From: an uncultured bacterium | GTDB taxonomy: Bacteria > Omnitrophota > Omnitrophia > Omnitrophales > Abzuiibacteriaceae | Reading direction: 5' to 3' | Assembly: GCA_964387845.1 (NCBI GenBank) | Contig: CAYLXA010000004.1 | Coordinates: 128,001-192,000, forward strand | Length of the DNA: 64,000 bases | Shown: positions 1 through 64,000 of the stretch, piece by piece | Numbering within the stretch: the first letter of the stretch is position 1 | Layout: each line of letters opens with the position of its first letter | Notes under the pieces: generated by a model | What the model saw: only the letters and a program-made list of their open reading frames with translations | The model's database searches: none | What the model was told of the DNA's origin: nothing | Position numbers and translations under genes: made by a program

Positions 1-538
1 GATGGGCAAGCCATACGATTTTTTTGGGGTGGCGGACCAAATAGGCTGGAAATTTGGTTGCGATAACCGCGTCAACTCGTCTCCGGGTATTGATCCGCAC
101 TTTTAAAACAAGCCACAAAATAACATCGATGAGAGTGGACAGGCGGGAAGGGCCGAAACATTGGTGGGGAAAAGTGCACAATTCGGCTTTGAAGCCAGCT
201 TGGTTGAGGTGTAAAACCAGCGCTTCCGCAAGCTCCTCGGCGCCGCCCCGCACGGAAATGACCTGAGGATGAAGAACAACAACTCGAGGAGAGGATGGCC
301 CTGAAAATAATTCAAGATAATGAAGCCATGACTTGGGAAATTGAAAACGCGTCCACGCATTTGGATGAAGAAGTTGTGCCCATAAAAACCAGTAACGTAA
401 CCGGCAAAAGAAAAAAGAGTGTGATAATAGGCGAGTCAAAAGATTGGCAAAATGCCGCCGGTTCCCATCGCGTTGAGCGTTGCGCAATTCCGCTTCATAA
501 TCAATCAGTTCTGGATTTGAGCGGTGAAGTTCTGCCAT
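1..538 (-). CDS. hypothetical protein, 5' part only (ORF runs off left edge); possibly a GT-B glycosyltransferase N-terminal region
   Basis: Hand translation of the minus strand from ATG at 536-538 gives about 179 stop-free codons (MAELHRSNPELIDYEAELRNAQRDG...RVDAVIATKFPAYLVRHPKKIVWLAH) reaching position 1. It is absent from the ORF track because it has no stop inside the window. It sits beside the polysaccharide locus and no SD was seen. Confidence 0.35.
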   Translation of the reverse strand, partial: MAELHRSNPELIDYEAELRNAQRDGNRRHFANLLTRLLSHSFFFCRLRYWFLWAQLLHPNAWTRFQFPKSWLHYLELFSGPSSPRVVVLHPQVISVRGGAEELAEALVLHLNQAGFKAELCTFPHQCFGPSRLSTLIDVILWLVLKVRINTRRRVDAVIATKFPAYLVRHPKKIVWLAH

Positions 539-602
539 GAGATCACAGAAGCGCGTAGAATGCTGGGTTTAGAAAAATCAGCTGAGTGCATTGTGGCATT
601 TT

Positions 603-1649
603 TTAATTTTTACAAAAAAAATTAAACCGATTTTTAAAATTTGAATATATTTTGTTAACCTTTGCAAAAATCCGCGCTTTTATTCCCATGTTTTCAATAC
701 GGTTTTTCATGTATTCTACATGAGTTTTGAGATTTTTCAGATGCAGGAAGTAGTATTGAGTTGTTCCAATCAACGTTAGAAGCTCTATTTCATCCGGGAC
801 AGGTGATTTATTTTCCGGAAGTATTCTACCCCTCTCGTTCGCGGTTAACCATTTCAACAAATCCTGATCGAAGTCGCGGGCCTCAATTAAATCCGGGTTC
901 ACTTTTTTCGATCGGTAGAAGTTTTTCTCAATTACTTGGCTGCTTTTCTGAATATCGTGATTCGTTTTAATGCCCTCATTATTTAAGAATGTGTCTATTT
1001 TTTGGGCGCTCGCTTCAGCGTTTTGCAAAAGTTCATGATGATTCATGATCAGGCATGGCAATCCTTGGGCAACTTGGAGTGCCGAGCGCAAACAAATAGA
1101 CCAGAGCCGAAATGAGAATTTGTGCGGAATTAAAGAGGTCTTATTAAGCGAATCACCAAATTCAACAGGGTCTCGCCAGAGCAAGATGCAAACAGGTTCA
1201 AAATATTTCTGCCACACTGGCAAGGTAAAAGAAAAACGTGCATCTTTAATTGCTATCGGTGCTTTGATGCTGCTAAACATATTTTGAATTTTTTTAATCG
1301 GATCTAAGGCATTTTCAGAAAAGCTTTTACTGGGAGACACGGGGCCTCGGCAGGATGTCCAGCCCCAGTCTTTTGTTGCCGAATCAATTTCTTCATTCGT
1401 CATTCCGATTTGTTGGAATAATTGAGAAAGGGTATTTGGAAGCGATTCGTGAATGATGGTTTCGTTTATTTCAAGGACCGAATTTAATTCAAAATATCCT
1501 CTCGGATTATGCACATCTCCCTTTTTTAATTGATCAGTATCGCCCAAGGAAATACCCAAGCCTGTTAGCACTTCCATGAGCGCGGATGAGCCGCTTCGGG
1601 GCAAGCCCAAAACAAAGATTATTTTTTGCTTTTGACCCGATGTATTCAT
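603..1649 (-). CDS. sulfotransferase family protein
   Basis: The N-terminal P-loop-like PAPS 5'-phosphosulfate motif (KIIFVLGLPRSGSS) and a downstream RDP motif (LLWRDPVE) are typical of bacterial Sulfotransfer-family enzymes. 348 aa with no predicted TM segment. Confidence 0.75.
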   Translation of the reverse strand: MNTSGQKQKIIFVLGLPRSGSSALMEVLTGLGISLGDTDQLKKGDVHNPRGYFELNSVLEINETIIHESLPNTLSQLFQQIGMTNEEIDSATKDWGWTSCRGPVSPSKSFSENALDPIKKIQNMFSSIKAPIAIKDARFSFTLPVWQKYFEPVCILLWRDPVEFGDSLNKTSLIPHKFSFRLWSICLRSALQVAQGLPCLIMNHHELLQNAEASAQKIDTFLNNEGIKTNHDIQKSSQVIEKNFYRSKKVNPDLIEARDFDQDLLKWLTANERGRILPENKSPVPDEIELLTLIGTTQYYFLHLKNLKTHVEYMKNRIENMGIKARIFAKVNKIYSNFKNRFNFFCKN

Positions 1650-1652
1650 TTT

Positions 1653-2777
1653 TTAAATCAGGCCTTTCAATCTTAACTCTTGAGTTGCAATGCCAAATCT
1701 GTCATCCGCCTTTTGAGATTGAGACCATTCAATAAGCTCTTGCATTCCCCGCGCAAAGTTCCAAGCCGGTTTAAAACCGAGCGTTTTCGTGATTTTTGAG
1801 ATATCGGAAAAACAGTGGCGAATATCGCCAGGCCGGAATTTCTTGGTGATTTCAGGGTCAATATTTTTACCCAGAAGGTTGGAAAGTTGCTGCGCGATTT
1901 CAAGAACAGAAATAGCTTTTCCGGTCCCGACATTGAAGGGCTGATAGTCAGCTTTGCTGCTTTCCAGCGCCAGGAGATTGGCGTTTGCAATGTCGTGGAC
2001 CGATACGAAATCGCGGGTCTGCAAACCGTCCTCGTAAATCACAGGGCGATTGCCATTTTTAAGACGGCTCAAAAAAATTGCAGCGACACCGGTGTAAGGA
2101 TTTGACAATGACTGGCGGGGGCCGTAAACATTGAAATAGCGAAGCGCTACCGCCGGAATTTTGTAGGTTTGGCCAATATTGAGAACCATTTCTTCCTGCG
2201 CTTTTTTTGTGAGCGCATAAATTGACGTGCAATCAAACGGTTTAGATTCAGATGTTCCAATCGGCTTGAGATTGCCCCCGCATTTTTGGCAAGGGACCTC
2301 CCAATTTCCAGATGTCATCGCTTTGTCGTCGCGGGCACCAGCAACGGCAGGGCCGCATTTGGGGCATTGGTAAGCTCCTTCGCCGTAGCAGCTCATAGAG
2401 CTCGCGACAATTATTTTTCTGATTCTGTCCCGATACTGATTGACGATTAAATCGAGCAGGTTGGCGGTTCCGCCAATATTAACATCGGTATAATGTTTGA
2501 CCTGATATTGAGATTGGCCGACACCTACCGCAGCAGCCTGATGGCATACAGCATCAATGCCGGCCAGTGCTTTTTTGAGCGATTCCGTGTCGTCAATATT
2601 ACCGCGGACATATTCAGCATTTGTATTGGCCCAGGCGGGCAGTTCCCCCGAATTGTGAACTTGAGGATCCAGATTGTCTAAAACTCTGACGTGGTAGCCC
2701 TTTGAAACCAAAAGGTCAACTATATGAGATCCAATAAAACCGCATCCGCCTGTTATTAGTATGTTTTTAACCGCCAC
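1653..2777 (-). CDS. NAD-dependent epimerase/dehydratase (extended SDR) with Cys4 zinc-ribbon insertion
   Basis: A Rossmann GxxGxxG (ILITGGCGFIGSHIV) and catalytic YxxxK (YALTK) are present. A roughly 40-aa insert CPKCG...CQKCGG lies between the Ser and YxxxK regions. Confidence 0.8.
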   Translation of the reverse strand: MAVKNILITGGCGFIGSHIVDLLVSKGYHVRVLDNLDPQVHNSGELPAWANTNAEYVRGNIDDTESLKKALAGIDAVCHQAAAVGVGQSQYQVKHYTDVNIGGTANLLDLIVNQYRDRIRKIIVASSMSCYGEGAYQCPKCGPAVAGARDDKAMTSGNWEVPCQKCGGNLKPIGTSESKPFDCTSIYALTKKAQEEMVLNIGQTYKIPAVALRYFNVYGPRQSLSNPYTGVAAIFLSRLKNGNRPVIYEDGLQTRDFVSVHDIANANLLALESSKADYQPFNVGTGKAISVLEIAQQLSNLLGKNIDPEITKKFRPGDIRHCFSDISKITKTLGFKPAWNFARGMQELIEWSQSQKADDRFGIATQELRLKGLI

Positions 2778-2789
2778 AGAGCCCCGCTT

Positions 2790-3830
2790 CTAGTGTTTGA
2801 ATAATCGGCGATTTTGATGTGCCCAGTCCACCAAACGTCCCACGCCCGTTTCGGGAGAAACGGATGGCTGCCAACCGATTAGTTTTTTAGCTTGTTGAAT
2901 GTTCGAAATGTATACTTTTTGGTCTGATGGACGCCAGTCGGAGAAGCGGATTTTGAGCCGGCCGGTTTTGGTTTGAAGCAAATCAAGCAATTCCAACAGC
3001 GAGAGCGTGAATTTAGAGCCTCCGCCGATGTTTAAAACCACGTGACGCTGCTTGCTTTTTAAAAACAAATCGTAGGCATGAATCAAATCGTCTACCCAAA
3101 GCACGTCGCGCACCTGCTTGCCGTTTCCATAAATAGTAATCGGCTGGCCGGTGAGCGCAGCAATGGCGAACCAGGATACCCAGCCCTGATCCTCAACGCC
3201 GAACTGCCGGGTTCCGTAAATACACGACATTCGGAAAACGCCGACTTTAAGTCCGTAAAGCCGCGCATAATCCTGCGCGTAAAGATCGGCTGTCAACTTT
3301 GAACATCCATAAGGCGTATGCTTGCACAAATCAACACCAAAATTTTCAGGGACGCCGTTTCGAAATTTCCCCGAGAAAACATAGCGGGTTTTTAGCTCCT
3401 TTATTCCGATCGTATTCACATTCTCGCCATATACTTTATTGGTCGAGCAAACCACGACAGCAGGTTTTGATTTGGATTGACGCGCTGCCTCCAGGACATG
3501 GAATGTGCCTGTGGCATTTACCCGAAAATCGGTGATCGGATCGAGGACAGATGAGGTGACGGCAGTTTGTCCTGCTGTATGAATAATGGCATCCGCATTT
3601 CTTGCAAGAGACTTAACGGTATCAAAATCTAAAATACTGCCTCGAACTCGTTTGATATTGGAAAACCGCGATAAATATTCCCAATTATAAGCAGCGCCCG
3701 TTTTTTTCTTTTTCATCAATTTTTCGCGTGAAAGATTATCGAGAGCTACGACAGAATGCTTTCTTTTTGCGTAATATTCGCACACGTGGCTTCCGACAAA
3801 TCCGCTGCCGCCTGTTACCAGAATTTTCAT
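2790..3830 (-). CDS. NAD-dependent epimerase/dehydratase (CDP-paratose 2-epimerase/Tyv-like SDR)
   Basis: MKILVTGGSGFVGSH...LDNLSR are Rossmann motifs. The start is placed at the internal ATG (MKIL) at 3830, abutting the upstream gene, because the 14-codon N-terminal extension of the track ORF lacks support. Confidence 0.75.
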   Translation of the reverse strand: MKILVTGGSGFVGSHVCEYYAKRKHSVVALDNLSREKLMKKKKTGAAYNWEYLSRFSNIKRVRGSILDFDTVKSLARNADAIIHTAGQTAVTSSVLDPITDFRVNATGTFHVLEAARQSKSKPAVVVCSTNKVYGENVNTIGIKELKTRYVFSGKFRNGVPENFGVDLCKHTPYGCSKLTADLYAQDYARLYGLKVGVFRMSCIYGTRQFGVEDQGWVSWFAIAALTGQPITIYGNGKQVRDVLWVDDLIHAYDLFLKSKQRHVVLNIGGGSKFTLSLLELLDLLQTKTGRLKIRFSDWRPSDQKVYISNIQQAKKLIGWQPSVSPETGVGRLVDWAHQNRRLFKH

Positions 3831-4597
3831 TTGGCTTCCTTCATTTTCTGAAAATTTGCATAAGCAGCACAAGTCGTTTCAATTGAGTTGTCCATAACTA
3901 ATTTCCCATTTTGAATTAAAAGCCCGCGCTTACAGTGTTTCTTTAGTTGTTCAGCCGAATGGGAAATTAAAATCAGCGTTCTGCCGGATTTTTTGATTTC
4001 CTCAAACTTGGCGTGGCATTTAGACTGAAAATGCTGGTCGCCGACTGCTAAAATTTCATCTGCAAGCAGAATATCAAAATTGGAATGAATGGCAACCGAA
4101 AAACCAAGCCGGACGTACATGCCGGAGGAATATTGCTTGATCGGGGAGTCTATGAATTGTTCGAGTTCTGAAAAAGCTACGATCTCGTCAATTTTTTGGG
4201 TAATTTCTTGTTTGGACATGCCAAGGATGACGCCATTTAAGAAAACATTCTCGCGTCCCGTCAGTTCCGGATGAAAACCGGCACCCACTTCAATCAAAGG
4301 CGCAATCCGCGCCGCCGCTAATACTTTTCCGCGCGTCGGTTTTGTTACATTGGCGATTAATTTCAGCACCGTTGTTTTTCCGGCACCGTTGGGGCCTAAA
4401 ATTCCGACCGATTCGCCCGGTTGAACGGCAAACGAAACATCACGGAGAGCAAAGAACCTCTCGTCCCGGACCGGGTTCCCGAGCAAGGTTTTCCACGCCC
4501 GGTCAATCCACCGGTTCATGCTGGTAGAAAGCGCCGAAAAGTTTTCACGCCTCAAACGATATTCTTTATCTACATGGTCAAATGTAATGACGGCCAT
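3827..4597 (-). CDS. ABC transporter ATP-binding protein, polysaccharide/O-antigen-type exporter (Wzt/TagH-like)
   Basis: Walker A GPNGAGKTT, an ABC signature (YSSGM) and Walker B LLADE are present. The start codon overlaps the stop of the Wzm-like permease. Confidence 0.8.
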   Translation of the reverse strand: MAVITFDHVDKEYRLRRENFSALSTSMNRWIDRAWKTLLGNPVRDERFFALRDVSFAVQPGESVGILGPNGAGKTTVLKLIANVTKPTRGKVLAAARIAPLIEVGAGFHPELTGRENVFLNGVILGMSKQEITQKIDEIVAFSELEQFIDSPIKQYSSGMYVRLGFSVAIHSNFDILLADEILAVGDQHFQSKCHAKFEEIKKSGRTLILISHSAEQLKKHCKRGLLIQNGKLVMDNSIETTCAAYANFQKMKEAK

Positions 4598-5379
4598 TAG
4601 ACGTAGTCCGCAAAATGAGGTTCTAGTTTTTTAAAAATCAAATAAGCCGCAACGAAGATGATCACGGAAATTACGGCCGAAACCGCCAAAAAATACCAAT
4701 TCGGCTCAATGCCGCGGACCAAAACACAGCGATAACCGTGAACGATGCCGGCCATCGGGTTCAAAATCAGAATTTGCTGCAAGTGCGGGCGGATATTTTC
4801 CAGCGGATAAATCACCGGCGTTGCGAACATCCAAATTTGCACGATATTGGCCAAAGCATTTCGCACATCGCGATAGAAAACATTAAGCGATGCAAACAGC
4901 AGTGTAATTGCAATTGTTAATAGAAGCTGCAGGCAACAAATGAACGGAAGTAAAAAAATCCATCCCGAAATTTGAATTTTGAAAACAAACATCAGCGCAG
5001 CAAGCAGGATAAATGAAATCAAGAAATCAAAAAAGCAGGCCAAAATGGACACGAGAGGGAAAATCACTCTGGGAAAATAAATTTTCCGGACCAGATCGCC
5101 ATTGGAGACGATGCTTGGAATCGCGGTAGTCAATGAATTGGCGAAAAACATCCATGGAATAAATCCGGCCAGAAAGAATACGGGATAAGGAATGTCGCCT
5201 GTGGGCATTTTGACAATTTTGGTGAATATTGCGGTGAATAAAATCACCATGACGGCGGGCTGGAACAGTGCCCACAGAATACCGAGAGCAGACTGTTTAT
5301 AACGGACCTTAATTTCGCGTCCGGTTAACAGTTCGATTAACTCCCGATATCGAACGATGTCTTTTGCTAAATGAAGCAT
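4597..5379 (-). CDS. ABC-2 type transporter permease (Wzm-like)
   Basis: A 260-aa protein with six hydrophobic segments, typical ABC-2 architecture, translationally coupled to the ATPase. Confidence 0.8.
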   Translation of the reverse strand: MLHLAKDIVRYRELIELLTGREIKVRYKQSALGILWALFQPAVMVILFTAIFTKIVKMPTGDIPYPVFFLAGFIPWMFFANSLTTAIPSIVSNGDLVRKIYFPRVIFPLVSILACFFDFLISFILLAALMFVFKIQISGWIFLLPFICCLQLLLTIAITLLFASLNVFYRDVRNALANIVQIWMFATPVIYPLENIRPHLQQILILNPMAGIVHGYRCVLVRGIEPNWYFLAVSAVISVIIFVAAYLIFKKLEPHFADYV

Positions 5380-5380
5380 A

Positions 5381-6526
5381 TTAATTTAACGCAGATTTTA
5401 GAATTGCCGACAAATCCCGGCTAAGGCAATTCAGGTTCGCATTTTGCTGATAAATTTGGTAGCCTTTTTCAGCTATTTTATCGGCAAGTTTGGGGTCGTT
5501 TTTCAAGGTAATAATCGCATGCGCAAGCTCCCCGGCATCGCCCGGGGTGACAAAATAAATGCTATCCATGTCGGTCAGCAGTTCTTCAACAGCTTTGGCG
5601 CGTCCCGTGACGACCGGTTTTTTGACGGCGAGAGCTTCGAAAATTTTATTCGGAATTACGCGGTTGCGTTTTTCTGAAGTTCCAAAAACGCCCAGGCATA
5701 AGTCGCTTTCCTGCAGCAGAGAAGGGACCTGGGCATAATCCATCCAGCCCCGAAGGCGCACATTGGCCATGTTGAGCTCTTTCACCTTTGCCTGCATTTC
5801 GTAGTAAAGCTGGCCGGTTCCGACAAGGTCAAAAGTAATATCGCGCTCTGTTTCCAATATTTTTGCCGCACCCAATATGACGTCGACGCCATGGAACGGC
5901 GTAAATTTCCCGCAGAAAACGACTCGGTAAAATTGGTCACGGCGTTTTGGCGCCGAAGGTTGAAATAGAGTGTCGTCAGCACCGATCCACAGCCGCGCGA
6001 AACGCTTTTCGGGAATCTGGAAATTATGCGAAAAATAGTCTATATGCTGCCGAGTATCCAAAATAATTTTATTGGCAAATTTGCAAGCAGTTTGATCAAT
6101 TTCCCGAATCAGTGCGGCAAACAGCGATTTTTCCGAGATGAGTTTTCGGTCGTTCACGATTGTATCGTATAAAGAAATGAAAGCGTCAAATACGATCCTC
6201 TTGCGGCGCAGAAACGTCAGCCATTTAACGGCTAGAACGTCGAGATGGCCCGGAAAGCCGATCAGCACCAAATCATGATTTTGGATAAACAGGTACCGCC
6301 ACATCAATTGAAGATTGGTAATCAAGATCTTAACGATCCGCCGAATCATTTTCCAGATACTTTTAAACTCTCCGGTTTTATGTTCTTCCGAATCCCATAA
6401 AGGTGCGTGGCACTCGATCACTTCGATTTGAGCTGCTTGCATGGTTTTCAGGAGTGTCTGATTTCGGGGATAATTTCGCTCGTAAGTCCCAAAAAAACAA
6501 ACGCGCATATTATTCCGATTCTTCAA
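5381..6526 (-). CDS. glycosyltransferase family 4 (GT-B, retaining)
   Basis: A 381-aa protein with a C-terminal GT1/GT4-like region (E..G.PVV..R motif neighbourhood). The start may instead be the second Met (MRVCFFG, about 6508). Confidence 0.7.
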   Translation of the reverse strand: MKNRNNMRVCFFGTYERNYPRNQTLLKTMQAAQIEVIECHAPLWDSEEHKTGEFKSIWKMIRRIVKILITNLQLMWRYLFIQNHDLVLIGFPGHLDVLAVKWLTFLRRKRIVFDAFISLYDTIVNDRKLISEKSLFAALIREIDQTACKFANKIILDTRQHIDYFSHNFQIPEKRFARLWIGADDTLFQPSAPKRRDQFYRVVFCGKFTPFHGVDVILGAAKILETERDITFDLVGTGQLYYEMQAKVKELNMANVRLRGWMDYAQVPSLLQESDLCLGVFGTSEKRNRVIPNKIFEALAVKKPVVTGRAKAVEELLTDMDSIYFVTPGDAGELAHAIITLKNDPKLADKIAEKGYQIYQQNANLNCLSRDLSAILKSALN

Positions 6527-7448
6527 GAACCGAATACTCGATTTCGCTCTTTTTTTGGCCGAGCGTGATCATTTCTGCCAATAGCCCAGTCGAGAAAAAT
6601 TGAATGCCGACAATGGTCAGCAAAACACCGAGGAAAAGAAGCGGATAGCGGCTTTGGATATTGCCGTAAACAACACGCAAATAGAAAATGTAGTAGTTAA
6701 TCGAAAGGCCGAGAATGGTTAGAGTCAAGCCGATGGTTCCGAAAAAGTGGGATGGTTTTTTAGTGAACCTTGTCAAAAAAGTAACGGTCAATAAGTCCAA
6801 AAGGCCGTGAATGATGCGCTCGGAGCCGTACCGCGACCTTCCGTATTTGCGCGGGCGGTGATTGACCTTAATTTCGGCAATCCTGAAGCCGCGCTGAGCC
6901 GCAAGCAAGGGAATGTAGCGGTGAAGTTCGCCGTAAATATGCAGTTCCTTCGTGACAGCTTTCCGATATGCTTTGAAGCCGCAATTAAAATCATGAATCC
7001 GGATACCGCTGACTTGCGAAGTGATCATGTTGTAAATTCTTGACATCACGACTCTTAAGGCCGGATCTTTGCGCCTGTGTTTCCAGCCGGAAACCACATC
7101 GAAACCTTCATTGATTTTTTCAATCATGTTTGAAATTTCAGCCGGGTCATCTTGCAGGTCGCCGTCCATCGTAATCACGATGTCGCCAATGGCGGCTTTA
7201 AAGCCGGCCGAAAGCGCAGCGGCTTTTCCGAAACGGGTGCGTAGGCGAATCCATTTGATATTGGAATCTTTCTGGCGCGCCTGCCGGATGGCGTCGATCG
7301 TTGCGTCTTTACTGCCGTCATCGATAAAAATAATTTCGTATGACGATCGAAGCGGTTGAAGGACTGTGCGAATTTCACCAGCAAGTTCAGGAATGCTGGC
7401 GGCTTCGTTGTGGACCGGAACAATAATCGATAAATTGAGTGATTTCAT
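6510..7448 (-). CDS. GT2 polyprenyl-phosphate sugar synthase (GtrB/ArnC/DPM1-like) with C-terminal TM helices
   Basis: SIIVPVHNE...FIDDGSKD...DGDLQDDP (DXD) are GT-A motifs, and there are two C-terminal TM segments. The start is set at MKSLNLSII (ATG at 7448) rather than the longer track ORF. Confidence 0.8.
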   Translation of the reverse strand: MKSLNLSIIVPVHNEAASIPELAGEIRTVLQPLRSSYEIIFIDDGSKDATIDAIRQARQKDSNIKWIRLRTRFGKAAALSAGFKAAIGDIVITMDGDLQDDPAEISNMIEKINEGFDVVSGWKHRRKDPALRVVMSRIYNMITSQVSGIRIHDFNCGFKAYRKAVTKELHIYGELHRYIPLLAAQRGFRIAEIKVNHRPRKYGRSRYGSERIIHGLLDLLTVTFLTRFTKKPSHFFGTIGLTLTILGLSINYYIFYLRVVYGNIQSRYPLLFLGVLLTIVGIQFFSTGLLAEMITLGQKKSEIEYSVLEESE

Positions 7449-7501
7449 ATGCTGACGGTTTCCTTTATATATCGGCTCAATTTGACGATGATAAAGCAGG
7501 T

Positions 7502-8905
7502 ATGGCGAACATTTTAAGTGAAAAAAAGCTTTCCGGAAAGTTGATTCTTGCACTCATTTTTACGGCTTGCGCCTTGCTCGTGCGGTTTGGCGGTTTGACG
7601 GAACGCCCGGTTTGGTATGACGAAGCCATCACGATTTTTAACGCCCAATCGAGTTTTGAAAGCATTTGGCAGCGGTTTGCCCACGGCAGCAATCCGCCGT
7701 TTGCTTATTTTTTTTATCACGTCTGGCAGAATTTATTCGGCACATCACAACTCAGTTATGAACTTGTATCCGTTGTTTTTGGCACGCTATCGGTTTTCTT
7801 GATTTTCAAAACTGGAAAGCTTCTGTTTGATACCGAAACCGGACTGATTGCCGCCGTCCTGATCGCTTTTTCGTCCTATCATGTCTTTGTTTCGCAGCAA
7901 ATCCGCGGCTACGCGATGGCCTGTTTTTTTGCCTTGTTGTCGATTTATGCTTTGTTCAAATTTTTTAAGTTTTCAAAGCAGCGGGATTTTGTCTTGTGGC
8001 TTGTCTCCGCGGTTTTGATGATGTCGACCCATTTTTATACCGGCTTTCTTTTTGCGGTTGAGGTTTTGGCGTGGCGCATTGCATCAAGCAAGGTTAAGAA
8101 CGGTATTTTATTCTACGCTTGCGGCGGTGCGCTTATTCTATTGGCTGCCATTGCCGGCATTCAGCTCATCCGGATTTTAAACATTTTTCCGTTTTATCCC
8201 CGGCCGCACGCCAGGCTTGGTGATTTAATGCTGGTCTTGCAGAGTGTTTTCTTTTTATCAAAACCGCTTGTGATTGCGTCGGTGCTGCTGGTGATTTGGC
8301 GTTTCAAAGATTTTCGCGGTAACGGCCGGCTTCAGTTTTTGCTGGCATGGTTTGCGGTTTCGCTGGCGGTTCCTTTTGCGATTTCAAGATTTGTGCCGTC
8401 ATTTTTTTACGTACGCTATTACATTTTTACGCATTTGGCGTGGGTTTTGATGACGGCCTTTGCAATCCGTCAAATTCCGCGCGGTACGGTCCGGCTTCTT
8501 GCGGTTGCGGCGTTTGTATTTTTCCTAAGCTTTATGATTGCGGATTATTATCAAGAATCGCGCGAAAAATCAAAGTTTAAAACCGCCATTGAAATGATTG
8601 CCCAAGACTACCGGGAAGGTGACGTAATCGTGCATGAAAACGGCTGGACATTCGGGACTTCTTATTATTATCACAGCGGGAAATTGCCTGAATTTTATTT
8701 GACTGATGAATTTGCGGTGCCGACGCTTGAGCGCTTTAAGATTTCGCCCGAAAAAATCCAAAACTACAAGCGCATGTGGCTTGTCCTGGAGCGGCCCGAA
8801 AGCGTTCCGATTATTGAGTCTTTTCCGTGGTATCAAAATCTGCTAAAACAGATGGTGAAACAGATGCCGGAATTTCAGCTCTATCTGTTTGATTTAAACA
8901 GGTAA
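7502..8905 (+). CDS. GT-C family membrane glycosyltransferase (ArnT/PMT-like, GT39/GT83-type)
   Basis: An N-terminal multi-TM region with a DE motif in the first loop (WYDEAI) and a C-terminal soluble domain. It is divergent from the GtrB-like gene. The start is chosen at MANIL (7502) because the 7439 start would overlap the divergent gene. Confidence 0.7.
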   Translation: MANILSEKKLSGKLILALIFTACALLVRFGGLTERPVWYDEAITIFNAQSSFESIWQRFAHGSNPPFAYFFYHVWQNLFGTSQLSYELVSVVFGTLSVFLIFKTGKLLFDTETGLIAAVLIAFSSYHVFVSQQIRGYAMACFFALLSIYALFKFFKFSKQRDFVLWLVSAVLMMSTHFYTGFLFAVEVLAWRIASSKVKNGILFYACGGALILLAAIAGIQLIRILNIFPFYPRPHARLGDLMLVLQSVFFLSKPLVIASVLLVIWRFKDFRGNGRLQFLLAWFAVSLAVPFAISRFVPSFFYVRYYIFTHLAWVLMTAFAIRQIPRGTVRLLAVAAFVFFLSFMIADYYQESREKSKFKTAIEMIAQDYREGDVIVHENGWTFGTSYYYHSGKLPEFYLTDEFAVPTLERFKISPEKIQNYKRMWLVLERPESVPIIESFPWYQNLLKQMVKQMPEFQLYLFDLNR

Positions 8906-8926
8906 AGCTTCTATAATGTCGCCCTT

Positions 8927-9799
8927 ATGCATGCCGGTTTTTTTCGGAAATCTCTCAATTTTATTATCTTAATTGGTGTTCTGGCAGTTGTTGCTCGGCC
9001 ATTAAACGCCGACAGCGAAAAGCCTATCGGGGTGGTTGTCAGCATCGCGCCGCTTGCCGAATTTGTCGAGCAAATCGGGCAGAGCTGGGTTGATGTCACT
9101 GTCATGGTTCCGGCTGCGGTCAATGAACACACCTATGAGCCGGCACCGGATCAACTCAAAGCATTAAGCAAAGCCGGCCTTTATGTGGCGGTTGGTTCCG
9201 GGATTGAATTCGAACTGGCATGGCTTGAGCGTTTTCAGCGGTTGAACCCCGGGCTTCGAATTTGTGATGCTTCTCAAAACGTTCGGCTTATCGCGGAAGA
9301 AGCGCATGGGCATGCGCATTCGGATCCGCACATTTGGCTTTCGCCCAAAAACGCGCAAGTGATGGCGGCAGCGATTTCTGCATGCTTGTCTGAATTTGAT
9401 GTTGAGCACGGGGAAAATTACGAGCAGAATAAAACTCGATTTGCAAGTGAGTTACAGGAGCTTGAAAAGGATCTGGGTAAGGTTTTTTCCGGCATGAAGC
9501 AGCGGGATTTTTTGAGCGCGCATTCGGCGTGGCGGTATTTTGCGCGGGATTTTGGTTTAAACGAAATCGCTATTGAATCTGAAGGGAAGGAACCGAGCGC
9601 TTCGGAAATCTTAAAAATCATAGAAATGGTGAAGCAAAAAAATATCCGCTCCATTTTCACAGCGCCTCAATTTTCAAAACGGTATGCGGAAATGATTGCC
9701 AAAGAAACCGGCGCGCGATTAATCGAGGTAGATCCGTTGAGTGGAAAATATGTTCAAAATTTGCGTCAATTCGCAAATAATTTACAGGAATCATCATGA
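8927..9799 (+). CDS. znuA: zinc/manganese ABC transporter substrate-binding protein (ZnuA/TroA family)
   Basis: A signal peptide, TroA-like fold motifs and a His-rich loop (EEAHGHAHSDPHIW). Confidence 0.8.
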   Translation: MHAGFFRKSLNFIILIGVLAVVARPLNADSEKPIGVVVSIAPLAEFVEQIGQSWVDVTVMVPAAVNEHTYEPAPDQLKALSKAGLYVAVGSGIEFELAWLERFQRLNPGLRICDASQNVRLIAEEAHGHAHSDPHIWLSPKNAQVMAAAISACLSEFDVEHGENYEQNKTRFASELQELEKDLGKVFSGMKQRDFLSAHSAWRYFARDFGLNEIAIESEGKEPSASEILKIIEMVKQKNIRSIFTAPQFSKRYAEMIAKETGARLIEVDPLSGKYVQNLRQFANNLQESS

Positions 9800-10557
9800 G
9801 TCAATTAAAACCGGCAATTCTCGTTAAAAACCTGTGGGTCCAATACGGCCACACCGCTGTGCTGCGCGAAGTGAATCTGGCGCTTAACAATCAGATTTTT
9901 CTAGGCGTGATCGGTCCAAATGGGGGCGGGAAAACAACTTTCTTAAAAACTTTACTCGGATTGGTTTCGCCATCAAAGGGCGAGGTTAGGATTTTTGGTA
10001 AAGAACCGAAGGATGCCCGCGGAATGGTCGGATATGTGGCCCAGAAGAGTCTCCTCGACATTGATTTCCCGATTCGGGCATGGGAGGCTGTTTTGATGGG
10101 TAGATTGTGCCACACGGGCCTTCTGAGGCCGTATTCGCAAGAGGATAAAGAAGCTGCGCTTGAAGCGCTCAAACAAGTTGAGATGCATCAATTTCAAAAC
10201 CGCCACCTGGGAGAACTTTCGGGGGGCCAGTTGCAGCGCATTCTGATTGCGCGCGCATTGGCGTCCAATCCAAAGCTGCTTTTGTTAGATGAGCCCACGA
10301 CCGGCGTTGACAAACCGATGCAGGCAAGCGTGTACGAACTTTTGAGTGAGTTGAAAAAGAAAATGACAATCGTGATGGTTTCGCATGATATCGGCGTTGT
10401 CTCGGCTTATGTCGATAAAATCGCGTGCCTCAGCGGAAAACTCTATTACCATGACTCAAAAGAAATCGTCAAAGAGGAATTGGAAGAAGCATATCATTGC
10501 CCGATTGATTTAATCGGCCACGGCGTTCCGCATCGCGTGGTCGAGGAGCATCATTAA
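9796..10557 (+). CDS. znuC: zinc ABC transporter ATP-binding protein
   Basis: Walker A GPNGGGKTT, LSGGQ and Walker B LLLDEP motifs are present, and the gene overlaps znuA by 4 nt. Confidence 0.8.
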   Translation: MSQLKPAILVKNLWVQYGHTAVLREVNLALNNQIFLGVIGPNGGGKTTFLKTLLGLVSPSKGEVRIFGKEPKDARGMVGYVAQKSLLDIDFPIRAWEAVLMGRLCHTGLLRPYSQEDKEAALEALKQVEMHQFQNRHLGELSGGQLQRILIARALASNPKLLLLDEPTTGVDKPMQASVYELLSELKKKMTIVMVSHDIGVVSAYVDKIACLSGKLYYHDSKEIVKEELEEAYHCPIDLIGHGVPHRVVEEHH

Positions 10558-10564
10558 GGAGATT

Positions 10565-11380
10565 ATGGATATTTTTAATTATGAGTTTATGCGCAATGCC
10601 GTGTTCGCAGCGCTCTTGGCAAGCATTGCTTGCGGTATCATCGGTAGTTTCGTGGTGACCAAACGACTTGTGTTTGTGAGCGGCGGTATTTCACATTCGG
10701 TTTTCGGCGGAATCGGGCTCGGATTCTTTTTGGGCATTAATCCCATGATCACGCTGATTCCGTTTGCGCTTTTATGCGCTCTCGGAATCGGCTGGATTCA
10801 TAAAAAAACAAAACTACCGGCCGATACGGCAATCGGTATTTTTTGGGCGTTCGGAATGGCGCTTGGAATTTTTTTTATCAACCTAACGCCGGGCTATGTG
10901 CCGGATTTGTTCAGTTACTTGTTCGGCAATATATTAACCGTCCCGACATTTGATCTGTTGGTGATTGCCGCACTTGACCTGATCATTGGAATTGTTGTTT
11001 TTTTGTTTTATAAGGAGTTTCTCGCCATTTCATTCGACGAAGAATATGCCGAAGTGTCCGGAATTCCCGTGAACGCGCTTTACATGGTCTTGCTATGCCT
11101 CATTGCTTTAACTGTAGTTGTCTTGATCCGGATCGTTGGAGTTATTTTAGTCATTGCACTCTTGACCATCCCGGCAGCTATTGCTAAGACTTATATTAGA
11201 AGCTTTGCCGGCTTGATTTTGGCGGCTGTGGTTATTGGGACGGTACTTACCATCTCAGGGCTTTGGGCTTCTTATTATCTGAATTTTGCCTCCGGCGCTA
11301 CCATCATCCTCCTCGCTTGTGCGGCTTTTACCGTTTCGGCACTTTTTAGCTGGTTGAAACGCCGATTCTCGGCTGCCTGA
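10565..11380 (+). CDS. znuB: zinc ABC transporter permease
   Basis: A 271-aa polytopic membrane protein of the ABC-3 family, with an SD (aaggagatt) upstream. Confidence 0.8.
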   Translation: MDIFNYEFMRNAVFAALLASIACGIIGSFVVTKRLVFVSGGISHSVFGGIGLGFFLGINPMITLIPFALLCALGIGWIHKKTKLPADTAIGIFWAFGMALGIFFINLTPGYVPDLFSYLFGNILTVPTFDLLVIAALDLIIGIVVFLFYKEFLAISFDEEYAEVSGIPVNALYMVLLCLIALTVVVLIRIVGVILVIALLTIPAAIAKTYIRSFAGLILAAVVIGTVLTISGLWASYYLNFASGATIILLACAAFTVSALFSWLKRRFSAA

Positions 11381-11564
11381 TATTTTTTAGCTATAAAATC
11401 AGTTAAAAAATAGCAGTGGACTTTATCAATAATTTTGCTTATGCTTTTATCAGTAACTGCCGACAATTAGCTATGTCATCGAAGTGACTTTTTTAGAAAT
11501 CAATGACTTATTGTTTTTTAATAAGGAAAACAGAGTAAGTCCCATTTAAAAAAGGAGATTCCGC

Positions 11565-11765
11565 ATGCCATTTAGCGCGTCTAGTAAGAAAACCGGCAAA
11601 ACCTATTATCTGCACTCCAAAGAAGTGACGCTTCGAGGAAACCGTAAGCAAACTATATATTTCTTCGCAGGAGAAGTTCAAGCCGGAGCGGTGGAGAGCC
11701 TTCCTCCCGGTTATGCGATCGGCGAGAACTCAAAGACAGGTCTTCCAGTCTTAAAAAAAGTTTAA
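11565..11765 (+). CDS. small hypothetical protein (66 aa)
   Basis: A strong SD (aaaaggaga) 7 nt upstream of the ATG, an AT-rich promoter-like region upstream and an intrinsic terminator immediately downstream. No recognisable family. Confidence 0.5.
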   Translation: MPFSASSKKTGKTYYLHSKEVTLRGNRKQTIYFFAGEVQAGAVESLPPGYAIGENSKTGLPVLKKV

Positions 11766-11787
11766 TTGAATTTATCTTATTCTGCGA

Positions 11788-11822
11788 AGGGATGAGTCAC
11801 TTAAGCGATTCATCCCTTTTTT
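11788..11822 (+). terminator. rho-independent terminator after small ORF
   Basis: A GC-containing stem (gggatgagtc / gattcatccc, 8 of 10 bp) followed by a T6 run. Confidence 0.5.
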
Positions 11823-11849
11823 GCTTCATAAACCAACGGTTGTAAAAAG

Positions 11850-13076
11850 ATGAAAGTAGTCTCCATTATCTTAGGCGGAGGCCAAGGAAAAAGGCTCTTT
11901 CCGCTTACGCGCGATCGTTCAAAACCTGCTGTCCCAATCGGAGGCAAATACCGCCTCGTTGATATTCCAATCAGTAATTCATTGCATTCAGGAATTAAGC
12001 AAATCTTTGTTTTGACCCAGTTTAATTCCTCCTCGCTCAATAACCACATACTCAATACCTATAAGTTTGATTATTTCAGCCGCGCATCGGTTGCTCTTTT
12101 GGCGGCCGAACAAACACTATCGAGCGCGCAATGGTTCCAAGGGACGGCCGACGCGGTTCGTTGTCACATTCCGCATTATCATTTGGAGCCGGAAGATGAA
12201 GTTTTGATTCTCTCGGGCGATCATTTGTACCGGATGGATTATCAGCCACTGATCGACTTCCACCGCAAAAATCAAGCGGATGTAACGATCTGCACAACCG
12301 GTGTTACCGCGAAGGAAACATTTCATTTCGGGATTTTAAAATCGGACGATTCCGGAAAGATTACGGATTTTGTAGAGAAACCCGCAACCCCTCACGAGCG
12401 AAAAGGTTTTGAAGGGCCGGGAGGGCTTTATTTGGCATCAATGGGTATTTATCTCTTTAAAGCAAAAGCCCTCATCGATGTTTTGGCCGGCACGGAAAAA
12501 GATTTTGGAAAAGAAGTGATTCCGAAGTCGCTTAAAACTTACCGGTCGTTTGCCTTCCTGTTTCAGGATTATTGGCGTGACATCGGAACGATGAGCAGTT
12601 TTTATGAGGCCAATCTTGCGCTGACGCAGCCGAATCCCGAATTTAGTTTTCATGATAAAAAGGGCAATTTTATTTTTACCCATCCAAGATTTTTACCGCC
12701 GTCCGAAATCACAAAATGCAATATCGAAAATGCGCTGATTACCGAAGGCTGTCTAGTAAAGCAAGCTAAAATTCACGACTCAGTCATAGGTTTGCGGACC
12801 TGTATCGGGAAAGACGTGACGGTTTCACGCTCCATTATCATGGGTGCGGATGTTTATGACCAGCATGAGAGAAAATCAAAGTCGGTTCCGATCGGCATCG
12901 GTCAGGGGAGTGTGATTGAGAACGCGATTGTTGATAAAAATGCGAGAATCGGGAAAAAAGTCATTATTCGAAACGATAAGAAAATTGATTCGCTGGACGG
13001 CGATGGTTATTACATTCGAGAGAGTATCGTTATTATTCCCAAGAATGCAGTGATCGAGGATAATACCGTAATTTAA
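11850..13076 (+). CDS. glgC: glucose-1-phosphate adenylyltransferase
   Basis: N-terminal GGGQGKRLFPLT...PAVP is the ADP-glucose pyrophosphorylase signature, and a C-terminal left-handed beta-helix region is present. Confidence 0.9.
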   Translation: MKVVSIILGGGQGKRLFPLTRDRSKPAVPIGGKYRLVDIPISNSLHSGIKQIFVLTQFNSSSLNNHILNTYKFDYFSRASVALLAAEQTLSSAQWFQGTADAVRCHIPHYHLEPEDEVLILSGDHLYRMDYQPLIDFHRKNQADVTICTTGVTAKETFHFGILKSDDSGKITDFVEKPATPHERKGFEGPGGLYLASMGIYLFKAKALIDVLAGTEKDFGKEVIPKSLKTYRSFAFLFQDYWRDIGTMSSFYEANLALTQPNPEFSFHDKKGNFIFTHPRFLPPSEITKCNIENALITEGCLVKQAKIHDSVIGLRTCIGKDVTVSRSIIMGADVYDQHERKSKSVPIGIGQGSVIENAIVDKNARIGKKVIIRNDKKIDSLDGDGYYIRESIVIIPKNAVIEDNTVI

Positions 13077-13096
13077 AAGCATAGCGAAGGGACGCG

Positions 13097-13744
13097 ATGT
13101 CAAATCAAATCCGGAAAATCGTAACAGGATGTTTTATTGTGGCATGTTTGGCTGGTGTTGTGTTTGCGGTGCGCGCCGGTAAAACCAGTCAAGCCGAAAA
13201 ACCGATCAATCCGCGCGCAGAAAAAATCAAAGGCCCACCGGATGCCCCGATTATGCTTTTGGAATTCAGTGATTTTCAGTGCCCGTCCTGCGCGTATGCG
13301 CAAGCCTCTGTCAAAAAACTGATGGATAAATTTCCGGAAATGATTCAAGTTCACGCGTATCATTTTCCGCTTGCGATGCATCGTTACGGAATGGATGCTT
13401 CGATTGCGGCTGAATGTGCGGCGGCACAAAAAGTTTTCTGGCCGTATCACGATAAAATATTTGAAGCGCAGAAAGCATGGTCGTCTGACCCCGATGCGCG
13501 GACGCTCTTTCTGGCTTATGCCAATGAAATGGATATGGACCGCGAAGCATTTAAGTCGTGTTTTATGGATCCCGAAACGCGGCGTAAGGTGGAAGCTGAC
13601 CGTGATGCGGGGATTAAGCTTCAAGTGAGTTCAACGCCCACATTTTTTATCGGGGAAGACCGGCTGGTCGGCGCCAAACAACTCGAAGAGCAGGGCCCGC
13701 AAATCATTCAAAAGAAATTAGAATCATTCGTGCAGAAAAAGTAA
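13097..13744 (+). CDS. DsbA-family thiol:disulfide oxidoreductase (thioredoxin fold, CPSC active site)
   Basis: An N-terminal TM/signal anchor and a CPSC motif in DFQCPSCAY. Confidence 0.75.
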   Translation: MSNQIRKIVTGCFIVACLAGVVFAVRAGKTSQAEKPINPRAEKIKGPPDAPIMLLEFSDFQCPSCAYAQASVKKLMDKFPEMIQVHAYHFPLAMHRYGMDASIAAECAAAQKVFWPYHDKIFEAQKAWSSDPDARTLFLAYANEMDMDREAFKSCFMDPETRRKVEADRDAGIKLQVSSTPTFFIGEDRLVGAKQLEEQGPQIIQKKLESFVQKK

Positions 13745-13750
13745 TCGAAG

Positions 13751-14200
13751 GTGCGCCAGATGCCGAATTTTCTGATTTTCATTTTTAGAGTTTTGTTAGG
13801 CGCAGTTTTTATTTATTCCGGTTTCCACAAGCTCATCCGCCCCATTCAAGAGTTTCAATATTCACTGGAACAGTATCAAGCATTTCCTGCGTGGTCGTAT
13901 TCCCTCATTGCTTATTCGGTTCCTTGGGCAGAGCTGGTCTTGGGTGCTTTTTTGGTATTGGGTTATTGGCGTAAAACCGTAGCACATCTGCTTGCGCTGA
14001 TGACGCTTTCGTTTATAGTCTTGCTGGCATCGACCATCGTGCGCGGTTTGAATTTGGCGAATTGCGGATGCTTCGGCGATGCCATTCACCTAACACCGCC
14101 GCAAACAATCGGAATTGATTCATGCTTATTAATTCTTCTTCTTGTGGTTGCTCGGGCTCAAAAAACCCCGTTTGAGCTGGATACGTGGATGGAGAAGTGA
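13751..14200 (+). CDS. MauE/DoxX-family membrane protein
   Basis: Four TM segments and an NCGCFGD motif. It sits immediately downstream of the DsbA-like gene. Confidence 0.65.
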   Translation: MRQMPNFLIFIFRVLLGAVFIYSGFHKLIRPIQEFQYSLEQYQAFPAWSYSLIAYSVPWAELVLGAFLVLGYWRKTVAHLLALMTLSFIVLLASTIVRGLNLANCGCFGDAIHLTPPQTIGIDSCLLILLLVVARAQKTPFELDTWMEK

Positions 14201-14214
14201 GGGTTGGGTAAAAA

Positions 14215-14287
14215 TGGCCAGAGACGGAATCGAACCGCCGACGCAGGGATTTTCAGTCCCTCGCTCTACCGACTGAGCTATCTGGCC
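14215..14287 (-). tRNA. tRNA-Phe (GAA)
   Basis: A cloverleaf is readable: ggccaga acceptor stem, anticodon loop ctGAAaa, TPsiC arm ggttcgattcc. 73 nt. Confidence 0.9.
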
Positions 14288-14346
14288 GAGATTCTGATGA
14301 TTATCTAAAATTTAAATAGAAATGCAAGCGGAATATTGTTAATTTT

Positions 14347-15306
14347 ATGAAATATGTAATCGGCATCGATATCGGCGGCACCAAAATTTCTCTTGCCCTC
14401 GCCAACCGTTCCGGAAAAATTCTTCACCGCGTGAAGTTTAAAACCAAAAAAGGGCCCGGTACGCGCAAATCGATTCAGGATATTGTTCATTTTGTGGCCG
14501 GGTTGCTGCTTTATCGGAAAATCAAACGCGGGCAGCTGCTCGGGATCGGGATCGGCGTTCCGGGGCCCGTGAATCCGGCAAAACAGAAAATAGAGCGTTC
14601 TCCCAATTTGCCGGGCTGGGACAAAGTTCCGCTTAAAAAAATTCTCGAAAAGCAATTTAAGTGCAGGGTTTTTATTGAGAATGACGCGAATGCGGCAGCG
14701 CTCGGCGAAAAGCATTTCGGTGCCGGAAAAGGAGTCTCCAATTTCATTTACGTGACCGTGAGTACGGGGGTCGGCTGCGGTATTGTTATGAATGGAAAGT
14801 TGGTCGCGGGCGATGCCGGTTCAGCCGGCGAAATCGGACACATGACCATCGTCACGAACGGCGAACTTTGCGGCTGCGGAAAGAGAGGCTGCTTGGAAGC
14901 GTATGCGAGCGGTACAGCAATTGCCAAATATGCGGCAAAGCAGCTTAGAACAAGTCGTCAGTCAATGATTCCGAAATTTTGTGAAGAAAAAGGGGTCATT
15001 ACGGGTCAGGCAGTGTCGCTGGCCGCACTTCACGGAGATAAGCTCGCCATGCAAGTTCGGCGCCGCGCTGCCGATTATCTGGGTGTCGGTCTTGCAAGCG
15101 TGATGAATTTACTCAACCCGAAGCGGATTATTTTGGGGGGCGGTGTGCTCGAATCTACCGCGCATTTTTGGCAGCCCATGATGGCTGCCGTTAAAAGAGA
15201 AGCATGGAAAATTCCGTTTAAGTCTTGTAAGATCGTGAAGACAAAACTTCGCCGCGTAGGCGATTTGGGCGCGGTTGCTGTGGTGCTGGAACGGGGCAGA
15301 AAATAA
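14347..15306 (+). CDS. ROK family glucokinase
   Basis: N-terminal IGIDIGGTK, a ROK signature and a CxCGxxGC zinc motif (CGCGKRGC). Confidence 0.8.
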   Translation: MKYVIGIDIGGTKISLALANRSGKILHRVKFKTKKGPGTRKSIQDIVHFVAGLLLYRKIKRGQLLGIGIGVPGPVNPAKQKIERSPNLPGWDKVPLKKILEKQFKCRVFIENDANAAALGEKHFGAGKGVSNFIYVTVSTGVGCGIVMNGKLVAGDAGSAGEIGHMTIVTNGELCGCGKRGCLEAYASGTAIAKYAAKQLRTSRQSMIPKFCEEKGVITGQAVSLAALHGDKLAMQVRRRAADYLGVGLASVMNLLNPKRIILGGGVLESTAHFWQPMMAAVKREAWKIPFKSCKIVKTKLRRVGDLGAVAVVLERGRK

Positions 15307-15317
15307 TAGAAAGTGCC

Positions 15318-15391
15318 GCGCTCGTAGCTCAATTGGATAGAGCATCAGTCTTCGGAACTGAGGGTTACGTGTTCAAGTCACGTCGAGCGCA
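15318..15391 (+). tRNA. tRNA-Arg (TCG)
   Basis: Acceptor stem gcgctcg / cgagcgc, anticodon loop ctTCGga, T arm gttcaagtc. 74 nt. Confidence 0.85.
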
Positions 15392-15412
15392 AAATTTTAC
15401 TAGAAACGATAA

Positions 15413-16264
15413 ATGAACCAAACTTTTAAGAAAATCCTATCATTTATTTTGATCGCTTCAATGCTCGGCGGCTGCTCATCTTTTGGTAACCGGAAACTTT
15501 CATCAGAAGCGGGAATTGCCTCACAGGATGCCGAAGAAATTGCGATCGGCCGTCAGATTCACGAATCAATTATTGCCCGGATGCCCGTTTATCAAAACGA
15601 AACGGTCAATGCTTATATCCGAACGCTCGGCCAAAGCCTGATTCCGTATGTGCGCCGCAAAAACTTGCCCTATCATTTTAGTGTTTTAAGTGATGACAGA
15701 ATTTTTGCAACATCAGCGCCGGGCGGCTACGTTTATATCACGACCGGGTTTGTCCGGTTCGTCGACAACGAAGCCGAATTGGCGGCTGTGTTGGCGCATG
15801 AGATGGGCGAACTGCAGCGGCGCGACCCCAAACTTTCGCAAGCGATCAAATTGCTTGAAAAGACCATTGCTGCGTCGTCCGTGGTAGCTCCGGTTTTTGG
15901 GAGCATCGGCGCGCTGGCAATGCTGGGCCTTGTCGGCGTTCATTCTATGGTTTCTAACGAACCCAATAAGACGTCAAGGCTGGAGGAAGCCGATGAGCTG
16001 GCGCTTGAGTTTTTGTGGAAGGCGGGACATGACCCACAGGGGTTGATCGATGTCTATTACAAGATCATTGAAGCATCGCCGCAAGACCTGATGTATTTGT
16101 TTGATTATCAACAATCGCGCACGGTTACCATGACGCGCCTGTTGCATGCTGAGAGTTTATTCTCGAAGATGGAAGTCGGGCAAAAAGCGTTTGATGCCCG
16201 CCGCGACCAATTTTTATTAATGACACAAACCCTGCGCGAACAAGTTCCGCAAGTATCAACTTAG
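15413..16264 (+). CDS. M48 family metallopeptidase, lipoprotein
   Basis: A lipobox (LGGCSS) and an HExxH motif (LAHEMGELQ). Confidence 0.75.
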   Translation: MNQTFKKILSFILIASMLGGCSSFGNRKLSSEAGIASQDAEEIAIGRQIHESIIARMPVYQNETVNAYIRTLGQSLIPYVRRKNLPYHFSVLSDDRIFATSAPGGYVYITTGFVRFVDNEAELAAVLAHEMGELQRRDPKLSQAIKLLEKTIAASSVVAPVFGSIGALAMLGLVGVHSMVSNEPNKTSRLEEADELALEFLWKAGHDPQGLIDVYYKIIEASPQDLMYLFDYQQSRTVTMTRLLHAESLFSKMEVGQKAFDARRDQFLLMTQTLREQVPQVST

Positions 16265-16271
16265 GAGAGTC

Positions 16272-17990
16272 ATGGCTTTCAAATCTGCCGAAAAAGCGGT
16301 TAAAAAAGACCAATCCATCCACCTCGGGCCTTTAAAAGATCAGGTCGCGCAAGCCTCGCAAGAGCTGAAGAGCCAAAAGGCAATTGACAGGCTTTGGCAG
16401 AAAGATGCGACGCTTTGGAAAAATGATCCAAAACACATTCAAGTGATTCAAAACCGTTTGGGTTGGCTTTCATCGATTGATTGGCTGCTCGGAGAAACCA
16501 AAACGCTTTTGGATTTCCAGCAGAAAGTCCGTTCGGCCAAGTTTGAGCATGCGGTCCTTTTGGGGATGGGTGGAAGCAGTTTGGCGCCTGAAGTGCTGCG
16601 GCAGACTTTTCAGTCATCGCAAAGCAAGCCGCAATTTATCTTACTCGATAGCACGGATCCGGCACAGGTTCTTGCGGTGCATCGTTTGATCAATCCGCTT
16701 AAAACACTTTTCATTGTTTCCACAAAATCCGGAACCACTCTCGAAACGTTGTCCTTTTACCGCTATTTTTATGAAATCGTCAAACAGTCAAAAGGCGCAA
16801 AAGCCGGTGAAAATTTTGTGGCGATCACGGATCCGGGAACGCCGCTTGAAAAGGAAGCTAAGGCATTGTCTTTCTTTCAAGTTTTCATTAATCCGGCAGA
16901 TATCGGCGGACGCTTTTCCGTGATGTCTTATTTTGGCATGGTGCCTGCTGCGGTGATGGGAATTGATGTCGGAGAGATTTTGAAGCGGATGAAACAGGAG
17001 AAAGAGCGTTCAACCGCCCAAATTTCGCTTGAAGAAAATCCGGGCGCGATGCTGGGTCTCATGATGGCGGAAGCTGCCAAGCGCGGCCGGGACAAAATGA
17101 CGCTGCTGGTTTCTCCTTCCATATCATCCTACGGATTATGGGCGGAGCAATTAATCGCGGAGAGTCTCGGGAAAGACGAAAAAGGCGTTGTGCCGATTTA
17201 TGGCGATTTGCTCGATATTTGGCACAAAAAACATTACGACGACCGCATCTTTGTTTATCTTTCATGCGGAAAGAAAGATCCGAAACTCGAAACCTTGGCG
17301 GGGGAATTTGAACATTCCAACTTACCGGTCATCCGCATTCATTTGGCGGATGAATATGATTTGGGCGCCCAGTTTTATCGCTGGTCGATTGCGACGGCGG
17401 TAGCCGGTATGCGTTTCGGGATCAATCCGTTCGACGAGCCGAACGTTCAGGCTGCGAAAGACATGACGAATGCCAACTTAAAATATTTGGCAGAGAAGGG
17501 CCATTTTCCGGACCTTGAGCCTAAAATTGTCGGGAAATCGATTCGTATCACGGTCGGAAAGTCCGAGCGATCCTTGTACAGTTTGGGCGATTTTCTCAAA
17601 AAAACACAGAAAGGAGATTATCTCGTTTTGGCTGCGTATTTGCCGTACCGGAACACGATCGAGATAGAACTCCAAAAAGTGCGCGAAAAATTAAGCCAGG
17701 CAACTCATATTCCCACGATGTTTGGTTTTGGGCCGCGCTACCTGCATTCAACAGGGCAGCTGCACAAAGGCGGGCCGAATAACTGCGTGGCGATTGTATT
17801 TACGTCAGGCATTGATGAAGATGCTGCAATTCCGGGCCAACCCTTCACATTCGGACAGTTGGAATATGCGCAGGCGCTCGGTGATTTTCAGGCACTGGAA
17901 GCAAAGGGGCGCCGCGTGCTCCATTGCCACGTTACCGGAAAATTAATCGAAGAAGGAATCAAAGAATTTCAGAGCTTGCTAGGTTCATAA
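16272..17990 (+). CDS. pgi: glucose-6-phosphate isomerase (SIS-domain PGI of the transaldolase/PGI-associated type)
   Basis: A 572-aa protein with a conserved ATLWKNDP block and SIS-domain architecture. It is the first gene of the pgi-gnd-zwf-pgl cluster. Confidence 0.7.
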   Translation: MAFKSAEKAVKKDQSIHLGPLKDQVAQASQELKSQKAIDRLWQKDATLWKNDPKHIQVIQNRLGWLSSIDWLLGETKTLLDFQQKVRSAKFEHAVLLGMGGSSLAPEVLRQTFQSSQSKPQFILLDSTDPAQVLAVHRLINPLKTLFIVSTKSGTTLETLSFYRYFYEIVKQSKGAKAGENFVAITDPGTPLEKEAKALSFFQVFINPADIGGRFSVMSYFGMVPAAVMGIDVGEILKRMKQEKERSTAQISLEENPGAMLGLMMAEAAKRGRDKMTLLVSPSISSYGLWAEQLIAESLGKDEKGVVPIYGDLLDIWHKKHYDDRIFVYLSCGKKDPKLETLAGEFEHSNLPVIRIHLADEYDLGAQFYRWSIATAVAGMRFGINPFDEPNVQAAKDMTNANLKYLAEKGHFPDLEPKIVGKSIRITVGKSERSLYSLGDFLKKTQKGDYLVLAAYLPYRNTIEIELQKVREKLSQATHIPTMFGFGPRYLHSTGQLHKGGPNNCVAIVFTSGIDEDAAIPGQPFTFGQLEYAQALGDFQALEAKGRRVLHCHVTGKLIEEGIKEFQSLLGS

Positions 17991-18003
17991 CGGGAGTTTT
18001 CGT

Positions 18004-18900
18004 ATGCAAATCGGAATGATCGGTCTTGGAAAAATGGGAATGAATATGACAAAGCGCCTTCTTCAAGGCGGCCATCAGGTCATTGCATTTACCCGGACCA
18101 AATCGACGGTTGATGAGGCAGTGAAAGCAGGCGCTGCCGGCGCTTCTTCGGTTCAAGATTTAGTCTCGAAGTTGAAAACCCCGAAAGTGGTTTGGCTGAT
18201 GGTTCCCTCCGGAAAGCCGGTTGACGATAATCTGGAACTTTTGAAATCGCTTTTATCGAAAGGCGATATTGTGATCGACGGCGGAAACTCTCAATATACC
18301 GAAACCGAACGCCGCGCCGATTTTCTGAAAGATAAGGGTATTCATTATATGGACGTTGGCACAAGCGGCGGTATTTGGGGCCTTGAAGTCGGCTATTGCC
18401 TTATGATCGGCGGCGATCAAAAGGATTTCAAATATTTAGAGCCGGTTTTTAAGACACTGGCGCCCAAAAACGGCTATGGACATATGGGCCCGCACGGCGC
18501 GGGTCATTTTGTAAAAATGATACACAACGGGATTGAATACGGCCTCATGCAAGCGTACGCGGAGGGTTTCGATATTTTGCATGCTTCCAAATTCAATCTG
18601 GATTTGAAGAAAATTTCCACATTATGGAATCAGGGAAGTGTCGTGCGGTCGTGGCTGCTAGAGCTCGCCGAGCGCGCGTTTGCAAACGATCCAAAGCTCG
18701 AGAAACTGCAGGGCTATGTCGACGATTCCGGCGAAGGACGCTGGACCGTGTCGGAATCCGTCAATACCGGCGTTCCTGCTCCGGTGATTGCCATGTCTTT
18801 ATATATGCGCTTTTTATCGCGGGATAAAAATGCGTTTAGTGCCCGCGTGTTAGCCGCGCTTCGTAATGAGTTCGGCGGGCACGCTGTCAAAAAGTCTTAA
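18004..18900 (+). CDS. gnd: 6-phosphogluconate dehydrogenase, decarboxylating (short-form Gnd/YqeC-like)
   Basis: An N-terminal Rossmann motif IGMIGLGKMGMNM and 6PGDH C-terminal domain motifs. About 298 aa, the short form. Confidence 0.8.
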   Translation: MQIGMIGLGKMGMNMTKRLLQGGHQVIAFTRTKSTVDEAVKAGAAGASSVQDLVSKLKTPKVVWLMVPSGKPVDDNLELLKSLLSKGDIVIDGGNSQYTETERRADFLKDKGIHYMDVGTSGGIWGLEVGYCLMIGGDQKDFKYLEPVFKTLAPKNGYGHMGPHGAGHFVKMIHNGIEYGLMQAYAEGFDILHASKFNLDLKKISTLWNQGSVVRSWLLELAERAFANDPKLEKLQGYVDDSGEGRWTVSESVNTGVPAPVIAMSLYMRFLSRDKNAFSARVLAALRNEFGGHAVKKS

Positions 18901-18905
18901 TCCTG

Positions 18906-20462
18906 ATGCCGATCACTCAAAAATTCCTTTCCGTCACTCCGACCAGCCGCTTCTGCGTCGAAAAAGTGCCGCCGCCGTGCGCGTTGATTATTTTTGGCGC
19001 ATCCGGCGATTTATCCTACCGCAAGCTAATTCCTTCAATTGTTCATCTTCAGGCCATGAAGCTGCTGCCAAAAAAGTTTTTCGCCGTCGGATTTGCCAGG
19101 ACTGAAATGAGCGATGCCTCGTTTCGTGAAGATATCCGGAAGTCCGTTCATTCCGAGTTTCTATCGGAAAACATGCTGAACCAGTTTCATTATCAAACGG
19201 GGCGCTACACGGAGCTGTCAGACTACGTGCGTTTGAAAGAGCGATTGGCAAAATTGAGCGCAGAGCACGGCACCGGCGAACGGTTTATTTTTTATTTATC
19301 GATCCCTCCTTCGCTTTATGTGACCGTGATTGAAAATTTGGTAAAGGCAGGGCTCGTTTCCCGTAAAAAAAACAAAGACAGATGGTCCAGTGTCGTGATT
19401 GAAAAGCCTTTTGGCCGCGACCTGGCATCAGCTCAGGAATTAAGCCGGGCGATCAGCAAGTCTCTTTCCGAGGATCAAATTTACCGGATTGATCATTTTT
19501 TGGGAAAGGAAACCGTTCAGAATATTTTATTGTTCCGCTTTGCCAACAGCATTTTTGAGCCCATTTGGAACCGTGAGCATATCGACCACGTTCAAATCAC
19601 GGCAGCCGAAGAGCTCGGCATTGAACACCGCGCAGGATATTACGATCAAGCCGGAGCGCTTCGTGACATGTTTCAGAACCACATTTTACAGCTCATCGCA
19701 CTCACCGCCATGGAGCCGCCGCGGGATATGAAAGCCGAATCCATCCGCAATGCGCGCGTGCAAGTAATCCGGTCGCTCCGGTCCTTTCACGGAAATCAAA
19801 TCAGCAAGACTGTTGTGCGGGGCCAGTATGCTGCAGGCGAGGTCAGCGGGCAGCGCACGCCGGCTTATCGTGATGAGGAGGGTATCCGGCGCGATTCAAG
19901 AACAGAAACTTTTTCGGCTATGAAATTATTTGTGGATAACAAACGCTGGAAAGGAGTTCCGTTCTACTGCCGAAGCGGCAAGCGCTTAGCGCAGAAAATA
20001 ACGGAAATCGCGATTCAATTTAAACGTCCCCAGAAGTTTCTGTTCAAGCCGCTCATTCAACCGGAAGATGTTGCGGCAAACGTGCTGTCATTCCGGATTC
20101 AGCCGGCCGAGGGAATTTCAGTCTGCTTTCAAGCCAAGCAGCCGGGCCCCAAATTCTGCATGAATTCACTTTCTCTTAATTTTGATTACAAAGAGGCGTT
20201 TGGAATTAATCCGCCCGAAGCTTACGAGCGCTTGCTTCTCGATTGCATGCTGGGCGATCAAACCTTATTTACGCGGCAGGACGACGTAGAGCTTTCTTGG
20301 CGTTTTTTTCAGCCTGTTTTAAAATACTGGTCCAGCCATGCGCCAAACGATTTTCCTAACTATGCTCCCGGCAGCTGGGGGCCCAAGGCCGCTGACGATT
20401 TGATCGAGCGCGACGGCAGGACCTGGAGAAATTTTGAATCCGATGCAGCCCTTGAAGCATGA
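18906..20462 (+). CDS. zwf: glucose-6-phosphate 1-dehydrogenase
   Basis: The G6PD signature DHFLGKE and the NAD(P)-binding GASGDL motif. Confidence 0.9.
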   Translation: MPITQKFLSVTPTSRFCVEKVPPPCALIIFGASGDLSYRKLIPSIVHLQAMKLLPKKFFAVGFARTEMSDASFREDIRKSVHSEFLSENMLNQFHYQTGRYTELSDYVRLKERLAKLSAEHGTGERFIFYLSIPPSLYVTVIENLVKAGLVSRKKNKDRWSSVVIEKPFGRDLASAQELSRAISKSLSEDQIYRIDHFLGKETVQNILLFRFANSIFEPIWNREHIDHVQITAAEELGIEHRAGYYDQAGALRDMFQNHILQLIALTAMEPPRDMKAESIRNARVQVIRSLRSFHGNQISKTVVRGQYAAGEVSGQRTPAYRDEEGIRRDSRTETFSAMKLFVDNKRWKGVPFYCRSGKRLAQKITEIAIQFKRPQKFLFKPLIQPEDVAANVLSFRIQPAEGISVCFQAKQPGPKFCMNSLSLNFDYKEAFGINPPEAYERLLLDCMLGDQTLFTRQDDVELSWRFFQPVLKYWSSHAPNDFPNYAPGSWGPKAADDLIERDGRTWRNFESDAALEA

Positions 20463-21171
20463 AATCGTTTATTTTGAGTCTCGGGAGGAATTTAACACCG
20501 CGTGCGCGTTGCGAATCGCCGAGTGCGCAGCGGCTTACGTAAAAAGAAACGGCAAATGCACTCTCGTCTTATCGGGCGGCAATACGCCCTGCGCAATCTA
20601 CGGTTTGCTTGCAACAAAATTTCGAAATCAATTTCCGTGGGATAAAACCTTTTTCTTTTTCGGGGATGAGCGCGTGGTGCCGCCGGATCACGCCGACAGC
20701 AATTTTAAAATGGCATCTGAAAACCTGTTCTCGAAAATCCCGGTCGATCAAAAAAATATCTATCGATTCGAAACCGAAAAATTCAATCCGGAGAAAGCAG
20801 CTCAGTCTTATGAAGCAAAAATCAGGAATTTCTTTCATTTGGCTGACGGCCAACTTCCAGATTTTGACCTGGTTTTGCTCGGCCTCGGTACAGACGGCCA
20901 TACGGCATCGCTTTTTCCGAATTCGAGGGCTCTTTCGGAGTCTAAGCGGCTCGTGGTATCTGATTATGTGGAGAAATTGGCGGCGCACCGGCTTACCATG
21001 ACGCCCGTCGTGTTTAATCGTTCACACCATGTTTTTTTTCTGGTATCCGGAAAAGAGAAAAAGTCGATGGCCGAAAAAATAATTTCGGCGAAACACCCTG
21101 TATCCGAACTTCCTGCCACGTTCATCAGGCCGCGGCAGGGTCCGGTTACATGGTTTATAAATCAATCTTGA
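20434..21171 (+). CDS. pgl: 6-phosphogluconolactonase
   Basis: A conserved LSGG.TP block (VLSGGNTP) in a roughly 245-aa protein, overlapping the zwf stop. Confidence 0.85.
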   Translation: MNPMQPLKHEIVYFESREEFNTACALRIAECAAAYVKRNGKCTLVLSGGNTPCAIYGLLATKFRNQFPWDKTFFFFGDERVVPPDHADSNFKMASENLFSKIPVDQKNIYRFETEKFNPEKAAQSYEAKIRNFFHLADGQLPDFDLVLLGLGTDGHTASLFPNSRALSESKRLVVSDYVEKLAAHRLTMTPVVFNRSHHVFFLVSGKEKKSMAEKIISAKHPVSELPATFIRPRQGPVTWFINQS

Positions 21172-21225
21172 AATTTTGCGTTTTTTTATTAAAATAATTT
21201 TTCAATTTTACCGACGGAAGGATTT

Positions 21226-21975
21226 ATGATTGACGTACAGTCGCTTGTCATGAAGTACGGCGCTTTCACGGCGCTTGATGGGGTTTCGTTCCGCGCGGAA
21301 ACCGGCGAAATTCTCGGGCTTTTGGGCCCCAATGGTGCCGGCAAAACGACCGTGATGCGGATTTTGACCACTTACCTTCATCCATTTTCCGGTACGGCCA
21401 GAATCGGCGGCCACGATATTGTTGAAAATCCCATCGAAGTCCGCAAAATGACCGGGTACCTGCCGGAAACAGCCCCGCTTTATCAGGATATGCAGGTGGA
21501 CGAGTATTTGGCATTTGTCGGCGCTGCCCGTGGTATTTCAGGCCGAAGATTGTCGGAACGGCTGGATTGGATCCGGGAGTCCTGCGAGCTTCAATTTGTT
21601 TGGAAGCACTGGATTAACGAACTCTCAAAAGGTTATCGTCAGCGCGTCGGCCTGGCGCAAGCGCTGATTCACGATCCCTCGGTTTTAATTTTAGATGAGC
21701 CGACGTCGGGACTTGATCCGCTTCAAATCATCGGGATTCGCAAACTTATTCAAGAACTGGCGAAAAAGAAAACTATTATTTTCTCGACGCATATTCTAAA
21801 CGAAGTCGAAGTGATGGCTGACCGCATCGTGATCTTGAACGAAGGCCGGATTGTCGCGCAAGGAACTCACGCGGAGCTTTCCAGCAAAGCCGGGAAGCCC
21901 GGCGCTGGTAAAATGCCGCTTGAGCAGATTTTCATTTCATTATTATCCAACACGCAAAAACAATTTTCAGAATAA
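21226..21975 (+). CDS. ABC transporter ATP-binding protein (GldA-like)
   Basis: Walker A GPNGAGKTT, LSKGYRQR and Walker B ILDEPTSGLD motifs. Confidence 0.8.
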   Translation: MIDVQSLVMKYGAFTALDGVSFRAETGEILGLLGPNGAGKTTVMRILTTYLHPFSGTARIGGHDIVENPIEVRKMTGYLPETAPLYQDMQVDEYLAFVGAARGISGRRLSERLDWIRESCELQFVWKHWINELSKGYRQRVGLAQALIHDPSVLILDEPTSGLDPLQIIGIRKLIQELAKKKTIIFSTHILNEVEVMADRIVILNEGRIVAQGTHAELSSKAGKPGAGKMPLEQIFISLLSNTQKQFSE

Positions 21976-24491
21976 TGGACATTCGCAACGTCGTAGTCGT
22001 CTGCAAGCGGGAATTGGGCGCTTTTTTTAATTCCGCGATTGCGTATATTTTTCTTATCGTTTTTATCCTGATTTCAACCGGCTTATACATGTCGGATTTC
22101 TTTTTTGCGCTCCGTGCCGACATGCGCTCCTTTTTTAACACGCTTCCGGTTATTCTCTGTATTTTCATTCCGGCAGTGACGATGCGGCTTTGGGCCGAGG
22201 ACCGGCGGGGAAATACGCTCGAGCTTTTGCTGACATTCCCCATGAAAACACACGAACTGGTGCTCGGAAAATTTCTCGCAAGCTTCATCTTTTATTCTGC
22301 GGCGCTTGCGACTACTTTTACGATCCCGATCATGCTTCAATTTGTAGGAACGCCCGATTTCGGACCGATCGCGGCTTCTTACATTGGCGCGCTGCTTGCC
22401 GGCGGTTTTTTTCTTGCGATGGGCATGTTCATTTCGGGGCTTGCTCGGGATCAGATTGTGGCGTTTATCTCATCGCTCTTGATTTGCTTTGCATTTATTT
22501 TGTCCGGCACGGAGCTCACGGCCGCTTCTGTAGACGGCTGGCTGCCCGGCTTCGGCACATTTTTGAAGCTGTATTTTGGCCTTTTGCCGCATTTTGCGAG
22601 TTTTGCGCGCGGCGTTTTAGATTTGAAGGATGTTTTATATTTCGTCATCGGTTCCGTCATTTTTCTGACGCTCAACGGGTTTTGGCTGGAAGGCCGCATG
22701 AGGCCCAAAGCAAAAACCATATTCACTACCGCAACCGTCATCTGCATCGCGATTTTTATTTTATTCAACTGGCTTTTGGGCAGCTATTCGCTTGGCCGGC
22801 TCGATTTAACAAGCGCCAAAATTTATACGGTGTCGCCGGTTTCGAAAAAAATCTTGAAAGAATTAAAAGCGCCCGTGTTTGTGAAATATTACGTTTCGCC
22901 ACAGGAAAAAATGCCGACCCAAATGAAAACATTGGAACAAGAAGTGGTTGACAAGCTTCAGGAATTTAAGATCGCTTCAGAGGGAAAATTTGATTTCAAA
23001 GTGTTTCATTTGGAAGCTGCCAACGTTGCGGCTCCGAAGCAAGAAGGCGAAACCTCGATGGAATCTCAAGCGGAGCAGAAAGGCATTGAGCCCTTTCAAG
23101 TTCAAAGCGTCGAAGCCGATCAGCTTGGCTTACAGTTGGTTTATTCCGCGATGGCGATTGCTTACAAAGAAAAACCCGAGGAAATCCTGCCGCAAATCAT
23201 TCCGAATTCGCTCAACGATCTCGAATATATGCTGATTTCCAAAATTTACCGGATGACTTTGACGGAAATCCCCAGAGTCGCGCTGGTCGCGCCTTACCAA
23301 GAGAGAAACGTGAATCCGCAAGTGATGGCACTCCTTGCGCAATTGGGCGGCGGCCAGATGCCGGAGCAGTACCGCGACGATGAATACCAGTATCTACCGG
23401 CTGCGTTGGAGTATGCCGGATACGATGTGGATAGGATCAAATTGAATAAAGATGAACCTATCCCGCAAGATGTTAAAACCTTGGCCGTGATTGCGCCGGA
23501 AAATTTAAATGACAGGCAGCGTTACGAGATCAATCGCTTTTTGCACGAAGGAGGCTCGGTTTTTCTGGCAATCCAGAATTACATGTTTGATTATCAGCCC
23601 GCCGGGCGCGGCAGTCTGCAGATCGTTCCGAATCCGGTAAGGCCGGAAATTAATCCGCTGCTTCAAAATTGGGGGCTCCAGATTGATGAAAATGTGCTGA
23701 TGGATATTCAATCCGAAATTATTTCGATTTCAGGCGGCATGAACATGGGCCCGTTTGCCGTGTCGGTTCCGGTCAAAACACCGATTCAAATCATGATCGG
23801 AAGCGACGGTATGAACCAAAATTTATCGATCACTTCCAACTTGCCGCCGGTTTTTTATTTGTGGGGAAGCGCGATTCAAGCGGATTCAAAGAAATTAGCC
23901 GAAGCCGGATTTAAATACGATGTTTTGATGAAAACAAGCAAAGAGGCTTGGACTGTGCCCGCACCCAACGGCCCCATGAACCAGCAAAATTTTGAAGCGC
24001 CGGAGTCTGGTTTCAGCGGCCCTTATCCCGTAGCGGTTTGGGTTCGCGGACAATTTCCCAATGCTTATGCCGAGCGCAAAACGCTGCCGATGTGGCCTGA
24101 AGATCTTCCGGCGCCTCCCGAAGGTGAAGCGCCCGCAGATTTGGAAAAGCTCGCGACTTCTGCGCCCGAGCTTGCGCCAAAACCCGGACAGCTTTTTGTC
24201 ATCGGCACTGCCACGATTTTTAAAGAAAACATGATTTCAGGCGGCGGCTTGTCAGGACTTAATTTATTCAGCAATGCCATTGATGCAATGACGCTCAGTG
24301 AAAACCTGACGCAAATTCGAAGCAAGCAAGAGGTTCCGCGCAGCATTGCGAGACCCTCGGCATCCGCCAACATCGGCTGGCGCTTTGCCGTGAGTTATTT
24401 GGTGCCGATCCTTTTGGTTTTAATCGGCTCTTTTAATTTCGTTGCGCGCAAGCACGCCAAACAAACTTATTTGAAAAACATCCGCCGGTAA
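21975..24491 (+). CDS. ABC-2 permease fused to GldG-like domain (GldF/GldG-type fusion)
   Basis: An 838-aa protein with an N-terminal six-TM ABC-2 permease and a large extracytoplasmic GldG-like region ending in a C-terminal TM. It is coupled to the preceding ATPase (the stop and start share a base). Confidence 0.7.
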   Translation: MDIRNVVVVCKRELGAFFNSAIAYIFLIVFILISTGLYMSDFFFALRADMRSFFNTLPVILCIFIPAVTMRLWAEDRRGNTLELLLTFPMKTHELVLGKFLASFIFYSAALATTFTIPIMLQFVGTPDFGPIAASYIGALLAGGFFLAMGMFISGLARDQIVAFISSLLICFAFILSGTELTAASVDGWLPGFGTFLKLYFGLLPHFASFARGVLDLKDVLYFVIGSVIFLTLNGFWLEGRMRPKAKTIFTTATVICIAIFILFNWLLGSYSLGRLDLTSAKIYTVSPVSKKILKELKAPVFVKYYVSPQEKMPTQMKTLEQEVVDKLQEFKIASEGKFDFKVFHLEAANVAAPKQEGETSMESQAEQKGIEPFQVQSVEADQLGLQLVYSAMAIAYKEKPEEILPQIIPNSLNDLEYMLISKIYRMTLTEIPRVALVAPYQERNVNPQVMALLAQLGGGQMPEQYRDDEYQYLPAALEYAGYDVDRIKLNKDEPIPQDVKTLAVIAPENLNDRQRYEINRFLHEGGSVFLAIQNYMFDYQPAGRGSLQIVPNPVRPEINPLLQNWGLQIDENVLMDIQSEIISISGGMNMGPFAVSVPVKTPIQIMIGSDGMNQNLSITSNLPPVFYLWGSAIQADSKKLAEAGFKYDVLMKTSKEAWTVPAPNGPMNQQNFEAPESGFSGPYPVAVWVRGQFPNAYAERKTLPMWPEDLPAPPEGEAPADLEKLATSAPELAPKPGQLFVIGTATIFKENMISGGGLSGLNLFSNAIDAMTLSENLTQIRSKQEVPRSIARPSASANIGWRFAVSYLVPILLVLIGSFNFVARKHAKQTYLKNIRR

Positions 24492-24503
24492 ACTTTCGGT
24501 ATC

Positions 24504-25514
24504 ATGAAACTCAAGCAAATCATCGTTCTCACTTTCATTTTAGCGATTCTCGCAGCCATGATTGTGTGGAAAAATTCCCGGAAATCAGAATTTGTTTACC
24601 AGCAAGAGTCGACAAGCCTGGAAGTTGGTTTAGAACCAGCCCTTGCGACGGCGGTCAGAATCAAAAAGCAAGATTCGGAAATTAATATTGGGAAAGAAGG
24701 TGATGCTTGGAGAGTTGCAAGCCGTTTTAACGCAAAAGCCGACGCCAATAAAGTGCGCCAGCTATTAGAGGTTGTTTCTGATCTGAGCGGAGAATTTCGG
24801 AGTAATGACGCCGCGCTGCTTTCTGATTATGAAATCGAGAACGAGAAAGCTCTGCGGATCGAAATCGTGCAAAATGACGGAAAAAACGCGGTGCTTTTGA
24901 TCGGTCTCGCGAGGCCCGATCAGCGCGGAATTTTTCTTCGCTTAGAAAATTCAAACGCTGTTTATTTATCCAACGATCAGCTGCTTGTCAATATGGGCCT
25001 TTACGGCGATCTTGTGCGCGAAAATCCAAAAGCTGATTTCTGGATTGATTTCAGATTGTTGGATTTAGAAATTGATTCAGTTTCGTCAATCACACTGATT
25101 CAGTCAAAGGATGGAAAAGAAAATATTATTTTCAGCCTTGAAAAAGCCGCGGATGTTCAAAATCCTGCTCTTGCGACGTGGAAAATGAAAGATGCGCCCG
25201 AATCTTTCATGGTGGATGAAAGCAAGGTAAAAACCTATCTGCATAAATTTCAATTTGAACGCGCCAAAGAAATATTGGATCCGGCGGGGCAATATGGGCT
25301 CGAAAACCCTGACTTCAAATTAGTGTTTGGGCTAGCGGACGGTGCTCAAAAAGTAATGGTGTTTAAGAAACAGGGTCCTGAAGCAGGCGACCAGGCCGTT
25401 TCCGTTTTGGGCGAGCCGGACGTTAAATTAATTACCGCCACAGTTTTCAACTCGTTCCAGGCCACCGTAGATTTTTTCAAACAGGAAGAAGTTCAAGAAA
25501 ATCCTTCGCCTTAA
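24504..25514 (+). CDS. DUF4340 domain protein (GldG-associated)
   Basis: An N-terminal TM anchor. DUF4340 genes characteristically follow GldG-like genes. Confidence 0.6.
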   Translation: MKLKQIIVLTFILAILAAMIVWKNSRKSEFVYQQESTSLEVGLEPALATAVRIKKQDSEINIGKEGDAWRVASRFNAKADANKVRQLLEVVSDLSGEFRSNDAALLSDYEIENEKALRIEIVQNDGKNAVLLIGLARPDQRGIFLRLENSNAVYLSNDQLLVNMGLYGDLVRENPKADFWIDFRLLDLEIDSVSSITLIQSKDGKENIIFSLEKAADVQNPALATWKMKDAPESFMVDESKVKTYLHKFQFERAKEILDPAGQYGLENPDFKLVFGLADGAQKVMVFKKQGPEAGDQAVSVLGEPDVKLITATVFNSFQATVDFFKQEEVQENPSP

Positions 25515-25631
25515 ATTTCAATTGTCTGCCTAAAAGTCTCCTGATAAACTACGCACTCTAGTTTTAAGGGGTAAGTGTTAAGTGGTAAGAAAAACTTATC
25601 ACTTACAACTTATCTCTTACTGCTTAATCAT

Positions 25632-25704
25632 GCGCCGATAGCTCAGCTGGTAGAGCAAGTGACTCTTAATCACTGGGTCGTAGGTTCGATCCCTACTCGG
25701 CGCA
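25632..25704 (+). tRNA. tRNA-Lys (CTT)
   Basis: Acceptor stem gcgccga / tcggcgc, anticodon loop ctCTTaa, T arm ggttcgatcc. 73 nt. Confidence 0.9.
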
Positions 25705-26032
25705 TTGTTTTAATTTGGCCTCAAGCTTATATGCAATGAACGAGACTTCTTCGGCGCTCAAACAGTCCTCGGCATCTTTATATTGATTGAAGTGTTGATA
25801 GTTGATGTCTGCGGAACTCGCGGCGAAGAAGTCTCATTCATTGTTTTGTTATCCTTGTGAGGTTAAATCAAAACAATGCGAATAAGGGATCGAAGGGAGC
25901 AGCCGAGCCAAATAAATGGAGATGCGACGTCTAGGAGCATCGACTTCTTTACGAGGCTGCGGCTGACCGACCGAAGGCGAATAGCTGAATAATTTGCAGA
26001 GCAAATTATGAAGCTGCTATGAGCAGGAGGCG

Positions 26033-26051
26033 TCGATCCCTACTCGGCGCA
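26033..26051 (+). repeat. 19-bp exact direct repeat of the tRNA-Lys 3' end (tcgatccctactcggcgca), 328 bp downstream of the gene
   Basis: It is identical to 25686-25704, and the flanks are also similar (cgca-ttgttttaattt versus cgca-gttttattttt). Confidence 0.8.
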
Positions 26052-26081
26052 GTTTTATTTTTGCTGGATGGTGAGTTTGAA

Positions 26082-26163
26082 TGCGACAGGAGGGAGTTGA
26101 ACCCCCACCCCTTACGGGACAAGATCCTAAGTCTTGCGCGTCTGCCAGTTTCGCCACTGTCGC
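26082..26163 (-). tRNA. tRNA-Leu (TAG), class II with long variable arm
   Basis: The reverse complement reads gcgacag tggcgaaactggcag..., with anticodon loop ctTAGga, a variable arm tcccgtaaggggt and T arm ggttcaactcc. 82 nt. Confidence 0.85.
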
Positions 26164-26490
26164 AAATTGAAGAATATTATAGGAAAGTTGCAGTTCACGC
26201 AAGGTTGAACCAGATTGTATGGATGATTTGAAGCAATCTCAAGATAGCCTGCCATCTGAAGATCCAAACAATTCTGCAACCGCTCTTCTGGTCGTTGGTA
26301 TCCTGATCGTTGTTCTGAGTTCTGCCGCCCTTGCTTTTTTCCTGTATTCCAAGATCACCCACGGATCTTGACTGCTTACTGTTTATCCTTGCGGAATATC
26401 TTAAAATCACTATAATAGTCAGGTTCTGCGCTAGTCCTAAATTCATCGTTGTAAATCATTTAGGTCGGATTTGCTTTGTTTCATTTAGTT

Positions 26491-26577
26491 AATATGCGAG
26501 CGTAGCTCAACGGTAGCCCTGATTTACCATAGATGAACAATTGGTTTATTAATCAGAAATCAGGACAACCGTTGAGC
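26491..26577. repeat. Duplicated 26-bp tRNA-Gly 5' fragment (pseudo-tRNA) forming a long imperfect hairpin with an inverted copy
   Basis: 26491-26516 equals 26632-26657 (aatatgcgagcgtagctcaacggtag). 26505-26525 pairs with 26557-26577 at 18 of 21 bp. Confidence 0.7.
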
Positions 26578-26636
26578 TTCTCATTGATTCAATTTAACAG
26601 GCAGTCAGATCAAATATTATGAAGTAAAAGGAATAT

Positions 26637-26711
26637 GCGAGCGTAGCTCAACGGTAGAGCACTTCCTTGCCAAGGAAGATGTTGTGGGTTCAAATCCCAT
26701 CGCTCGCTCCA
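26637..26711 (+). tRNA. tRNA-Gly (GCC), CCA encoded
   Basis: Acceptor stem gcgagcg, anticodon loop ttGCCaa, T arm ggttcaaatcc, and it ends in cca. Confidence 0.9.
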
Positions 26712-26760
26712 ATTTTTTAGATGGTTTATGTTAAATCTTCTCGAAAGGCAAAAACAGGCT

Positions 26761-28041
26761 ATGAGTAAAGTTTCCGTTAAAGATATCAGTTCATGCGAAA
26801 AAGTTTTGACCATCCAGGTCCCCCAAGCGGATGTCCAAAAAGAATACGACCATGTTTACGATCATTTGGGAAAACATGTAAAAGTTCCGGGTTTCCGGCC
26901 GGGAAAAGCACCGAAAGACATTCTGGCGATGCGCTTCAAAAATGAGGCTACTGAGAAAGTCGTTTCAAACCTTATCTCAAATTCCTTGCGCGAAGCGCTC
27001 ACGTCAAAGGAAATTTTTCCGATTGGCTCTCCGGTTGTCCAAAAAGTAAAATTTGAGAAGGACGAACTTTCGTATGAAGCGCTGATTGATATCAAACCCA
27101 AAATCAAATTGGGTAAGTATAAAGGCCTTGAAGCCAAGCAAAAGCCGCTTCAGGTTGAAGAGTCTGAAGTGAATGATATTTTAAAGCGTATTCAGGAAAC
27201 GCACGTACGCCTGACGCCCGTTGCGGACCGCCCGGCGCAGATCGGCGATATTTTGTCTTGCGATTATAAGTTGCTCGTGGATGGCAAAGAAGAGGAACAC
27301 CGGGAAGAAGATGTGATCGAGCTTCGCGAAAAGGATTATTTCGAAGGATTTTCCGGGCAGCTTGTGGGCATCAAGCCGGGCGAGACGCGCGATGTGAAAA
27401 TTAAATTTCCGGAACAGTTCGCGAAAAAGGAATGGATCGGAAAAGAAGGTATTTACCAAGTGACCGCGAAGGAAATCAAAACCAAACAGCTTCCGGAGTT
27501 AAATGATGATTTGGCCAAAGAAGCCGGGGAGTTTGATACGTTGGATGCTTTGAAAAAGAAAATCCGCGATGAATTTGAAGCCAAGAAAAAACAGGAAATT
27601 GAGGAAGAAACCAAAGATCAGCTTCTGAAAGAAGTTTTGAAAAATTCAAAGTTTGAAATTCCGAAGCGCCTTGTCGAAACACGGCTTGAATCTTTGGTTA
27701 AAAAAGGTGTTGAATCAATCAAGTCCCAAGGCATGAAAGAAGAGGATGCGCTCAAGAAGCAAGACGAACTTCGCGAAAAGCTCCGAGAGGCAGCCGATCG
27801 CGATGTCCGGCTGTCTTTCATTTTGCACGAAATTACGACAAGCGAAAAAATCACGGCAGCTCCGGATGATTTCAAGGCACGCTACGCCTCAATTTCCGAG
27901 TGGGTCCGCCAGCCGCTTGCGGAAGTCGAGAAATATTACGAATCGCATCCGGAACAGAAAGAGTCGCTCGAAATCCAGATCATCAATGAGAAAGCGGTTC
28001 AGCTCATTCGCGATCAGGCGAACATTAAAATAACGTCTTAA
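26761..28041 (+). CDS. tig: trigger factor
   Basis: The TF N-terminal ribosome-binding region (GFRPGKAP) and an FKBP-like PPIase middle domain. The start is at MSKVS rather than the longer track ORF that begins inside the tRNA-Gly flank. Confidence 0.9.
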
Positions 28042-28070
28042 TCAGAAATCCCAATCGACAGGAGGAAGTC

Positions 28071-28676
28071 ATGAGTTATTTGGTGCCGATGGTCATTGAG
28101 CAGACGGGGCGCGGCGAGCGTGCTTACGATATTTATTCACGGCTGTTAAAAGACCGGATTGTGTTTATCGGCACGCCGATTGATGATTTGGTCGCCAACA
28201 TCATCATTGCGCAGATTTTGTTCCTCCAAATGGATGATCCGACGAAAGACATTAATGTTTACGTTAACTCGCCGGGCGGATCGGTGACAGCAGGCCTTGC
28301 GATTTACGACACAATGCAGTTTGTAAAATGCAACGTCGCCACTTACTGCGTCGGCCAGGCTGCCAGCATGGGCGCTCTTCTTTTGACGGCCGGCACGAAG
28401 GGCCGGCGTTTCGCGCTTCCGAATTCGCGCGTGATGATTCACCAGCCGTGGGGCGGCGCGCAGGGAACCGCGAGCGATATTCATATCCAAGCGACCGAGA
28501 TTCTGAAAATGAAAAAGAATTTGAATGAAATCCTGGCCAAGCATACCGGCCAGCCCTTGGAGAAAATTGAAAGAGATACAGACCGCGATCATTTTCTCTC
28601 AGCCGAAGAAGCAAAGGCTTACGGCCTTGTGGATGAAGTGATTACCACTGCACCGGGCAATCCCGGCAAAAAATAA
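28071..28676 (+). CDS. clpP: ATP-dependent Clp protease proteolytic subunit
   Basis: The catalytic triad context (GQAASMGA with Ser, HQP with His) is present, and an SD (ggagg) lies upstream. Confidence 0.9.
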
Positions 28677-28689
28677 CCTTACGGGAAAA

Positions 28690-29853
28690 ATGCCGAATCG
28701 TCATATCTTATTGACGCCTGGACCGACACCGCTTCCTCCGGAAGTTCTGAAAGTCCTGAGCGAGCCGATTTCTTATCACCGGACGCCTCAAGCCCGAAAA
28801 ATGATCGGCGAAGCTACCGCAATGCTGAAAGAATTATTTCAGACGAGCGCGGATGTGTTCACTATCACAAGTTCCGGCACCGGCGCAATGGAAGCGAGCA
28901 TGGTTAATTTTCTTTCACCAGGCGATAAGATCATTACGGCGCATGCCGGAAAATTCGGCGAGCGGTGGGCGAAGCTGGCGAATCACTATGGGTTTCAGGC
29001 AATCGAAATCAAGGCGCCTTACGGTTCTGCCGTTAAGCCGCAGGAAATCGAAAAAGCGCTTCGCGAAAATCCGGATGTCAAAGCGGTTTACATCACGCTC
29101 TGCGAAACCTCAACAGGCGTTAATCATGATGTCCAGGCCGTCGGAAAAATGGTTTCCAAAACGAAAGCCATCTTGATCGTGGATGCAATCAGCGGTTTTT
29201 TGGCAGATCCTTTGGAACAGGATGCCTGGGGGATTGATGTGGTGGTGACCGGTTCTCAAAAAGGCTTGATGGTGCCTCCCGGCTTGAGTTTTTTCAGTGT
29301 CAGCAAAAAGGCGTGGGCGCTTTATGAATCGTCTAAAACCAAAAAATTTTATTTGGACCTGAAACTTTATCAAAAGGCAATGGCCGATTCCGATACGCCG
29401 TTTACGCCGGCGATTACGCTCATTGCTGCTCTTCACAAAGCACTAGAAATCATCAAAAAGAAGGGTCTTAAGAAACATTTGGAAGAAACGGCACATCTTG
29501 CGGATGCGACACGCGCCGCCATGAGCGCTCTGGGGCTTGAGTTGTTCGCCAAAGAGCGGATTTCAAATGTAGCCACGGCTGTCATTGTTCCGGAAGGTGT
29601 TGATGGCGGGAAGCTTGTTAAAACCATGAGGGACGAACACGGCGTCACAATCGCGGGTGGCCAGGGAGAAATGAAGGGCAAAATTTTCAGAATAGCGCAC
29701 ATGGGCCATATTGGCGAGCAAGATTTGATCACGGGAATCGAAGTGCTTTGCACGGTCCTCAATCAATTAAAGTACACCTGCGATGCCAAAAAGGCTGTGG
29801 CAGCGTTTCGTGCGGCGTTAAAAGACAAAAAAACGTCCAAAATCGGTGTTTAA
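28690..29853 (+). CDS. class V pyridoxal-phosphate aminotransferase (phosphoserine / serine-glyoxylate aminotransferase type)
   Basis: An aminotransferase class V fold with a PLP Lys region (SGSQKGLMVPPG). It sits immediately upstream of serA, suggesting a SerC role. Confidence 0.7.
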   Translation: MPNRHILLTPGPTPLPPEVLKVLSEPISYHRTPQARKMIGEATAMLKELFQTSADVFTITSSGTGAMEASMVNFLSPGDKIITAHAGKFGERWAKLANHYGFQAIEIKAPYGSAVKPQEIEKALRENPDVKAVYITLCETSTGVNHDVQAVGKMVSKTKAILIVDAISGFLADPLEQDAWGIDVVVTGSQKGLMVPPGLSFFSVSKKAWALYESSKTKKFYLDLKLYQKAMADSDTPFTPAITLIAALHKALEIIKKKGLKKHLEETAHLADATRAAMSALGLELFAKERISNVATAVIVPEGVDGGKLVKTMRDEHGVTIAGGQGEMKGKIFRIAHMGHIGEQDLITGIEVLCTVLNQLKYTCDAKKAVAAFRAALKDKKTSKIGV

Positions 29854-29865
29854 AAGGAAACAAAT

Positions 29866-33533
<3,668 letters not shown>

Positions 33534-33541
<8 letters not shown>

Positions 33542-34328
33542 ACTTTCGCAGCTGGCTAAGAGGTTGTTTATTTCAGCGGTTCTCAGCGCTATTTCACTTT
33601 ACGCGATTTTCGGAGCGCCAAACTGGTTCTTTGTCATTATCGTAGAGGCTTTTGTCATCCTGAGCATGTTGGAGTATTTCAATTTAGCAGAGAAGGCAGG
33701 GCTTCAGATTAACCGCTATTTGGGGCTTGTGTTTGCGGTTTTATTTCCACTATCGTATTCACGGCCTGCGGAATCGCTTATTTTCATGGTCGCCGTGCTC
33801 TGTATTTTTATTTTTAATTTCCATCGCCGCTTGAAAGATCAGGCGCTCATGAACACGGCAGTTACCCTATTCGGATTGCTTTATGTGGCATGGTTTTTTT
33901 CATTTATGACTAAGTTGAAATGGCTTGAACACGGCAGTCTTTGGATTTTTTATACGCTTTTGGTCGTGAAAGTCGGTGATGCGGGCGCATATTTTATCGG
34001 AAAAAAATTCGGAACGCACAAACTTATTCCGCACATCAGCCCGAACAAATCAATTGAAGGTGCCGTGGCCGGATTGGCGGTATCCGTGATTTGTTCGGTG
34101 CTTTCGAAAAGCTATTTACCGCACATTGATGTTTCCGCGCTCTTTTATCTTGGAATTATTATCGGTGTTTTGGCTCAATTGGGCGATTTAGCCGAGAGTT
34201 TGATTAAGCGCGGCGTGGGCGTCAAGGATTCCGGCAATTGGCCGGGCCTTGGCGGTATCTTAGATGTCATAGACAGTCTTTTATTCACAACGCCGGCTGT
34301 TTATTACTTTGTGCGGATGTTTCAATAA
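33534..34328 (+). CDS. cdsA: phosphatidate cytidylyltransferase
   Basis: A polytopic membrane protein carrying the CDS signature region (SxxKRxxGVKDSG), in the conserved uppS-cdsA-dxr-rseP order. Confidence 0.8.
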
Positions 34329-34343
34329 ATTTGGCAACACGCT

Positions 34344-35507
34344 ATGAAAAAAAACTGTAAACCCATTTCGATTATCGGCTCAACTGGGTCTATCGGGCAA
34401 AGTACGATCCGGGTTTTGAAGGCTCATCCTGGAAAATTCAGGATTACAGGCTTGGCTGCCCGCAGCAATGCCGAAGCTCTTTTTGAGCAAGCTGCCGAAT
34501 TCCGGCCTCAGGTTGTCTGTCTTTATGAAACCGAGAAAGCTGCCTGGCTTGAGAAAAAGCTGAGCAAATTAAAAATCAAGTTGGTCACCGGTCCGGAAGG
34601 GCTGTCGGCGGTGAGTTGCCAGCCGGATGTAGAGCAAGTTATTTTTGCCGCGGTTGGGGCGGTCGGTTTGAAATCAATTTTTGATGCGGTGAATGCCGGA
34701 AAAGATGTTGCGGTTGCGAACAAAGAGCCGCTGGTGATGGCAGGCGAGCTTTTAATGCGGCGCGTCAAAGAAAAGAACGTTAATTTTCTGCCGATTGACA
34801 GCGAGCATTCGGGGCTTTGGCAATGTTTGGAAGGCAGGCCGAAAGAAAGTGTGGGTAAATTGTTTCTCACGTCTTCCGGGGGCCCTTTTCTGGATAAATC
34901 AATTTCGCTTAAGAATGTGACGCCGGAGAAAGCACTCAAGCATCCAAAGTGGAAAATGGGGCCCAAGATTACGGTTGATTCCGCAACACTGATGAACAAA
35001 GGCCTGGAAGTGATTGAGGCTGCAAATTTATTCGGCGTGCCGGTTGATCAAATCGGCGTTTTAATTCATCCGCAAGCCGTCGTGCATGCCTTGATTGAAT
35101 TTGTGGACGGTTCTATTCTTGCTCAGCTCGGTATTACCGATATGCGGCTCCCGATTCAATACGCGCTCAGCTACCCGTCGCGGCTTGTCAATACGCTTCC
35201 GACGCTTGATTTAACGCAGGAGGCCAATTTTGAATTTAAGAAACCCGACACAAAGCGGTTTCCGTGCCTTCGATTTGGGTACGAAGCGAAGCGTGCCGGC
35301 GGAACGATGCCGGCAGTTTTAAATGCGGCGAATGAAGTGGCCGTTGACAAGTTTTTGAGCCGAGAGATTGGTTTTACGGACATCCCAAAAATAATTGAAA
35401 AAACTTTAGAGCATCACAGGCCTCAAAAAAATCCTTCGCTTGAACAAATCATAGAGGCGGATCTTGGGGCCAGGGAAGAAGCGGAAAGGTTTGCGGCAAC
35501 ATGTTAA
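34344..35507 (+). CDS. dxr: 1-deoxy-D-xylulose 5-phosphate reductoisomerase
   Basis: N-terminal GSTGSIG and conserved DSEHS and LTSSGGPF motifs. Confidence 0.9.
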   Translation: MKKNCKPISIIGSTGSIGQSTIRVLKAHPGKFRITGLAARSNAEALFEQAAEFRPQVVCLYETEKAAWLEKKLSKLKIKLVTGPEGLSAVSCQPDVEQVIFAAVGAVGLKSIFDAVNAGKDVAVANKEPLVMAGELLMRRVKEKNVNFLPIDSEHSGLWQCLEGRPKESVGKLFLTSSGGPFLDKSISLKNVTPEKALKHPKWKMGPKITVDSATLMNKGLEVIEAANLFGVPVDQIGVLIHPQAVVHALIEFVDGSILAQLGITDMRLPIQYALSYPSRLVNTLPTLDLTQEANFEFKKPDTKRFPCLRFGYEAKRAGGTMPAVLNAANEVAVDKFLSREIGFTDIPKIIEKTLEHHRPQKNPSLEQIIEADLGAREEAERFAATC

Positions 35508-36592
35508 CACAATTAATTCCTACTTTAATCATTCTCGGTTTTTTAATTTTTGTGCACGAATTGGGGCACTTTCTGGCGTGCCGATGGTCTGGCGTTGCGG
35601 TTGAAAAATTTTCGATCGGATTCGGCCCCGAAATTCTGAAATGGAAGGGAAAAAGCACCGAATACGTCATCTCGATCATCCCGCTCGGCGGATTTGTGAA
35701 GCCGAAAGGCGAGTCATTCAGCGAGCTCAAACAGGGCTCGCTTCAAAAAGGTGATTTTTTGGCAGCGCCAAAATGGAAGCGGCTCGTGATTTTAATGGCC
35801 GGTGTCGCGATGAATTATTTGTTCGCGTTTTTGCTTTTGGTTCCGGTATTCCAAATCGGATTTCCAGTGCTGAAATCAAAAATCGGCGGATTTGTGGAAG
35901 GATACCCGGCCCAAGCAAGCGGATTACGCGTCGGTGATGAAGTAACGGCCGTGAACGGGCAGCCGGTTTCCAATTGGCAGGAGATGACGCTGGCAATTTT
36001 TGATAACGAAAAGCCGAGCTTGGCCTTATCCGTTAAGCGCGGTAGTGAAATAGTTGACGTTGTGATCGAGCCAAAGCAAGATTCGGCACAAGATGTTTTT
36101 GGCGACAAAAAGCAAGTGTCCAGGATCGGCGTTACGCCTTCTAATGAATATGATCCGGTTTCCTTTCCGTTTCTCACATCAGTTCAAAAGGCGTTTGATG
36201 CAACGGTCACAACCACCGTTCTCACGCACAAAGCCATTTGGCGGCTTGTAACAGGCCGGCTTTCCGTAAAAACCTTAAGCGGCCCAATCGGCATTATGGC
36301 GATGGCCGGTGCGGCGAGTGAGATGGGCCTCGTACCGCTTTTACAGCTCACGGCCATGATCAGTATTTCTCTGGCTGTAATCAATTTACTGCCGATTCCG
36401 GCTTTGGACGGTGGCCATATTTTATTTTTATTGGTTGGCTGGGTGCGCGGACGCGAGGTGAGCCATCAGACGCAGGAACGTGTTACACAAATAGGTTTCG
36501 CTTGCCTCATGGCTTTGATGGTTTTCGTGATTTATAACGACCTCATTAATGTCGGCGCATTCGACAAATTAAAAACACTTTTCGGCGGTTAG
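35501..36592 (+). CDS. rseP: RIP zinc metalloprotease (site-2 protease RseP)
   Basis: HExxH in TM1 (HELGHF), a PDZ domain and a C-terminal LDGG motif. Confidence 0.85.
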   Translation: MLTQLIPTLIILGFLIFVHELGHFLACRWSGVAVEKFSIGFGPEILKWKGKSTEYVISIIPLGGFVKPKGESFSELKQGSLQKGDFLAAPKWKRLVILMAGVAMNYLFAFLLLVPVFQIGFPVLKSKIGGFVEGYPAQASGLRVGDEVTAVNGQPVSNWQEMTLAIFDNEKPSLALSVKRGSEIVDVVIEPKQDSAQDVFGDKKQVSRIGVTPSNEYDPVSFPFLTSVQKAFDATVTTTVLTHKAIWRLVTGRLSVKTLSGPIGIMAMAGAASEMGLVPLLQLTAMISISLAVINLLPIPALDGGHILFLLVGWVRGREVSHQTQERVTQIGFACLMALMVFVIYNDLINVGAFDKLKTLFGG

Positions 36593-36594
36593 CC

Positions 36595-38310
36595 ATGCGC
36601 TGGCGGCACACTTTAATCCCAACTCTGCGGCAAATTCCAAAGGAAGCAGAGGCCACGAGCCACCAGCTGCTTCTCAAAGCCGGCTTTATCCATAAACTCT
36701 CTTCAGGCGTCTACAGTTACTTGCCGCTCGGTCTGCGGGTTTTGCAGAAAGTATCGAAAATTATCCGCGAGGAAATGGCGCATGCCGGATCTGACGAGCT
36801 TTTGATGCCCTCGCTTCATCCTGCCGAGCTTTGGAAGAAAACAGGCCGCTACGATGCGCTCGGTGGTGATAAAATTTCGTTCAAGAACCGTTCCGAACAG
36901 GAATTTGTTCTCGGCCCGACGCACGAAGAAGTGATCACCGATTTGGTGGCTTCCTATATACAATCCCACAATCAGCTTCCGGTTTCGCTTTATCAAATTC
37001 AAACCAAGTTCCGCGATGAATTAAGGCCGCGGTTCGGCATCGTTCGGACCAAAGAATTCATCATGAAAGACGCTTACAGTTTTCACGCATCCGAAGAGGA
37101 TTTGGACAAAACATATGACAAAATGTATGAAGCGTACAAACGGATTTATGCGCGTTCGGGTCTCAGTTTTGAAGTGGTCGGCGCGGATACGGGGATTATG
37201 GGCGGTAAAGTATCGCACGAATTTATGGTGAGAAGCCCTTACGGCGAAGACCATATCGCGATTTGTGCCAAGTGCAAAACCGCGACCAGCCGCGATATTG
37301 CCATGCGGAAAGTGGATGAAAAGGCCTCGGTAAAACAATCAGATCAAAAACCGATCGAAATTTTTGATACGCCGAATTTAAGAACGATTCAGGAAATCTC
37401 CGGTAGATTTTCAATTCCGGCAGACAAAATTGTAAAGACCATTTTGTATTATGCCGACGGAAAACCGGTTGCGGCACTCGTTTCCGGATCAAGCGATGTG
37501 AATGAATCGAAGCTTAGAAAAGTACTCAGCGCCGGCCAGCTTACGCTTGCAACGGCAGAACAAATCCGAGAACTGACCGGATCGCCCGTCGGATTCAGCG
37601 GTCCTGCCGGACTGAAAAATGTACAAATTGTAGCGGACGGCGATGTTGCTTTGATGAGCAATTTTGTAACCGGCGCCAATCAAAAAGACAAACATTGCCG
37701 CAATGTTAATCTGGGCCGCGATTTTAAAGCGGATTTAATCGCGGACATTCGATATGTCAAAGAAGGGGATGTGTGTGCTGCGTGTGGGTCTTCTTATGAA
37801 TTGGTAACCGCGATGGAAATCGGCCACACATTCAAGCTGGGTATTCGCTACAGCAAGGCGCTTTCGGCCAATTTCAAAGATGAAAAAGGCGAAGAAAAAC
37901 CCATGATCATGGGCTGCTACGGTATTGGTGTTAACCGTATCATGGCCGCATCCGTTGATCAACATCATGACGAGAAGGGAATTGTATGGCCAAAAGCCAT
38001 TGCGCCGTTTGACATTGAAATCATTACTGTTAACCAGCAAGATGAAAATTCCGCCAAAGTTGCCGAAGAGTTGCTCAGTTTTCTTGAAAAAGAATCGCTC
38101 AGTGTTTTGTATGACGACCGGGATGAGCGCGCAGGCGTTAAATTTAACGATGCGGACCTTGTCGGAATCCCGGTTCAGGTGGTTGTGAGTGAACGAAATT
38201 TGGCAAAGGGCGAACTGGAAGTGAAAACCCGTTTCGACCGGAAATCTTCGATGGTTAAAAAGTCCGAATTTTTGGATACGGTCCGCCAAATTTTAAAATC
38301 AGTCCCATAA
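36595..38310 (+). CDS. proS: proline--tRNA ligase
   Basis: Class II aaRS motifs, an editing-domain insert and a C-terminal anticodon-binding domain. 571 aa. Confidence 0.9.
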   Translation: MRWRHTLIPTLRQIPKEAEATSHQLLLKAGFIHKLSSGVYSYLPLGLRVLQKVSKIIREEMAHAGSDELLMPSLHPAELWKKTGRYDALGGDKISFKNRSEQEFVLGPTHEEVITDLVASYIQSHNQLPVSLYQIQTKFRDELRPRFGIVRTKEFIMKDAYSFHASEEDLDKTYDKMYEAYKRIYARSGLSFEVVGADTGIMGGKVSHEFMVRSPYGEDHIAICAKCKTATSRDIAMRKVDEKASVKQSDQKPIEIFDTPNLRTIQEISGRFSIPADKIVKTILYYADGKPVAALVSGSSDVNESKLRKVLSAGQLTLATAEQIRELTGSPVGFSGPAGLKNVQIVADGDVALMSNFVTGANQKDKHCRNVNLGRDFKADLIADIRYVKEGDVCAACGSSYELVTAMEIGHTFKLGIRYSKALSANFKDEKGEEKPMIMGCYGIGVNRIMAASVDQHHDEKGIVWPKAIAPFDIEIITVNQQDENSAKVAEELLSFLEKESLSVLYDDRDERAGVKFNDADLVGIPVQVVVSERNLAKGELEVKTRFDRKSSMVKKSEFLDTVRQILKSVP

Positions 38311-38381
38311 TTTTCCCAAAAACGCGTTTTTGACTTGTTTTATGCTTGACTTATTATCTGTATTCTTTTAGAGTGTCGAAC

Positions 38382-39713
38382 ATGAGCGAGCCGAAAAATT
38401 TCCAAACCGGACAAAAGGCAAAATTAGTTTTACCCGAAACAACTCTTGAGATGCCGATCATTGAAGGCGTCGAGAAAGAGCGGGCGATCGACATTACCGA
38501 GCTCAGAGCCAAGACTTCCTATATCACGATGGATCACGGTTATATGAACACCGGGTCCTGCACGAGTGCGGTAACATTTATCGACGGCGATAAAGGCATT
38601 TTGCGTTATCGCGGCATTCCCATTGAGCAGCTTGCCGAAAAGGCTACATTTGTTGAAGTGGCTTATCTCTTAATCCACGGCGAGCTTCCGACCCAGGCAG
38701 AACTGAATGATTTTAGGAGTCTTTTGACCCGTCATTCTATGATCCATGAGGATATGAAGCGCTTTTTTGACGGATATCCGAGCTCGGCGCATCCGATGGC
38801 GATGCTTTCTGCGATGGTTTGCTCGCTTTCTGCGTATTACCCCGAGACGCTTAGTAAGAATCACAGCCGGGAAGAGTTTAATGTAACTGCAACCCGCCTC
38901 ATTGCCAAAGTACGCACAATCGCTGCATTTTCTTATAAAAAATCGATAGGACAGCCCTTTGTGTATCCGCAGGATAAACTGACGTATTGCGCCAATTTCC
39001 TCAACATGATGTTTGCGGTTCCAAACCGCGAATATGTGATTGATGAAATGCTTGTCGAAGCGTTAAATTTATTGCTCATCTTGCATGCCGATCACGAACA
39101 GAATTGCAGCACATCGACCGTCCGGCTGGCCGGAAGCAGCCAGGCAAATATTTTCGCTTCCATTTCGGCCGGTATTTGCGCATTGTGGGGCCCTTTGCAT
39201 GGCGGCGCCAACCAGGCCGTGATTGAAATGCTGCAAGTTATTCAAAAAGACGGCGGCGATATTAAAAAGTGCCTTGAAATGGCCAAAGATAAAAATTCAA
39301 CGTTTCGTTTGATGGGTTTTGGGCACCGGGTTTACAAAAATTTTGACCCGCGCGCGAAAGTGATCAAGAAAATGGCTGACAAGCTCCTTCATAAAATGCA
39401 AATCAAAGATCCGCTTTTAGATATCGCCATGCAGCTCGAAGATGCGGCTCTCAAGGATAGTTATTTTGCGGAGCGCAAGCTATATCCCAATGTGGATTTC
39501 TATAGCGGCATTATTTACCGCGCGCTCGGCATTCCGGTTGATATGTTTACGGTAATGTTTGCGATCGGCCGCCTTCCGGGCTGGATTGCGCATTGGAAAG
39601 AAATGATGGAATCCTCAGATACAAAAATCGGGCGCCCGCGCCAAGTTTATACCGGTTCGACGATCCGTGATTACGTTCCGATTGAGCGCCGGAGCGGTAA
39701 GCCCCGCAAGTAA
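38382..39713 (+). CDS. gltA: citrate synthase
   Basis: A conserved GFGHRVYK catalytic His motif. The start is moved to ATG at 38382 (MSEPKNF) instead of the track's TTG at 38346. Confidence 0.85.
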   Translation: MSEPKNFQTGQKAKLVLPETTLEMPIIEGVEKERAIDITELRAKTSYITMDHGYMNTGSCTSAVTFIDGDKGILRYRGIPIEQLAEKATFVEVAYLLIHGELPTQAELNDFRSLLTRHSMIHEDMKRFFDGYPSSAHPMAMLSAMVCSLSAYYPETLSKNHSREEFNVTATRLIAKVRTIAAFSYKKSIGQPFVYPQDKLTYCANFLNMMFAVPNREYVIDEMLVEALNLLLILHADHEQNCSTSTVRLAGSSQANIFASISAGICALWGPLHGGANQAVIEMLQVIQKDGGDIKKCLEMAKDKNSTFRLMGFGHRVYKNFDPRAKVIKKMADKLLHKMQIKDPLLDIAMQLEDAALKDSYFAERKLYPNVDFYSGIIYRALGIPVDMFTVMFAIGRLPGWIAHWKEMMESSDTKIGRPRQVYTGSTIRDYVPIERRSGKPRK

Positions 39714-39786
39714 TTCCTCTTAGCTCTTCCTTTAAGTCTTTTGGCCAATTTGGCGATACATAATGAAATACTGATGCCAAATTACC

Positions 39787-40581
39787 ATGAAAAAAGCCGC
39801 ACTTTACCTGGTACAGGGACCTCTTAACACAGTCCACAAATTGCTGACAGAGCTCGGTGAAATAACTTTATTCACCAAGACGGCTCTCGTTTCTGCTCTC
39901 ACACCGCCTTACAAGCGCACCATTACGCAATGCCAGATGAACGACATCGGCGTTGGTTCACTGCCGATTGTGACACTGACAGGCCTTTTTATGGGTCTTG
40001 TGCTCGCGCTTCAAAGTATTGTCGAGCTTCGAAACATCGGTGCCACAAGCTATATCGGCCGCGCGATCGGAACGACCGTGATCCGCGAATTGGGCCCTGT
40101 TTTGTCTTCAATGATGGTTGCCGCGCGCGGCGGCTCTGCGATTGCAGCCGAGCTGGCGTCGATGGCGATTGGCGAACAAATCGATGCGCTGCGGGCAGAA
40201 GGAAGTGATCCCGTTAAAAAGCTCGTAGAGCCGCGTCTTGTGGCTTGCACGCTCATGATGCCGGTTTTGACCACGATCTGTGACCTGGTGGCTTTTGTGG
40301 GAGGATGGCTGGTTGCCCTAACGGTGATCCAGATTTCTTCATTTTTTTATTGGGATACTGTCTTGAGCGTCTTGACCCCGGCCTATATTTTGGGCGGCCT
40401 TGTAAAATCTCTCACATTCGGGTTTATCATCGGAATTGTTGCGTGTTATTCCGGAATGAAGACAAGTTTCGGCGCCACCGGTGTCGGCGAAGCGACCACA
40501 CGGGCCGTTGTGCTGGCATCGATTTCCATTCTGGCCGTCGACTTTTTGTTAACCAAAATTTTCATTGTGACGTGGTGGTGA
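39787..40581 (+). CDS. mlaE: phospholipid ABC transporter permease MlaE
   Basis: An MlaE-family permease in mlaE-mlaF-mlaD order. Confidence 0.8.
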   Translation: MKKAALYLVQGPLNTVHKLLTELGEITLFTKTALVSALTPPYKRTITQCQMNDIGVGSLPIVTLTGLFMGLVLALQSIVELRNIGATSYIGRAIGTTVIRELGPVLSSMMVAARGGSAIAAELASMAIGEQIDALRAEGSDPVKKLVEPRLVACTLMMPVLTTICDLVAFVGGWLVALTVIQISSFFYWDTVLSVLTPAYILGGLVKSLTFGFIIGIVACYSGMKTSFGATGVGEATTRAVVLASISILAVDFLLTKIFIVTWW

Positions 40582-40629
40582 CCATGGCTTTCATTGCAGG
40601 TTGTTTGGTTATTCATCAAAGTCACGGTC

Positions 40630-40659
40630 ATCCTAATTTTCTGATCGGTAAATTAGGAT
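40630..40659 (+). promoter_or_regulatory. intra-operon hairpin (10-bp perfect inverted repeat atcctaattt / aaattaggat, 10-nt loop) 8 nt upstream of mlaF start
   Basis: Read directly from the sequence. There is no downstream T-tract, so it is not a canonical terminator. Confidence 0.3.
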
Positions 40660-40666
40660 TACCGAT

Positions 40667-41434
40667 ATGACCAAAGTCCCAGAGAATTTAGCCGTTGAAA
40701 TGGAAAACGTAACACTCAGTTACGGCGGCGACGATGTTTTGCGGGAAGTGACGCTCAAGATTAAGCCGGGCGAAACCAAAGTCATCTTGGGCCCGAGCGG
40801 CGTCGGGAAAAGCACGATTTTGAAGGCGATTCTCGGAATATTAAAGCCGAAAACGGGCCGAGTCCGTATTTTTGGCGAAGATATTACGGATCTAAGCGAA
40901 CAGCAGCTTGTACGGGTTCGCCGGCGGGTTGCGATGGTGTTTCAGGGTGGCGCGCTTTTTGACTCAATGAGTGTTGGTGAAAATGTCAGCTTCCGCCTTC
41001 GGGAGTTCAACATGGGGACTCCGTCTGAAATCGATGAGCGCGTGAACGAAGTTTTGGATTTCGTTGGCTTGAAGAACGCTAAAAAATTGAACCCCGCACA
41101 GCTTTCGGGCGGCATGAAGAAGCGGGTGGCGATTGCGCGCGGCCTTGCGCCAAATCCTGAAATATTTTTGTTCGATGAGCCGACGGCAGGCCTTGACCCG
41201 CTCAACACTTATAACATTGAGCAGCTGGTGATGCGCCTTAAAAAAACAGGAAAGGCATCCATCGTCATCGTCACGCATGATGTGAAGAGTGCGCTGCTGG
41301 TGGCAGATTCCATTGTAATGGTGCATGAAGGAAAATTTATTTTTGAGGGGACCCCGAAAGATATTCAGCACGAAAAAGATAAGCGGATCCGCTTGTTTTT
41401 GGATCCCGAGAATTGTTTGAAAGCCGAACTGTAA
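40667..41434 (+). CDS. mlaF: phospholipid ABC transporter ATP-binding protein MlaF
   Basis: Walker A GPSGVGKST, LSGGMKKR and Walker B LFDEPTAGLD motifs. Confidence 0.8.
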   Translation: MTKVPENLAVEMENVTLSYGGDDVLREVTLKIKPGETKVILGPSGVGKSTILKAILGILKPKTGRVRIFGEDITDLSEQQLVRVRRRVAMVFQGGALFDSMSVGENVSFRLREFNMGTPSEIDERVNEVLDFVGLKNAKKLNPAQLSGGMKKRVAIARGLAPNPEIFLFDEPTAGLDPLNTYNIEQLVMRLKKTGKASIVIVTHDVKSALLVADSIVMVHEGKFIFEGTPKDIQHEKDKRIRLFLDPENCLKAEL

Positions 41435-41450
41435 ACAAGGAGACAGCAAA

Positions 41451-42095
41451 ATGGATCAGCACGATAAGCGTAACAAAATGAACAGTTTCCGGGTAGGCCT
41501 CATGTCTCTCATTGCCATTGGCGCGGTGATTACGGGAATTATTTTCGCAGGCGGCGATAAGGGGCTTTTATTCGCGAAGCGATCGATTGTAAATGCCAAA
41601 ATGTTCGATGTTGGCGGCCTGAAAACCGGATGCCCCGTTACGATCGGCGGTATGACAATCGGGAAAGTGACCGGCATCCGTTTTGACGAGGTCTGGACAT
41701 CAAAACAAATCGAAGTGACGATGGAGATCCGGCAGGATGTGCGCGGCCGGATTAAAGAGGATTCGGTGCCGAGCATCCGGACGCAAGGCATGCTGGGTGA
41801 CCGCTATATTGAAATTTCAATGGGAAGCGATGAATCGCCGATGCTTCCGGAAGGGCAGCCGATCGTCGGAAAAACGGTGACGGATTTTGATGAAACCATT
41901 TCGCAGGCCCATTCTGTACTGCAGGAATCCGAAACGCTCTTAGTGGCAATTAACGAACAGAAAGGCACGATCGGCCGGTTTGTGCATGATGAACAACTCT
42001 ATACGCGGATTGTTGAGATTGCCGATGAAATCAAAAACCTGGTGCAGGATTTCAAGAAGCAGCCGCGCCGCTATTTAAAGTTTTCCGTCTTTTAA
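41451..42095 (+). CDS. mlaD: MCE-domain periplasmic component MlaD
   Basis: An N-terminal TM anchor followed by an MCE domain, downstream of mlaEF. Confidence 0.75.
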   Translation: MDQHDKRNKMNSFRVGLMSLIAIGAVITGIIFAGGDKGLLFAKRSIVNAKMFDVGGLKTGCPVTIGGMTIGKVTGIRFDEVWTSKQIEVTMEIRQDVRGRIKEDSVPSIRTQGMLGDRYIEISMGSDESPMLPEGQPIVGKTVTDFDETISQAHSVLQESETLLVAINEQKGTIGRFVHDEQLYTRIVEIADEIKNLVQDFKKQPRRYLKFSVF

Positions 42096-43466
42096 CATTT
42101 CCCGAAGGGCTGAGGCGACCTGGGAAAGTGTTTCGCTTGAGGTTGGGTGCGGAAAAACGGTTTCGCTTAAATCTTGAAGCGTGACACCTTTTTTGATCAA
42201 CATTGAGAAAAATCCGATTAATTCCGTTCCATTTCCGCCGACAAGATGAACGCCGAGAATTTTTTGTGTTTTAACATCCGCCACTAATTTTACAAATCCG
42301 TCCATTTCACGTTCTGCCCATGATTTTCCGTTTGAGCCGAGCAACAATTTGTAAGTTTTTGCGCCGCCGCCCGCTTTTTCCTCGGTCAGGCCGATCGACG
42401 CAACCGTCGGATCTGAAAAAATGGCATTGGGGATGAGATTGAAATCCGCTTTTTCTTTTTGATTTGATTTCAGGTTTTTGACAATCAGTTCGGCTTCATA
42501 GATAGACGCATGTGCCAATTTTGGTGCCGGAATCAAATCACCGATGGCATAAACCAACCTAAGGTTGGTCTGAAGATAATCATTTACTTTGACGGATGGC
42601 CCTGAAAACTCAATTCCCAATTCCTGTAAGCCTAAATGGTCTAAGCGCGGCGTCCGTCCGATCAAAACCGCAACTTTTTCGCCCTTTAATTCACCGTGCG
42701 CGGTTGTGACGCGTACAAGCGGCCCCTCCGGTTGAATTTTGAGGACTTGAGCGTTTGTCTGAATTTGAATTCCGCTTTTCTTAAAAATCATTTCGATACG
42801 TTTGCTGACCTCCGAATCTTCAAGGGGGAGAATCCGGTCCAGGGCTTCTAAGATTGTAACTTGCGTGCCAAGCGCGGAATAAAAGGATGCAAATTCAACG
42901 CCAATCGCGCCGCCGCCGATTAAAATAATCGATTTCGGGAGTTCTTCAAGCGCGAGTAAATCATCCGACGATAAAATGGTTTTTCCGTTAAACGGAATGC
43001 CTGCCAGCGGCCGGGGAGCGGAGCCGGTTGCGAGGATAATGTTCGCCGATTCAATTTGTGACGTGCCGGAATCCGACTTGATTTCAATTTGGCCAGCGTC
43101 TTTAAGCCGTGCCGTGCCTTTGATTAAAGAAACTTTGGCCTGCGCAAGCTGCCGCTCGATGTTTTGCCTGAGCGACAGGACAATTTCATTTTTCTGCTTG
43201 ATGATTCTCCGGATGTCGGGGACCGGCTGGAGCGTATTGTCGATTCCAAAAGTATCGGACTTTCTCATCTTGGAGAAAAGCTTGGCCGAAGCAAGCAAAG
43301 CTTTCGACGGGATGCAGCCCCAATTAAGGCAAATGCCGCCCACTTGGTCTTTTTCGATCAGAGCAACCCTGAGGCCTTCGCGCCGTGCGGCCAAAGCTGC
43401 TGCAGTGCCGCCGGGGCCTGCGCCGATGACGGCAATATCAAATTTTTCCATGAAGCGCCTTTTCAA
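42075..43466 (-). CDS. lpdA: dihydrolipoyl dehydrogenase
   Basis: FAD-binding GAGPGG, a redox disulfide GGICLNWGCIPSK and a C-terminal dimerisation domain. Confidence 0.85.
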   Translation of the reverse strand: MKRRFMEKFDIAVIGAGPGGTAAALAARREGLRVALIEKDQVGGICLNWGCIPSKALLASAKLFSKMRKSDTFGIDNTLQPVPDIRRIIKQKNEIVLSLRQNIERQLAQAKVSLIKGTARLKDAGQIEIKSDSGTSQIESANIILATGSAPRPLAGIPFNGKTILSSDDLLALEELPKSIILIGGGAIGVEFASFYSALGTQVTILEALDRILPLEDSEVSKRIEMIFKKSGIQIQTNAQVLKIQPEGPLVRVTTAHGELKGEKVAVLIGRTPRLDHLGLQELGIEFSGPSVKVNDYLQTNLRLVYAIGDLIPAPKLAHASIYEAELIVKNLKSNQKEKADFNLIPNAIFSDPTVASIGLTEEKAGGGAKTYKLLLGSNGKSWAEREMDGFVKLVADVKTQKILGVHLVGGNGTELIGFFSMLIKKGVTLQDLSETVFPHPTSSETLSQVASALREMLKDGKL

Positions 43467-44136
43467 TTAAAACTTTTGGAATCGAGATATCGGCAATTTT
43501 GATTTTTCCGGCATGCGCAGGGCCTTCATTGACATACAAACCCGGCTTGAGGGCTGCCAGCGTAACCGTTGTGTGCGCGCGGATGCATTTTCCCATCACA
43601 TTACCGGTGTCGGCATGAAGGCCGGAAGGTAGATCAATGGATAAGACGCGTTTTTTTGCTTTATTCACAAGATCAACCAACGAAATATAAGGCTCTTCCA
43701 GATTTCTGCTCAACCCCACACCAAAAAGCGCATCAATAATGAGCTTGGAAGATTTTAAGTCTTTCATAAAATTTTTCATCAAATCCGCATCAAATAATTT
43801 GAACGGAATACCCATCGCCGTCATCATTTGATAATTGGCGACCGTATCCGGCTTAAACCGCTCCGGCCTTCCGATGATCCAGATGTTGACCGAAACCCCG
43901 GCATTGGTCAAGTGGCGTGCAGCGGCAAAGCCATCACCGCCATTGTTGCCGGAGCCGCACAAGATCAGCACAGAGCCTTTCTTGCTCATTATTTTTTTCG
44001 CCTCCTCAGCAACGGAACGCCCCGCATTTTCCATTAACAAAAGCGTCGGAATTTTAAATTGCGCGGAGGTTATTTGGTCCAATTTCATGATTGTGCTTGC
44101 CGAAAGCGCAGCCGGCTTGGATTTGCGTTTCATCAA
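43438..44136 (-). CDS. NAD(P)H-hydrate epimerase (YjeF N-terminal domain)
   Basis: A YjeF_N signature (LCGSGNNGGDG). 232 aa, overlapping the lpdA start. Confidence 0.75.
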   Translation of the reverse strand: MMKRKSKPAALSASTIMKLDQITSAQFKIPTLLLMENAGRSVAEEAKKIMSKKGSVLILCGSGNNGGDGFAAARHLTNAGVSVNIWIIGRPERFKPDTVANYQMMTAMGIPFKLFDADLMKNFMKDLKSSKLIIDALFGVGLSRNLEEPYISLVDLVNKAKKRVLSIDLPSGLHADTGNVMGKCIRAHTTVTLAALKPGLYVNEGPAHAGKIKIADISIPKVLIEKALHGKI

Positions 44137-45509
44137 GCAGCCGCAATGAGTTCGCCGATCAAAGTTTTATTCCGGACGGATCTGATTTGGATGTGCTGCC
44201 GTGTGCCGGCCAGCTCTGATGCGCCGTTAAAAACCACGTGGCGCTCGTGCTGGGTCTGGCCAATCATCTGGAGTTCGTCTTTTCGGCTGATGTGACTGAC
44301 CAGTACGCTTTCTCGGGACCCGATCAGCTGCTCGTAATGCTTTTTCGTGATCTCATCCTGAATTGCCAGTAATTCGACATTTCGCTTATTTTTAATATCT
44401 TTCGGCACGTCATCTCTCAATTTATAAGCCGGGGTTCCGGGGCGCGGTGAATATTGAAAAATAAAAGCGCCGTCAAACTCGATTTCACGCACTGCGCGTT
44501 TGGTGGCTTCAAAATCTTCTTCCGTTTCACCGCAAAAGCCGACAATAATGTCGGTTGTGAGTGAAATATCGGGAACAAGTTCGCGAAAGCGGTCGACTTT
44601 GGCTTTAAATTCCGCGTACCGGTGAAGCCGTTTCATTCGTTTTAAAATTGCGTCCGAACCCGATTGCAGGGGAAGGTGAAAGCGTCTAGAAACTTTTTTG
44701 CAGTCGCGGATGGCTTGAAACAGTTCTTCGTGCGCATCTTCCGGATGCGACGTTGTGAATGAAATCAATTCGATTCCTTCAATATCATTCAGCATGCGGA
44801 GAAGTTCGGGAAAAGCCGGACTGTTCGGCAAATCCTTGCCGTATGAATTCACGTTTTGTCCCAGGAGCGTAATTTGTTTATAGCCTTGTTCGGCAAGCCG
44901 GACCGCTTCTCTATAAACCTCCCGAGCTGGCATCGATACTTCAGGCCCGCGCGTTGTTGGGACTATGCAGTAAGTGCAAACTTTGTTGCATCCTGTCATG
45001 ATCGGAAGCCAGGCATTGATTCCATCGCCATATTTGGTGAGCTCCGAATATTCAATCCCCAGACCTTCTTTTTTGATGCGCGCGGTTTGTTGGCGGGTTT
45101 TTCGGACAGTTTCCACGATTTCCGGAAGCTCTTTAATATTCCGAGTTCCGCAGAGAAAATCAAGATGAGGAAATTTTTTAAATAACTTTTCTTTATGTTC
45201 TTCCGCCATGCAGCCCATGAGGCCGACGATCAGATCGGGTTTTTGTTCGGCTTTAAAATCGCGGAGCTCATAGAGATGGCCATAAACGCGGGTTTCCGCA
45301 TGTTCGCGAACCGAGCAGGTATTTAATATGAAGACATCCGAATCTTGATAGGGGTTGGCAGTTTCTTTAATGATCTGAAAGCCGGCATTCTCAAGCGTGC
45401 CCAAGGCGACGTCAGAATCATAAAAGTTCATCTGACATCCGAAGGTCTTAATAAACACGACTGGTTTTTTATCAGTAGATGGCCGTGTTTCTTGCTTTTC
45501 CTGTTCCAA
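44133..45509 (-). CDS. miaB: tRNA-2-methylthio-N6-dimethylallyladenosine synthase
   Basis: An MTTase N-terminal cluster (FGCQMN), a radical-SAM CxxxCxxC (CTYC) and a TRAM domain. It uses an apparent TTG start at 45507-45509 with a strong SD (aaggagg) 5 nt upstream, and that start lies inside the recombinase ORF. Confidence 0.85.
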   Translation of the reverse strand: MEQEKQETRPSTDKKPVVFIKTFGCQMNFYDSDVALGTLENAGFQIIKETANPYQDSDVFILNTCSVREHAETRVYGHLYELRDFKAEQKPDLIVGLMGCMAEEHKEKLFKKFPHLDFLCGTRNIKELPEIVETVRKTRQQTARIKKEGLGIEYSELTKYGDGINAWLPIMTGCNKVCTYCIVPTTRGPEVSMPAREVYREAVRLAEQGYKQITLLGQNVNSYGKDLPNSPAFPELLRMLNDIEGIELISFTTSHPEDAHEELFQAIRDCKKVSRRFHLPLQSGSDAILKRMKRLHRYAEFKAKVDRFRELVPDISLTTDIIVGFCGETEEDFEATKRAVREIEFDGAFIFQYSPRPGTPAYKLRDDVPKDIKNKRNVELLAIQDEITKKHYEQLIGSRESVLVSHISRKDELQMIGQTQHERHVVFNGASELAGTRQHIQIRSVRNKTLIGELIAAA

Positions 45510-47149
45510 GTTTCCTCCTTTCTGCCGGTTTTCTCGTTTGCTCTTCGGTTGGCTAACGCATTTTGATACATGGAGCGAAAAGGTTCATAAAGTTCAAACT
45601 TTTCGATTGATCGATTTTCCACTGGAAGCCTTTTAAAAATGAGCATTAAGAATTCTTTTCGGCTGGCCGGATGTAGATTTTCTTTTACAGATTGCGTAGA
45701 TTTTACGATTTCTTGCGCTTTTTTGACATATTCTTTGGACTTTTCTTTTTCGACTAGCCGGAGTTCCATGCGTTCGACCTTAATGCGAAGTTCACCCTCC
45801 TCATTGCGCAGTTTTTGCATTTTTTGCTTGAAGATGCCGCGATTAATGGTTCCTTCCAAATAAACATCCGTGAGGTCGCTTTGTTTTTGAAGGTATGCTT
45901 GCAAATCTTTTCGCATTGCTTCAAGTTCGTACGTTGCTTCACCAGTCGCTCTATTTCGATATTGGTCTGCTACAAGATTCCGAAGCCGTTCCGTAGTAAC
46001 TTCCTTAGCCGAAAAAAGGACATCCAGAACTTCAAAAACCTGTGATTCCAATATCTCTGACCGCACGTCACCGTTGTGGCATTTGATATTGTAAAGGGCT
46101 CTGCCAGAACAGCGGTAATAAGGTCTCTTTTCGCCGGTTCTGTGATTTTTAACATTGGAAATGCCATTGTAGCGGTTTCCGCACTTGGCGCAGGTGATTA
46201 CACCGGATAGCGGATAGTCGCGGACGCGTCGACGCACAAATCGTCCTTTTCGATTTTGGTCTAAGAGTGCTTGAACTTGATAAAAAATTTCTTCAGAAAC
46301 AATCGCCCAATGATTTCCAGTGGCTTCGATGATTTTGGACGGGTCATTCTTGACATAGCGATAACCATGAAGCGTTTTTTGTTTTCGGTCGTAATGGTGA
46401 GCATTCCAAACTAGTTTTCCAATGTAAATCTTATTTCGAAGCATCTTCCGAACGAGAGAACTATTGAACAAACCGCCTGATCGAGTTTTAATTTCACGTT
46501 TGTAAAGTTCACCGCCAATTTTCTGTGTGGAAAGGCCTGAAAGATACTTCTCGAAGATTTCTTTGACGAGTTTTGCTTCTTCTTCAACGATTTCAAGACG
46601 TTTTGTCGTTTTATCGTAATGGTAACCGTAAGGTGCATAACGGGCGCCTTGCCAATGTCCTTCTTGCACGCCGCGGACCATTCCTGGGAACACGCGTTCA
46701 ATAATCCGGTTTCGCTCAAATTCGGCAAAACTTCCAAGCTGTTGAAGCATGAGTTTGCCGGAGCTTGAGGTAGTATCATAGGGCTCTGTTGCGGATTTAA
46801 ATTCAATATCAAGATTTTCGAGTTCATCCAAGAGGTTCAAAAGGTCTTTCAGACGGCGGCTAAAACGGTCTAGTTTATAAACTAAAACTAAATCAAACTT
46901 CCTTGCTCTCGCGTCTTCCAAAAGTTGATTGAGAGCAGGGCGGTCAAGTGAATAACCGCTATAACCATCGTCTTCGTAAATTTTATTCTTGTCGTCCAGA
47001 AAATGAATTTGCCAATCTTGCTTCTTAGAAAATTCGATAAGAGAATCTCGCTGGATATCCAGAGAATAGCCTTCCCGCGCCTGATCTTCTGTGCTCACGC
47101 GCGTGTAAAGGGCTACTTGGATTTGTTTTTTATCGCTTGAATTGTTCAT
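45428..47149 (-). CDS. large serine recombinase (serine integrase)
   Basis: An N-terminal resolvase catalytic domain (YTRVSTEDQ, with the nucleophile Ser), a recombinase domain, a Cys-rich zinc-ribbon region (CAKCG...YRCSGR...CHN) and a coiled-coil C-terminal region. 573 aa. Confidence 0.9.
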   Translation of the reverse strand: MNNSSDKKQIQVALYTRVSTEDQAREGYSLDIQRDSLIEFSKKQDWQIHFLDDKNKIYEDDGYSGYSLDRPALNQLLEDARARKFDLVLVYKLDRFSRRLKDLLNLLDELENLDIEFKSATEPYDTTSSSGKLMLQQLGSFAEFERNRIIERVFPGMVRGVQEGHWQGARYAPYGYHYDKTTKRLEIVEEEAKLVKEIFEKYLSGLSTQKIGGELYKREIKTRSGGLFNSSLVRKMLRNKIYIGKLVWNAHHYDRKQKTLHGYRYVKNDPSKIIEATGNHWAIVSEEIFYQVQALLDQNRKGRFVRRRVRDYPLSGVITCAKCGNRYNGISNVKNHRTGEKRPYYRCSGRALYNIKCHNGDVRSEILESQVFEVLDVLFSAKEVTTERLRNLVADQYRNRATGEATYELEAMRKDLQAYLQKQSDLTDVYLEGTINRGIFKQKMQKLRNEEGELRIKVERMELRLVEKEKSKEYVKKAQEIVKSTQSVKENLHPASRKEFLMLIFKRLPVENRSIEKFELYEPFRSMYQNALANRRANEKTGRKEETWNRKSKKHGHLLIKNQSCLLRPSDVR

Positions 47150-47425
47150 TTATCTCCGTCTTGAATGAATGGGCAATATTATACATAAAATTATCAGAAT
47201 TACCTGCAATAATTACATGGGTCTTCTTGCGTTTTTGTTATCTTGTTCGATCTCTTTTTGTTTTAATGTTTGTTGCAAACGAGCGCGATCTGCTTGAAGC
47301 AAAATCGTAAAAAATCGGCGCAGCCGGTATTTTTGTTCGTTATCTTCGACGGGTGTTTTGTTTTGAATTTGTATTTGACCTAACTTATTTTTCAGATAGA
47401 GGACCTCCTTTCTGGTTTATTAATT

Positions 47426-48379
47426 TTAATCATTGGAATCGTCATCCCCCTGACCGTCAATTGGGCTCATATTGGCATCGACTTCTTCTTCGCCCCCGCT
47501 GGAATATGGGTCTAGAAAATCGTCGTGATCTTCGTCGGAGTTATGGGGCTTCGGAATCGAAATATACGGCTTGCTCGGTTTCCACTTATTTTTGTCCTTA
47601 GGAACAAAGAAATCCTCAAACCACGCAGGATCAATTTCCTTCAAATCTGTCTTGGTGGATTCTCTAATCAATTGTTTCACGGGAAGCCCGTCTGAACCTG
47701 AAAAGAAAACTGCATCTTTTCTATCCTTCATCAAAGCCTCAAACGTGATGAAGAAAAAACGGTTTGTGGGGTCATGCTTCTTTCTCACTCTTGAAATAAA
47801 CGACTCCGAGCGGCAGATATAAAGCACCGCGTCAAACTTATCGCTGTCATCGTATTGGCTAAAAATACTCTTGTATCTGGCCAGTCTTTTTTCTGTCCGT
47901 TCGTATTCAATGGCATAGAGAGCCTTTTGAGTCATCAAAAACGCATCCGGCACAGAGCCTCTGGGCCTGAATGAGCGGATCACACGTTCTGGAAACCAAG
48001 TCTCAACCCCCAATTCGTAAAAGAGAACCCGGATGTCGGTTAACGCCTTGTCATGCCCAAAATTAGCAAATGCTCTATCCCTTGATATCTTGAGCGCGTA
48101 TTTTGAACCCTGAGACCTGAGCAGTAAAAACGATTTCTGGGTTGGAATATAGATATCCCTTGCTTCGGTGTAGACCTTTTTCTTGGCAATGTATCCCGCT
48201 TTCATCAATTTCAAGATTCTTCTATAACAAGCTCTCTTAGGATTGCAATCTTCAAAGAACACCCTCCCAATCTGATCCAACGTCATAAACTTCATGTGGA
48301 CTAACCACATCAAGAGCTCACTATCTCTCGAATTTAACTGCATGATAAAAATACTCCTTTCTAAAAGAATTACTTTCAC
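47426..48379 (-). CDS. replication-relaxation family protein (plasmid Rep-like)
   Basis: A 317-aa protein with an N-terminal winged-helix-like region and an acidic C-terminal tail. The family assignment is by resemblance, at moderate confidence. It has an apparent GTG start, it is co-oriented with the recombinase, and the repeat-rich non-coding DNA is on its upstream side. Confidence 0.5.
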   Translation of the reverse strand: MKVILLERSIFIMQLNSRDSELLMWLVHMKFMTLDQIGRVFFEDCNPKRACYRRILKLMKAGYIAKKKVYTEARDIYIPTQKSFLLLRSQGSKYALKISRDRAFANFGHDKALTDIRVLFYELGVETWFPERVIRSFRPRGSVPDAFLMTQKALYAIEYERTEKRLARYKSIFSQYDDSDKFDAVLYICRSESFISRVRKKHDPTNRFFFITFEALMKDRKDAVFFSGSDGLPVKQLIRESTKTDLKEIDPAWFEDFFVPKDKNKWKPSKPYISIPKPHNSDEDHDDFLDPYSSGGEEEVDANMSPIDGQGDDDSND

Positions 48380-48399
48380 TGACGAGCACTAGATACAAA

Positions 48400-48472
48400 C
48401 TTTTCCCGACTACTCAATCTCACAAACTCAATCCAAAATAAACCATGGAAGAGAGTGAGTAGTCGGGAAAAG
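48400..48472. repeat. 17-bp perfect inverted repeat (cttttcccgactactca / tgagtagtcgggaaaag) with a 39-bp spacer, just upstream of the rep-relaxation gene
   Basis: Read directly from the sequence. Confidence 0.8.
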
Positions 48473-48584
48473 AAAATGCGCCGAATTGCGAGGCAGTGAA
48501 AGCGCTTACAAAAAATTGCTTAGGGAAACTCAATTTCCCAACCACTTTCCCCAACCAAAAGTGCACCAAAGAACAAAAACACCT

Positions 48585-49030
48585 CTCATTGATGTTGTGC
48601 AAAAACAGGCATTTCGTAACAAAGAAATCCAAAATTCCAGATAAAAAATATTTTTCATGCCCCTTCACCTAAAAAACCAACAAGTCCCCCCATATATAGG
48701 GGGCCAAAAATGGGGGTCTCGCAGAGATTTGCGAAAATATTTTCAATTCCACCTAAAAATAGTTTGAATCCCAACCCTCCGTTCTCAATCACCTAAAACC
48801 CTAAAAGTCCTCCCATTGATGTTGTGCAAAAACAGCACTTTCGACGACAAGAAAATTCAATTAACAGATGGAAAAATATTTTTTATACATTTTTTCTGAG
48901 ACTTTTTAGGTAATCACTTAAAAAAACAACAAGTGCTCCCTATATAAAGGTGCAAAAACAGGGTGTTTTGGTAGAAAATCACGAAAATAGTTTGATCTTC
49001 ACCTAAAATTTTAATTTTAGTCTTTTTTTC
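48585..49030. repeat. two imperfect tandem repeats of about 226 bp containing reiterated cacctaaaa motifs and a 17-bp perfect palindrome (cccccatatataggggg, 48686-48702)
   Basis: The units begin at about 48585 and 48811 (attgatgttgtgcaaaaacag at 48588 and 48814). The cacctaaaa motifs start at about 48666, 48749, 48789 and 48999. Confidence 0.7.
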
Positions 49031-49282
49031 CTGTTTTACATTTGGATCGTAATTTCTCACATAGTGTGTGGCTTAGGCCTATTTCCTCTTGAGTCTTCAC
49101 GATTTTATTGTGAAAGCTCGTGGTTTCGATACCACCAGCTCATACCACCATGTTTAATTTGCTCATTGACCTGGAAAATGATTGAAGATTGAGAGTCGTT
49201 TAACCGCAATCTGGACACCGATCAAGCTTTTGACCTATCACATGGTCAGTCACTTCGGTGCTGGACAGGTTACTAATTTTTT

Positions 49283-49471
49283 TCAACGTTTTTTGCGTTT
49301 CTTTCTCGGCTCTCTCACTGCGGCTGATTCGATCTTCTGAAGGAGATCTTCATTTTCCTGTTCAACTTGTTTCAGCGCCTCACGTAGCCTGAGCATTTCC
49401 TCGATAAGATCATCTTTGGATTCTTCTTGAAGAAAAATTCTATCCCCGTGAAATGGGTTGGCGGCCGTCAT
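49283..49471 (-). CDS. small hypothetical protein (62 aa; coiled-coil with basic C-terminal tail RKKRKKR)
   Basis: An ORF with no convincing SD. Its position at the distal end of the element suggests a small DNA-binding or partition-like protein, but this is weak. Confidence 0.3.
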   Translation of the reverse strand: MTAANPFHGDRIFLQEESKDDLIEEMLRLREALKQVEQENEDLLQKIESAAVREPRKKRKKR

Positions 49472-49573
49472 CGCAGATGTAGGGTCTTAGAAAAAGAATT
49501 AAGATGATTTGTTAGGATTCGCTAAAGGATTGCGTGCGATAAAAACCTGTTGCTTTTTATGATCAGGAGTGTT

Positions 49574-49594
49574 ATATTTCGTATAACGAAATAT
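49574..49594 (+). promoter_or_regulatory. putative MarR operator: 9-bp inverted repeat atatttcgt-ata-acgaaatat followed by ttcgtataat (-10-like) upstream of marR
   Basis: The palindrome overlaps a TATAAT-like box 20-30 nt upstream of the MarR start. Confidence 0.4.
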
Positions 49595-49622
49595 TCGTAT
49601 AATAAAATATATGGGGAGATTT

Positions 49623-50102
49623 ATGAAATTGTTTACCCTGGAAGCTTTTGGAGACCGGATGATTGAGCTGTTCCCGCAGCTGATGCGGGAGATCTCGCAG
49701 TATGAGACTAATTATCTGACCGAAGGAGTGATTACGGTTCCGCAGGTCTGGGTCTTGGATTTTCTGAAAGATGGAAAGTCTGCCCAGATGAACGAACTCG
49801 CCGCGTACATGAAACTTAAGTTTTCGTCCGCGACAGGCCTTGTTGACCGCATGGTCAAGCACCAGCTTGTAAAGCGCGTCCGGAGCGAGACCGACCGGCG
49901 GGTCGTGCTAATATCCATCACTTCCAAAGGTAAGAAAATTTTGCAGGAAATATACAAGCAAAAGCGCAAGGGAATTATGCGATTATTCGGCCGGTTAGGT
50001 TCCGAAGACCGCATGCAGTATATGGAACTTATCGAAAAGCTTGTAAAAGATCTTTCCTCCACCCCTTCTCAGGAAAACCGTTATGCCGACCGTCATCATT
50101 GA
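49623..50102 (+). CDS. MarR family transcriptional regulator
   Basis: A winged-helix MarR fold pattern. The start is at the second ATG (MKLF), which has a ggggaga SD. Confidence 0.8.
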   Translation: MKLFTLEAFGDRMIELFPQLMREISQYETNYLTEGVITVPQVWVLDFLKDGKSAQMNELAAYMKLKFSSATGLVDRMVKHQLVKRVRSETDRRVVLISITSKGKKILQEIYKQKRKGIMRLFGRLGSEDRMQYMELIEKLVKDLSSTPSQENRYADRHH

Positions 50103-50307
50103 AGGCCCCCGATTAAGTTTGGAGGGTAAAAAGGAACTGGTTCAGAAACTGGCCCCGCTCGCGGCTCATGTTTATGACTGGAAAGTTGAAGATGTGGTCG
50201 TGATCATCCGAGAGAATGCGGATGAAAATGTGGCTCGCGGAGGCGTTTTGTTATCGGAGCGGAAAGATCGTGGAATGCAGGCTGTCCATAAAAAGGGGCC
50301 TCAATGA
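50083..50307 (+). CDS. tautomerase superfamily protein (4-oxalocrotonate tautomerase-like, Pro-1)
   Basis: It begins MPTVIIEG and is about 74 aa. It is translationally coupled, overlapping marR by 20 nt and tolC by 4 nt. Confidence 0.6.
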   Translation: MPTVIIEGPRLSLEGKKELVQKLAPLAAHVYDWKVEDVVVIIRENADENVARGGVLLSERKDRGMQAVHKKGPQ

Positions 50308-51740
50308 AAGACTGTCAGAAAAACTATATTGGAGCAGGCTTTTTGAAAGGACAAAAGCGTTTCTTGGGAGCTTTTTTGTGCTTGAGCGTGGCGGGTTTTT
50401 TTATGCACTGTGAAGCGTTTGCCCAAAACGGCTCCTTATCTGCACCGGGCCCCGGGGATTTGAAGGCCGCTCAGAACGTCGATAGTCAAACCCCCTCCTT
50501 GACGCTTGAAGAGTCGTTTCAGCTTGCTTTCAAAAATCATGAAGAGGTTCAAATCGCAATTTTTAGTGAGAAAGAGCAGGGGCTCTTGCCCTGGCGCGCT
50601 TTTTCCGCAATTCTCCCTACCGTGACCGGAAGCGCGGGCGTTACCTATCCAAAAGAGCAAATTGCGTTTGCACAATCTGTTATTGTTGCAGACCCCCTGA
50701 AGGAGGCTGACATTACCGTCAGGCAGCCGTTATTTAACGGACAGACGCTCCCGGCCTACATACGCGCAAGAAACCTTTCGGAAGCCTCATCCGAAAGCAA
50801 ATATTTCGAAATTCGCCGCGTTTTGTTCAATGTGGCACAGGCCTATTTTTCGCTTCTGCAAAATCAAAAGCTGGTTGATGTTGCCGAGGAATCTCTGAGG
50901 CTGGCACAGGAGCAGCTTAGGATTTTGTCTGAACGTTACGAGGCGGGACAAGCACCCAAAAATGATTTTCTGCGCGCCCAGGTTGAAGTGAGCCGTGCCG
51001 AGAGAACTTTAACGGAAAGCCGTAATAACCGGGAACTTGCGGGCAGTACGCTGGCCAGCTTCATTGGTATGCCGGTTCCGGAAATCAAAGAGGCCCGTTT
51101 GGTTGAACCTGAATCTGACCCAACCGTCAGACTCGAAGAAAATGATGAGCTTCAAAAATATATCGAGATTGCCGGAAATCATCGCAATGACCTCAGGAGC
51201 TTAAAAGAACAAGTAGATGCCAAAAAATGGGAAGTCAGGCAGAAATGGGCTGCGTTTCTTCCCAATGCCGACTTGATATTTGAACAATCCTGGCTCGAAC
51301 CCGAAAGTTTTTCGCGGCAGAACAATTTCTGGACAGCCGGATTTCAGTTTACATTTCCTTTTTTTGAAAAAGGAGAGCGAGCGCTAAATGTGAGTGAACA
51401 AAGATACGAACTCAAACAGCTTCGGCTGCGACTCGAAAGGCTTCGAAAAGACATTGCGCTTCAGGTCGAAGAAGCCTGGCGGGCGGCACAGACCACCAAA
51501 GTCAATCTGAACGCGGTTCTCAAAGAAAAAGAGCTTTCCCAGGAAAATTACGATGTGATTCTCAGCCGCTATGAATCCGGACAATCCTCCAGTCTTGATG
51601 TGATCGATGCTTTTGCGGAGCTCACCAATGCAAAAACCATCGCCGTAACGGAACAATATGCTTATCAGCTTTCTCTTCTTAACCTTTTGAAGCAGGCCGG
51701 ACTGTTCGGGCAATCTTATATAGAGCCGCAAAGAAAATGA
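50304..51740 (+). CDS. TolC-family outer membrane efflux protein
   Basis: A signal peptide followed by two OEP repeats. 478 aa. Confidence 0.85.
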   Translation: MKDCQKNYIGAGFLKGQKRFLGAFLCLSVAGFFMHCEAFAQNGSLSAPGPGDLKAAQNVDSQTPSLTLEESFQLAFKNHEEVQIAIFSEKEQGLLPWRAFSAILPTVTGSAGVTYPKEQIAFAQSVIVADPLKEADITVRQPLFNGQTLPAYIRARNLSEASSESKYFEIRRVLFNVAQAYFSLLQNQKLVDVAEESLRLAQEQLRILSERYEAGQAPKNDFLRAQVEVSRAERTLTESRNNRELAGSTLASFIGMPVPEIKEARLVEPESDPTVRLEENDELQKYIEIAGNHRNDLRSLKEQVDAKKWEVRQKWAAFLPNADLIFEQSWLEPESFSRQNNFWTAGFQFTFPFFEKGERALNVSEQRYELKQLRLRLERLRKDIALQVEEAWRAAQTTKVNLNAVLKEKELSQENYDVILSRYESGQSSSLDVIDAFAELTNAKTIAVTEQYAYQLSLLNLLKQAGLFGQSYIEPQRK

Positions 51741-52657
51741 GGAGTCTTTTTGTGAAAAGAAAGTTAAAAAATCAAACAAATGTTTCCATTTTGATTTTTC
51801 CATTGCTATGTTTAGTTTTGGCTTCTGGATGCGGTAAACACAATGGGAAAATGCCGCCAGGCGTGCCTGTCGATGCGATTAAAGTGCAACCGGAAAAGTT
51901 AGAACATATTTTAAAAGTTGTCGGCAATATCAAGGCGCAGGATGAAGCAACTTTGTATTCTAAGGTAGCCGGAAAGCTGATCAAATATGTGGTGAAAGAA
52001 GGGCAGGCGGTAAAAAAAGACGACACCGTAGCTTTGCTCGACCGTGATGAAGTCGGATTCAAATACCAGGAGGCTCCGGTAAAAACGACGCTTGATGGGG
52101 TCGTGGGACGTACTTATTTGGATGCGGGTGCGGATATCCAGTTGAGTACGCCTGTAGCGCTTGTTGTGGATATGCGTCAAGTGCGTATTTTGATACAGGT
52201 GCCCGAACAAGATTTGCCCGATGTGAAGGAAGACCAAACCGCCCATGTTTATGCGGATGCTTTTCCAAAAGATATATTCGAAGGAAAAGTCATTAAAGTG
52301 AGCCCAATTGTGGATCTTCAAACCCGAACAGCGCCCGTTGAAATCGAAGTTCCTAACCCCGAATACCGGTTGAAGCCCGGAATGTTTGCACGTGTTGAAC
52401 TCGTCACGCGAGTTTTCGAGAATGCCGTGATGATTCCTGAGGCGGCCATTGCTTACGAGAGCGGCAAGCCCTCTGTTTTCGTTGTCAAAGACGGTAAAGC
52501 ACAAAGGCGGAGTATTGAGACCGGCATGCGGGAAATTGGAAGAGTTCAAATTACCAAAGGGCTCGAGGGCGGCGAAGTTGTGGTGACAGCCGGCCATCTG
52601 AAGATCCGCGACGGCTCCGAAGTTGCGATCGCTCAGGAACAAACCAACTCTGGGTAA
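51737..52657 (+). CDS. efflux RND transporter periplasmic adaptor subunit
   Basis: A lipobox (LASGCG) and an HlyD/MFP biotinyl-lipoyl plus beta-barrel pattern. Confidence 0.85.
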   Translation: MRSLFVKRKLKNQTNVSILIFPLLCLVLASGCGKHNGKMPPGVPVDAIKVQPEKLEHILKVVGNIKAQDEATLYSKVAGKLIKYVVKEGQAVKKDDTVALLDRDEVGFKYQEAPVKTTLDGVVGRTYLDAGADIQLSTPVALVVDMRQVRILIQVPEQDLPDVKEDQTAHVYADAFPKDIFEGKVIKVSPIVDLQTRTAPVEIEVPNPEYRLKPGMFARVELVTRVFENAVMIPEAAIAYESGKPSVFVVKDGKAQRRSIETGMREIGRVQITKGLEGGEVVVTAGHLKIRDGSEVAIAQEQTNSG

Positions 52658-52707
52658 TTTAAACTTTATTTCTATAGACTACGCCATAGATAAATTAAGG
52701 GAAATAC

Positions 52708-55700
52708 ATGCTATCGAAATTCTTTCTTGACCGGCCGGTTTTTGCGTGGGTGATTGCCATCATTTTGATGGTCTTGGGCTTACTGGCTATTTACCAGCTT
52801 CCGATATCGCAATATCCCCCCATTGCCCCGCCTTCCATTGCCATCACGAGTTTTTATCCGGGCGCTTCAGCCGAAACCGTAGAAAATACCATAACCCAGA
52901 TCATCGAACAAAAAATGACGGGCTTCGAAGAGATGTTGTACATGTCTGCCACAAGCGATTCGGCTGGCGCCTCACGCATAGAACTCACGTTCAAGCCAGG
53001 AACAGATCCGGATTTGGCCTGGGCCAAGGTGCAGAATAAACTCCAGCTGGCTATGGCAAGCCTTCCTGAAGTGGTGCAGCGTTCGGGGGTGACGGTAAGC
53101 AAATCGACGAGGAATTATCTCATCATTATCGGCCTTGTCTCGGAAGATGGCAGTATGGATGACCATGCGCTGCGTGACTATGCTCAATCAAATCTTGAAA
53201 AGGTGCTGGCGCGCGTGCCGGGAGTCGGAGAGGTTGAGACTTTCGGGACCCAGTATGCGATGCGCATCTGGATCAATCCCGATAAGCTGATAGAATACGG
53301 TCTTACGGTTCAAGACGTTGTCCATGCTTTGGATACCTATAACGTAGAAGTGTCGGCCGGTCAGTTCGGCGGACTTCCAGCTGTTGAAGGCCAGCGGCTT
53401 AACGTCTCCATCATTATTCAAAATTTGCTGCAGACCCCCGAGGAATTTGCCTCCATTCCGGTCCGAACCAATCCGGACGGATCGATTATTCGCATCAGGG
53501 ATGTCGGCGGAACTGAACTCGGCACCGAGTTCTACGATATCGTCAATGTATATAACGGCAAACCGGCTGCCGCTATGGCGGTAAGGCAGGCCCCTGGCGC
53601 AAACGCGCTCGATACAGCAGAGGCAGTCAAGGCGAAACTCGAAGAGATGAGCCGCTATTTTCCGCATGGCATGAAGGTGGTTTATCCTTATGACACAACT
53701 CCCTTTGTTGAGGTGGCGATTCATGAGGTTGTCAAAACTCTCTTCGAGGCCATCTTGCTGGTGTTCCTTGTTATGTATCTGTTTATGGGAAATATTCGGG
53801 CAACGTTAATTCCCACGATTGCCGTGCCGGTCGTCCTTTTGGGCACTTTCGCTGTACTGGGACTCTTCGGGTTTTCGATCAACATGCTGACGATGTTCGC
53901 CATGGTCTTGGCAATCGGGCTCCTTGTAGATGATGCGATCGTAGTGGTTGAAAACGTAGAACGCCTGATGTCGGAGGAAGGTCTTTCGCCACGGGATGCC
54001 ACCGCCAAATCAATGGAGCAGATCACAAGCGCTCTGATCGGTATCGGCTTGGTGCTTTCCGCCGTTTTTGGTCCCATGGCTTTTTTCCCGGGTTCAACGG
54101 GAGTCATTTACCGCCAGTTCTCCGTGACGATTATTGCCTCGATGATGCTCTCGGTGGTAGTCGCCTTGATTCTGACACCGGTTCTCTGCGCAGCGCTGCT
54201 GAGACCGGTGCCAAAAGGGCATGAACCGGCAGAAAATGCGATTTGGTTCCTACGTCCCTTTTTTATGAAATTCGACCGCTTTTTCTTCCGGATTCGTGAA
54301 CGCTACATCGCGATTGTAGACCACTCCTTGGCGCATAAACTGCGTTATATCATACTGTACACAGGCATCATAGGCGTGATCGCATTCCTCTTTTTCCGTC
54401 TTCCCACCGGCTATTTACCGGACGAGGACCAGGGAATCCTGCTTGCGCAGATTGTAATGCCGACCGGCTCGACTTTGGAACAAACGAAAGCGGTTACGGA
54501 CAGGGTCCAACAACATTTTGAGCAAAATGAAAAAGATGCCGTGGAATCTTCTATGGCAATAGTGGGTAACGGTTTTTCGGGCAGAGCGCAGAATAACGCG
54601 ATGGTCTTTGTCAAACTCAAGGACTGGAAAGAGCGCGGGCGCAAAGAATTATCGGCAAAGGCCGTGGCGGGAAGAGCAATGGGAGCATTTTCAGCGATTC
54701 GCGAGGCCATTGCTTTTGTTTTTCCTCCGCCTGCCGTCCTTGAACTTGGCTTTGGCCGAGGCTTTGACTTCCAGTTAATCGACAGAGGCGGATTGGGACA
54801 TGAGGCTTTGATGAATGCCCGGAATCAACTGCTCGGCATGGCAGCTCAGGATAAGCGGCTTACGAAAGTGCGCCCGAACGGTATGGAGGATGTCCCTCAA
54901 TTTCGAATCGATGTGGATTGGGAAAAAGCGGGCATGTTGGGAATTCCGATCGCTTCGATCCATAGCACACTCTCGGCAGCTTTTGGCGGGGCCTATGTCA
55001 ATGATTTCATCCAAGGCGGGCGCGTGAAACGCGTGTACATTCAAGCGGATACTCCTTACCGCATGCTGCCGGATGATCTCGAAAAAATTTATGTCCGCAA
55101 CATTTCAGGGCAGATGGTTCCCTTTGCATCTTTTGCATCGACGCGCTGGGCCTCGGGCGCTCCCCGCCTCGAACGCTTTAACGGATTTTCATCCATGAAC
55201 ATCTGGGGAGAGCCTGCGCCAGGCAAAAGTTCCGGTGAGGCGATGCAGGCCATGGAAGAACTTTCCGGAAAACTGCCCAAAGGATTCGGCTATGATTGGG
55301 CAGGTCTGTCGTATCAGGAAAGGATGGCCACGGCTCAGGGACCAATTCTTTACGCGTTCTCCATTCTCGTGATCTTCCTTTGCGTAGCGGCCTTATATGA
55401 GAGTTGGAGTATTCCGTTCGTGAATCTCCTGATGCTGCCGCTCGGAGTATTCGGCGCTTTATTTGCGACTTCCCTGAGAGGCCTGACTAACGACGTTTAC
55501 TTCCAGATTGGTTTCCTTACAACCATGGGACTTTCTACAAAAAACGCCATTCTTATCATTCAGTTCATCAAAGAGCAGATGCAGCAGGGGCTCGGCCTGG
55601 TGGAGGCGACTCTCGCTGCTGTAAAGATCCGCTTCCGTCCGGTTATCATGACATCTCTCGCGTTTTTCTTTGGGACGCTGCCGCTCGCTCTGGCTTCCGG

Positions 55701-55872
55701 GGCAGGCGCGGGCGCGATGAACGCCATCGGCACAGCCGTGACAGGGGGTATGATCTCGGCAACCTTTATTGATCTGGTGTTTATTCCATTATTTTTCGTT
55801 TTGATATCCCGTTTCTTTGGGCGCAAAACAAAAAATACTCAAACTACCGGCGAAGGAACAATTAAGTCGTGA
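52708..55872 (+). CDS. efflux RND transporter permease (AcrB/HAE1 family)
   Basis: A 1054-aa protein with twelve TM segments and two large periplasmic loops, and AcrB family motifs. Confidence 0.9.
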   Translation: MLSKFFLDRPVFAWVIAIILMVLGLLAIYQLPISQYPPIAPPSIAITSFYPGASAETVENTITQIIEQKMTGFEEMLYMSATSDSAGASRIELTFKPGTDPDLAWAKVQNKLQLAMASLPEVVQRSGVTVSKSTRNYLIIIGLVSEDGSMDDHALRDYAQSNLEKVLARVPGVGEVETFGTQYAMRIWINPDKLIEYGLTVQDVVHALDTYNVEVSAGQFGGLPAVEGQRLNVSIIIQNLLQTPEEFASIPVRTNPDGSIIRIRDVGGTELGTEFYDIVNVYNGKPAAAMAVRQAPGANALDTAEAVKAKLEEMSRYFPHGMKVVYPYDTTPFVEVAIHEVVKTLFEAILLVFLVMYLFMGNIRATLIPTIAVPVVLLGTFAVLGLFGFSINMLTMFAMVLAIGLLVDDAIVVVENVERLMSEEGLSPRDATAKSMEQITSALIGIGLVLSAVFGPMAFFPGSTGVIYRQFSVTIIASMMLSVVVALILTPVLCAALLRPVPKGHEPAENAIWFLRPFFMKFDRFFFRIRERYIAIVDHSLAHKLRYIILYTGIIGVIAFLFFRLPTGYLPDEDQGILLAQIVMPTGSTLEQTKAVTDRVQQHFEQNEKDAVESSMAIVGNGFSGRAQNNAMVFVKLKDWKERGRKELSAKAVAGRAMGAFSAIREAIAFVFPPPAVLELGFGRGFDFQLIDRGGLGHEALMNARNQLLGMAAQDKRLTKVRPNGMEDVPQFRIDVDWEKAGMLGIPIASIHSTLSAAFGGAYVNDFIQGGRVKRVYIQADTPYRMLPDDLEKIYVRNISGQMVPFASFASTRWASGAPRLERFNGFSSMNIWGEPAPGKSSGEAMQAMEELSGKLPKGFGYDWAGLSYQERMATAQGPILYAFSILVIFLCVAALYESWSIPFVNLLMLPLGVFGALFATSLRGLTNDVYFQIGFLTTMGLSTKNAILIIQFIKEQMQQGLGLVEATLAAVKIRFRPVIMTSLAFFFGTLPLALASGAGAGAMNAIGTAVTGGMISATFIDLVFIPLFFVLISRFFGRKTKNTQTTGEGTIKS

Positions 55873-56351
55873 AAGCCAGATATGCCAATCAGCATGATTT
55901 TCAAGCCTTTGAAGAAAACCTGACGTTCTTCATGCGTTATTTGTTGGCGCACGGGTTGAAAATACTGGCAAGCTACAAGATCAACCTTGCCCAGTATTTT
56001 ATTCTCTTCGAATTGAGTCATGACACGGCATTGCCCATGTTCTTCTTTGCTGAACATTACCCTCTTTCTAAACCTTCGTTCACAAATAATATCGACAGGC
56101 TTGTTTCACGAGGACTCGTGACACGTATGCGAGGGACCGAGGATAGACGGACGATTTTAGTTTCCATTACGACGAGTGGAAAAAAGCTTATGGGCAACCT
56201 TCAAAGAACGCGGCTCAAATTCTTGCAAAGCTACTTTAATCGTCTGCCCCCGGCCAAGCAGCATGCTTTGACCGAACTTTTAGCGGCTCTCCGGCCGGTT
56301 CATGAAGAATCATGCGCAGGAAAAAGTATTAAAAATATTCTGAAAGAATAA
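55869..56351 (+). CDS. MarR family transcriptional regulator
   Basis: A MarR wHTH pattern. It overlaps the RND gene stop by 4 nt. Confidence 0.75.
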   Translation: MKARYANQHDFQAFEENLTFFMRYLLAHGLKILASYKINLAQYFILFELSHDTALPMFFFAEHYPLSKPSFTNNIDRLVSRGLVTRMRGTEDRRTILVSITTSGKKLMGNLQRTRLKFLQSYFNRLPPAKQHALTELLAALRPVHEESCAGKSIKNILKE

Positions 56352-56356
56352 AACTT

Positions 56357-56587
56357 ATGATTACATGGATCGGTCTTTGCGCTGGAGAAATTTGGAATTG
56401 TTTGGACATGCATGGTGGTAAAGCAGAATTTCATATTCTGTTTTCGGAAATCAATGCGCCACAGGAAACCATTTTGATGGCAATGGGATGGCTTGCCAGA
56501 GAAGGCTACATCATCATTGACGGATCTTTTCCTTCAGGCGTGATCAAACTTAAAGAGCATCCACCCATGCCACTTGCAGAAAAATGA
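56357..56587 (+). CDS. winged helix-turn-helix domain protein (DUF2582-like)
   Basis: A 76-aa protein carrying the MAMGWLAREGYI motif characteristic of DUF2582 wHTH proteins. Confidence 0.55.
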   Translation: MITWIGLCAGEIWNCLDMHGGKAEFHILFSEINAPQETILMAMGWLAREGYIIIDGSFPSGVIKLKEHPPMPLAEK

Positions 56588-56642
56588 TGCCCAATATCAT
56601 GAGAGACTGGCAAATCGTTTGAGGCTGTGAAAGGGGAAGATT

Positions 56643-57032
56643 ATGGGACAAACAAAAAATCAATATATTCCCGGCGTTTGCAATATCGGCACGGCGGAAA
56701 TTAAGAAACGCAAACAAGCGGGATGGATAGGGCTTGCCGCAACTATTGTCCTATGGGGACTCCTTATTTACCTTAATGTTGCACCAGCCTGGCGATTACT
56801 TCTCTTTTTCCCGGCGATGATGTCGGCAATAGGATTTCTCCAGGCCTACATGCATTTCTGCGCCTATTACGGTTTCACTGCTCTTTTTAATTATGGCGAT
56901 TTCGGCAAAAAAGATACTATCCAGCAAGCTGAATTTCGCGTCCAAGATAGACGCAAGGCGTGGCAAATTGTCATTTACTCTGTACTTATCGGTATAGCGG
57001 TCGCTCTTCTGTCATACATGTTTCAGTTATAG
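56643..57032 (+). CDS. hypothetical membrane protein (about three TM segments, two Cys)
   Basis: An SD (aaggggaag) upstream and hydrophobic segments in the sequence. Confidence 0.5.
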   Translation: MGQTKNQYIPGVCNIGTAEIKKRKQAGWIGLAATIVLWGLLIYLNVAPAWRLLLFFPAMMSAIGFLQAYMHFCAYYGFTALFNYGDFGKKDTIQQAEFRVQDRRKAWQIVIYSVLIGIAVALLSYMFQL

Positions 57033-57218
57033 ACCTCTATTGAGCGAAACCAAAAAAAGAGCAAGGAGGGCAGCAACCGCATGAAAATACTCGTTCTTAT
57101 CTTCCGCGCGCTGAAAGAATTTTCTAAAGCGCGGCATAAGGAGGACGAGCAGGTGTCCATCCGGATCTTCGCTGTTCCATGCGAGCAGCTACTCTAAAAT
57201 CAAGGAGGTAAAGAAACC

Positions 57219-57611
57219 ATGCGATACGTAGTGTTATTGGGGAGAATATTCTATTCGTCCATCTTCGTCATGGCCAACCTGTTCCATTTCTCCGGCCAAG
57301 CCATCACGCACGCGGCCGACGAAGGGGTTCCCATGGCGGGGGTCTTGGTTCCCCTGTCGGGGATTATCGGCTTGGCGGGAGGATTCAGCATCCTGCTGGG
57401 CTACAAGGCCAAGTGGGGCGCCTGGCTCCTGGTGCTGTTTCTCGTGCCCGTCACCCTCATGATGCACAAGTTCTGGGCGGTTGCCGACCCGCAGGCCGCC
57501 ATGATGCAACAGGTTATGTTCATGAAGAATGTCTCCATGCTCGGAGCGGCTCTTTTGATCAGCCATTTCGGGGCCGGACCTCTCAGCCTGGACGCCCGCA
57601 AGACAGGTTGA
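57219..57611 (+). CDS. DoxX family membrane protein
   Basis: A DoxX pattern across four TM segments and a strong SD (aaggagg). The gene is conspicuously GC-rich (about 60%) with GC3-rich codons, unlike its neighbours. Confidence 0.75.
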   Translation: MRYVVLLGRIFYSSIFVMANLFHFSGQAITHAADEGVPMAGVLVPLSGIIGLAGGFSILLGYKAKWGAWLLVLFLVPVTLMMHKFWAVADPQAAMMQQVMFMKNVSMLGAALLISHFGAGPLSLDARKTG

Positions 57612-57840
57612 GTTAAAATCCGTAGGCCGCCTTTATTATCTCAACCGCCTGTCGGGTATAGGAAAGCCAAGGGTCAGCCGAACGTCTTAATATGTAGTTT
57701 TAGCGGCTTTGTAGACATGACGGAGATTATACCAAAAGGCGGCCGAGAATAGAAGCCTCTCAACATATTGAAATACAATGACTTAGGAAAAGATTGATTT
57801 TGAGTTTAATCTGTGGTAAATCTGTGTCCCTCGGTGATAT

Positions 57841-58587
57841 ATGCCCAAACAAAAGAAAGTACCCAATCGCGATAAGCTGTTTGACGAAAAGCGCAGCTTG
57901 ATCGAAAACTTCAATTTCGGAAAAGCCACGGCGCAAGTCTTTGATGACATGTTGAACCGGTCCGTGCCTTTTTACGGTGAGATGCAGCGGATGATGGCGG
58001 AGATGGCCGGTGATTTCGCGGTGGAAGGCACAAATCTCTATGATTTGGGCTGCTCGACCTGCACGACATTTCTTCATATTGACCAGAGCGTCAATCCGGG
58101 CGTGACGTTTGTCGGTGTAGATTCTTCTCAGGAAATGCTCGATAAAGCCAAGCAAAAGTTGAAAGCGGCGGGGTTTAAACGCGATTACGAACTCGTTTGC
58201 GCGGATATCAATAAAGGCGTTGAAATCAATAACGCATCGGTTGTCATCATGAACCTGACGCTTCAGTTTGTCCGCCCGCTTTACCGCGAGAAATTGATTC
58301 AAAGCATCGCGCGCGGTCTAAATGACGGCGGCTGCCTGATCTTGATTGAAAAAGTACTTTCCGAATATTCCACGCTGAACCGTCTCTTCATTAAATATTA
58401 TTACGATATGAAGAAACGGAACGGTTACTCGGATCTTGAAATTGCGCAAAAGCGGGAAGCGCTGGAGAATGTCTTGATCCCGTACCATTTTGATGAAAAC
58501 AGGGAACTCTTGCTCAAAAACGGTTTTAAAGGCTGTGACATGTTCTTCCGCTGGTATAACTTTTGCGGCATGGTTGCGCTCAAATAA
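57841..58587 (+). CDS. cmoA: carboxy-S-adenosyl-L-methionine synthase
   Basis: Strongly CmoA-like: RSVPFY, YDLGCS, NGYSDLEIAQKR..LENV and C-terminal FNF...VALK blocks that match E. coli CmoA. Confidence 0.85.
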   Translation: MPKQKKVPNRDKLFDEKRSLIENFNFGKATAQVFDDMLNRSVPFYGEMQRMMAEMAGDFAVEGTNLYDLGCSTCTTFLHIDQSVNPGVTFVGVDSSQEMLDKAKQKLKAAGFKRDYELVCADINKGVEINNASVVIMNLTLQFVRPLYREKLIQSIARGLNDGGCLILIEKVLSEYSTLNRLFIKYYYDMKKRNGYSDLEIAQKREALENVLIPYHFDENRELLLKNGFKGCDMFFRWYNFCGMVALK

Positions 58588-58590
58588 TTC

Positions 58591-59346
58591 ATGCCGGCTC
58601 CGAGCGCGAAAGTCCCCAATCCGGTTTTGCTCAATTCCGGAAATTTCTTTTTTAAATTCCGCAATTTTATTTTCCCAGCTGTTTTTGTTTCTTTGTTTTT
58701 ATTTACACGCCCGGCGCTTTTCCTCAACGACCCGGAACTTGATCGTTTAACCGTTCTGCTGGGAGTTGTGATTGCCTTCGCCGGCCAAATTTTCCGGTTT
58801 ACAGTAATCGGCTTTGCCTACATTAAGCGCGGCGGCAAGGAAGGGAAGGTCTACGCGGATGATTTGGTGATCCAGGGGTTTTATGCGCACGTGCGCAATC
58901 CAATGTATGTCGGAAACTTTCTGATCACTGTCGGAATCGGCATTGTTTACGGTTCTCCCTGGATTTATTTTATCGTGATTCCGTTTTTCACATTTGTCTA
59001 TTTATCGATTGTGACGGCCGAAGAAAATTATCTTCGGCAAAAATTCGGCGCTCAATATGAGCATTACGAAAAGACGGTGAACCGGTTCGTCCCGAATTTT
59101 CAGGGAATTCAAAACACGCTCAAAGATTTTAAATATGATTGGAAAAAGGCGCTCCGGAAAGAATATGGAACGGTTTTTGGAACCATGGCGGGGATCCTCT
59201 TGATTCTGATCTGGAAATACTACGTTGTGTTTGGCTGGAAGGCGGGAAAGGCCACGATCGTGAATTTCGGCCTTCTATTAATTCCCGCCGTCTTATTTTA
59301 TGCGATTGTGCGGTTTTTGAAATTAACCAAACGGCTTCAGTCTTAA
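58591..59346 (+). CDS. isoprenylcysteine carboxyl methyltransferase / phospholipid methyltransferase family (ICMT/PEMT) membrane methyltransferase
   Basis: A polytopic membrane protein with RNPMYVG and the C-terminal EE..L...FG..Y..Y SAM-binding motif. It starts 4 nt after the cmoA stop. Confidence 0.75.
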   Translation: MPAPSAKVPNPVLLNSGNFFFKFRNFIFPAVFVSLFLFTRPALFLNDPELDRLTVLLGVVIAFAGQIFRFTVIGFAYIKRGGKEGKVYADDLVIQGFYAHVRNPMYVGNFLITVGIGIVYGSPWIYFIVIPFFTFVYLSIVTAEENYLRQKFGAQYEHYEKTVNRFVPNFQGIQNTLKDFKYDWKKALRKEYGTVFGTMAGILLILIWKYYVVFGWKAGKATIVNFGLLLIPAVLFYAIVRFLKLTKRLQS

Positions 59347-62063
59347 TCTTTTCCTGCGGTTGCGATTTGCAGTTTCGCGGAATCCAAATACCGCGCAATG
59401 ACTTGACGAACATCTTTAGTCTTCAGCCGTTCAATCTTTTGAATAAACCCTTCTAATTCTTTGAGCGGAATACCCGCTTCATGCAAAGTTAAAATCTGAT
59501 CGGCCATGCCGGAAGAAGAAGCGAGTCCGATCCGGTAAAGCCCGATGATTTCCGTTTTTTTGCCCGCCAAGTCAGCTTCCGGGATTTCATCTTTTGAAAA
59601 TTGATTTAAAACATCCCGAATCGCCCGGACGGCTTCTTGCTTTTTTTCGGGCCGTACTGCCGCGCTGATTTTCCAATAACCATTTAAACGGCGGTCAAAA
59701 CCAGCCAGAGACGAACGAATTTGATAGGCAAGGCCTAATTCCTGCCTGATTTTTTGGAACAGAAGACTTGAAGAGCTGCCGCCCAAGATGAAATTGGCAA
59801 CTTGGAGGGCGGGGAAATCAGCATGGGCGCGCGTTATCGGAACGCCGGCGCCGAATGCCAGTGCAGTGTCGGCGCTTTCGGGAACAATCAGTGCTTGCTC
59901 GGCTTGTGATTCAGGAAAATCAAGTTTAGACGGCGAAATTTTGTTAGAGGTATTCGGCCAATCGCGTAGAGATTTTTGAATTGTTTCTTTTATTTTTTTA
60001 GAATCCAAGTCACCGGCCACTACGATATTTAATTGGTTTCGGCCAAAATGCTCTGCGTGAAATTTCCGGACATCATTGAGCGTTGCTTTCTCCAGCCAAT
60101 CGAGTTTTTCCTGAAGGGCAGTTTCGTGAAGCGGATAACTTCTAGGATAAATCATGCGCATAAGAGCGGCAGCCGCCTGCGTGGCGGCGGAAGACTTTTC
60201 GTTGATGAGGGAAGTTTTGAGCTGTGATTTAACGCGGCTGAAATCCTCCGGGCGGAAGCTTGGCTTGCGTAATTGCTCAAACATCAGCTCGAAAGTTTTT
60301 TCAGTTTCCGCTGTCAAAAATTTTGCTTCAAACGTAAATGCCTCTGAATCGACACCAAAAGAAATCTTGGAACCCATTCTTTCAAGCGCTTTGGACAGCC
60401 CGCCCGGTTCAAAGCCTTCGGTATTTTCAGACAACAGCAATGCGGTCAGTTCCGCCAGAACAGGGTTCGGCGAATAAAACCGGCCGGCGCCGGCAATGGA
60501 TCCCGCAGCATGCGCAATGCCACGGACACCGGTTTCTGCCAGAATAACCGTCGCGTTGTGGATGGTGTATGTCTGCGGCGAGGCAATCGGCTCACGGCGC
60601 AAGGCTTGGGCGTAATGTTTTTGTTGCTTGGTTTTCTTTCCGGATGTTTCAGTTTCTTTGGATAACTCATCCACAACAGGCGGTGCTGATTGCGATTTTT
60701 CTACCGTACTGTCTGTTTCAGTTGCGGGCGTCAGGCAGCCGATGGTGGTTTGGCCGGGAATGAGATATTGGTTTGCAACGCGAAGAATATCATCGGTTGT
60801 GACCGACTCCATCTTGTTTGTATTCGAAAAATAATTGGCCCAATCGCCGCTTCCGACCGCGTTAATCATTTGGCTGATGAAATCAAACGGACTGTCTTGC
60901 GCAAAAAGCCGATCGGAAATCGCCTGTCTTTTTGCAATTTCCAGTTCATCAGCCGTGACGCCGGAGCGTTTTAAATTTTGATAAGTCTGCAAGATCATTT
61001 TTTCTACGGATTCACAGGTCGCGTAAGGGCCCAGCCGCAGAGACATAATGAATAATCCCGGTTCGCGCAGCTCCGAAGTTTCGGATTCGATTTCAAGCGC
61101 CATGCCGGTTTGGACTAATTGCTGATGCAGCCGGCTGGAAGTGCCTCCGGCCAGTATTCTGCTCATCAAATGAAGCGCCGGAATGTCTGGATGTGTCCCT
61201 TCCGGTGATTTTTGAGCAATGTAAAGCCGCTTTTCATTACCGGATTTTTGAATGGCGACCCTGTTTTCGCGAGTCTGCGGCGGTTCTGCTTGTAAATTGC
61301 TTGCCGTGTGAGTGCGCGGCACAGAACCATAATATTTTTGAATGAACGATAAAATTTGACTTTCATCAAAGTCGCCGATCACGGCAATCGTTAAATTATT
61401 AGGCTGATAATGCCGGCCGTAATACCGTTTTAACGTACCGGTATCCATATTTTCAATTGATTCCGGGTAACCAATAATGGCGTAGCGGTACGGATGATTT
61501 TTAAAAGCCGCATTCCAGACAGTCTTTTCCAATTCCATTTTCGCGTTATTCGTTAAGATATTGTACTCGCTCGTGATGATGTCGATCTCGCGCTCAATGG
61601 CTTCATCGGAAAATAGGACATGGCGCATGCGTTCGGATTCAATTTCAAGTGCGAGTTCAACATGCTCGGTTGGGATGATTTCGTAGTAGGTTGTAACATC
61701 GCTGGATGTTTGGGCGTTAATCAAAGCGCCGGCCCGGTGCAGGGAATCCGGAATAGAAGTTCCGGATGCTTCATTGAATTTTTTCGTGCCTCGGAATGTG
61801 AGGTGCTCCAAAAAATGAGCGGTCCCGGCTCTTTGCGGTTCATCCTGCGCAGCGCCTGATCGGTAAATCGAAGCAACAGCGGCCAAACCGGGAAAGGGCG
61901 CGTGGGCCGTGAGCACGCGAAGCCCGTTGGATTTTAGCTCGTACTCCGTGATTCCGTTCAGTTCCTGAATCTTTTTGAAATCACGGCTCGGAAAATACGG
62001 CCAAAGCCACACAAACACAGCAATCAATAGAGCCCCAAGGGCCAAAATCCTGAATCTGTTCAT
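59343..62063 (-). CDS. M16 family zinc peptidase (double insulinase-like, pitrilysin family)
   Basis: An N-terminal signal/TM segment, an HxxEH zinc motif (HFLEHLTFRGT) and two M16 units. 906 aa. Confidence 0.85.
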   Translation of the reverse strand: MNRFRILALGALLIAVFVWLWPYFPSRDFKKIQELNGITEYELKSNGLRVLTAHAPFPGLAAVASIYRSGAAQDEPQRAGTAHFLEHLTFRGTKKFNEASGTSIPDSLHRAGALINAQTSSDVTTYYEIIPTEHVELALEIESERMRHVLFSDEAIEREIDIITSEYNILTNNAKMELEKTVWNAAFKNHPYRYAIIGYPESIENMDTGTLKRYYGRHYQPNNLTIAVIGDFDESQILSFIQKYYGSVPRTHTASNLQAEPPQTRENRVAIQKSGNEKRLYIAQKSPEGTHPDIPALHLMSRILAGGTSSRLHQQLVQTGMALEIESETSELREPGLFIMSLRLGPYATCESVEKMILQTYQNLKRSGVTADELEIAKRQAISDRLFAQDSPFDFISQMINAVGSGDWANYFSNTNKMESVTTDDILRVANQYLIPGQTTIGCLTPATETDSTVEKSQSAPPVVDELSKETETSGKKTKQQKHYAQALRREPIASPQTYTIHNATVILAETGVRGIAHAAGSIAGAGRFYSPNPVLAELTALLLSENTEGFEPGGLSKALERMGSKISFGVDSEAFTFEAKFLTAETEKTFELMFEQLRKPSFRPEDFSRVKSQLKTSLINEKSSAATQAAAALMRMIYPRSYPLHETALQEKLDWLEKATLNDVRKFHAEHFGRNQLNIVVAGDLDSKKIKETIQKSLRDWPNTSNKISPSKLDFPESQAEQALIVPESADTALAFGAGVPITRAHADFPALQVANFILGGSSSSLLFQKIRQELGLAYQIRSSLAGFDRRLNGYWKISAAVRPEKKQEAVRAIRDVLNQFSKDEIPEADLAGKKTEIIGLYRIGLASSSGMADQILTLHEAGIPLKELEGFIQKIERLKTKDVRQVIARYLDSAKLQIATAGKD

Positions 62064-62126
62064 TTTTGCACTATTAACGGCAATAACACCTTATCTATAA
62101 AGAATTTACAGGAAAATTCGATACTA

Positions 62127-62155
62127 TTGACAGCTCAAATGATTTCTGGTGTAAT
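62127..62155 (+). promoter_or_regulatory. sigma70-type promoter for lipA (TTGACA-N17-TGTAAT)
   Basis: A -35 TTGACA at 62127-62132, a 17-nt spacer and a -10 TGTAAT at 62150-62155. The ATG lies 55 nt downstream. Confidence 0.4.
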
Positions 62156-62210
62156 TTGTCAGTTTAAATAAGGTGTTGATGATGTCGCGTTTTGCAGTGA
62201 GTATTTCTGA

Positions 62211-63068
62211 ATGAAGCGTTTCCCAGGTTGGCTCCGAAAAGAACGGCTTCCCAGTTCGGTTCAATACACATCTCGTATTCTCACCGACGAAAAACTCAAC
62301 ACAGTTTGCGAATCCGCCAAGTGCCCGAATCGCATGGAATGTTTCGGGCGCAAAACAGCAACTTTCATGATTTTGGGCGATGTGTGTACGCGCAAATGCG
62401 GATTTTGTTCCATCGAAGCCGGAAAGCCCGTTGATTTTGATGCGCATGAACCGGAGCGGGTTGCGCGCGCGGCGTTCGAATTAGGATTAAAGCACGTGGT
62501 TGTGACATCGGTGGCTCGCGATGATTTGCAAGACGGCGGCGCGCAAAGATTTGCCGATACAATTCGCGCGATTCGAAATTTATTGCCGGAATCGACGATC
62601 GAAGTACTGACGCCTGATTTTAAATTGAATTTTGAATCGATCGACACAGTTTGTAACGCGGGGCCGGATATTTACAATCACAACATCGAAACAGTTGAGC
62701 GGCTCACGCCCGAAGTCAGGTCGCCGCTTGCGAAATACGCAAGGTCGCTTTCGCTTTTGAAATATGTGAAAACCAATTTCCCGCACATCATTACAAAAAG
62801 CGGCATGATGCTGGGTTTGGGCGAAACCAAAGAAGAAGTGATTCAAGCGCTTCGGGATTTGCGCGAGCATCAATGTGATGTGCTAACGATGGGCCAATAT
62901 TTGCAGCCCACGAAAGAAAAATTGGAAGTAAGTGAATTTATTCCGCCGTTTATTTTTGAATTCTATGAACAGCAGGCGCGCGAATTTGGGTTTCGCGAAG
63001 CTTATTGCGGGCCGTTTGTCCGGAGTTCTTACAATGCAGGGGAATTGAGCGAGAAGGTGTTAAATTAA
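62211..63068 (+). CDS. lipA: lipoyl synthase
   Basis: An auxiliary cluster CxxxxCxxxxxC (CPNRMECFGRKTATFMILGDVCTRKC) and radical-SAM CGFC motif. Confidence 0.9.
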   Translation: MKRFPGWLRKERLPSSVQYTSRILTDEKLNTVCESAKCPNRMECFGRKTATFMILGDVCTRKCGFCSIEAGKPVDFDAHEPERVARAAFELGLKHVVVTSVARDDLQDGGAQRFADTIRAIRNLLPESTIEVLTPDFKLNFESIDTVCNAGPDIYNHNIETVERLTPEVRSPLAKYARSLSLLKYVKTNFPHIITKSGMMLGLGETKEEVIQALRDLREHQCDVLTMGQYLQPTKEKLEVSEFIPPFIFEFYEQQAREFGFREAYCGPFVRSSYNAGELSEKVLN

Positions 63069-64000
63069 ATGAAAACCGAAAAACACGAAATTACATTTCA
63101 CGAAGCAAACCGCATGAAACGGCTGCCGCCTTATTTGTTTACGGTGGTAGACGGCTGGAAGCGCGAAGTAAAAGCCGAAGGCATGGACGTTATTGACTTC
63201 AGCATGGGCAATCCCGATTTTGATCCGCCAAAGCATGTGACGGCGGCTTTTCGTGACGCGCTGGAGATGCCGGAAATTCACCGCTATTCCAAATTTGACG
63301 GCGTTGTCGAAACTAAATTCCGAAAAGCAATCAGCAATTGGTATAAGCAGCGTTTCAATGTTGATTTAGATCCCGACACGGAAGTTTTGCCTTGCATCGG
63401 ATCGAAAGAAGGTATCGCGCATTTGTGCCTGGCCTATATGAATAGCGACGATCTGGCGCTTGTGCCTTCGCCGGCGTATCCCGTTCATTTCAACGGCGTC
63501 GTGATGGCGGGCGGCATTCTCTACAACATTCCTATTAAAGAAGAGGAAGGTTATTTGCCCGATTTCTTTTCGCTTCCGAAAGAAACGACCCGGCTTTCAA
63601 AACTTTTGTTCGTGAGCTATCCGCACAATCCGACCGCGGCCACGTGCGGGCTTGATTTTTACGAAAAAATGGCGAAGTGGATCAAAGACAAAAATATTAT
63701 CGTTGCATCCGATCTGGCATATTCCGATTTTGTGTTTGACGGAAAAAGAACACACAGCATTTTGGAAGTTAAGGAAGCGCGCAATTTCGCAATCGAATTT
63801 CACACCATGTCCAAATCTTACAGCATGCCGGGCGCGCGCGTCGGGTTTGCGGTCGGAAACCGCGAAATTTTAGCGGGATTGAATAAAACAAAAAGCTACT
63901 GCGATTTCGGACTTTTCCGCGCGGCACAGGTTGCGGCCACTACCGCGCTGTCGGGCCCGCAGGGTTATGTGAAGAAGATAGTCGGAATCTACAAAAAACG
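63069..64000 (+). CDS. aminotransferase class I/II (alanine/LL-DAP aminotransferase-like), 3' truncated by window edge
   Basis: ATG at 63069 with an open frame to the window end (MKTEKHEITFHEANRMKRLPPYLF...). It is not in the ORF track because no stop falls inside the window. The PLP-binding Lys region SKSYSMPG is present. Confidence 0.75.
   Translation, partial: MKTEKHEITFHEANRMKRLPPYLFTVVDGWKREVKAEGMDVIDFSMGNPDFDPPKHVTAAFRDALEMPEIHRYSKFDGVVETKFRKAISNWYKQRFNVDLDPDTEVLPCIGSKEGIAHLCLAYMNSDDLALVPSPAYPVHFNGVVMAGGILYNIPIKEEEGYLPDFFSLPKETTRLSKLLFVSYPHNPTAATCGLDFYEKMAKWIKDKNIIVASDLAYSDFVFDGKRTHSILEVKEARNFAIEFHTMSKSYSMPGARVGFAVGNREILAGLNKTKSYCDFGLFRAAQVAATTALSGPQGYVKKIVGIYKK

Follow-up and report, generated by a model that had tools for sequence, protein, structure and literature searches.

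A candidate locus for a sulfated, Wzm/Wzt-exported cell-surface glycan in Candidatus Omnitrophota, with a sulfotransferase of possible chain-terminating type

Gene content and layout of the locus

The DNA analysed here (the window) is a 64-kb stretch from a Candidatus Omnitrophota MAG that carries, at its start, eight minus-strand genes packed tightly together (gaps of -4 to 64 bp) and, upstream of this operon and divergently oriented, a GT-C gene (Table 1). From the first gene on, the minus-strand genes encode an ArnC/GtrB-like GT2, a GT4, Wzm, Wzt, a CDP-tyvelose-2-epimerase-like SDR, a GalE-like SDR, the sulfotransferase and another GT4, the successive gaps being 1, 1, -1, -4, 12, 3, and 64 bp. 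All eight complete genes lie where an earlier note on this DNA had placed them, each with a significant family match, and an exact look-up found the starts of GT4a, GT2, GT-C and the CDP-tyvelose-2-epimerase-like SDR identical to the public gene calls. That note had counted nine genes at 603-8905; the gene content stands, but the ninth, an edge-truncated and possibly glycosyltransferase-like ORF, lies just outside this span, and the locus is larger. The ORF is the N-terminus of a GT4, which is whole on contig L001 (5859-7145; Pfam Glycos_transf_1, 1e-32), where the operon continues beyond the window edge with two additional GT4 genes downstream (441 and 371 aa), followed by a convergent LOG-family gene, which brings the minus-strand operon to 10 genes, to which the divergent GT-C gene is added. 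Promoter-like and terminator-like matches did not exceed the frequency seen in shuffled sequence, with no promoter match above chance in the GT2/GT-C intergenic region, and, given the small gaps, one transcription unit is the simplest reading: the genes form a single tight unit and not the independently transcribed, unrelated units that had been considered. No initiating phosphoglycosyltransferase, ligase, or flippase for a lipid-linked monosaccharide is encoded in the locus.

Table 1. Features at the start of the window
Feature	Coordinates	Strand	Basis
GT4b, first 179 codons of the gene for a 428-aa GT4; directly downstream of the sulfotransferase gene and truncated at the edge of the window	1..538	-	
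Sulfotransferase, 348 aa	603..1649	-	family profile, AF2 model, motifs
GalE/WbpP-like NAD-dependent sugar-nucleotide 4-epimerase-type SDR, 374 aa	1653..2777	-	Pfam Epimerase, PDB matches
CDP-tyvelose-2-epimerase-like SDR, 346 aa	2790..3830	-	full-length PDB matches
Wzt-type ABC transporter ATPase, 256 aa	3827..4597	-	Pfam ABC_tran
Wzm-type ABC-2 permease, 260 aa	4597..5379	-	Pfam ABC2_membrane
GT4a, GT4 family (GT-B) glycosyltransferase, 375 aa	5381..6508	-	Pfam
GT2 polyprenyl-phosphate glycosyltransferase, 312 aa, first gene of the operon	6510..7448	-	PDB matches
Divergent intergenic region, 53 bp, between the GT2 and GT-C start codons	7449..7501	.	gene starts
GT-C fold glycosyltransferase, 467 aa, PMT_2/ArnT-like family	7502..8905	+	Pfam PMT_2

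The assignments of the nucleotide-sugar, chain-building and export genes agree with those made earlier. One SDR matches, over its full length, two CDP-tyvelose 2-epimerases (9rl0, 8.8e-80, and 1orr, 1e-67; next PDB match, 2e-36), and is thus a probable sugar-nucleotide C2-epimerase. The other, with a Pfam Epimerase match split in two stretches (1.3e-47) and 6dnt (1e-46), 6wjb, 4zrm, and WbpP as best PDB matches, carries a CxxC...CxxC insertion at aa 138-166. GT4a matches Pfam Glyco_trans_1_4 (3e-19) and Glycos_transf_1 (2e-17) and is 42% identical to its counterpart in a syntenic Omnitrophota locus, L005. Wzm matches Pfam ABC2_membrane (4.5e-16), its best NCBIfam models being galactan Wzm/RfbD and KpsM, and has five hydrophobic helices in a strict hydropathy scan. 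The adjacent Wzt has ABC_tran as its sole Pfam match, with neither Wzt_C nor another carbohydrate-binding module (CBM), and its best NCBIfam models (TagH, galactan Wzt/RfbE) both score under their cut-offs; the equally short Wzt of L005, 68% identical, also lacks a CBM.

The GT2, which was expected to carry C-terminal membrane helices, does so (one passes the strict scan, the second is read from sequence), and from its PDB matches to ArnC (2.3e-51), GtrB (sll0501; 7.8e-33), and Dol-P-Man synthase (8e-18) it is classed as an ArnC/GtrB/DPM1-like polyprenyl-phosphate glycosyltransferase; its score with the NCBIfam ArnC model is 192 bits (cut-off 529). The divergent GT-C call is likewise borne out, by a PMT_2 match of 52.3 bits (cut-off 26.1) and at least eight hydrophobic helices, the first of which is closely followed by a DE pair (aa 40-41), while no relative of solved structure was detectable by sequence. 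The divergent GT-C/GT2 arrangement beside GT4-wzm-wzt is kept in L005, where the GT-C ortholog is intact (471 aa), with 47% identity for GT-C and 62% for GT2.

The sulfotransferase and its relatives

The sulfotransferase was at first the weakest of the assignments. By itself, the protein scores 17.6 bits with Pfam Sulfotransfer_3 (cut-off 27), over the N-terminal loop only, and has no NCBIfam match and no match in a PDB sequence search, so that profile and structure evidence were needed. A family profile searched against the PDB retrieved sulfotransferases only, and the AF2 model (pLDDT 87.7, pTM 0.85) has the corresponding fold. Among 96 relatives, the 5'-PSB loop PRSGSS, K135, and R159...S167 are invariant or nearly so; K135, the lysine of the KDxR motif, corresponds in the alignment to that of NKDP in TPST, and the pair R159...S167 to the 3'-PB R...S motif of the CurM ST domain and TPST. 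Judged by profile, model and alignment, the proposed PAPS-type sulfotransferase now holds, its PAPS-binding residues being present and not, as the earlier note had allowed for, lacking. From its sequence, the protein is predicted to be cytoplasmic, with no signal peptide or transmembrane helix and a catalytic domain of approximately aa 1-275, followed by a tail of two long helices (aa 286-320 and 326-347), ending in a cationic amphipathic helix. This tail is short, about 60 residues, and is modelled, as a monomer, with pLDDT of 65-84.

The protein belongs to a large, unstudied family, of 5047 representatives at 50% clustering, and the link of this family to wzm-wzt and to fusions with coiled coils and glycosyltransferases is family-wide. 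Wzm-wzt genes are present in 9 of 14 distinct related loci, and in all nine the gene directly after wzt encodes a sulfotransferase domain; thus the earlier statement that sulfotransferases are uncommon in such loci does not stand. The Wzt carries a Wzt_C module in seven of these nine; the remaining five of the 14 have no wzm-wzt within the flanks covered. All 13 non-window loci compared for this are of glycan type, with GT genes. In the window, two SDR genes separate wzt from the sulfotransferase gene, an arrangement in which the relatives differ: in L005, the gene directly after wzt encodes a 744-aa protein (P0015) that combines a sulfotransferase domain and a GT4 domain. Fusions to GT domains are found in many relatives, and six of the seven large ones consist of an N-terminal sulfotransferase, a spacer, and then GT2 and/or GT4 modules, the spacer being an obvious long coiled coil in three. 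In locus L023, a CBM-less Wzt is directly followed by a protein made of a sulfotransferase, a coiled coil, a GT2 and a GT4, indicating that the CBM is not required for the coiled-coil architecture. SAM methyltransferases are adjacent or fused in three loci (L007, L009, L018). As to the supply of PAPS, cysC, cysDN, and cysQ were not found among the annotated genes of the window; in one relative an APS kinase gene lies directly behind the sulfotransferase gene, and in two others a CysQ-like Inositol_P gene lies at the end of the locus, neighbours that speak for the sulfotransferase assignment.

Roles of the sulfate and of the GT2/GT-C pair

We propose, with a probability of roughly 0.45, that this is a chromosomal locus for a sulfated cell-surface glycan made by the Wzm/Wzt ABC-transporter-dependent route, and that its sulfotransferase is of a terminator type, a sulfate cap stopping chain growth. 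The two SDRs, a CDP-tyvelose-2-epimerase-like C2-epimerase and a GalE-like 4-epimerase, would tailor nucleotide sugars, from which four GT4 enzymes would assemble a chain linked to a polyprenyl carrier on the cytoplasmic side of the inner membrane. The sulfotransferase, tethered to the membrane through the amphipathic helix at its C-terminus, would pass sulfate from PAPS onto the lipid-linked chain as it grows, placing it on the non-reducing terminal sugar and so stopping elongation, and the CBM-less Wzm/Wzt would export the chain. The GT2 would make a polyprenyl-phosphate monosaccharide, used in the periplasm by the GT-C, most likely for adding a side residue to the exported glycan. Within this scheme we infer which sugars are involved, which acceptor receives the sulfate and where, what the GT-C acts upon, and that PAPS is available.

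Known terminators are the methyltransferase/kinase WbdD and the Kdo-transferase domain of WbbB, and the Wzt_C module recognises chain caps. It is the position after wzt, the CBM-bearing Wzt proteins, and the fusions of sulfotransferase, coiled coil and GT modules that make us lean toward a chain-stopping cap; a characteristic marker of polymerase-terminator systems is a coiled coil whose distal end bears the terminating enzyme (PMC11231755). The window protein, with its catalytic domain, helices and cationic amphipathic end, appears as a small version of this layout, in which, given the short tail, a coiled-coil ruler is no more than possible. The earlier note had proposed a plain decorating sulfotransferase; the gene set for a sulfated, ABC-exported glycan remains, but the context seen across the family favours an enzyme of the chain-terminator type, which had not been considered. 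Against this, the caps described are methyl, methyl-phosphate, and Kdo, with sulfate not among them (PMC9445017), and a literature search found no published link between sulfotransferases and WbdD-type termination. The two SDR genes between wzt and the sulfotransferase gene, the lack of PAPS-synthesis genes among those annotated in the window, the missing initiating phosphoglycosyltransferase, ligase and flippase genes, and the sulfate-free published O-antigen structure of Aeromonas salmonicida (PMC4483657) also count against the scheme.

It is also possible, although we consider it somewhat doubtful, that the pathway is the same and the sulfotransferase is an ordinary decorator, sulfating one residue per repeat unit at the cytoplasmic face, with chain length set by the balance of polymerisation and export via the CBM-less Wzm/Wzt, as modelled for Klebsiella O2a (PMC3560663). 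Counting against a cap, the Wzt proteins of both the window and L005 lack a CBM, and the published scheme assigns such transporters to the cap-independent class (PMC9445017); yet L023 has such a Wzt together with the coiled-coil architecture. The sulfation described for the marine capsules of Cobetia and Vibrio is of residues within repeat units (PMC11766843, PMC11641403), and the short helical tail of the window protein and the five loci without wzm-wzt in the flanks covered also suit a decorator. However, a decorator would have no obvious use for the long coiled-coil spacer that relatives have before their polymerising GT modules, and the constant place directly after wzt, with mostly CBM-bearing Wzt, in related loci fits a cap better.

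A separate question, independent of where the sulfate goes, concerns the GT2/GT-C pair, which we infer to decorate the locus polymer because the genes are linked to it and their synteny is conserved. Some members of the PMT_2 family act on lipid A and others on proteins, and the GT2 matches best to ArnC, an enzyme of lipid A modification; the pair might thus be merely adjacent, delivering its sugar to lipid A (ArnC/ArnT-like) or protein (PMT-like). A GtrA-like flippase is absent from the locus, and an ArnT-like gene in the Aeromonas salmonicida O-antigen cluster could not be tied to the O-antigen structure (PMC4483657). We nevertheless consider this unlikely, as the GT2 gene opens the operon, with a gap of 1 bp to the GT4 gene behind it, L005 keeps the divergent arrangement beside GT4-wzm-wzt, the ArnC score falls well short of the equivalog cut-off, and no other arn genes were found nearby.

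That the sulfotransferase sits in the operon incidentally, being inactive or having a non-glycan substrate such as a lipid or a small molecule, seems very improbable: the sub-threshold Pfam score, the want of a characterised close homolog and of PAPS genes in the window, and nearest structural relatives that act on polyketide intermediates and protein tyrosine would allow for it, but every PAPS-binding residue and every candidate catalytic residue is conserved, and the GT-domain fusions of many relatives and the glycan type of the 13 non-window loci argue for a glycan. The tight placement of the gene, 3 bp and 64 bp from its neighbours within the operon, and the sulfotransferase-GT4 fusion of L005 are counted for action on the glycan of this locus.

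Comparison with known systems

With the solved PAPS sulfotransferases (the olefin-synthase and CurM ST domains, tyrosylprotein sulfotransferases, and heparan sulfate NDST/3-OST), the window protein shares the PRSGS(T/S) 5'-PSB loop, the KDP lysine and the R...S 3'-PB motif, at 13-20% sequence identity and with differing acceptors; unlike them, it contains some 70 additional residues inserted at aa 60-130 and ends in the helical tail. Periplasmic glycosylation pairs include the GtrB/GtrC, ArnC/ArnT, and streptococcal GacI/GacL types; the window has a GT2 with C-terminal membrane helices that resembles ArnC and GtrB, paired with a multi-pass GT-C with an acidic motif after its first helix, whereas GtrA, ArnE/F, or another flippase gene is missing from the locus.

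The wb(salmo) O-antigen cluster of A. salmonicida, compared by its description, has a nearly equal parts list, but its sulfotransferase-domain protein is of 216 aa, its Wzt is of 438 aa, and a WbbB homolog is present (PMC4483657). There, too, the sulfotransferase-domain gene adjoins wzt, yet the published O-antigen structure is free of sulfate, and the authors left this gene and the ArnT-like gene unexplained (PMC4483657). Cobetia marina KMM 1449 and Vibrio sp. KMM 8419 have ABC-transporter-dependent loci with sulfotransferase genes and chemically proven sulfated glycans, the sulfate sitting on a repeat-unit rhamnose (PMC11766843, PMC11641403). Those loci are, however, of the Kps type (group 3 capsule), with KpsSC priming, and carry cysNDC/cysQ, while the window locus is of the Wzm/Wzt type, with no PAPS genes nearby.

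The WbdD-WbdA-Wzm/Wzt system of E. coli O9a/O8 (equivalent to Klebsiella O3/O5) likewise assembles its glycan at the cytoplasmic face in an ABC-transporter-dependent manner, with a non-glycosyltransferase modifying enzyme encoded along with wzm-wzt, as it is, directly after wzt, in the nine related loci that have wzm-wzt. The catalytic domain in the window is a PAPS-type sulfotransferase in place of a kinase/methyltransferase, the helical region is only some 60 residues long, the Wzt lacks a CBM, and the cap is a prediction from the genes. Still, both proteins consist of an N-terminal catalytic domain, a helical region, and a C-terminal amphipathic helix, membrane-associated in WbdD (PMC11231755), and the methyltransferases fused or adjacent in several relatives echo WbdD. 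In WbbB (Klebsiella O12/Raoultella terrigena) and Klebsiella O7 ORF6, a single protein runs from a terminator at its N-terminus through a coiled coil to GT modules at its C-terminus, the terminator being a Kdo transferase or methyltransferase-kinase and not a sulfotransferase. While the sulfotransferase and GT4 of the window are separate genes, the same order of modifying domain, long coiled coil, GT2 and GT4 is found in relatives P0086, P0137, P0138, and others, and in the syntenic P0015 the sulfotransferase domain is fused to GT4.

Organization of the locus and its surroundings

The genes of the locus (table below) are closely packed on the minus strand, the gaps between them being, in order, 1, 1, -1, -4, 12, 3, and 64 bp, with wzm and wzt adjacent within the glycosyltransferase locus and overlapping by 1 bp, and the start codons used here are backed by exact look-up of the translated proteins. 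The gene annotation of the earlier note was right, each gene being found in its place with a match to its family. The edge-truncated ORF, then called only possibly glycosyltransferase-like, is a real GT4, though it falls just outside the range assigned to the locus. On L001, a 10.9-kb public contig overlapping the window end, GT4b is followed by two further GT4 genes (GT4c and GT4d) and then by a convergent gene of the LOG family, and the unit thus consists of ten genes plus the divergent GT-C gene.

Genes of the glycan locus, with window coordinates and the basis of each annotation
Product	Coordinates	Strand	Basis
GT2	6510-7448	-	ORF listing and family scans
GT4 (GT4a)	5381-6508	-	ORF listing and family scans
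Wzm	4597-5379	-	ABC2_membrane, 4.5e-16
Wzt, 256 aa	3827-4597	-	ABC_tran only (1.9e-20), without Wzt_C
SDR, CDP-tyvelose-2-epimerase-like (putative)	2790-3830	-	ORF listing, family scans, PDB matches
SDR, GalE/WbpP-like	1653-2777	-	ORF listing, family scans, PDB matches
Putative sulfotransferase, 348 aa	603-1649	-	Weak family scan; profile and motif evidence
GT-C, PMT_2 family	7502-8905	+ (divergent)	Pfam PMT_2
Edge ORF, N-terminus of GT4b	1-538	-	Complete 428-aa GT4 on L001

In a scan for promoters and terminators, promoter-like and terminator-like matches occurred at the level expected of shuffled sequence. The divergent start codons of the GT2 and GT-C genes are only 53 bp apart (7449-7501), with no consensus promoter match standing out, and with so short a spacer at least one promoter must lie within the adjoining coding sequence. 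For Wzt and Wzm, the best NCBIfam models are TagH, the galactan Wzt/Wzm, and KpsM, all under their equivalog cut-offs. The SDR encoded next to Wzt has full-length PDB matches to the CDP-tyvelose 2-epimerases 9rl0 (8.8e-80, 271 bits) and 1orr (1e-67, 232 bits), the next SDR subfamily scoring far lower, at 129 bits, and it is predicted to be CDP-tyvelose-2-epimerase-like. By its PDB matches, the second SDR resembles 4-epimerases of the GalE/WbpP type. It carries an insertion of approximately 40 residues (aa 138-166; 2280-2366, minus strand) with two CxxC pairs (C138, C141, C163, and C166), located between the Ser and the Tyr-x3-Lys catalytic regions and splitting the Pfam domain match, and this insertion looks like a zinc ribbon.

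The remainder of the window is housekeeping chromosome; among its genes are mlaEFD and those of an RND pump and its outer-membrane factor, and the cell is therefore diderm. All proteins of the locus, and even PurA, are singletons at 90% clustering, and the best PurA relatives that bear a name (66-77% identity) come without exception from Candidatus Omnitrophota MAGs. An Rfam search of the window returned five tRNAs only. Next to the glycan locus is a sugar-phosphate cluster (11850-21171) encoding a GlgC-like nucleotidyltransferase, a ROK kinase, a 572-aa protein that matches PGI only in part, a 6-phosphogluconate-dehydrogenase-like protein, Zwf, and Pgl. It is followed, at 21226-25514, by genes for an ABC ATPase, an 838-aa protein combining an ABC-2 permease with GldG-like ABC_transp_aux/DUF7088 domains, and a DUF4340 protein, a putative auxiliary ABC system of the gliding-motility type. 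A large serine recombinase with Resolvase, Recombinase, and Zn-ribbon domains is encoded at 45428-47149 (minus strand), its long ORF overlapping the start of a MiaB-like radical-SAM gene, and beyond it are the stretch of lowest GC content in the window (0.41-0.42) and a 317-aa ORF without a Pfam match (47426-48379); the entire region of 45428-50000 may be an integrated mobile element.

The sulfotransferase family and its genomic neighborhoods

When queried alone, the window sulfotransferase, whose catalytic domain covers approximately residues 1-275, scores 17.6 bits against Pfam Sulfotransfer_3 (cut-off 27), through the N-terminal loop only, and has no NCBIfam match; the PDB sequence search returned chance matches to Nmd4 only, a word-indexed homolog search returned the protein itself and three weak 205-aa sulfotransferases, and the single-sequence AlphaFold model was uninformative (pLDDT 33). 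As the word-indexed search was nearly empty, an exhaustive HMMER search was needed, and this recovered 5047 cluster representatives at E<=1e-3, 12 of these at E<=1e-30. A PDB search with a profile of 40 relatives matched sulfotransferases only (the CurM sulfotransferase, 6.8e-9, the olefin-synthase sulfotransferase, TPSTs, StaL, and cytosolic SULTs), and 32 of the 40 match Sulfotransfer_3 at E<0.01, the best at 1.3e-10, while the window protein stays below threshold; this model under-covers the subfamily.

The residues involved in PAPS binding are also recognizable. The 5'-PSB loop, which follows the first strand and has the pattern P-[KR]-[ST]-G-[ST]-[ST], is LPRSGSS at residues 16-22 (PRSGSS at 17-22), aligning with SPRSGST of the CurM sulfotransferase and MPRSGTT of TPST, and among 96 relatives the conservation of its residues R18, S19, G20, and S22 is 90% or higher. 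The 3'-phosphate-binding motif R-x7-S, at the canonical spacing of 8, is represented by R159, which is invariant, and S167, which is nearly so, aligned with RHPYSVIES of the CurM sulfotransferase and RDGRAVVHS of a tick TPST. K135 (KDxR), invariant in the family, falls on the lysine of NKDP in the alignment to TPST, and E54, in an invariant N-x2-G-x2-E motif, is a candidate for the catalytic base. The fold is that of a sulfotransferase, distinguishable from P-loop kinases. Taken together, the profile, the motifs, and the context argue against a protein devoid of PAPS-binding residues or an unrelated P-loop protein, and the sulfotransferase call of the earlier note stands.

As to the supply of PAPS, none of the annotated genes of the 64-kb window is cysC, cysDN, or cysQ (APS kinase, ATP sulfurylase, and CysQ). 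On an Acidimicrobiales contig (L021, 6001-7641), the sulfotransferase gene of this family has an APS kinase gene immediately behind it, an indirect support for PAPS dependence. A CysQ-like Inositol_P gene ends two of the wzm-wzt-sulfotransferase loci (L009, 15072-15863, and L018, 11071-11862).

A scan of the genome collection with the 10 closest sequences returned only two loci, both from Gammaproteobacteria MAGs, and a metagenome scan returned seven, including two duplicates (L012 of L004 and L014 of L003) and two weak matches. We examined 14 distinct loci encoding members of the family (L002, L003, L005, L006, L007, L009, L011, L013, L015, L018-L021, and L023). Nine of these have wzm-wzt within the fetched flank, and in every one of the nine wzt is immediately followed by a gene whose product contains a sulfotransferase-fold domain, so that, with 5047 cluster representatives in existence, the notion that sulfotransferases are uncommon in such loci, as held by the earlier note, is unsupported. 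In seven of the nine, Wzt possesses the C-terminal carbohydrate-binding module (CBM; Pfam Wzt_C), and SAM methyltransferases occur in three of these loci, either as a fusion with the sulfotransferase or beside it. Among seven large relatives scanned, six have a sulfotransferase at the N-terminus (aa 3-200), separated by a spacer from GT2 and/or GT4 modules (both in five), the spacer being an obvious long coiled coil in three proteins (P0086, P0137, and P0138). On a Desulfocicer niacini contig (L006, 7938-15389), wzm, wzt (with the CBM), and the sulfotransferase gene, in that order, are followed by a GT2 gene, two genes for TagF-like CDP-glycerol glycerophosphotransferases, and a cytidylyltransferase gene, which suggests that in this diderm the sulfotransferase is linked to a polyol-phosphate polymer resembling teichoic acid.

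The closest comparison is with L005, a syntenic locus of a related Omnitrophota, in which the proteins are 73% (GlgC), 64% (ZnuB), 68% (Wzm and Wzt), 62% (GT2), and 47% (GT-C) identical to those of the window, glgC and znuABC being syntenic next to the glycan locus there as well. The GT-C gene comes first and is followed by a divergent series of GT2, GT4a, wzm, wzt, a gene for a 744-aa fusion protein (P0015), and the counterparts of GT4c and GT4d. The fusion consists of a sulfotransferase of the present family in its N-terminal half and a GT4 in its C-terminal half, and it links the sulfotransferase in function to glycan synthesis. The GT domain of P0015 was considered as an ortholog of the window GT4b and rejected (BLASTP E = 0.002, over 110 residues only). 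L005 lacks the SDR pair, and its sulfotransferase domain shares no more than 30% identity with that of the window; the center of the locus thus varies between relatives in the manner of serotype loci. When window 603-3830 is set against L005 10001-12235, the flanking genes are 42-68% identical and the middle differs, with two SDRs, a stand-alone sulfotransferase, and GT4b in the former and the single sulfotransferase-GT4 fusion in the latter, which looks like a serotype-style cassette replacement. A low in GC content (0.43) covers the sulfotransferase end of the window. GT4b has an N-terminal extension of approximately 85 residues (window 1-538, minus strand; L001 5859-6110), rich in aromatic and basic residues and without a family match, ahead of the GT-B fold; because the L005 relative fuses a sulfotransferase to a GT4, this extension could serve to dock the tail of the sulfotransferase.

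Terminal cap versus repeat-unit decoration

O antigens, S-layer glycans, and teichoic-acid-like polymers are among the surface glycans made via ABC transporters, and a cap at the chain end controls the length and export of such glycans. The caps known are methyl, methyl-phosphate, and Kdo, recognized by the CBM of Wzt (PMC9445017). We propose, with a probability of roughly 0.4, that the large family of the window sulfotransferase acts as a chain terminator in ABC-transporter-dependent glycan assembly, the window locus being a variant without the CBM. In such a mechanism, the sugar at the non-reducing end would bear a sulfate ester, sometimes accompanied by methylation, as a new type of cap that would stop polymerization and, in the relatives whose Wzt has the CBM, would license export, while the Omnitrophota locus would represent the CBM-less version of the system. 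For the window sulfotransferase itself, placement of a terminal sulfate cap has, in our judgment, a little short of an even chance.

The main objection to the cap is that Wzt lacks the CBM in both the window and L005: Wzt_C, the mark of the cap-dependent subclass, has no Pfam match in the window protein or in the L005 Wzt (251 aa as called), and the published scheme places the CBM-less type in cap-independent export (PMC9445017). This objection is weakened by L023, a locus where a 240-aa Wzt without the CBM is directly followed by a 1773-aa sulfotransferase-coiled coil-GT2-GT4 protein, and a terminator-like architecture thus does occur without the CBM checkpoint. The same objection favors the foremost alternative, that the sulfotransferase decorates the repeat units internally, which we regard as a real, if lesser, possibility. 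Further cautions against the cap come from the short helical tail of the window protein, from the two SDR genes intervening between wzt and the sulfotransferase gene in the window, and from the sulfated capsules of Cobetia marina KMM 1449 and Vibrio sp. KMM 8419, in which the sulfate is inside the repeat units (PMC11766843, PMC11641403). Another caution comes from Aeromonas salmonicida, which has a sulfotransferase-domain gene adjoining wzt but, in its published O-antigen, no sulfate to go with it (PMC4483657); sulfate present only once, at the end of each chain, could nevertheless have escaped such analyses. The mechanism put forward by the earlier note, of a sulfated polymer built at the cytoplasmic face and then decorated in the periplasm via a lipid-linked monosaccharide, is reasonable and yet probably incomplete, as the terminator-type context, with the position after wzt and the fusions to coiled coils and GT modules, is absent from it.

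The periplasmic part of that mechanism relies on the GT2/GT-C pair. The PDB matches of GT2 are to ArnC (2.3e-51), GtrB (7.8e-33), and an archaeal Dol-P-Man synthase (DPMS; 8e-18), its match to the ArnC model being under the equivalog cut-off; it has a GT-A catalytic domain with a DxD motif (MDGDLQD), and C-terminal TM helices, of which one (aa 264-282) passes the strict threshold and a second (approximately aa 229-250) was read from the sequence. These features characterize it as a putative polyprenyl-phosphate glycosyltransferase, GtrB/ArnC/DPM1-like. GT-C scores 52.3 bits against PMT_2 (cut-off 26.1), with at least eight hydrophobic helices, and has the acidic motif WYDE (aa 38-41) just after helix 1, in the predicted first extracytoplasmic loop; WYDE is kept in the L005 ortholog. 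No gene is called for this ortholog; a pseudogene was considered and rejected, as the frame is open for 471 codons. The Gtr-type systems have three components (GtrA, GtrB, and GtrC), whereas the listed genes fill the window locus, with no extra small membrane ORF for a GtrA-like flippase between or beside them. The pair would be linked to the polymer of the locus through operon membership and conserved synteny, and it is unlikely to act on a different acceptor (lipid A or a protein, for instance). Far less probable still is a sulfotransferase that is inactive or acts on another substrate.

Significance and relation to polymerase-terminator systems

If the sulfate cap is real, then the sulfotransferase head would add a new cap chemistry to methyl, methyl-phosphate, and Kdo, in a family of thousands, the Wzt CBM would gain a charged ligand, and the orphan sulfotransferase genes of O-antigen clusters, such as that of A. 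salmonicida, could be explained; repeat-unit NMR easily misses one terminal sulfate per chain. It would also provide a first concrete prediction on the cell surface of the Omnitrophota, an uncultured phylum. If every repeat is decorated instead, the locus would still be a source of a polysaccharide sulfotransferase, a kind of enzyme in demand for the production of sulfated glycans.

The known systems closest to this proposal are those of the polymerase-terminator model, in which a coiled-coil ruler, described as the characteristic marker of these systems, bears the terminating enzyme at its distal end, and the C-terminus of WbdD is a membrane-associated amphipathic helix (PMC11231755). WbbB (O12) and ORF6 (O7) are single proteins with an N-terminal terminator, a coiled coil, and C-terminal GT modules, and some orthologs extend no further than the coiled coil (PMC11231755). 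Every one of these architectural features recurs in the sulfotransferase family, but with a different catalytic head. The window protein, for which the AF2 model predicts helices at aa 286-320 and 326-347 after the catalytic domain, with a computed hydrophobic moment of 0.57-0.58 and a net charge of +5 at aa 325-343, is, in that model, a small version of the terminator layout, and its L005 relative is fused directly to a GT4. Our literature search returned no paper joining a sulfotransferase and WbdD, and none linking a sulfotransferase to cap recognition by Wzt. The parts list is not new: sulfated ABC-exported capsules are already known, and the A. salmonicida O-antigen cluster has nearly the same parts list as the window locus and was left unexplained (PMC4483657). 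What appears undescribed is that this sulfotransferase family systematically occupies the terminator slot and has a terminator-like architecture, and the window locus is one CBM-less member of that variant, from an uncultured phylum.

Follow-up and report, generated by a model that had tools for sequence, protein, structure and literature searches.

How the 3' end of a tRNA-Lys(CTT) gene came to stand a second time, 328 bp behind the intact gene, is the question raised by this locus. The repeated 19-mer TCGATCCCTACTCGGCGCA comprises the last 19 bases of tRNA-Lys(CTT) and, as read from the sequence and the Rfam placement, begins at T-loop position 55 and ends with the discriminator A73. It occurs exactly twice in the window (the whole 64-kb stretch of DNA that was analyzed), and a search of both strands of the window with up to three mismatches found no match beyond these two copies. 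Shuffles of the window gave a chance expectation of 0.01 matches on average and two or more matches in 0 of 100 cases, which confirms the exact recurrence at 26033-26051 described in an earlier note on this DNA. That note had also called the flanking bases similar; these are short T-rich strings (TTGTTTTAATTT versus GTTTTATTTTT) and their likeness, visible by eye, is statistically uninformative. The coordinates of the features are collected in Table 1.

Table 1. Features of the tRNA-Lys locus and of the neighboring tRNA-Leu and tRNA-Gly, in window coordinates.
Feature	Coordinates	Strand	Basis or remark
tRNA-Lys(CTT), intact	25632..25704	+	Rfam tRNA 71.9 bits; one base longer at either end by ARAGORN
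Direct repeat copy 1 (attL-like core)	25686..25704	+	exact 19-mer; tRNA positions 55-73
Direct repeat copy 2 (attR-like core)	26033..26051	+	exact 19-mer
Interior between the copies, 328 bp	25705..26032
Interior with copy 2, 347-bp unit	25705..26051
Quasi-palindrome, ~210 nt	25685..25894	.	left arm 25685-25757, apical region 25758-25819, right arm 25820-25894
Inner arms, 24 nt	25734..25757 / 25820..25843		92% complementary
Middle arms	25701..25723 / 25858..25880		87% complementary
Outer arms	25685..25694 / 25885..25894		10/10 complementary
Third tRNA-Lys T-loop/3'-end copy, inverted and decayed, with 19 nt of downstream flank	25858..25894	-	arm alignment
Unique segment D, 138 nt	25895..26032	+	two local hairpins, about 25899-25968 and 25983-26015
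Terminator-like hairpin	26030..26060	+	GCGTCGA-TCCCTAC-TCGGCGC then AGTTTTATTT; consensus scan
T-rich spacer between copy 2 and the inverted tRNA-Leu, 30 nt	26052..26081	+	weak resemblances only
tRNA-Leu(TAG)	26082..26163	-	ARAGORN; reverse-strand BLAST matches to L010, L012, L027, L032
Remodeled block, 568 bp	25705..26272	.	no collinear homology to L032; inverted tRNA-Leu is the sole match
tRNA-Gly direct repeat, 26 nt	26491..26516 and 26632..26657		exact
tRNA-Gly hairpin	26504..26578		pairs tRNA-derived bases with an inverted copy

The description of the bracketed 328 bp as lacking an ORF was borne out, the ORFs of the interior being 51 aa at most and none of them matching Pfam or PHROG at E ≤ 1. 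Rfam covariance models run over the segment gave only sub-threshold chance matches to microRNA precursors and the DnaX frameshift element (E at least 0.35), and between 25000 and 27000 the three tRNAs are the sole families at a meaningful score. Neither cargo nor foreign composition was found in the segment, and its GC content (0.42-0.50, against 0.40-0.47 in the surroundings) is not distinctive. The BLAST comparison of the 328-bp segment that the earlier note had proposed gave no match in related loci or in collections of phages, plasmids and viruses: blastn gave no homologs in phages and plasmids, the 19-mer was absent from 2.9 million viral contigs, viral contigs likewise held no exact 19-28-mers, and no second copy of the interior occurs in the 64-kb window or in any fetched related locus.

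An inverted repeat of 14-16 bp had been noticed inside the segment. It exists, but it is larger than described, forming the inner part of a quasi-palindrome whose arms are about 75 nt each and align to one another with few indels. The quasi-palindrome folds as DNA with -48 kcal/mol (z -8.4), and an equally good fold was reached in 0 of 200 shuffles. Its left arm starts in the tRNA T-loop, one base before the first base of the direct repeat, and in its right arm lies a third, inverted copy of the site, the reverse complement of which is TTCGATCCCTtattCGCATTGTTTTGATTTAACCTCA; here a 10/10 match (TTCGATCCCT/AGGGATCGAA) stands in register with the 23-nt arm. The left edge at 25685/25686 is common to all three site copies, and the parts follow each other in the order copy 1 (in the intact tRNA), loop, inverted site, segment D, copy 2. 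That the hairpin takes in the tRNA end and a third inverted site had been missed in the earlier reading, as had the inversion of tRNA-Leu and the further modules of tRNA fragment and hairpin nearby. The layout departs from that of a MITE, because the palindrome arms include the target tRNA itself and 138 nt separate the right arm from the 19-nt repeat; the bases outside the arms (ACTCGG / AATAAG) are not a duplication.

Segment D, which has an RNA fold z of -2.45, was compared with tRNA-Leu and tRNA-Lys by Smith-Waterman alignment on both strands, and a decayed tRNA of either kind was rejected since the scores were no better than those of shuffles. No local source was found on either strand for segment D or for the 62 apical nt of the palindrome. 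A break between two Logan contigs from the same sample falls within segment D, where the contigs overlap at 25908-25934. A repeat or an invertible segment was considered as an explanation and rejected in favor of a coverage gap: the overlap of 27 nt is shorter than the k-1 = 30 expected if k = 31, which we take to be the value used in the Logan assembly, and about three consecutive k-mers would then be missing.

The locus is flanked upstream by an ABC-transporter auxiliary gene and a DUF4340 gene, and downstream by tRNA-Leu, a small ORF, tRNA-Gly, tig, clpP and an aminotransferase gene, and the nearest named homologs are from Candidatus Omnitrophica. Syntenic loci were recovered via exact-protein look-ups; scans of species-representative genomes and metagenome contigs with trigger factor found only unrelated loci with 26-33% identity. 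L009 and L014 represent the same genome in an independent assembly and are 100% identical to the window. L032 has an identical ClpP and 95.1% nucleotide identity to the window, and the tig products of the more distant loci are 88% (L010), 83% (L011 and L015), 80% (L012), 51% (L027/L028) and 50% (L029/L030) identical. Comparison of tRNA-Lys across relatives, which the earlier note had put forward as a check, revealed an empty site in four related uncultured Omnitrophota loci and a full island at the 3' side in none. In L010, whose tRNA-Lys is 100% identical to that of the window, 20 nt lead from tRNA-Lys to a plus-strand tRNA-Leu; in L012 and L015, 12 and 24 nt, respectively, lead to a 5' fragment of tRNA-Leu; in L027, 232 nt of unrelated sequence precede a plus-strand tRNA-Leu. 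A second tRNA-Lys end is present in none of the four.

The closest relative indicates that more than the tRNA-Lys segment has changed. The tRNA-Leu(TAG) gene lies on the minus strand in the window alone and is inverted relative to every relative examined, including L032, where it lies on the plus strand immediately upstream of the small ORF despite 95% identity to the window. This identity of 95.1% runs from 26273, a point inside the small ORF, rightwards, and nothing to the left of 26273 is collinear. Collinearity with L032 from 26273 only, together with the inverted tRNA-Leu, places the tRNA-Lys segment in a 568-bp block that was remodeled or replaced in the lineage of the window. Homology of the right flank of copy 2, or of 26164-26230, to the tRNA-Leu flanks of relatives was not significant against L010, L011 and L012; the only likenesses were marginal, one to L032 in the flank 3' of tRNA-Leu (p~0.015) and one to the small ORF where it starts (p~0.027), and they give no more than a weak hint, also for the spacer at 26052-26081. 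Nor was the reverse complement of 26164-26218 significantly similar to the inserts that precede tRNA-Leu in L012 and L027. A foreign origin of the tRNA-Leu allele was weakened as a candidate, since L032 has another acceptor-stem variant and L029 a 97%-identical copy, and therefore tRNA-Leu simply evolves fast in this clade.

In L015, the native end of tRNA-Lys and its flank agree at 27 of 28 positions with copy 2 extended by 8 nt to the right, and in 3 of 4 relatives the flank of copy 2 aligns better than that of copy 1, a weak preference because the flanks are short and T-rich. This comparison fits, weakly, with copy 2 being the displaced original 3' end of the tRNA (attR).

Fragments of tRNA accompanied by hairpins recur at the neighboring tRNAs. 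The exact 26-nt repeat at tRNA-Gly consists of 5 nt upstream of the gene plus tRNA positions 1-21, ends in the D-loop and brackets a 141-nt unit. Of the relatives, L032, L010, L027/28 and L029/30 have this module, and L011 and L012 lack it. Across five lineages the stem of 19 pairs is 90% paired, with double-sided changes at six of the pairs, a value that was reached in 0 of 500 shuffles, whereas slid controls were 21-45% paired, and the loop motif TTACCAYAAAG is conserved. The tRNA-Gly fragment is identical to the tRNA at 26 of 26 positions in the window and diverged in L032 and L010 (GCGAGCGTAGCGAAACGGCA...). The exact fragment in the window beside the diverged one in L032 indicates that gene conversion or replacement renews exact repeats at this locus; the exactness of the tRNA-Lys repeat therefore says nothing of its age and is no proof of a recent integration. 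At tRNA-Leu, 5' fragments ending at D-loop position 21/22 stand before the intact gene in L012 and L015, a degenerate 5' fragment in L027 (GGATGGAATTGGCAG) was recognized by eye and is unreported by BLAST, and L012 and L027 also have 3' fragments behind the intact gene. The tRNA-Val of L033 is preceded by a 33-nt repeat with an 8-bp hairpin. No tRNA fragments were found in Pelagibacter loci, which served as controls, and there are no partial copies of tRNA-Phe or tRNA-Arg in the 64-kb window.

A tyrosine recombinase was not found in the 64-kb window with an integrase HMM, which was built from 80 integrases homologous to that of L027, several of them source-labeled Omnitrophica/Omnitrophota. 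In L027 itself, a 393-aa integrase (PF00589, 1e-28) and two HTH_17/AlpA-like genes stop six bases short of tRNA-Lys(CTT), at its 5' end, and the L028 contig, from another sample, breaks exactly at that 5' end. This is the only island at tRNA-Lys among the relatives, and none lies at the 3' side. L033, a locus selected through its integrase, contains a 2-kb islet with an integrase 46% identical to that of L027, which abuts the 3' end of tRNA-Val; no direct repeat was found at the far end of this mini-island. Scanning viral contigs with the integrase alignment gave distant matches only. Small integrase islets adjoin tRNAs in Omnitrophica (L027) and in L033, and none of them carries the 19-bp att core.

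The reading that we favor, held tentatively and judged just short of probable, is that the 347-bp unit is a decayed or miniature site-specific integration module, an attL/attR scar similar to a CIME. DNA would have entered the part of tRNA-Lys(CTT) from the T-loop to the 3' end by site-specific recombination, and the unit would be its remnant or a non-autonomous derivative. Copy 1 would complete the working tRNA (attL), and copy 2 would be the displaced original 3' end (attR) with a T-rich flank still like that behind the tRNA-Lys of relatives. All coding sequence would have been lost, so that only the 210-nt quasi-palindrome next to attL and the unique 138 nt of segment D remain. With no recombinase nearby, the unit could not move by itself, and its present role is probably the passive one of a tRNA-Lys 3' trailer, transcribed as far as the hairpin and T-run that copy 2 forms. 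Excision would be expected to join tRNA-Lys...GCGCA directly to GTTTTATTTTTGCTGG in an attB-type junction, and the excised circle would carry the junction ...GGAGGCG-(19-mer)-TTGTTTTAATTTGG.

A recombinase-mediated origin is suggested by the exact, non-random 19-mer, by its start in the T-loop and end at the last base of the tRNA, and by the tyrosine-integrase islets next to tRNA-Lys(CTT) in L027 and tRNA-Val in L033. Most weight lies on these repeat edges at tRNA landmarks, on the left edge common to all three copies, on the empty site in relatives and on the ancestral look of the flank of copy 2. Against the scar stand an interior with no integrase or gene remnant and with no known relatives, a 64-kb window with no integrase, an undistinctive GC content, and the lack of a 3'-side island at tRNA-Lys in any relative. 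An inverted third att copy is unexpected in a simple scar, the order to the right of copy 2 is not ancestral given the inverted tRNA-Leu, and exact repeats at this locus can arise by gene conversion. The integration into a tRNA 3' end that had been proposed earlier is partly supported, by the att-duplication anatomy, the empty site and the absence of anything coding inside; a 3'-side island, an integrase within the 64 kb and a match to the interior were not found.

CIMEs are a defined class of elements that have kept attL and attR and lost the integration and transfer genes, and integration at the tRNA-Lys 3' end has been described in streptococci (2017 review, PMC5704250). The segment resembles a CIME in its border direct repeats of the target 3' end, in having neither recombinase nor transfer genes and in its location at the 3' end of tRNA-Lys; it differs in measuring only 347 bp and in the inverted third att copy inside a long palindrome. 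Described CIMEs are kilobase-sized. The phage, plasmid and viral collections yielded no autonomous element sharing the att core, and the integrase of L027 sits at the other end of tRNA-Lys. Fragments of tRNA left by integrations are pervasive in prokaryotes, integration being the commonest source of such fragments, and documented attR-type fragments bracket about 9-120 kb of foreign DNA including an integrase (van der Gulik et al. 2023, PMC9897764). Like these, copy 2 is a 3'-terminal fragment that starts in a loop and follows the intact gene with the same orientation, but what it brackets is 328 non-coding bp rather than about 9-120 kb with an integrase. Elements that integrate into tRNA genes reportedly, according to Williams in 2002, duplicate the tRNA from the anticodon loop, or from the T-loop or near the 3' end, to its 3' end. 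Most likely, the segment is an att-type tRNA fragment that brackets a gene-less remnant and so belongs to a known kind, in which its tiny size and its long hairpin with a third inverted site are unusual. As a scar, the segment would be of little importance in itself, one further attR-type tRNA fragment; it would also mark the tRNA cluster as a hotspot of integration and rearrangement in a poorly known phylum and would call for caution in tRNA annotation.

The main rival, and a serious one, is a local rearrangement with no mobile element, in which fold-back template switching at the tRNA-Lys 3' end took place in the same episode as the tRNA-Leu inversion and gene conversion later made copy 2 exact; we regard this as possible but rather unlikely. 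The earlier note had named a local duplication, with no island in any relative, as the finding that would speak against integration, and a 3'-side island is indeed present in no relative. Template switching produces inverted duplications known as DUP-TRP/INV-DUP structures and has been proposed as an origin of RNA hairpins. The locus is like these in the direct-inverted-direct order of one local segment, each of the three copies having some flank beyond the tRNA, and in the near-perfect hairpin formed from adjacent sequence. The same explanation would accommodate the inversion of tRNA-Leu within the same 568-bp block, the gene conversion of a tRNA fragment at tRNA-Gly in the same lineage (window versus L032), the lack of a recombinase, cargo or foreign match, and the recurrence of tRNA fragment plus hairpin, which the clade shows at tRNA-Gly and tRNA-Leu and the more distant L033 at tRNA-Val. 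What it leaves unaccounted for is the sequence without a local template on either strand, namely segment D and the apical 62 nt, by which the locus also differs from DUP-TRP/INV-DUP structures. Moreover, the left-arm sequence would recur behind copy 2 in a pure template-switch product, which it does not, and the repeat edges fall on tRNA landmarks (T-loop and discriminator) rather than at arbitrary points.

Two further explanations give the hairpin a role of its own, and either is improbable in our judgment. A family of ORF-less Omnitrophota modules might insert into tRNA loops, the T-loop at tRNA-Lys and the D-loop at tRNA-Gly and tRNA-Leu, via a single-stranded att site that folds into a target-like stem, with the module bringing the replaced part so that the tRNA stays intact. 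Folded single-stranded sites are known in the attP(+) of CTXphi, used by XerCD, and in the integron attC, used by IntI, and the models of these systems would, by analogy, predict the order site, loop, inverted site, remainder, site as the outcome of exchanging one strand in the stem of a circle that bears a hairpin. This order is present at tRNA-Lys and at tRNA-Gly, and both stems consist of a paired tRNA-derived 10-bp segment, an irregular segment and a second paired segment, as in the likeness to attP(+) and attC of two paired stem segments around an irregular middle. The shape of the tRNA-Gly hairpin is kept in five lineages by the double-sided pair changes noted above, so that structure rather than sequence is kept in that module, the only one of which this can be said, and fragment boundaries lie repeatedly at D-loop position 21. 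On the other hand, the target here is a tRNA gene and not dif or attI, and the repeats are 19-26 nt against 7 nt; of the properties of IMEX/CTXphi-type folded attP sites only the order of parts was found, and the target is a tRNA 3' end instead of the dif site recombined by XerC/XerD. The base of the tRNA-Lys hairpin (TTCGATC / GATCGAA) has no attC-type RYYYAAC/GTTRRRY cores, and the 64-kb window has neither IntI nor another integrase. A search of this hairpin for dif-like or attC-like motifs yielded by eye a trivial hexamer likeness (GCGCAT to dif), which is not meaningful. The tRNA-Lys module has no homolog, and the tRNA-Gly module, with its conserved loop motif, looks vertically inherited and could be a functional leader RNA. 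No candidate recombinase, no copies elsewhere in the 64-kb window and no polymorphism speak for such modules, and palindrome arms can co-vary by template-switch correction without selection.

The other of the two explanations, in which tRNA-Lys is transcribed together with a structured 3' trailer or a small RNA, takes up the structured RNA that the earlier note had offered as an option, and it too appears very doubtful. Alternative pairing of the inverted copy, with either the tRNA end or copy 2, could work in the manner of a terminator/antiterminator switch. Copy 2 and the three bases before it form a 7-bp hairpin followed by the T-run AGTTTTATTT, which may act as a plus-strand terminator, although the number of terminator-like sites in the region is not above shuffle expectation. 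This terminator-like hairpin suggests that the segment is probably transcribed as a 3' trailer of tRNA-Lys that ends there. Segment D adds local hairpins, and the whole stretch of tRNA plus trailer folds far better than shuffles (z -8.1), but such strong fold scores are a trivial outcome of the DNA palindrome and repeat that underlie them. Conservation gives the structured RNA no support, the segment being absent from all relatives that preserve the locus, and there is no meaningful match to an Rfam family. A working comparison by analogy would be 3'ETS-leuZ of E. coli, the 3' external transcribed spacer of a tRNA operon; like it, the segment may be a non-coding trailer behind a tRNA with an intrinsic terminator at its end, and it differs in having neither conservation nor a known target.

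If the hairpin architecture is intrinsic rather than incidental to a scar, it would represent either a new structured leader element made from a tRNA fragment or a new mode by which very small elements land in tRNAs, and insertion through a folded att site, if true, would be a tRNA-directed analog of integron attC or CTXphi attP(+) recombination. At tRNA-Gly, compensatory changes maintain the hairpin across lineages that share only 50% identity in trigger factor, and the conserved modules of tRNA fragment and hairpin at tRNA-Gly and tRNA-Leu may merit a study of their own.

Only in this genome is tRNA-Leu(TAG) encoded on the minus strand; it lies on the plus strand in the related loci L010 and L012, the distant relative L027 and even the closest relative locus, L032, which is 95% identical. 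When the window was compared with L032, collinear homology was found to begin only at 26273, within a small ORF, indicating that a 568-bp block (25705-26272) has been remodelled or replaced. The position and C-terminal sequence of this 50-aa ORF are conserved in L010, L011, L012 and L032. Its first ~18 codons are wholly unlike those of L032 despite 95% identity downstream. Further along, the highly conserved block CTTGCGGAATATCTTAAAATCACTATAATAGTCAGG probably serves as promoter for the tRNA-Gly/tig unit.

A tRNA-Gly module, consisting in order of a 5' tRNA-Gly fragment, a hairpin and the intact tRNA-Gly, was observed in the window and in four relatives. The fragment covers tRNA positions 1-21 and ends in the D-loop, and in the hairpin its D-arm bases are paired with an inverted copy. 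The module occurs across lineages whose trigger factor is just 50% identical; among the relatives' loci compared, none was seen in L011 or L012. Its stem is maintained through six double-sided pair changes, a result matched by none of 500 shuffles; in the loop, the motif TTACCAYAAAG is conserved. The module may serve as a structured leader to the tRNA-Gly-tig-clpP unit; alternatively, it may be an old insertion module.

Fragments of tRNA-Leu(TAG) flank the intact gene on both sides in relatives, with 5' fragments upstream and 3' fragments downstream. The upstream 5' fragments stop at D-loop position 21/22. In L012 and L027, the inserts that precede tRNA-Leu have CAGTACTGACTTC in common, with an alignment score reached in 0 of 2000 shuffles.

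Features of the window and of related loci
Feature	Locus	Coordinates	Remark
Promoter-like block TTGTCT-17-TAAACT	window	25522-25550	conserved; upstream of tRNA-Lys insert
Insert, about 61-77 nt	window	25553-25629	lineage-specific; between promoter-like block and tRNA-Lys
Hairpin in insert	window	25565-25583 / 25594-25612	
14-nt tandem repeat in insert	window	25593-25620	
tRNA-Leu(TAG)	window	26082-26163	minus strand
50-aa ORF	window	26219-26371	hydrophobic core
Block CTTGCGGAATATCTTAAAATCACTATAATAGTCAGG	window	26386-26429	TTGCGG-16-TATAAT; 98% identity to L010
tRNA-Gly module	window	26491-26657	
tRNA-Gly module	L032	354-515	
tRNA-Gly module	L010	2740-2896	
tRNA-Gly module	L027	4405-4537	
tRNA-Gly module	L029	4801-4913	
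tRNA-Leu(TAG) fragments	L012	5131-5151, 5412-5423, 5527-5561	
tRNA-Leu(TAG) fragment	L015	9098-9119	
tRNA-Leu(TAG) fragments	L027	about 3935-3952 and 4222-4284	
tRNA-Leu(TAG) fragment	L029	4694-4710	
Insert, about 110 nt	L010	2560-2670	two hairpins; after conserved promoter
Tyrosine integrase, two HTH_17/AlpA-like genes	L027	1977-3704	tRNA-Lys(CTT) at 3710-3784
33-nt direct repeat	L033	5739-5899	upstream of tRNA-Val(GAC)

In L027 (Candidatus Omnitrophica CG12_big_fil), the integrase/HTH_17 gene group stops 6 nt short of the 5' end of tRNA-Lys(CTT), and in L028, from another sample, the contig breaks exactly at that end (1-73). Together these suggest that an element abuts tRNA-Lys(CTT) on its 5' side; the far end of this element is missing from the L027 contig. 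L033, a locus reached through an integrase 46% identical to that of L027, carries a 2-kb islet in which an HTH_17 gene and an integrase accompany three small ORFs; an att repeat for this islet was looked for and not found. On the opposite side of tRNA-Val(GAC), each copy of the 33-nt repeat comprises 24 nt of upstream sequence plus tRNA-Val positions 1-9, and a perfect 8-bp hairpin separates the two copies.

The hairpin-bearing insert upstream of tRNA-Lys is missing from L010, L012 and L015, and the L010 insert has no counterpart in the window or L012. Small hairpin inserts appear to be common in these intergenic regions.

Follow-up and report, generated by a model that had tools for sequence, protein, structure and literature searches.

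A gene for a large serine recombinase lies against miaB in a 64,000-nt (64-kb) stretch of DNA from an uncultured bacterium (GCA_964387845.1 CAYLXA010000004.1:128001-192000; hereafter the window), which raises the question of what unit this enzyme mobilizes and where that unit ends. The original prediction proposed a compact 4.2-kb mobile element at 45428-49600 and gave, as another reading, an element extending to about 57.65 kb, which would restore a divergent miaB/cmoA pair at the empty site. The longer reading is correct, with the far junction at 57,675-57,676; no boundary was found near 49.6 kb, and the 4.2-kb stretch is the backbone of a larger unit. We are confident that positions 45,438-57,676 belong to one integrative element of 12,239 bp, carried by a bacterium of Omnitrophota type; it is most likely an integrative mobilizable element (IME), an RND-efflux cargo on such an element being the best reading.

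Boundaries of the element and its recent transfer between hosts

The ends of the element and the parts of miaB are the following.
44133-45437, minus strand: miaB portion of host origin, starting at the Cys codon of the FGCQMN motif (TIGR01574 MiaB, 449.7 bits)
45436-45437, minus strand: crossover dinucleotide TG of attR, in the Cys codon of the MiaB FGCQMN motif (attR region about 45412-45462)
45436-45452: core at attR, ATTAAGACCTTCGGATG
45438-45519, minus strand: element-encoded replacement miaB 5' end (AGGAGG at 45519-45514, TTG start at 45509, 24 codons MEQEKQETRPSTDKKPVVFIKTFG)
57613-57675, minus strand: reconstructed P' arm of the attachment site, also coding for a 20-aa tail, DPWLSYTRQAVEIIKAAYGF and a stop, which the integrase is predicted to regain on excision
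57675-57676, minus strand: crossover dinucleotide TG of attL
57675-57691: core at attL, ATTAAGACGTTCGGCTG
57677-57734, minus strand: displaced original miaB 5' end (TGgTATAAT at 57734-57726, ATG at 57718, 14 codons MSTKPLKLHIKTFG, then a stop)

The window has exactly two copies of the 17-nt core ATTAAGACNTTCGGNTG, one at each end of the element, on the same strand and 12,239 bp apart (chance expectation for the two-copy core, 0.01). It is all that the junctions share: as is typical of serine integrases, attP and attB (the latter CATATTAAGACGTTCGGCTGTCAGATGAACTTTTATGA) are short and dissimilar, the exchange involves 2 bp, and attL and attR are hybrids. The best dyad centre of the reconstructed attP coincides with the crossover TG (14 of 25 positions).

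The exchange is pinned to this TG by a break in identity between hosts. Contigs of a second host from other samples (L002, L223, L224, L229, and L231, from SRR18669184-6) match the element at 100.000% identity across about 7.0 kb, and their host flanks show 77.8-80.5% identity. At attL, the change from 100% identity to divergence falls exactly at the TG in L223 and L224. On the attR side, identity between the hosts is 100% up to the TG and host divergence starts 15 nt beyond; in the second host, the host-derived part of miaB has only 80.5% identity, compared with 100% for the adjacent element. SRR18669186 also contains stretches of the cargo at 100% identity. No second-host sequence was obtained for the middle of the element, at 48.6-49.2 and 50.5-55.8 kb. 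Judging from these sequences, the element jumped very recently between two different host species. An att-bounded unit, absence from related genomes, and horizontal transfer, by which IMEs and genomic islands are recognized, are all found here; no excised circle or empty site of exactly this element was found, and a search of viral contigs for its attP returned nothing.

Split and repair of miaB and the two ends of the integrase

The original prediction rightly saw that a large serine integrase drives an integrated mobile element at miaB, but the element lies inside the miaB coding sequence rather than beside it. The integrase would recombine an attP in the final codons of the int gene with an attB formed by the first ~25 codons of miaB, the exchange point being the TG within the Cys codon of the conserved motif (Phe-Gly-Cys-Gln-Met-Asn). 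Integration has moved the original miaB promoter and 14-codon start 12 kb off, next to cmoA. This displaced start, the decisive remnant of which (57677-57718) the earlier reading had missed, is divergent from cmoA (57841, plus strand) and matches native MiaB N-termini at empty sites, e.g. MNKQDKPLKVTIKTFG in L009. MiaB stays complete because a ribosome-binding site, a TTG start, and 24 replacement codons come from the element. The replacement 5' end is embedded, in a different reading frame, in the 3' end of the integrase gene (an overlap of 82 nt, also missed earlier), and the same design is seen in L003, L004, and L005.

Two genes lie next to this junction.
45428-47149, minus strand: large serine integrase, 573 aa when integrated (PF00239, PF07508, PF13408; PHROG 95 integrase, E=1e-121)
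47216-47395, minus strand: conserved 59-aa ORF immediately upstream of int (putative start codon CTG, 8 nt downstream of AAGGAGG)

The predicted 573-aa recombinase has the expected Resolvase (PF00239, E=6.7e-39), Recombinase (PF07508, E=9.5e-23), and Zn_ribbon_recom (PF13408, E=4.4e-13) domains, and the catalytic Ser that the prediction needed is present (S19 in the YTRVSTEDQ motif, invariant in the integrase alignment together with DRFSRR). Its best NCBIfam matches are CcrB/CcrC, far under the equivalog cut-offs (220 vs 900 bits). The stop codon (TGA, 45430-45428) lies within the ATG-AAC codons of miaB. In 48 of 48 integrated loci (the window and 47 relatives from metagenomes and genomes, with int abutting miaB in all), the integrase likewise stops at a TGA within the Met-Asn codons of FGCQMN, at a fixed offset of -12; in one further locus (L147), int abuts miaB with a variant motif. 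DNA coding for FGCQMN was found at the miaB start in nearly all related loci examined. Relatives with an uninterrupted miaB, which the original prediction had proposed to look for, exist: L006-L009 encode equally similar MiaB proteins without the integrase and represent empty sites. Integrase identity does not track MiaB identity (45% and 55%, respectively, in L003; 65% and 54% in L004).

In 10-12 free loci, int is followed by an intact attP and no miaB, and the integrase is longer by 20-45 codons, its ORF reading through the att site in all of these free-form relatives. The integrated enzyme of the window ends in PSDVR, and the excised form would end in PSDDPWLSYTRQAVEIIKAAYGF; the tail of L084 likewise ends in AYGF. 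TGG is present at +6 to +8 in 13 of 15 attP sequences (12 free forms, L167, and the reconstructed window and L158 sites). Among relatives of the integrase family, one is borne by a phage: the IMG/VR contig L167 encodes a T7_gp14-like virion protein together with an integrase of this family and an attP.

We tentatively propose, as a reading that we consider rather doubtful, that an attP located within the last integrase codons is a built-in sensor of the integration state. The free element would produce a full-length integrase with a conserved Trp-containing tail, and the integrated one a tail-less integrase ending in host Met-Asn codons; the level of recombination, or its direction, would be set by the swap of tails, possibly with the 59-aa ORF, and translation of an essential-type tRNA-modification enzyme would be tied to transcription of the integrase. 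If true, large serine recombinases would have a further, new type of directionality control, and the enzyme family would be one aimed at a nearly universal bacterial coding motif. The 59-aa ORF, located between rep and int and overlooked before, matches no Pfam family; its motif YRLRxFxxILLxADxxRL was found by tblastn upstream of int in L004, L084, L085, L087-L089, and L091-L093. It is a candidate integrase partner or directionality factor (RDF), and the only RDF candidate.

Probable mobilization gene, candidate oriT, and cargo

Upstream of these genes, the element carries the following features.
47426-48343, minus strand: MOB_C-like protein, annotated 'replication-relaxation', with an N-terminal MarR-like winged helix and a PD-(D/E)XK nuclease domain
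48373-48502: compound inverted repeat (outer stem 48373-48388/48487-48502; inner 22-bp stem 48400-48421/48451-48472)
48569-48959, minus strand: four ~38-nt direct repeats (48922-48959, 48796-48833, 48673-48710, 48569-48606; spacing 126/122/105 nt)
49283-49471, minus strand: 62-aa charged ORF, called as a gene in public assemblies
49578-57611, plus strand: cargo region (Pfam matches), with the following parts
49578-49610: tandem 16-mer operator-like repeat ahead of the cargo
49611-50102, plus strand: MarR
50083-50307, plus strand: tautomerase
50304-51740, plus strand: outer-membrane factor
51737-52657, plus strand: membrane-fusion protein
52708-55872, plus strand: AcrB-type RND pump
55869-56351, plus strand: second MarR
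56357-56587, plus strand: DUF2582
56643-57032, plus strand: membrane ORF
57219-57611, plus strand: DoxX

The Rep-like ORF spans 47426-48379 (minus strand); gene callers chose the ATG at 48343, which is probably the real start and yields 305 aa. The predicted co-oriented replication-relaxation protein is present as an ORF on the minus strand, although its score for that family falls just under the cut-off (Pfam Replic_Relax, PF13814: 24.3 vs 25.3 bits); in the precomputed Pfam annotation, however, PF13814 is listed for the 305-aa form. The NCBIfam model MobC_subf matches with E=8e-11 (41.7 bits, against a 200-bit cut-off). The protein is thus under the curated cut-offs, yet hhalign aligns it to a MOBC-typed protein with 95% probability, and it is therefore a homologous, distant member. 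The P-D, E-x-E, and K residues of PD-(D/E)XK are invariant, alongside the winged helix, and the order of secondary structures in the model fits the alpha-beta-beta-beta-alpha-beta core. A fold search of this model returned no nuclease match because winged-helix matches dominated.

The name of the Pfam family covers plasmid replication (PMC3424549), and PF13814 is MobC in CONJscan (PMC5357655). Both plasmid matches of the Rep-like protein are typed MOBC and adjoin a T4CP gene; a neighbouring T4CP or T4SS, usual for MOB_C, is found in these homologues and not here. The 'replication module' of the original prediction has kept its Rep-like gene and repeat-rich DNA, but these comparisons suggest that it is more likely a mobilization module, its MOB_C homologues adjoining coupling proteins and its arrangement of repeats and hairpin agreeing with that reported for the MOB_C relaxase TraX (PMC12857230). 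Given a weak match to PHROG 2190 ('replication initiation protein') and a Toprim protein next to the rep gene in L137 and L142, a replicative role is also possible.

The non-coding DNA upstream of this gene, predicted at ~0.9 kb, measures ~0.94 kb (48344 to 49282). The predicted hairpin is present at 48400-48472, with a 22-bp stem and a DNA fold z-score of -5.9, and forms part of a compound inverted repeat with a conserved C.T mismatch. The compound hairpin is kept in L088, L112, L136, L158, L159, and L166; in an alignment of six sequences (the window, L088, L112, L136, L158, and L159), pairing holds in 93% of cells, compensatory changes are seen at 8 pairs, and none of 500 shuffles reaches the observed values. 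Other details were described differently before: two ~226-bp tandem repeats do correspond to a 227-nt offset at ~70-78% identity, but they are not called by TRF and are better described as four ~38-nt units, whereas a 17-bp perfect palindrome is absent, the longest perfect ones being of 12 bp (AAAAATATTTTT, twice, and GAAAATATTTTC) and CCCCCATATATAGGGGG being imperfect. Every copy of CACCTAAAA and GTGCAAAAACAG in the window lies within the four-repeat array. L166 has the same four-unit array despite a different integrase, its first unit being identical at 36 of 38 positions.

A conserved covarying hairpin and a four-unit array adjoining the gene are consistent with the anatomy of an oriT, i.e. 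binding repeats and a nic hairpin, which they appear to resemble; the 38-nt units are candidate binding sites for the winged-helix domain and the compound hairpin a candidate nic/oriT hairpin. Beyond the repeats, the predicted small ORF is found as the 62-aa ORF, which matches no Pfam or NCBIfam family and could not be aligned with the small ORF that L166 has at this position. The AT-richness noted at 47.15-49.6 kb holds as well (GC 0.36-0.44 across 47.0-49.5 kb vs 0.45-0.54 in the flanks).

The backbone consists of int, the conserved 59-aa ORF, the MOB_C-type protein, the compound hairpin, and the four 38-nt repeats, and the cargo of a MarR-controlled RND efflux pump with small accessory genes. 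No T4CP or T4SS genes were found in the window element, L158, L088, L137, or L166. As the element lacks coupling protein and secretion genes, its transfer would depend on a helper conjugation system.

Alternative readings and known systems

An integrative plasmid with the same boundaries is possible, though on the unlikely side: the Rep-like protein would be a replication initiator, the four repeats and AT-rich DNA an iteron origin, and the excised element would be kept as a small plasmid instead of, or besides, being mobilized. The family name, the PHROG 2190 match, the direct repeats in AT-rich DNA, the Toprim neighbours, and the fairly common free attP forms in metagenomes point that way. 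However, the nearest typed relatives are MOBC and beside coupling proteins, the 105-126 nt spacing is unlike classic 20-bp iteron arrays, no free-form contig is demonstrably circular, and the protein has no phage or plasmid matches beyond the two MOBC plasmids. A defective prophage or phage satellite using the same integrase family, for which L167 provides a precedent, is very unlikely, since Pfam and PHROG searches of the element ORFs reveal no virion (capsid, tail), packaging (terminase), or lysis genes and the Rep-like protein is unmatched in 50,697 phage records.

It is improbable that the compact ~4.2-kb element (45428-49600) is mobile by itself, with the RND region a separate older island or host DNA in a composite or accreted array. 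The GC step near 49.5 kb (0.36-0.42 to ~0.49), the tandem accretion at miaB in L158 (innermost int+rep unit, 5.66 kb), and the exchange of the rep module between integrases (L166) would agree with it. Against it, no att-like remnant was found inside the element, the sole second core is at 57,675, and the supposed border, between AT-rich DNA and cargo, is crossed by the 100%-identical contig L231 (49223-50530; host flanks ~79% where assembled), another such contig covering 55808-57266, both from samples in which the window's own host was not detected. Scarcely credible is a fixed or domesticated integrase in a host role, e.g. driving miaB expression, with int-miaB as vertical synteny: int and miaB are adjacent in many distant genomes, int contains the translation signals of miaB, and no empty site is seen in the window's species, but the step in identity at the att core (element 100%, flanks 78-80% in the second host) contradicts this reading, and free attP forms, patchy presence among equally related MiaB loci, and the uncoupled int and MiaB identities speak against it as well.

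An RND-efflux cargo on an IME is thus preferred. With it, the Omnitrophota, a phylum known almost only from metagenomes, gain a mobile element whose limits are fully defined and which is active on evolutionary timescales; a literature search found no description of integrative elements of Omnitrophota. The element carries an RND efflux pump between species. It also defines a large serine-integrase family with a readable attP/attB pair, a known crossover dinucleotide, and an FGCQMN-coding miaB target, and such attP/attB-integrase pairs are raw material for genome-engineering integrases. Its design is unusual in that the 5' end of the split gene is rebuilt from within the element's own integrase gene and the integrase C-terminus changes on integration. 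As a caution, conserved synteny of an integrase gene in distant genomes can mean site-specific targeting instead of vertical inheritance.

Streptococcal IMEs with a serine integrase and a MOB_C (PF13814) relaxase have been catalogued (Coluzzi et al. 2017, PMC5357655). They share with the present element a site-specific integrase, a single relaxase-type gene, a presumed oriT, the lack of a secretion apparatus, variable adaptive cargo, and a protein-coding target gene. Here, in contrast, the host is of the Omnitrophota, the target is the 5' codons of miaB, attP lies inside the integrase ORF, the relaxase candidate is distant and under curated cut-offs, and there is no coupling protein. In dusA islands, the 5' end of a tRNA-modification gene is replaced by element sequence and a remnant remains at the far junction (Farrugia et al. 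2015, PMC4482086). The single 5' insertion site, 5'-end replacement, large family, and varied cargo (including prophages) are similar, whereas dusA islands use tyrosine recombinases and longer identical cores, compared with a large serine recombinase and a 2-bp crossover here, where the replacement codons overlap the integrase gene itself; a dusA-type tyrosine island is ruled out by the enzyme, and the likeness is one of strategy only. TraX of pAD1, the MOB_C prototype, combines a winged helix with PD-(D/E)XK and binds 5 direct repeats 70-120 bp from nic at oriT2 (PMC12857230). The two-domain combination is common to both, as are several repeats apart from a nic region, which here is a candidate one, but the TraX plasmid is conjugative with its own T4SS, and the 38-nt units here, ~105-126 nt apart, are candidate sites.

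SCC CcrB/CcrC and phage large serine integrases (PHROG 95) have the same three-domain architecture and catalytic serine and likewise enter the end of a housekeeping gene without inactivating it; SCC differs in its target (the rlmH 3' end) and in its second recombinase, absent here, and the match is distant (220 vs 900 bits). In SSV1-type archaeal integrases and in mycobacteriophage integration-dependent immunity, attP is located in coding sequence, so that integration alters a protein: the SSV1 tyrosine integrase gene is split in two, and the mycobacteriophage repressor is truncated. In the present family, by comparison, the swap is limited to the C-terminal 20-45 residues of a serine integrase, which give way to two.

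Overlap of the integrase gene with miaB

The ORFs of the element's miaB-proximal part are listed here.

45428-47149, minus strand: serine integrase gene (int), 573 aa
47216-47395: conserved 59-aa ORF between rep and int, probably with a CTG start behind AAGGAGG
47426-48379, minus strand: Rep-like ORF (rep), 317 aa, co-oriented with int; gene callers place the start at ATG 48343, behind AAGGAG, for a 305-aa product
49283-49471: 62-aa ORF, called as a gene in assemblies and not conserved in L166, a relative with a different integrase

The predicted 573-aa serine integrase on the minus strand is present, with Resolvase, Recombinase and zinc-ribbon domains, and matches phage and cassette serine integrases. 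The miaB gene must start at TTG 45509 in order to cover the conserved Phe-Gly-Cys-Gln-Met-Asn (FGCQMN) motif, and therefore the 3' end of int and miaB overlap by 82 nt, with the integrase stop TGA lying inside the miaB codons ATG-AAC. The host is Omnitrophota-like, its best MiaB relatives being Omnitrophota MAGs (~55% identity). Three of these (L003-L005; MiaB only 54-55% identical) carry a homologous integrase (38-65% identity) with exactly the same overlap; in four others of equal relatedness (L006-L009), miaB keeps its native start and no integrase is present. The comparison with relatives proposed in the original prediction thus yielded uninterrupted miaB starts, but the genes upstream of miaB were not conserved; defining attB by synteny was dropped and the miaB remnant was used instead. 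The window and L004 are near-identical just 5' of the FGCQMN motif and divergent past ATGAAC, a pattern that suggests the codons just 5' of the motif are element-derived.

A metagenome scan with the integrase alignment retrieved 80 loci (41-72% identity). In 48/48 integrated loci (44 from metagenomes besides the window and L003-L005), int terminates at the TGA within miaB ATGAAY, at a fixed -12 offset; one further locus, L147, has a variant motif. At 10-12 loci, miaB is missing and int is followed instead by ...TTCGGNTG and a conserved (G/A)CCNNTGG arm; such loci are free or excised forms with an intact attP. In them the integrase ORF continues across the site for 20-45 extra codons, with TGG (Trp) at +6..+8 in 13/15 sequences. 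The far end of the window's element still encodes such a tail, and the excised form would end ...RPSDDPWLSYTRQAVEIIKAAYGF vs ...RPSDVR when integrated; the tail of L084, a free form, likewise ends AYGF, with a synonymous difference. A circular excised form, which the original prediction had envisaged, found no support from terminal overlaps in the free-form contigs, where none were found. Identity levels of integrase and MiaB do not run in parallel, evidence against simple vertical inheritance. An IMG/VR contig of 17.3 kb (L167), a podovirus-like fragment, carries the gene for a T7_gp14-like virion protein alongside an integrase gene of this family and a same-type attP, and therefore different kinds of element, including phages, use the family. 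An exact attP search of viral contigs gave zero matches.

Among the other integrated relatives, a far end was found only in L158 (the same site in the overlapping contig L144); in most loci it was probably missed owing to the 10-kb flank being too short. L158:1-11700 has three attL-like miaB-start remnants (GG at 107, 2008 and 6014) upstream of one integrase and consists of segments arrayed in tandem at miaB, the innermost being a 5.66-kb int and rep unit and the outer ones carrying Fic/DUF4172 and NmrA genes without an integrase. At L158:10256-10258, and likewise in L144, an in-frame TAA replaces the conserved Leu of the integrase motif YKLDRFSRR, and this copy is probably inactive. In L112:9481-18696, a single contig, int with an intact attP-type site lies 6.3 kb from an intact miaB whose start looks native, separated by a gene for a 1865-aa Ig-domain protein; this layout could reflect chimeric assembly or a secondary site.

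Boundaries of the element and its transfer between hosts

The window holds one copy of the full FGCQMN-coding motif and no second. The miaB remnant stops at the Gly codon, and therefore a protein-level search with native MiaB N-termini was needed for the far end; its match, KPLKLHIKTFG*, lies near 57.7 kb on the minus strand. The displaced miaB start (TGgTATAAT, 7 nt, then ATG TCT ACA AAG CCG CTA AAA CTA CAT ATT AAG ACG TTC GGC TGA) comprises 14 codons, is cut off past the Gly codon and is divergent from cmoA. The 64-kb window has exactly two copies of a 17-nt core, ATTAAGACNTTCGGNTG, at 45436-45452 and 57675-57691; they share the minus strand and lie 12,239 bp apart (chance expectation 0.01). 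The left of the far site joined to the right of the near site reads MSTKPLKLHIKTFGCQMNFYDSD, matching empty-site MiaB starts, e.g. MNKQDKPLKVTIKTFGCQMNVYD in L009. The element is therefore 45,438-57,676. The reconstructed attP junction is GTGTTTATTAAGACCTTCGGATGACCCTTGGCTTTCCTATACC, with its best dyad centred on the TG after GGN, and the reconstructed empty attB is CATATTAAGACGTTCGGCTGTCAGATGAACTTTTATGA in the window's host and begins ...CATATCCGCACTTTTGGTTGTCAGATGAAC in the second host described below. A lookup of the exact flanking proteins (YjeF_N, CmoA) for an empty site in the window's species gave occupied contigs only.

The displaced original ATG lies only 7 nt past the extended -10 (TGgTATAAT; window 57716-57734), and the native miaB transcript may be leaderless. 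Gene order over window 42075-63068 departs from that of relatives, in which miaB, yjeF_N, (lpd) and a radical-SAM gene are colinear; in the window the radical-SAM gene (62211-63068, plus strand) is on the opposite side, and the block lpd...miaB...cmoA...M16 peptidase looks inverted by comparison.

Contigs matching the window came from a different study, SRR18669184-6.

Contigs of SRR18669184-6 matching the element
L002: element part 45438-48620, 100.000% over 3183 nt; host flank 80.5% (miaB, 558 nt)
L223: element part 56699-57676, 100%; host flank 77.8% (cmoA and next gene, 1690 nt)
L224: element part 56463-57676, 100%; host flank 79.2%
L229: element part 55808-57266, 100%; no host flank on contig
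L231: element part 49223-50530, 100%; no host flank on contig

Coverage in this second host lacks the middle of the element (48.6-49.2 and 50.5-55.8 kb). The exact flank proteins of the window's host were found only in SRR15237813 and one NCBI contig, and therefore the identical fragments most likely belong to the second host. At attL (the cmoA end), identity switches to divergence exactly at TG, the window having GGC on the host side and the second host GGT; their displaced miaB starts are MSTKPLKLHIKTFG and MGKTPLKLHIRTFG, respectively. At attR (the miaB end), identity runs on into conserved miaB codons and ends 15 nt later. From the two junctions, the crossover lies in the TG dinucleotide, in keeping with a serine integrase.

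The original prediction had favored a compact 4.2-kb element (45428-49600), with an extension to ~57.65 kb as its alternative. The second core with its miaB start remnant bears out the longer reading. The compact unit is disfavored by the lack of any att remnant inside the element at the border between AT-rich DNA and cargo, and by L231, which crosses that border at 100% identity; the 12.2-kb unit therefore moved as a whole.

The Rep-like gene and its upstream DNA

The co-oriented replication-relaxation ORF is real, and the relatives' alignment agrees with its ATG 48343 start; its match to Replic_Relax (PF13814), at 24.3 bits, falls just below the 25.3-bit threshold. The NCBIfam "MobC family replication-relaxation" model matches with E=8e-11, and the hhalign probability is 95%. 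PF13814 has been placed in the PD-(D/E)XK superfamily (PMC3424549) and is the MOB_C relaxase class in CONJscan (PMC5357655). In TraX, the MOB_C prototype, a winged helix forms the N-terminal part, and the protein binds five direct repeats located 70-120 bp from nic (PMC12857230). Among 72,556 plasmids only two matched, both typed MOBC and with the homologue followed by a coupling protein. There were no phage matches, and a profile search of solved structures returned a MarR protein alone. CloDF13 MobC was dropped as a reference because its record was too fragmented in both annotation and ORFs.

The upstream DNA (48344-49282) is non-coding and relatively AT-rich (GC 0.36-0.41), as predicted. 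Within it, the predicted hairpin (48400-48472) is real, with a 22-bp stem and a DNA fold z-score of -5.9, and belongs to a compound inverted repeat of ~130 bp directly upstream of rep that is kept in L088, L112, L136, L158 (and overlapping L144), L159 and L166. In an alignment of six hairpins, 93% of cells pair, 8 pairs show compensatory changes and a C.T mismatch recurs in 6/6; 0/500 shuffles reached the observed values. The supposed 226-bp tandem repeat is repeated DNA at a 227-nt offset with only ~70-78% identity, and the 17-bp perfect palindrome is absent there (the longest are 12 bp). Four ~38-nt units lie further upstream, spaced 126/122/105 nt. Promoter and terminator scans gave matches no commoner than in shuffled sequence. 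An 82-aa ORF lying upstream of rep at 48420-48668 was judged spurious, as were the corresponding ORFs of relatives, since all of them overlap conserved hairpin sequence.

In L166 the Rep protein is 60% identical and the four-unit array is present (first unit 36/38 identical) despite the different integrase, and therefore the repeats belong with rep rather than int. The Rep/hairpin/four-repeat module there (L166:9300-12983) accompanies a different serine integrase whose gene abuts, 3' end to 3' end, an apparent tRNA gene; the element backbone is thus modular. L166 cargo consists of copper-resistance genes.

We read the hairpin, repeats and Rep-like gene as a putative oriT with a MOB_C-type relaxase. 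A role of rep in replication is possible, given a weak PHROG match and the Toprim protein that adjoins the gene in L137 and L142. For the oriT and relaxase reading, no coupling protein or T4SS genes occur in any element examined, so transfer would need a helper.

Cargo and comparison with known islands

The 59-aa ORF, a candidate directionality factor, recurs upstream of int in at least 10 relatives, with or without rep, and has no family match; in other relatives its place is taken by a small MerR/HTH_17-like gene. The cargo encodes MarR, a tautomerase, an outer-membrane factor, a membrane-fusion protein, an AcrB-type pump, a second MarR, DUF2582, a membrane ORF and DoxX. A tandem 16-mer (TTCGTATAACGAAATA / TTCGTATAATAAAATA; 49578-49610) directly upstream of the cargo MarR gene is a likely operator. 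Cargo genes common to the closely related elements L004, L084 and L129 encode GreA-like and universal stress proteins and a Na+/H+ exchanger. Since L084 and L129 exist as free attP forms, this demonstrates that such housekeeping-looking genes travel with the element.

In summary, the finding is real but of known kinds, a serine-integrase genomic island or integrative mobilizable element combined with a 5'-end-replacing strategy. A paper search found no published description of a miaB-targeting integrase family. The new aspects are the target (the FGCQMN codons of miaB), how large and consistent the family is, the nesting of the replacement codons in the integrase gene, whose product changes its C-terminus on integration, and the Omnitrophota setting. 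The 5'-end-replacing strategy is shared with the dusA islands (PMC4482086), which use tyrosine integrases, whereas this element uses a serine integrase.

Follow-up and report, generated by a model that had tools for sequence, protein, structure and literature searches.

In the window, the 64,000-nt stretch of DNA from an uncultured Omnitrophota bacterium that was analysed here, the genes of a large serine recombinase and of the tRNA-modification protein MiaB lie one behind the other and overlap.

45428-47149, minus strand: gene of the large serine recombinase (integrase), encoding 573 aa when integrated, from the ORF listing and Pfam
44133-45509, minus strand: hybrid miaB gene, codons 1-24 (MEQEKQETRPSTDKKPVVFIKTFG) element-encoded, host-derived from Cys25 (TGT, 45437-45435)
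45514-45520, minus strand: AAGGAGG Shine-Dalgarno sequence for the surrogate miaB start, inside the recombinase ORF

The recombinase ORF (573 aa) and the miaB ORF (458 aa) have 82 nt in common (45428-45509), read from the same strand in two different frames. Such an overlap had been claimed in the sequence-only reading, and it was confirmed by the ORF listing, the Pfam domains and the sequence itself. The start codon of miaB is TTG, with the Shine-Dalgarno sequence (45520-45514) 4 nt before it; in most close relatives the same sequence falls within the E-R-R motif of the recombinase tail. The Shine-Dalgarno sequence, the TTG and the 24 surrogate codons all lie in the 3' end of the recombinase gene, in the other frame. 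The only alternative in-frame start before the essential Cys of miaB is a GTG at 45458, which would leave an overlap of 31 nt.

The recombinase ORF carries the Pfam domains Resolvase, Recombinase and Zn_ribbon_recom. Its resolvase-type catalytic domain matched PF00239 over positions 1-145 of 145 (E 6.7e-39) and is homologous to the catalytic domain of the TP901-1 integrase; PF07508 (189-299) and a PF13408 zinc ribbon (313-375) follow on its C-terminal side. The nearest solved structures are the TP901-1 integrase and SPbeta SprA, the latter a weak PDB match of about 72 bits aligned over residues 62-456, and the top annotated plasmid matches are 28-35% identical. The miaB ORF has the domains UPF0004, Radical_SAM and TRAM, which is a MiaB-type arrangement.

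The crossover was placed at the TG at 45437-45436, which supplies bases 1 and 2 of the codon for Cys in the TFGCQMN motif of MiaB and lies 6 nt ahead of the stop codon of the recombinase. This core was assigned comparatively, not biochemically, from the homology break between the integrated locus L002, with miaB downstream, and L082, which has no miaB: the two are near-identical through ..CCAGTCGTGTTTATTAGGACCTTCGGATG and unrelated beyond it, diverging exactly after ..TTCGGATG. The earlier prediction of an attL or attR within about 100 bp, left by an integrase at the element end that reads across the att junction, holds, as the dinucleotide lies inside the interval that had been flagged. The overlap itself had been ascribed to the recombinase C-terminus entering host DNA. 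This is correct for the last 10 nt of the recombinase ORF (the core TG, then TCAGATGA up to and including the stop), which are shared or host-derived, but not for the other 72 of the 82 nt, which are element DNA. The junction is crossed by the last three sense codons and the stop of the recombinase, GAT|G TC AGA TGA.

45412-45461, minus strand: attR, the recombinase-proximal, right-hand junction, P arm 45461-45438 (GTCGTGTTTATTAAGACCTTCGGA), core TG 45437-45436
45435-45412, minus strand: attR B' arm (TCAGATGAACTTTTATGATTCTGA)
57651-57700, minus strand: attL, the distal junction, B arm 57700-57677 (AAACTACATATTAAGACGTTCGGC), core TG 57676-57675
57674-57651, minus strand: attL P' arm (ACCCTTGGCTTTCCTATACCCGAC)
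57674-57717, minus strand: displaced native miaB 5' end, ATG at 57717, 14 codons (MSTKPLKLHIKTFG) and a junction-created TGA
45438-57674: the element in its integrated form, about 12.24 kb from one core dinucleotide to the other

The distal junction was recovered by a pattern scan, which found at 57717-57651 (minus strand) an ATG and the 14 native codons joined at TG to a P'-type arm. Among the 7716 TG sites scanned in the window, only the one in attL both scores 14/24 or higher for dyad symmetry with the P arm and has a left arm that agrees with the P arm at 15/24. Another candidate, at about 49495-49450 (..AAGACCCTACATCTGCGATGACGGCC..), was rejected, as it encodes no MiaB N-terminus and has no P'-arm symmetry. 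With junctions at 45437-45436 and 57676-57675, the element therefore extends over about 45438-57674. The suspicion that the insertion had remodelled the 5' end of miaB also proved right: the native 5' end and its upstream region, with a TATAAT at about 57730, 9 nt before the ATG, now stand 12.2 kb away, at 57.7 kb.

Joining B arm, TG and B' arm gives a reconstructed attB (MSTKPLKLHIKTFGCQMNFYD; junction sequence AAGACGTTCGGCTGTCAGATGAAC) that is collinear with the unoccupied miaB genes of L004-L007 and L093. In these genes the N-termini and upstream sequence differ from those of the window; identical upstream sequence without the recombinase would have spoken against a junction here. The reconstructed attP has the junction sequence AAGACCTTCGGATGACCCTTGGCTTTCC, and its P arm is the recombinase 3' end. 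The inverted repeats sought at the junction are present, the P and P' arms matching at 14-15 of 24 positions about TG (15/24 in L167, 14/24 in the reconstructed attP of the window), and non-miaB copies have ACCTTCGGn-TG-nCCGnTGG in common, with dyad symmetry about TG. On this comparative basis the sites are those of a serine integrase: short, with a 2-bp non-palindromic core, imperfect inverted half-sites and B/P hybrid junctions at 45437 and 57676 that lack long direct repeats.

In the reconstruction both P and P' arms are coding, so that attP lies inside an ORF of the element and integration alters the product. The free-form recombinase (P arm, TG and P' arm) would have 591 aa and the C-terminus DPWLSYTRQAVEIIKAAYGF; a 591-aa homologue, P0024, ending in DRWLRYTRLGSDVLVISYGF, resembles it. 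Integration would swap the last 20 residues of this form for V-R-stop, giving 573 aa. The conserved residues RW..Y.R of the recombinase tail coincide with P' half-site motifs, and constraint at the DNA level may be the explanation.

The other features of the element are as follows.

47225-47410, minus strand: small conserved ORF (..YRLRRFFTILLQADRARL..) just upstream of the recombinase, found in the close relatives examined
47426-48379, minus strand: Replic_Relax-like gene, 317 aa, Pfam score slightly under the family cut-off
48400-48962: non-coding region containing a 22-nt inverted repeat (48400-48421 / 48451-48472), within the element's low-GC portion
49611-57611, plus strand: cargo block, from ORFs and Pfam
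49611-50102, plus strand: MarR regulator
50304-51740, plus strand: outer-membrane factor
51737-52657, plus strand: membrane-fusion protein
52708-55872, plus strand: RND pump
55869-56351, plus strand: second MarR regulator
56357-56587, plus strand: DUF2582 wHTH
56643-57032, plus strand: 129-aa membrane protein
57219-57611, plus strand: DoxX/SURF4-like gene

The non-coding region also holds iteron-like direct repeats, namely an 80-nt pair at 48576 and 48803 and three copies of GTGCAAAAACAGG. A homologue of the Replic_Relax-like gene, 47% identical, lies upstream of the recombinase in L093. GC content falls to 0.38-0.43 over 45.0-49.5 kb, which we counted for the element model, and is host-like in the cargo half (49.6-57.6 kb), which we counted against it. 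Excision by serine integrases requires a directionality factor. The ORF at 47225-47410, which has neither a canonical start codon nor a Pfam match, is a candidate for an accessory or directionality factor by inference only. The window element is presumably still able to excise. Its mobility is only deduced, because neither a same-species empty attB (the look-up by the flanking methyltransferase gave only the same arrangement) nor a closed circular contig, among the contigs tested via terminal overlaps, was found.

The same design recurs throughout a set of 20 integrated loci drawn from genome bins of Omnitrophota and from metagenome contigs without an assigned origin. All 20 have the crossover at the Cys codon of TFGCQMN, a single conserved insertion site, and all 20 have the surrogate start codon and N-terminus together with the recombinase stop in CQMN, the TGA falling within the codons CAG-ATG-AAY. 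Chance or a sequencing error is not the cause of the overlap, since the arrangement recurs in 20 loci that are independent of one another and in which the two genes share 40-109 nt. Recombinase identity across these loci is 44-46% for nearly all and up to 65% (L002), MiaB identity is 33-57%, and 93 of 115 full-length recombinase homologues end in the miaB-frame tail ..PS(D/A/V)(V/A)(R/K). The cargo varies by locus, with a type I R-M system in L163, RND/MerR/MerC in L164 and Replic_Relax and RND in the window. Both junctions were recovered in the window only; in the 20 other integrated loci no attL was found within the 8-10 kb upstream flank, so that it lies beyond that flank or is unrecognisable.

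Copies of the recombinase also occur away from miaB. On the phage-like contig L170, phage-like genes accompany an intact, unintegrated attP. Three chromosomal contexts (L093, L098 and L168) also have what seems to be an intact attP, a finding not accounted for by simple integration; the chromosome of Ca. Velamenicoccus archaeovorus (CP019384, about 658-680 kb) is among those concerned. For the L098 and L168 tails, another chromosomal target site, ahead of a Na+/H+ exchanger gene, was considered first, but the P'-like symmetry of their right arms makes these sites look like an intact attP.

The overlap is very probably the attR of a 12.2-kb integrative element, put into the host miaB by the large serine recombinase through a 2-bp TG exchange at the first conserved Cys codon, which regenerates a full-length miaB. 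This reading is carried by the two junctions, by attB and attP as reconstructed and by the conservation of the design throughout the family; its mechanism rests on sequence comparison. In such a mechanism, attP would lie wholly within the 3' end of the recombinase ORF, and its P arm would play a triple role, as recombinase half-site, as code for the C-terminal residues of the recombinase and, in the other frame, as Shine-Dalgarno sequence, start and about 24 codons. These surrogate codons would mimic the MiaB N-terminus through T-F-G, and integration would join them in frame to the host Cys codon to give a full-length miaB again. The native promoter region and the first 14 miaB codons would be stranded at attL, 12.2 kb away, and the same exchange would convert the 591-aa free-form recombinase into the 573-aa form ending V-R-stop. 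The host miaB would stay intact because the terminal part of the element's integrase gene contains a replacement start for it.

It could be argued that recombinase and miaB form a vertically inherited, domesticated operon of an Omnitrophota clade, with ordinary translational coupling and no att junction. The arrangement is indeed kept across many genomes and metagenome contigs, and neither an excision product nor a same-species empty site was found. However, related genomes (L004-L007) carry miaB without the recombinase, the genes upstream of the recombinase are entirely different among loci, the native miaB 5' end is still there, joined to a P'-type arm at a distance of 12.2 kb upstream, and recombinase copies occur away from miaB, one of them on a phage-like contig. 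We regard a domesticated operon as very unlikely.

It is highly improbable that the element amounts to no more than the 3.9-kb block of low GC flanked by a 17-nt direct repeat, D9 (GAACAGGAAAAGCAAGA at 45506-45490 and GAACAGGAAAATGAAGA at 49363-49347), with the junction at the miaB start codon, hypothetically within GAACAGGAAAA. The two copies match at 15/17 positions at a spacing of 3857 nt, and the GC dip stops near 49.5 kb. Nevertheless, serine recombinases swap DNA at a core of 2 bp without requiring or generating repeats of this kind, short two-copy repeat families are often chance matches, and the sequence of this one shows no conservation in the other loci. Moreover, L002 and L082 are identical for about 70 nt past the equivalent point, up to the TG, and a canonical attL with the native miaB start exists at 57.7 kb. 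Finally, an artefact, whether a frameshift or assembly error that lengthened the recombinase ORF or a true miaB start further downstream, is scarcely credible: the automatic gene calls in L163 and L164 do place the miaB start at the Met of CQMN, with a 4-nt overlap with the recombinase stop, but this start would remove the first conserved Cys and the preceding beta-strand, there is no ATG from the TTG to the Cys codon, and the same reading frames are found in 20 loci and 93/115 proteins from independent assemblies.

If the overlap is an attR, transcription of miaB presumably now begins inside the element, probably jointly with that of the recombinase gene, and we infer that the hybrid MiaB is functional. 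The promoter and terminator scans yielded no signal exceeding the shuffled expectation, and no minus-strand terminator was predicted between recombinase and miaB. The Rfam search of 44.0-58.5 kb found no RNA family, and no tRNA genes were found near the att sites.

An attP within the recombinase ORF might also act as a built-in state sensor that distinguishes a 591-aa free form with a tail of about 20 residues from a tail-less 573-aa integrated form, although we consider this doubtful. The two isoforms could then differ in stability, activity or directionality, and the 3' end of the 573-aa form may be tied, transcriptionally and translationally, to miaB, an important host gene. If true, the arrangement would parallel integration-dependent immunity, with a serine integrase in play, and transcription of the integrase gene would be maintained because the host needs miaB to be expressed.

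An odd overlap has thus led to a mobile element with exact limits, attL, attR and the reconstructed attP and attB all being placed with single-base precision. Its phylum, Omnitrophota, is known mainly through metagenomes. The element belongs to a large serine-integrase family with one conserved chromosomal target and diverse cargo (efflux, mercury-resistance, restriction-modification and phage-like modules). One stretch of about 30 bp would be a predicted protein-binding half-site that also codes in two frames, a compact case of overlapping constraints, and this would account for its extreme nucleotide conservation. Automatic annotation gives miaB a wrong start at such junctions, and the predicted 50-bp att pair is a candidate new orthogonal integrase system.

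In our literature searches, no account of a serine integrase with miaB as its target turned up. The closest functional parallels are genomic islands and prophages specific for dusA, whose DAI integrases, tyrosine recombinases of Proteobacteria, leave a remnant 5' end of the target at the far junction (Farrugia et al. 2015, PMC4482086). The window element likewise leaves a 5' remnant (14 codons, 57717-57674) at the far junction, but it uses a large serine recombinase with a 2-bp core, targets miaB, occurs in Omnitrophota genome bins and has the replacement 5' end embedded in the integrase ORF itself. SXT/R391, a tyrosine-recombinase ICE, integrates into the 5' end of prfC and brings new 5' coding sequence and expression signals, so that its target stays functional; to our knowledge its attP is not inside int. 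The window element also supplies a substitute 5' coding sequence, but by means of a serine integrase and with attP inside the integrase ORF. With its single 5' target site, substitute 5' coding sequence and remnant, it functions as the dusA and prfC islands do, yet it stands outside their group: their integrases are tyrosine recombinases (DAI or SXT Int family), its own is a serine recombinase.

Compared by domains and weak PDB matches, the recombinase shares its architecture with TP901-1, SPbeta SprA, A118/LI, Bxb1 and phiC31. As in characterised serine integrases, attP is about 50 bp long, with imperfect dyad symmetry and a non-palindromic central dinucleotide, and the target is a protein-coding gene. 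The characterised phages, however, either interrupt the gene that they enter (comK, groEL1, spsM) or integrate with no reconstitution of it, and are not known to have attP within the int ORF, whereas the window element rebuilds its target and carries attP inside that ORF. In the integration-dependent immunity of mycobacteriophages, which use a tyrosine recombinase, attP lies inside the repressor gene and integration changes the repressor. For SSV-type archaeal integrases the recombination site lies within an ORF of the element, the int gene being split in two (PMC7253208). The window element resembles both systems in having its site in element coding sequence and in changing the encoded protein upon integration, but differs in that the exchange would affect a serine integrase, and only its final 20 residues.

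The sequence-only reading had reported that the 3' end of a serine recombinase gene overlaps the start of miaB by 82 nt and had predicted an att junction within about 100 bp. The overlap was borne out by the ORF coordinates, the Pfam domains and the position of AAGGAGG, while the junction is supported and made exact, with the crossover at TG 45437-45436 and the other junction at 57.7 kb. The two genes are as follows:

44133-45509, minus strand: MiaB-type methylthiotransferase ORF, 458 aa, TTG start (Pfam UPF0004, Radical_SAM, TRAM)
45428-47149, minus strand: large serine recombinase ORF, 573 aa, first gene from the proximal junction, attR (Pfam Resolvase, Recombinase, Zn_ribbon_recom)

In the ORF listing, the 82 common nt lie on the same (minus) strand in different frames. 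AAGGAGG is located within the recombinase ORF, 4 nt 5' of the miaB TTG, and the CAG-ATG-AAC codons of the conserved MiaB motif G-C-Q-M-N form the recombinase stop TGA.

The crossover was located by comparing relatives. Locus L002, with miaB downstream of the recombinase, and locus L082, without it, are near-identical up to ..CCAGTCGTGTTTATTAGGACCTTCGGATG and then unrelated. Seven further copies without miaB downstream share ACCTTCGGn-TG-nCCGnTGG, with inverted half-sites about the TG, with the reconstructed window site; in L167, the half-sites match at 15/24 positions, including the distal GTCGTnT motif. Judged by sequence, this site is built as a serine-integrase attP should be, with a non-palindromic dinucleotide at its centre. 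The L002/L082 break and the half-site symmetry therefore place the core at the TG of MiaB's first conserved Cys codon, in the window 6 nt ahead of the recombinase stop.

The pattern scan of the whole window revealed one further site (57685-57675, minus strand), which reads ..ggTATAATctccgtcATG TCT ACA AAG CCG CTA AAA CTA CAT ATT AAG ACG TTC GGC TG/A CCC TTG GCT TTC CTA TAC CCG AC.. Left of this TG stand ATG and 14 codons (MSTKPLKLHIKTFG), and to its right the reverse complement matches the P arm (45461-45438) at 14/24 positions. Of the 7716 TG positions of the window, no other has both such symmetry and a left arm that agrees with the P arm at 15/24. The joined B (57700-57677) and B' (45435-45412) arms give MSTKPLKLHIKTFGCQMNFYD, collinear with the unoccupied miaB of relatives L004-L007 and L093. 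The P and P' (57674-57651) arms, when joined, yield a 591-aa recombinase ending in ..PSDDPWLSYTRQAVEIIKAAYGF, which resembles the end of the 591-aa homologue P0024 (..PSDDRWLRYTRLGSDVLVISYGF). As both junctions were located, the element spans about 45438-57674 (12.24 kb). Sequence comparison thus establishes both junctions, the core dinucleotide and the reconstructed att sites, along with the surrogate and native miaB 5' ends and the two recombinase isoforms.

Element DNA makes up 72 of the 82 overlapping nt (45509-45438). Within the 3' part of the recombinase gene, the Shine-Dalgarno sequence, the TTG and 24 codons (MEQEKQETRPSTDKKPVVFIKTFG) make up a surrogate 5' end for miaB, and the P-arm half-site occupies the same ~30 bp. 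Because of this double use, only 1 of 40 positions differs here between the window and L002, whereas MiaB identity between the two is only 54%.

Integration fuses the surrogate 5' end, with the reading frame kept, to the Cys codon of the host, leaves the native miaB start behind as a 14-codon stub ended by a junction-created TGA, and costs the recombinase its last 20 free-form residues. The last change would gain in interest if it proves regulatory. Transcription of miaB would now originate within the element, with read-through from the recombinase gene as the simplest route; no minus-strand terminator was predicted between the two genes, and the promoter scan gave matches at chance level only. 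The hybrid MiaB is presumably active; the beta-strand pattern V-x-I-K-T-F-G is preserved in its surrogate N-terminus. Excision of the element is probably still possible; a search for an empty site or circular form of it found none.

By the homologues of its recombinase and MiaB, the window belongs to Omnitrophota. Searching via miaB gave three genome loci (L001, L002 and L003) in which a homologous recombinase gene immediately precedes miaB, while four other relatives (L004-L007) carry miaB without it. The overlap recurs in L001 and L002; the L003 contig covers the recombinase only in part. Compared with the window, the recombinase is 65% identical in L002 and 45% in L001; for MiaB the figure is about 54-55%. 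The C-terminus of every close recombinase homologue reads ..SCLL(R/G)PS(D/A)(V/A)(R/K), which is what the miaB codons for P-V-V-F-I-K-T-F-G-C-Q-M-N spell in the other frame; in most, the miaB Shine-Dalgarno GAAAGGAGG falls on an E-R-R motif of this tail. The stop codon of the recombinase falls within CQMN in all 20 integrated loci, a set made up of genome bins, metagenome contigs and the window; each has a surrogate ATG, GTG or TTG, and the overlaps measure 40-109 nt. Nearly all of these recombinases, L002 excepted, are 44-46% identical to that of the window, and MiaB identity is 33-57%. Among the best 120 homologues, 93 of the 115 full-length proteins end in the miaB-frame tail.

Upstream of the recombinase, L163 carries a type I restriction-modification system, L164 RND, MerR and MerC genes, and L001 an ATPase; the IMG/VR contig L170 has phage-like genes there, among them one for a small-terminase-like protein, and its attP is intact. 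Such variation is what mobile elements of one family, with a common integration module and target, would show, and it is at odds with vertical inheritance of an operon.

Both L170 and a second phage-like IMG/VR contig, L172, carry a recombinase of the same family; read by eye, they also have a small-terminase-like gene and large, possibly structural proteins. The L170 attP region encodes ..KKPRVLLRTFG ahead of TG, and L172 ends inside the recombinase gene. Putative Omnitrophota phages therefore use the same integration module.

Automatic calls at L163:11755 and L164:6579 take the Met of C-Q-M-N as the miaB start, which overlaps the recombinase stop by 4 nt (ATGA). The first conserved cysteine is thereby dropped, and such starts are a systematic mis-annotation at these junctions.

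Apparently intact attP sites also occur in chromosomal contexts. L093 (9481-18696) carries a Replic_Relax homologue and a recombinase with intact attP (core TG at 11115), followed by a 1865-aa gene and, 6.2 kb downstream on the same strand, a native uninterrupted miaB. Its target reads ACT TTT GGG TG, versus ACC TTC GGN TG; attP and attB thus stand in cis with no recombination between them. The complete chromosome of Ca. Velamenicoccus archaeovorus (CP019384; L168:10001-13216) and metagenome contig L098 (10007-13294) have a recombinase with an attP-like symmetric site, followed 3' by a Na+/H+ exchanger, then a response regulator and histidine kinase; the upstream genes differ (Phage_rep_O and HTH_17 in L168, a 709-aa protein in L098). 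These three arrangements may represent tandem arrays, insertions by another route or alternative targets.

Beyond the recombinase, the element contains:

47225-47410, minus strand: small conserved ORF with motif YRLRRFFTILLQADRARL, no Pfam match
47426-48379: Replic_Relax-like gene
beyond that gene, about 1.2 kb: low-GC non-coding DNA with inverted and iteron-like repeats
48400-48421 / 48451-48472: 22-nt inverted repeat, 95%
48576 and 48803: 80-nt direct repeat pair
opposite strand to the recombinase: cargo of MarR, three-component RND efflux system, second MarR, DUF2582 winged-helix, small membrane protein and DoxX-like genes

The small ORF lacks a canonical start codon in the window and is conserved in L002, L081, L163, L164/L165 and L167. 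At its position, the more distant L168 (weak Pfam match) and L001 (by eye) have an HTH_17/MerR-type helix-turn-helix, the fold of many excisionases. The low-GC block 48400-48962, with three copies of GTGCAAAAACAGG, looks like a plasmid-type origin; L093 (7634-7781) shares the part adjoining the Replic_Relax gene. At the edge of the element's low-GC DNA lies a 62-aa lysine/glutamate-rich ORF (MTAANPFHGDRIFLQEESKDDLIEEMLRLREALKQVEQENEDLLQKIESAAVREPRKKRKKR; 49283-49471, minus strand) with no Pfam match. The tandem 16-nt repeat TTCGTATAACGAAATA / TTCGTATAATAAAATA (49578-49609), directly 5' of the MarR gene, is a likely MarR operator.

By its sequence features, the recombinase classes as a large serine integrase, distant from the characterised ones; its annotated plasmid homologues are at most 35% identical. 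In the open-access literature, we found no description of attP inside an ORF for a serine integrase or of miaB as a serine-integrase target. The attP of mycobacteriophage repressors lies within an element ORF, and SXT, which integrates into prfC, is a functional match to the miaB element. SSV-type integrases are also known to have attP inside an element ORF (PMC7253208). The dusA-specific islands have the same function, as the 5' end of a tRNA-modification gene is replaced by island-borne sequence (PMC4482086). These islands and SXT use tyrosine recombinases, whereas the miaB element uses a serine recombinase; it therefore resembles them in action without belonging to their families.
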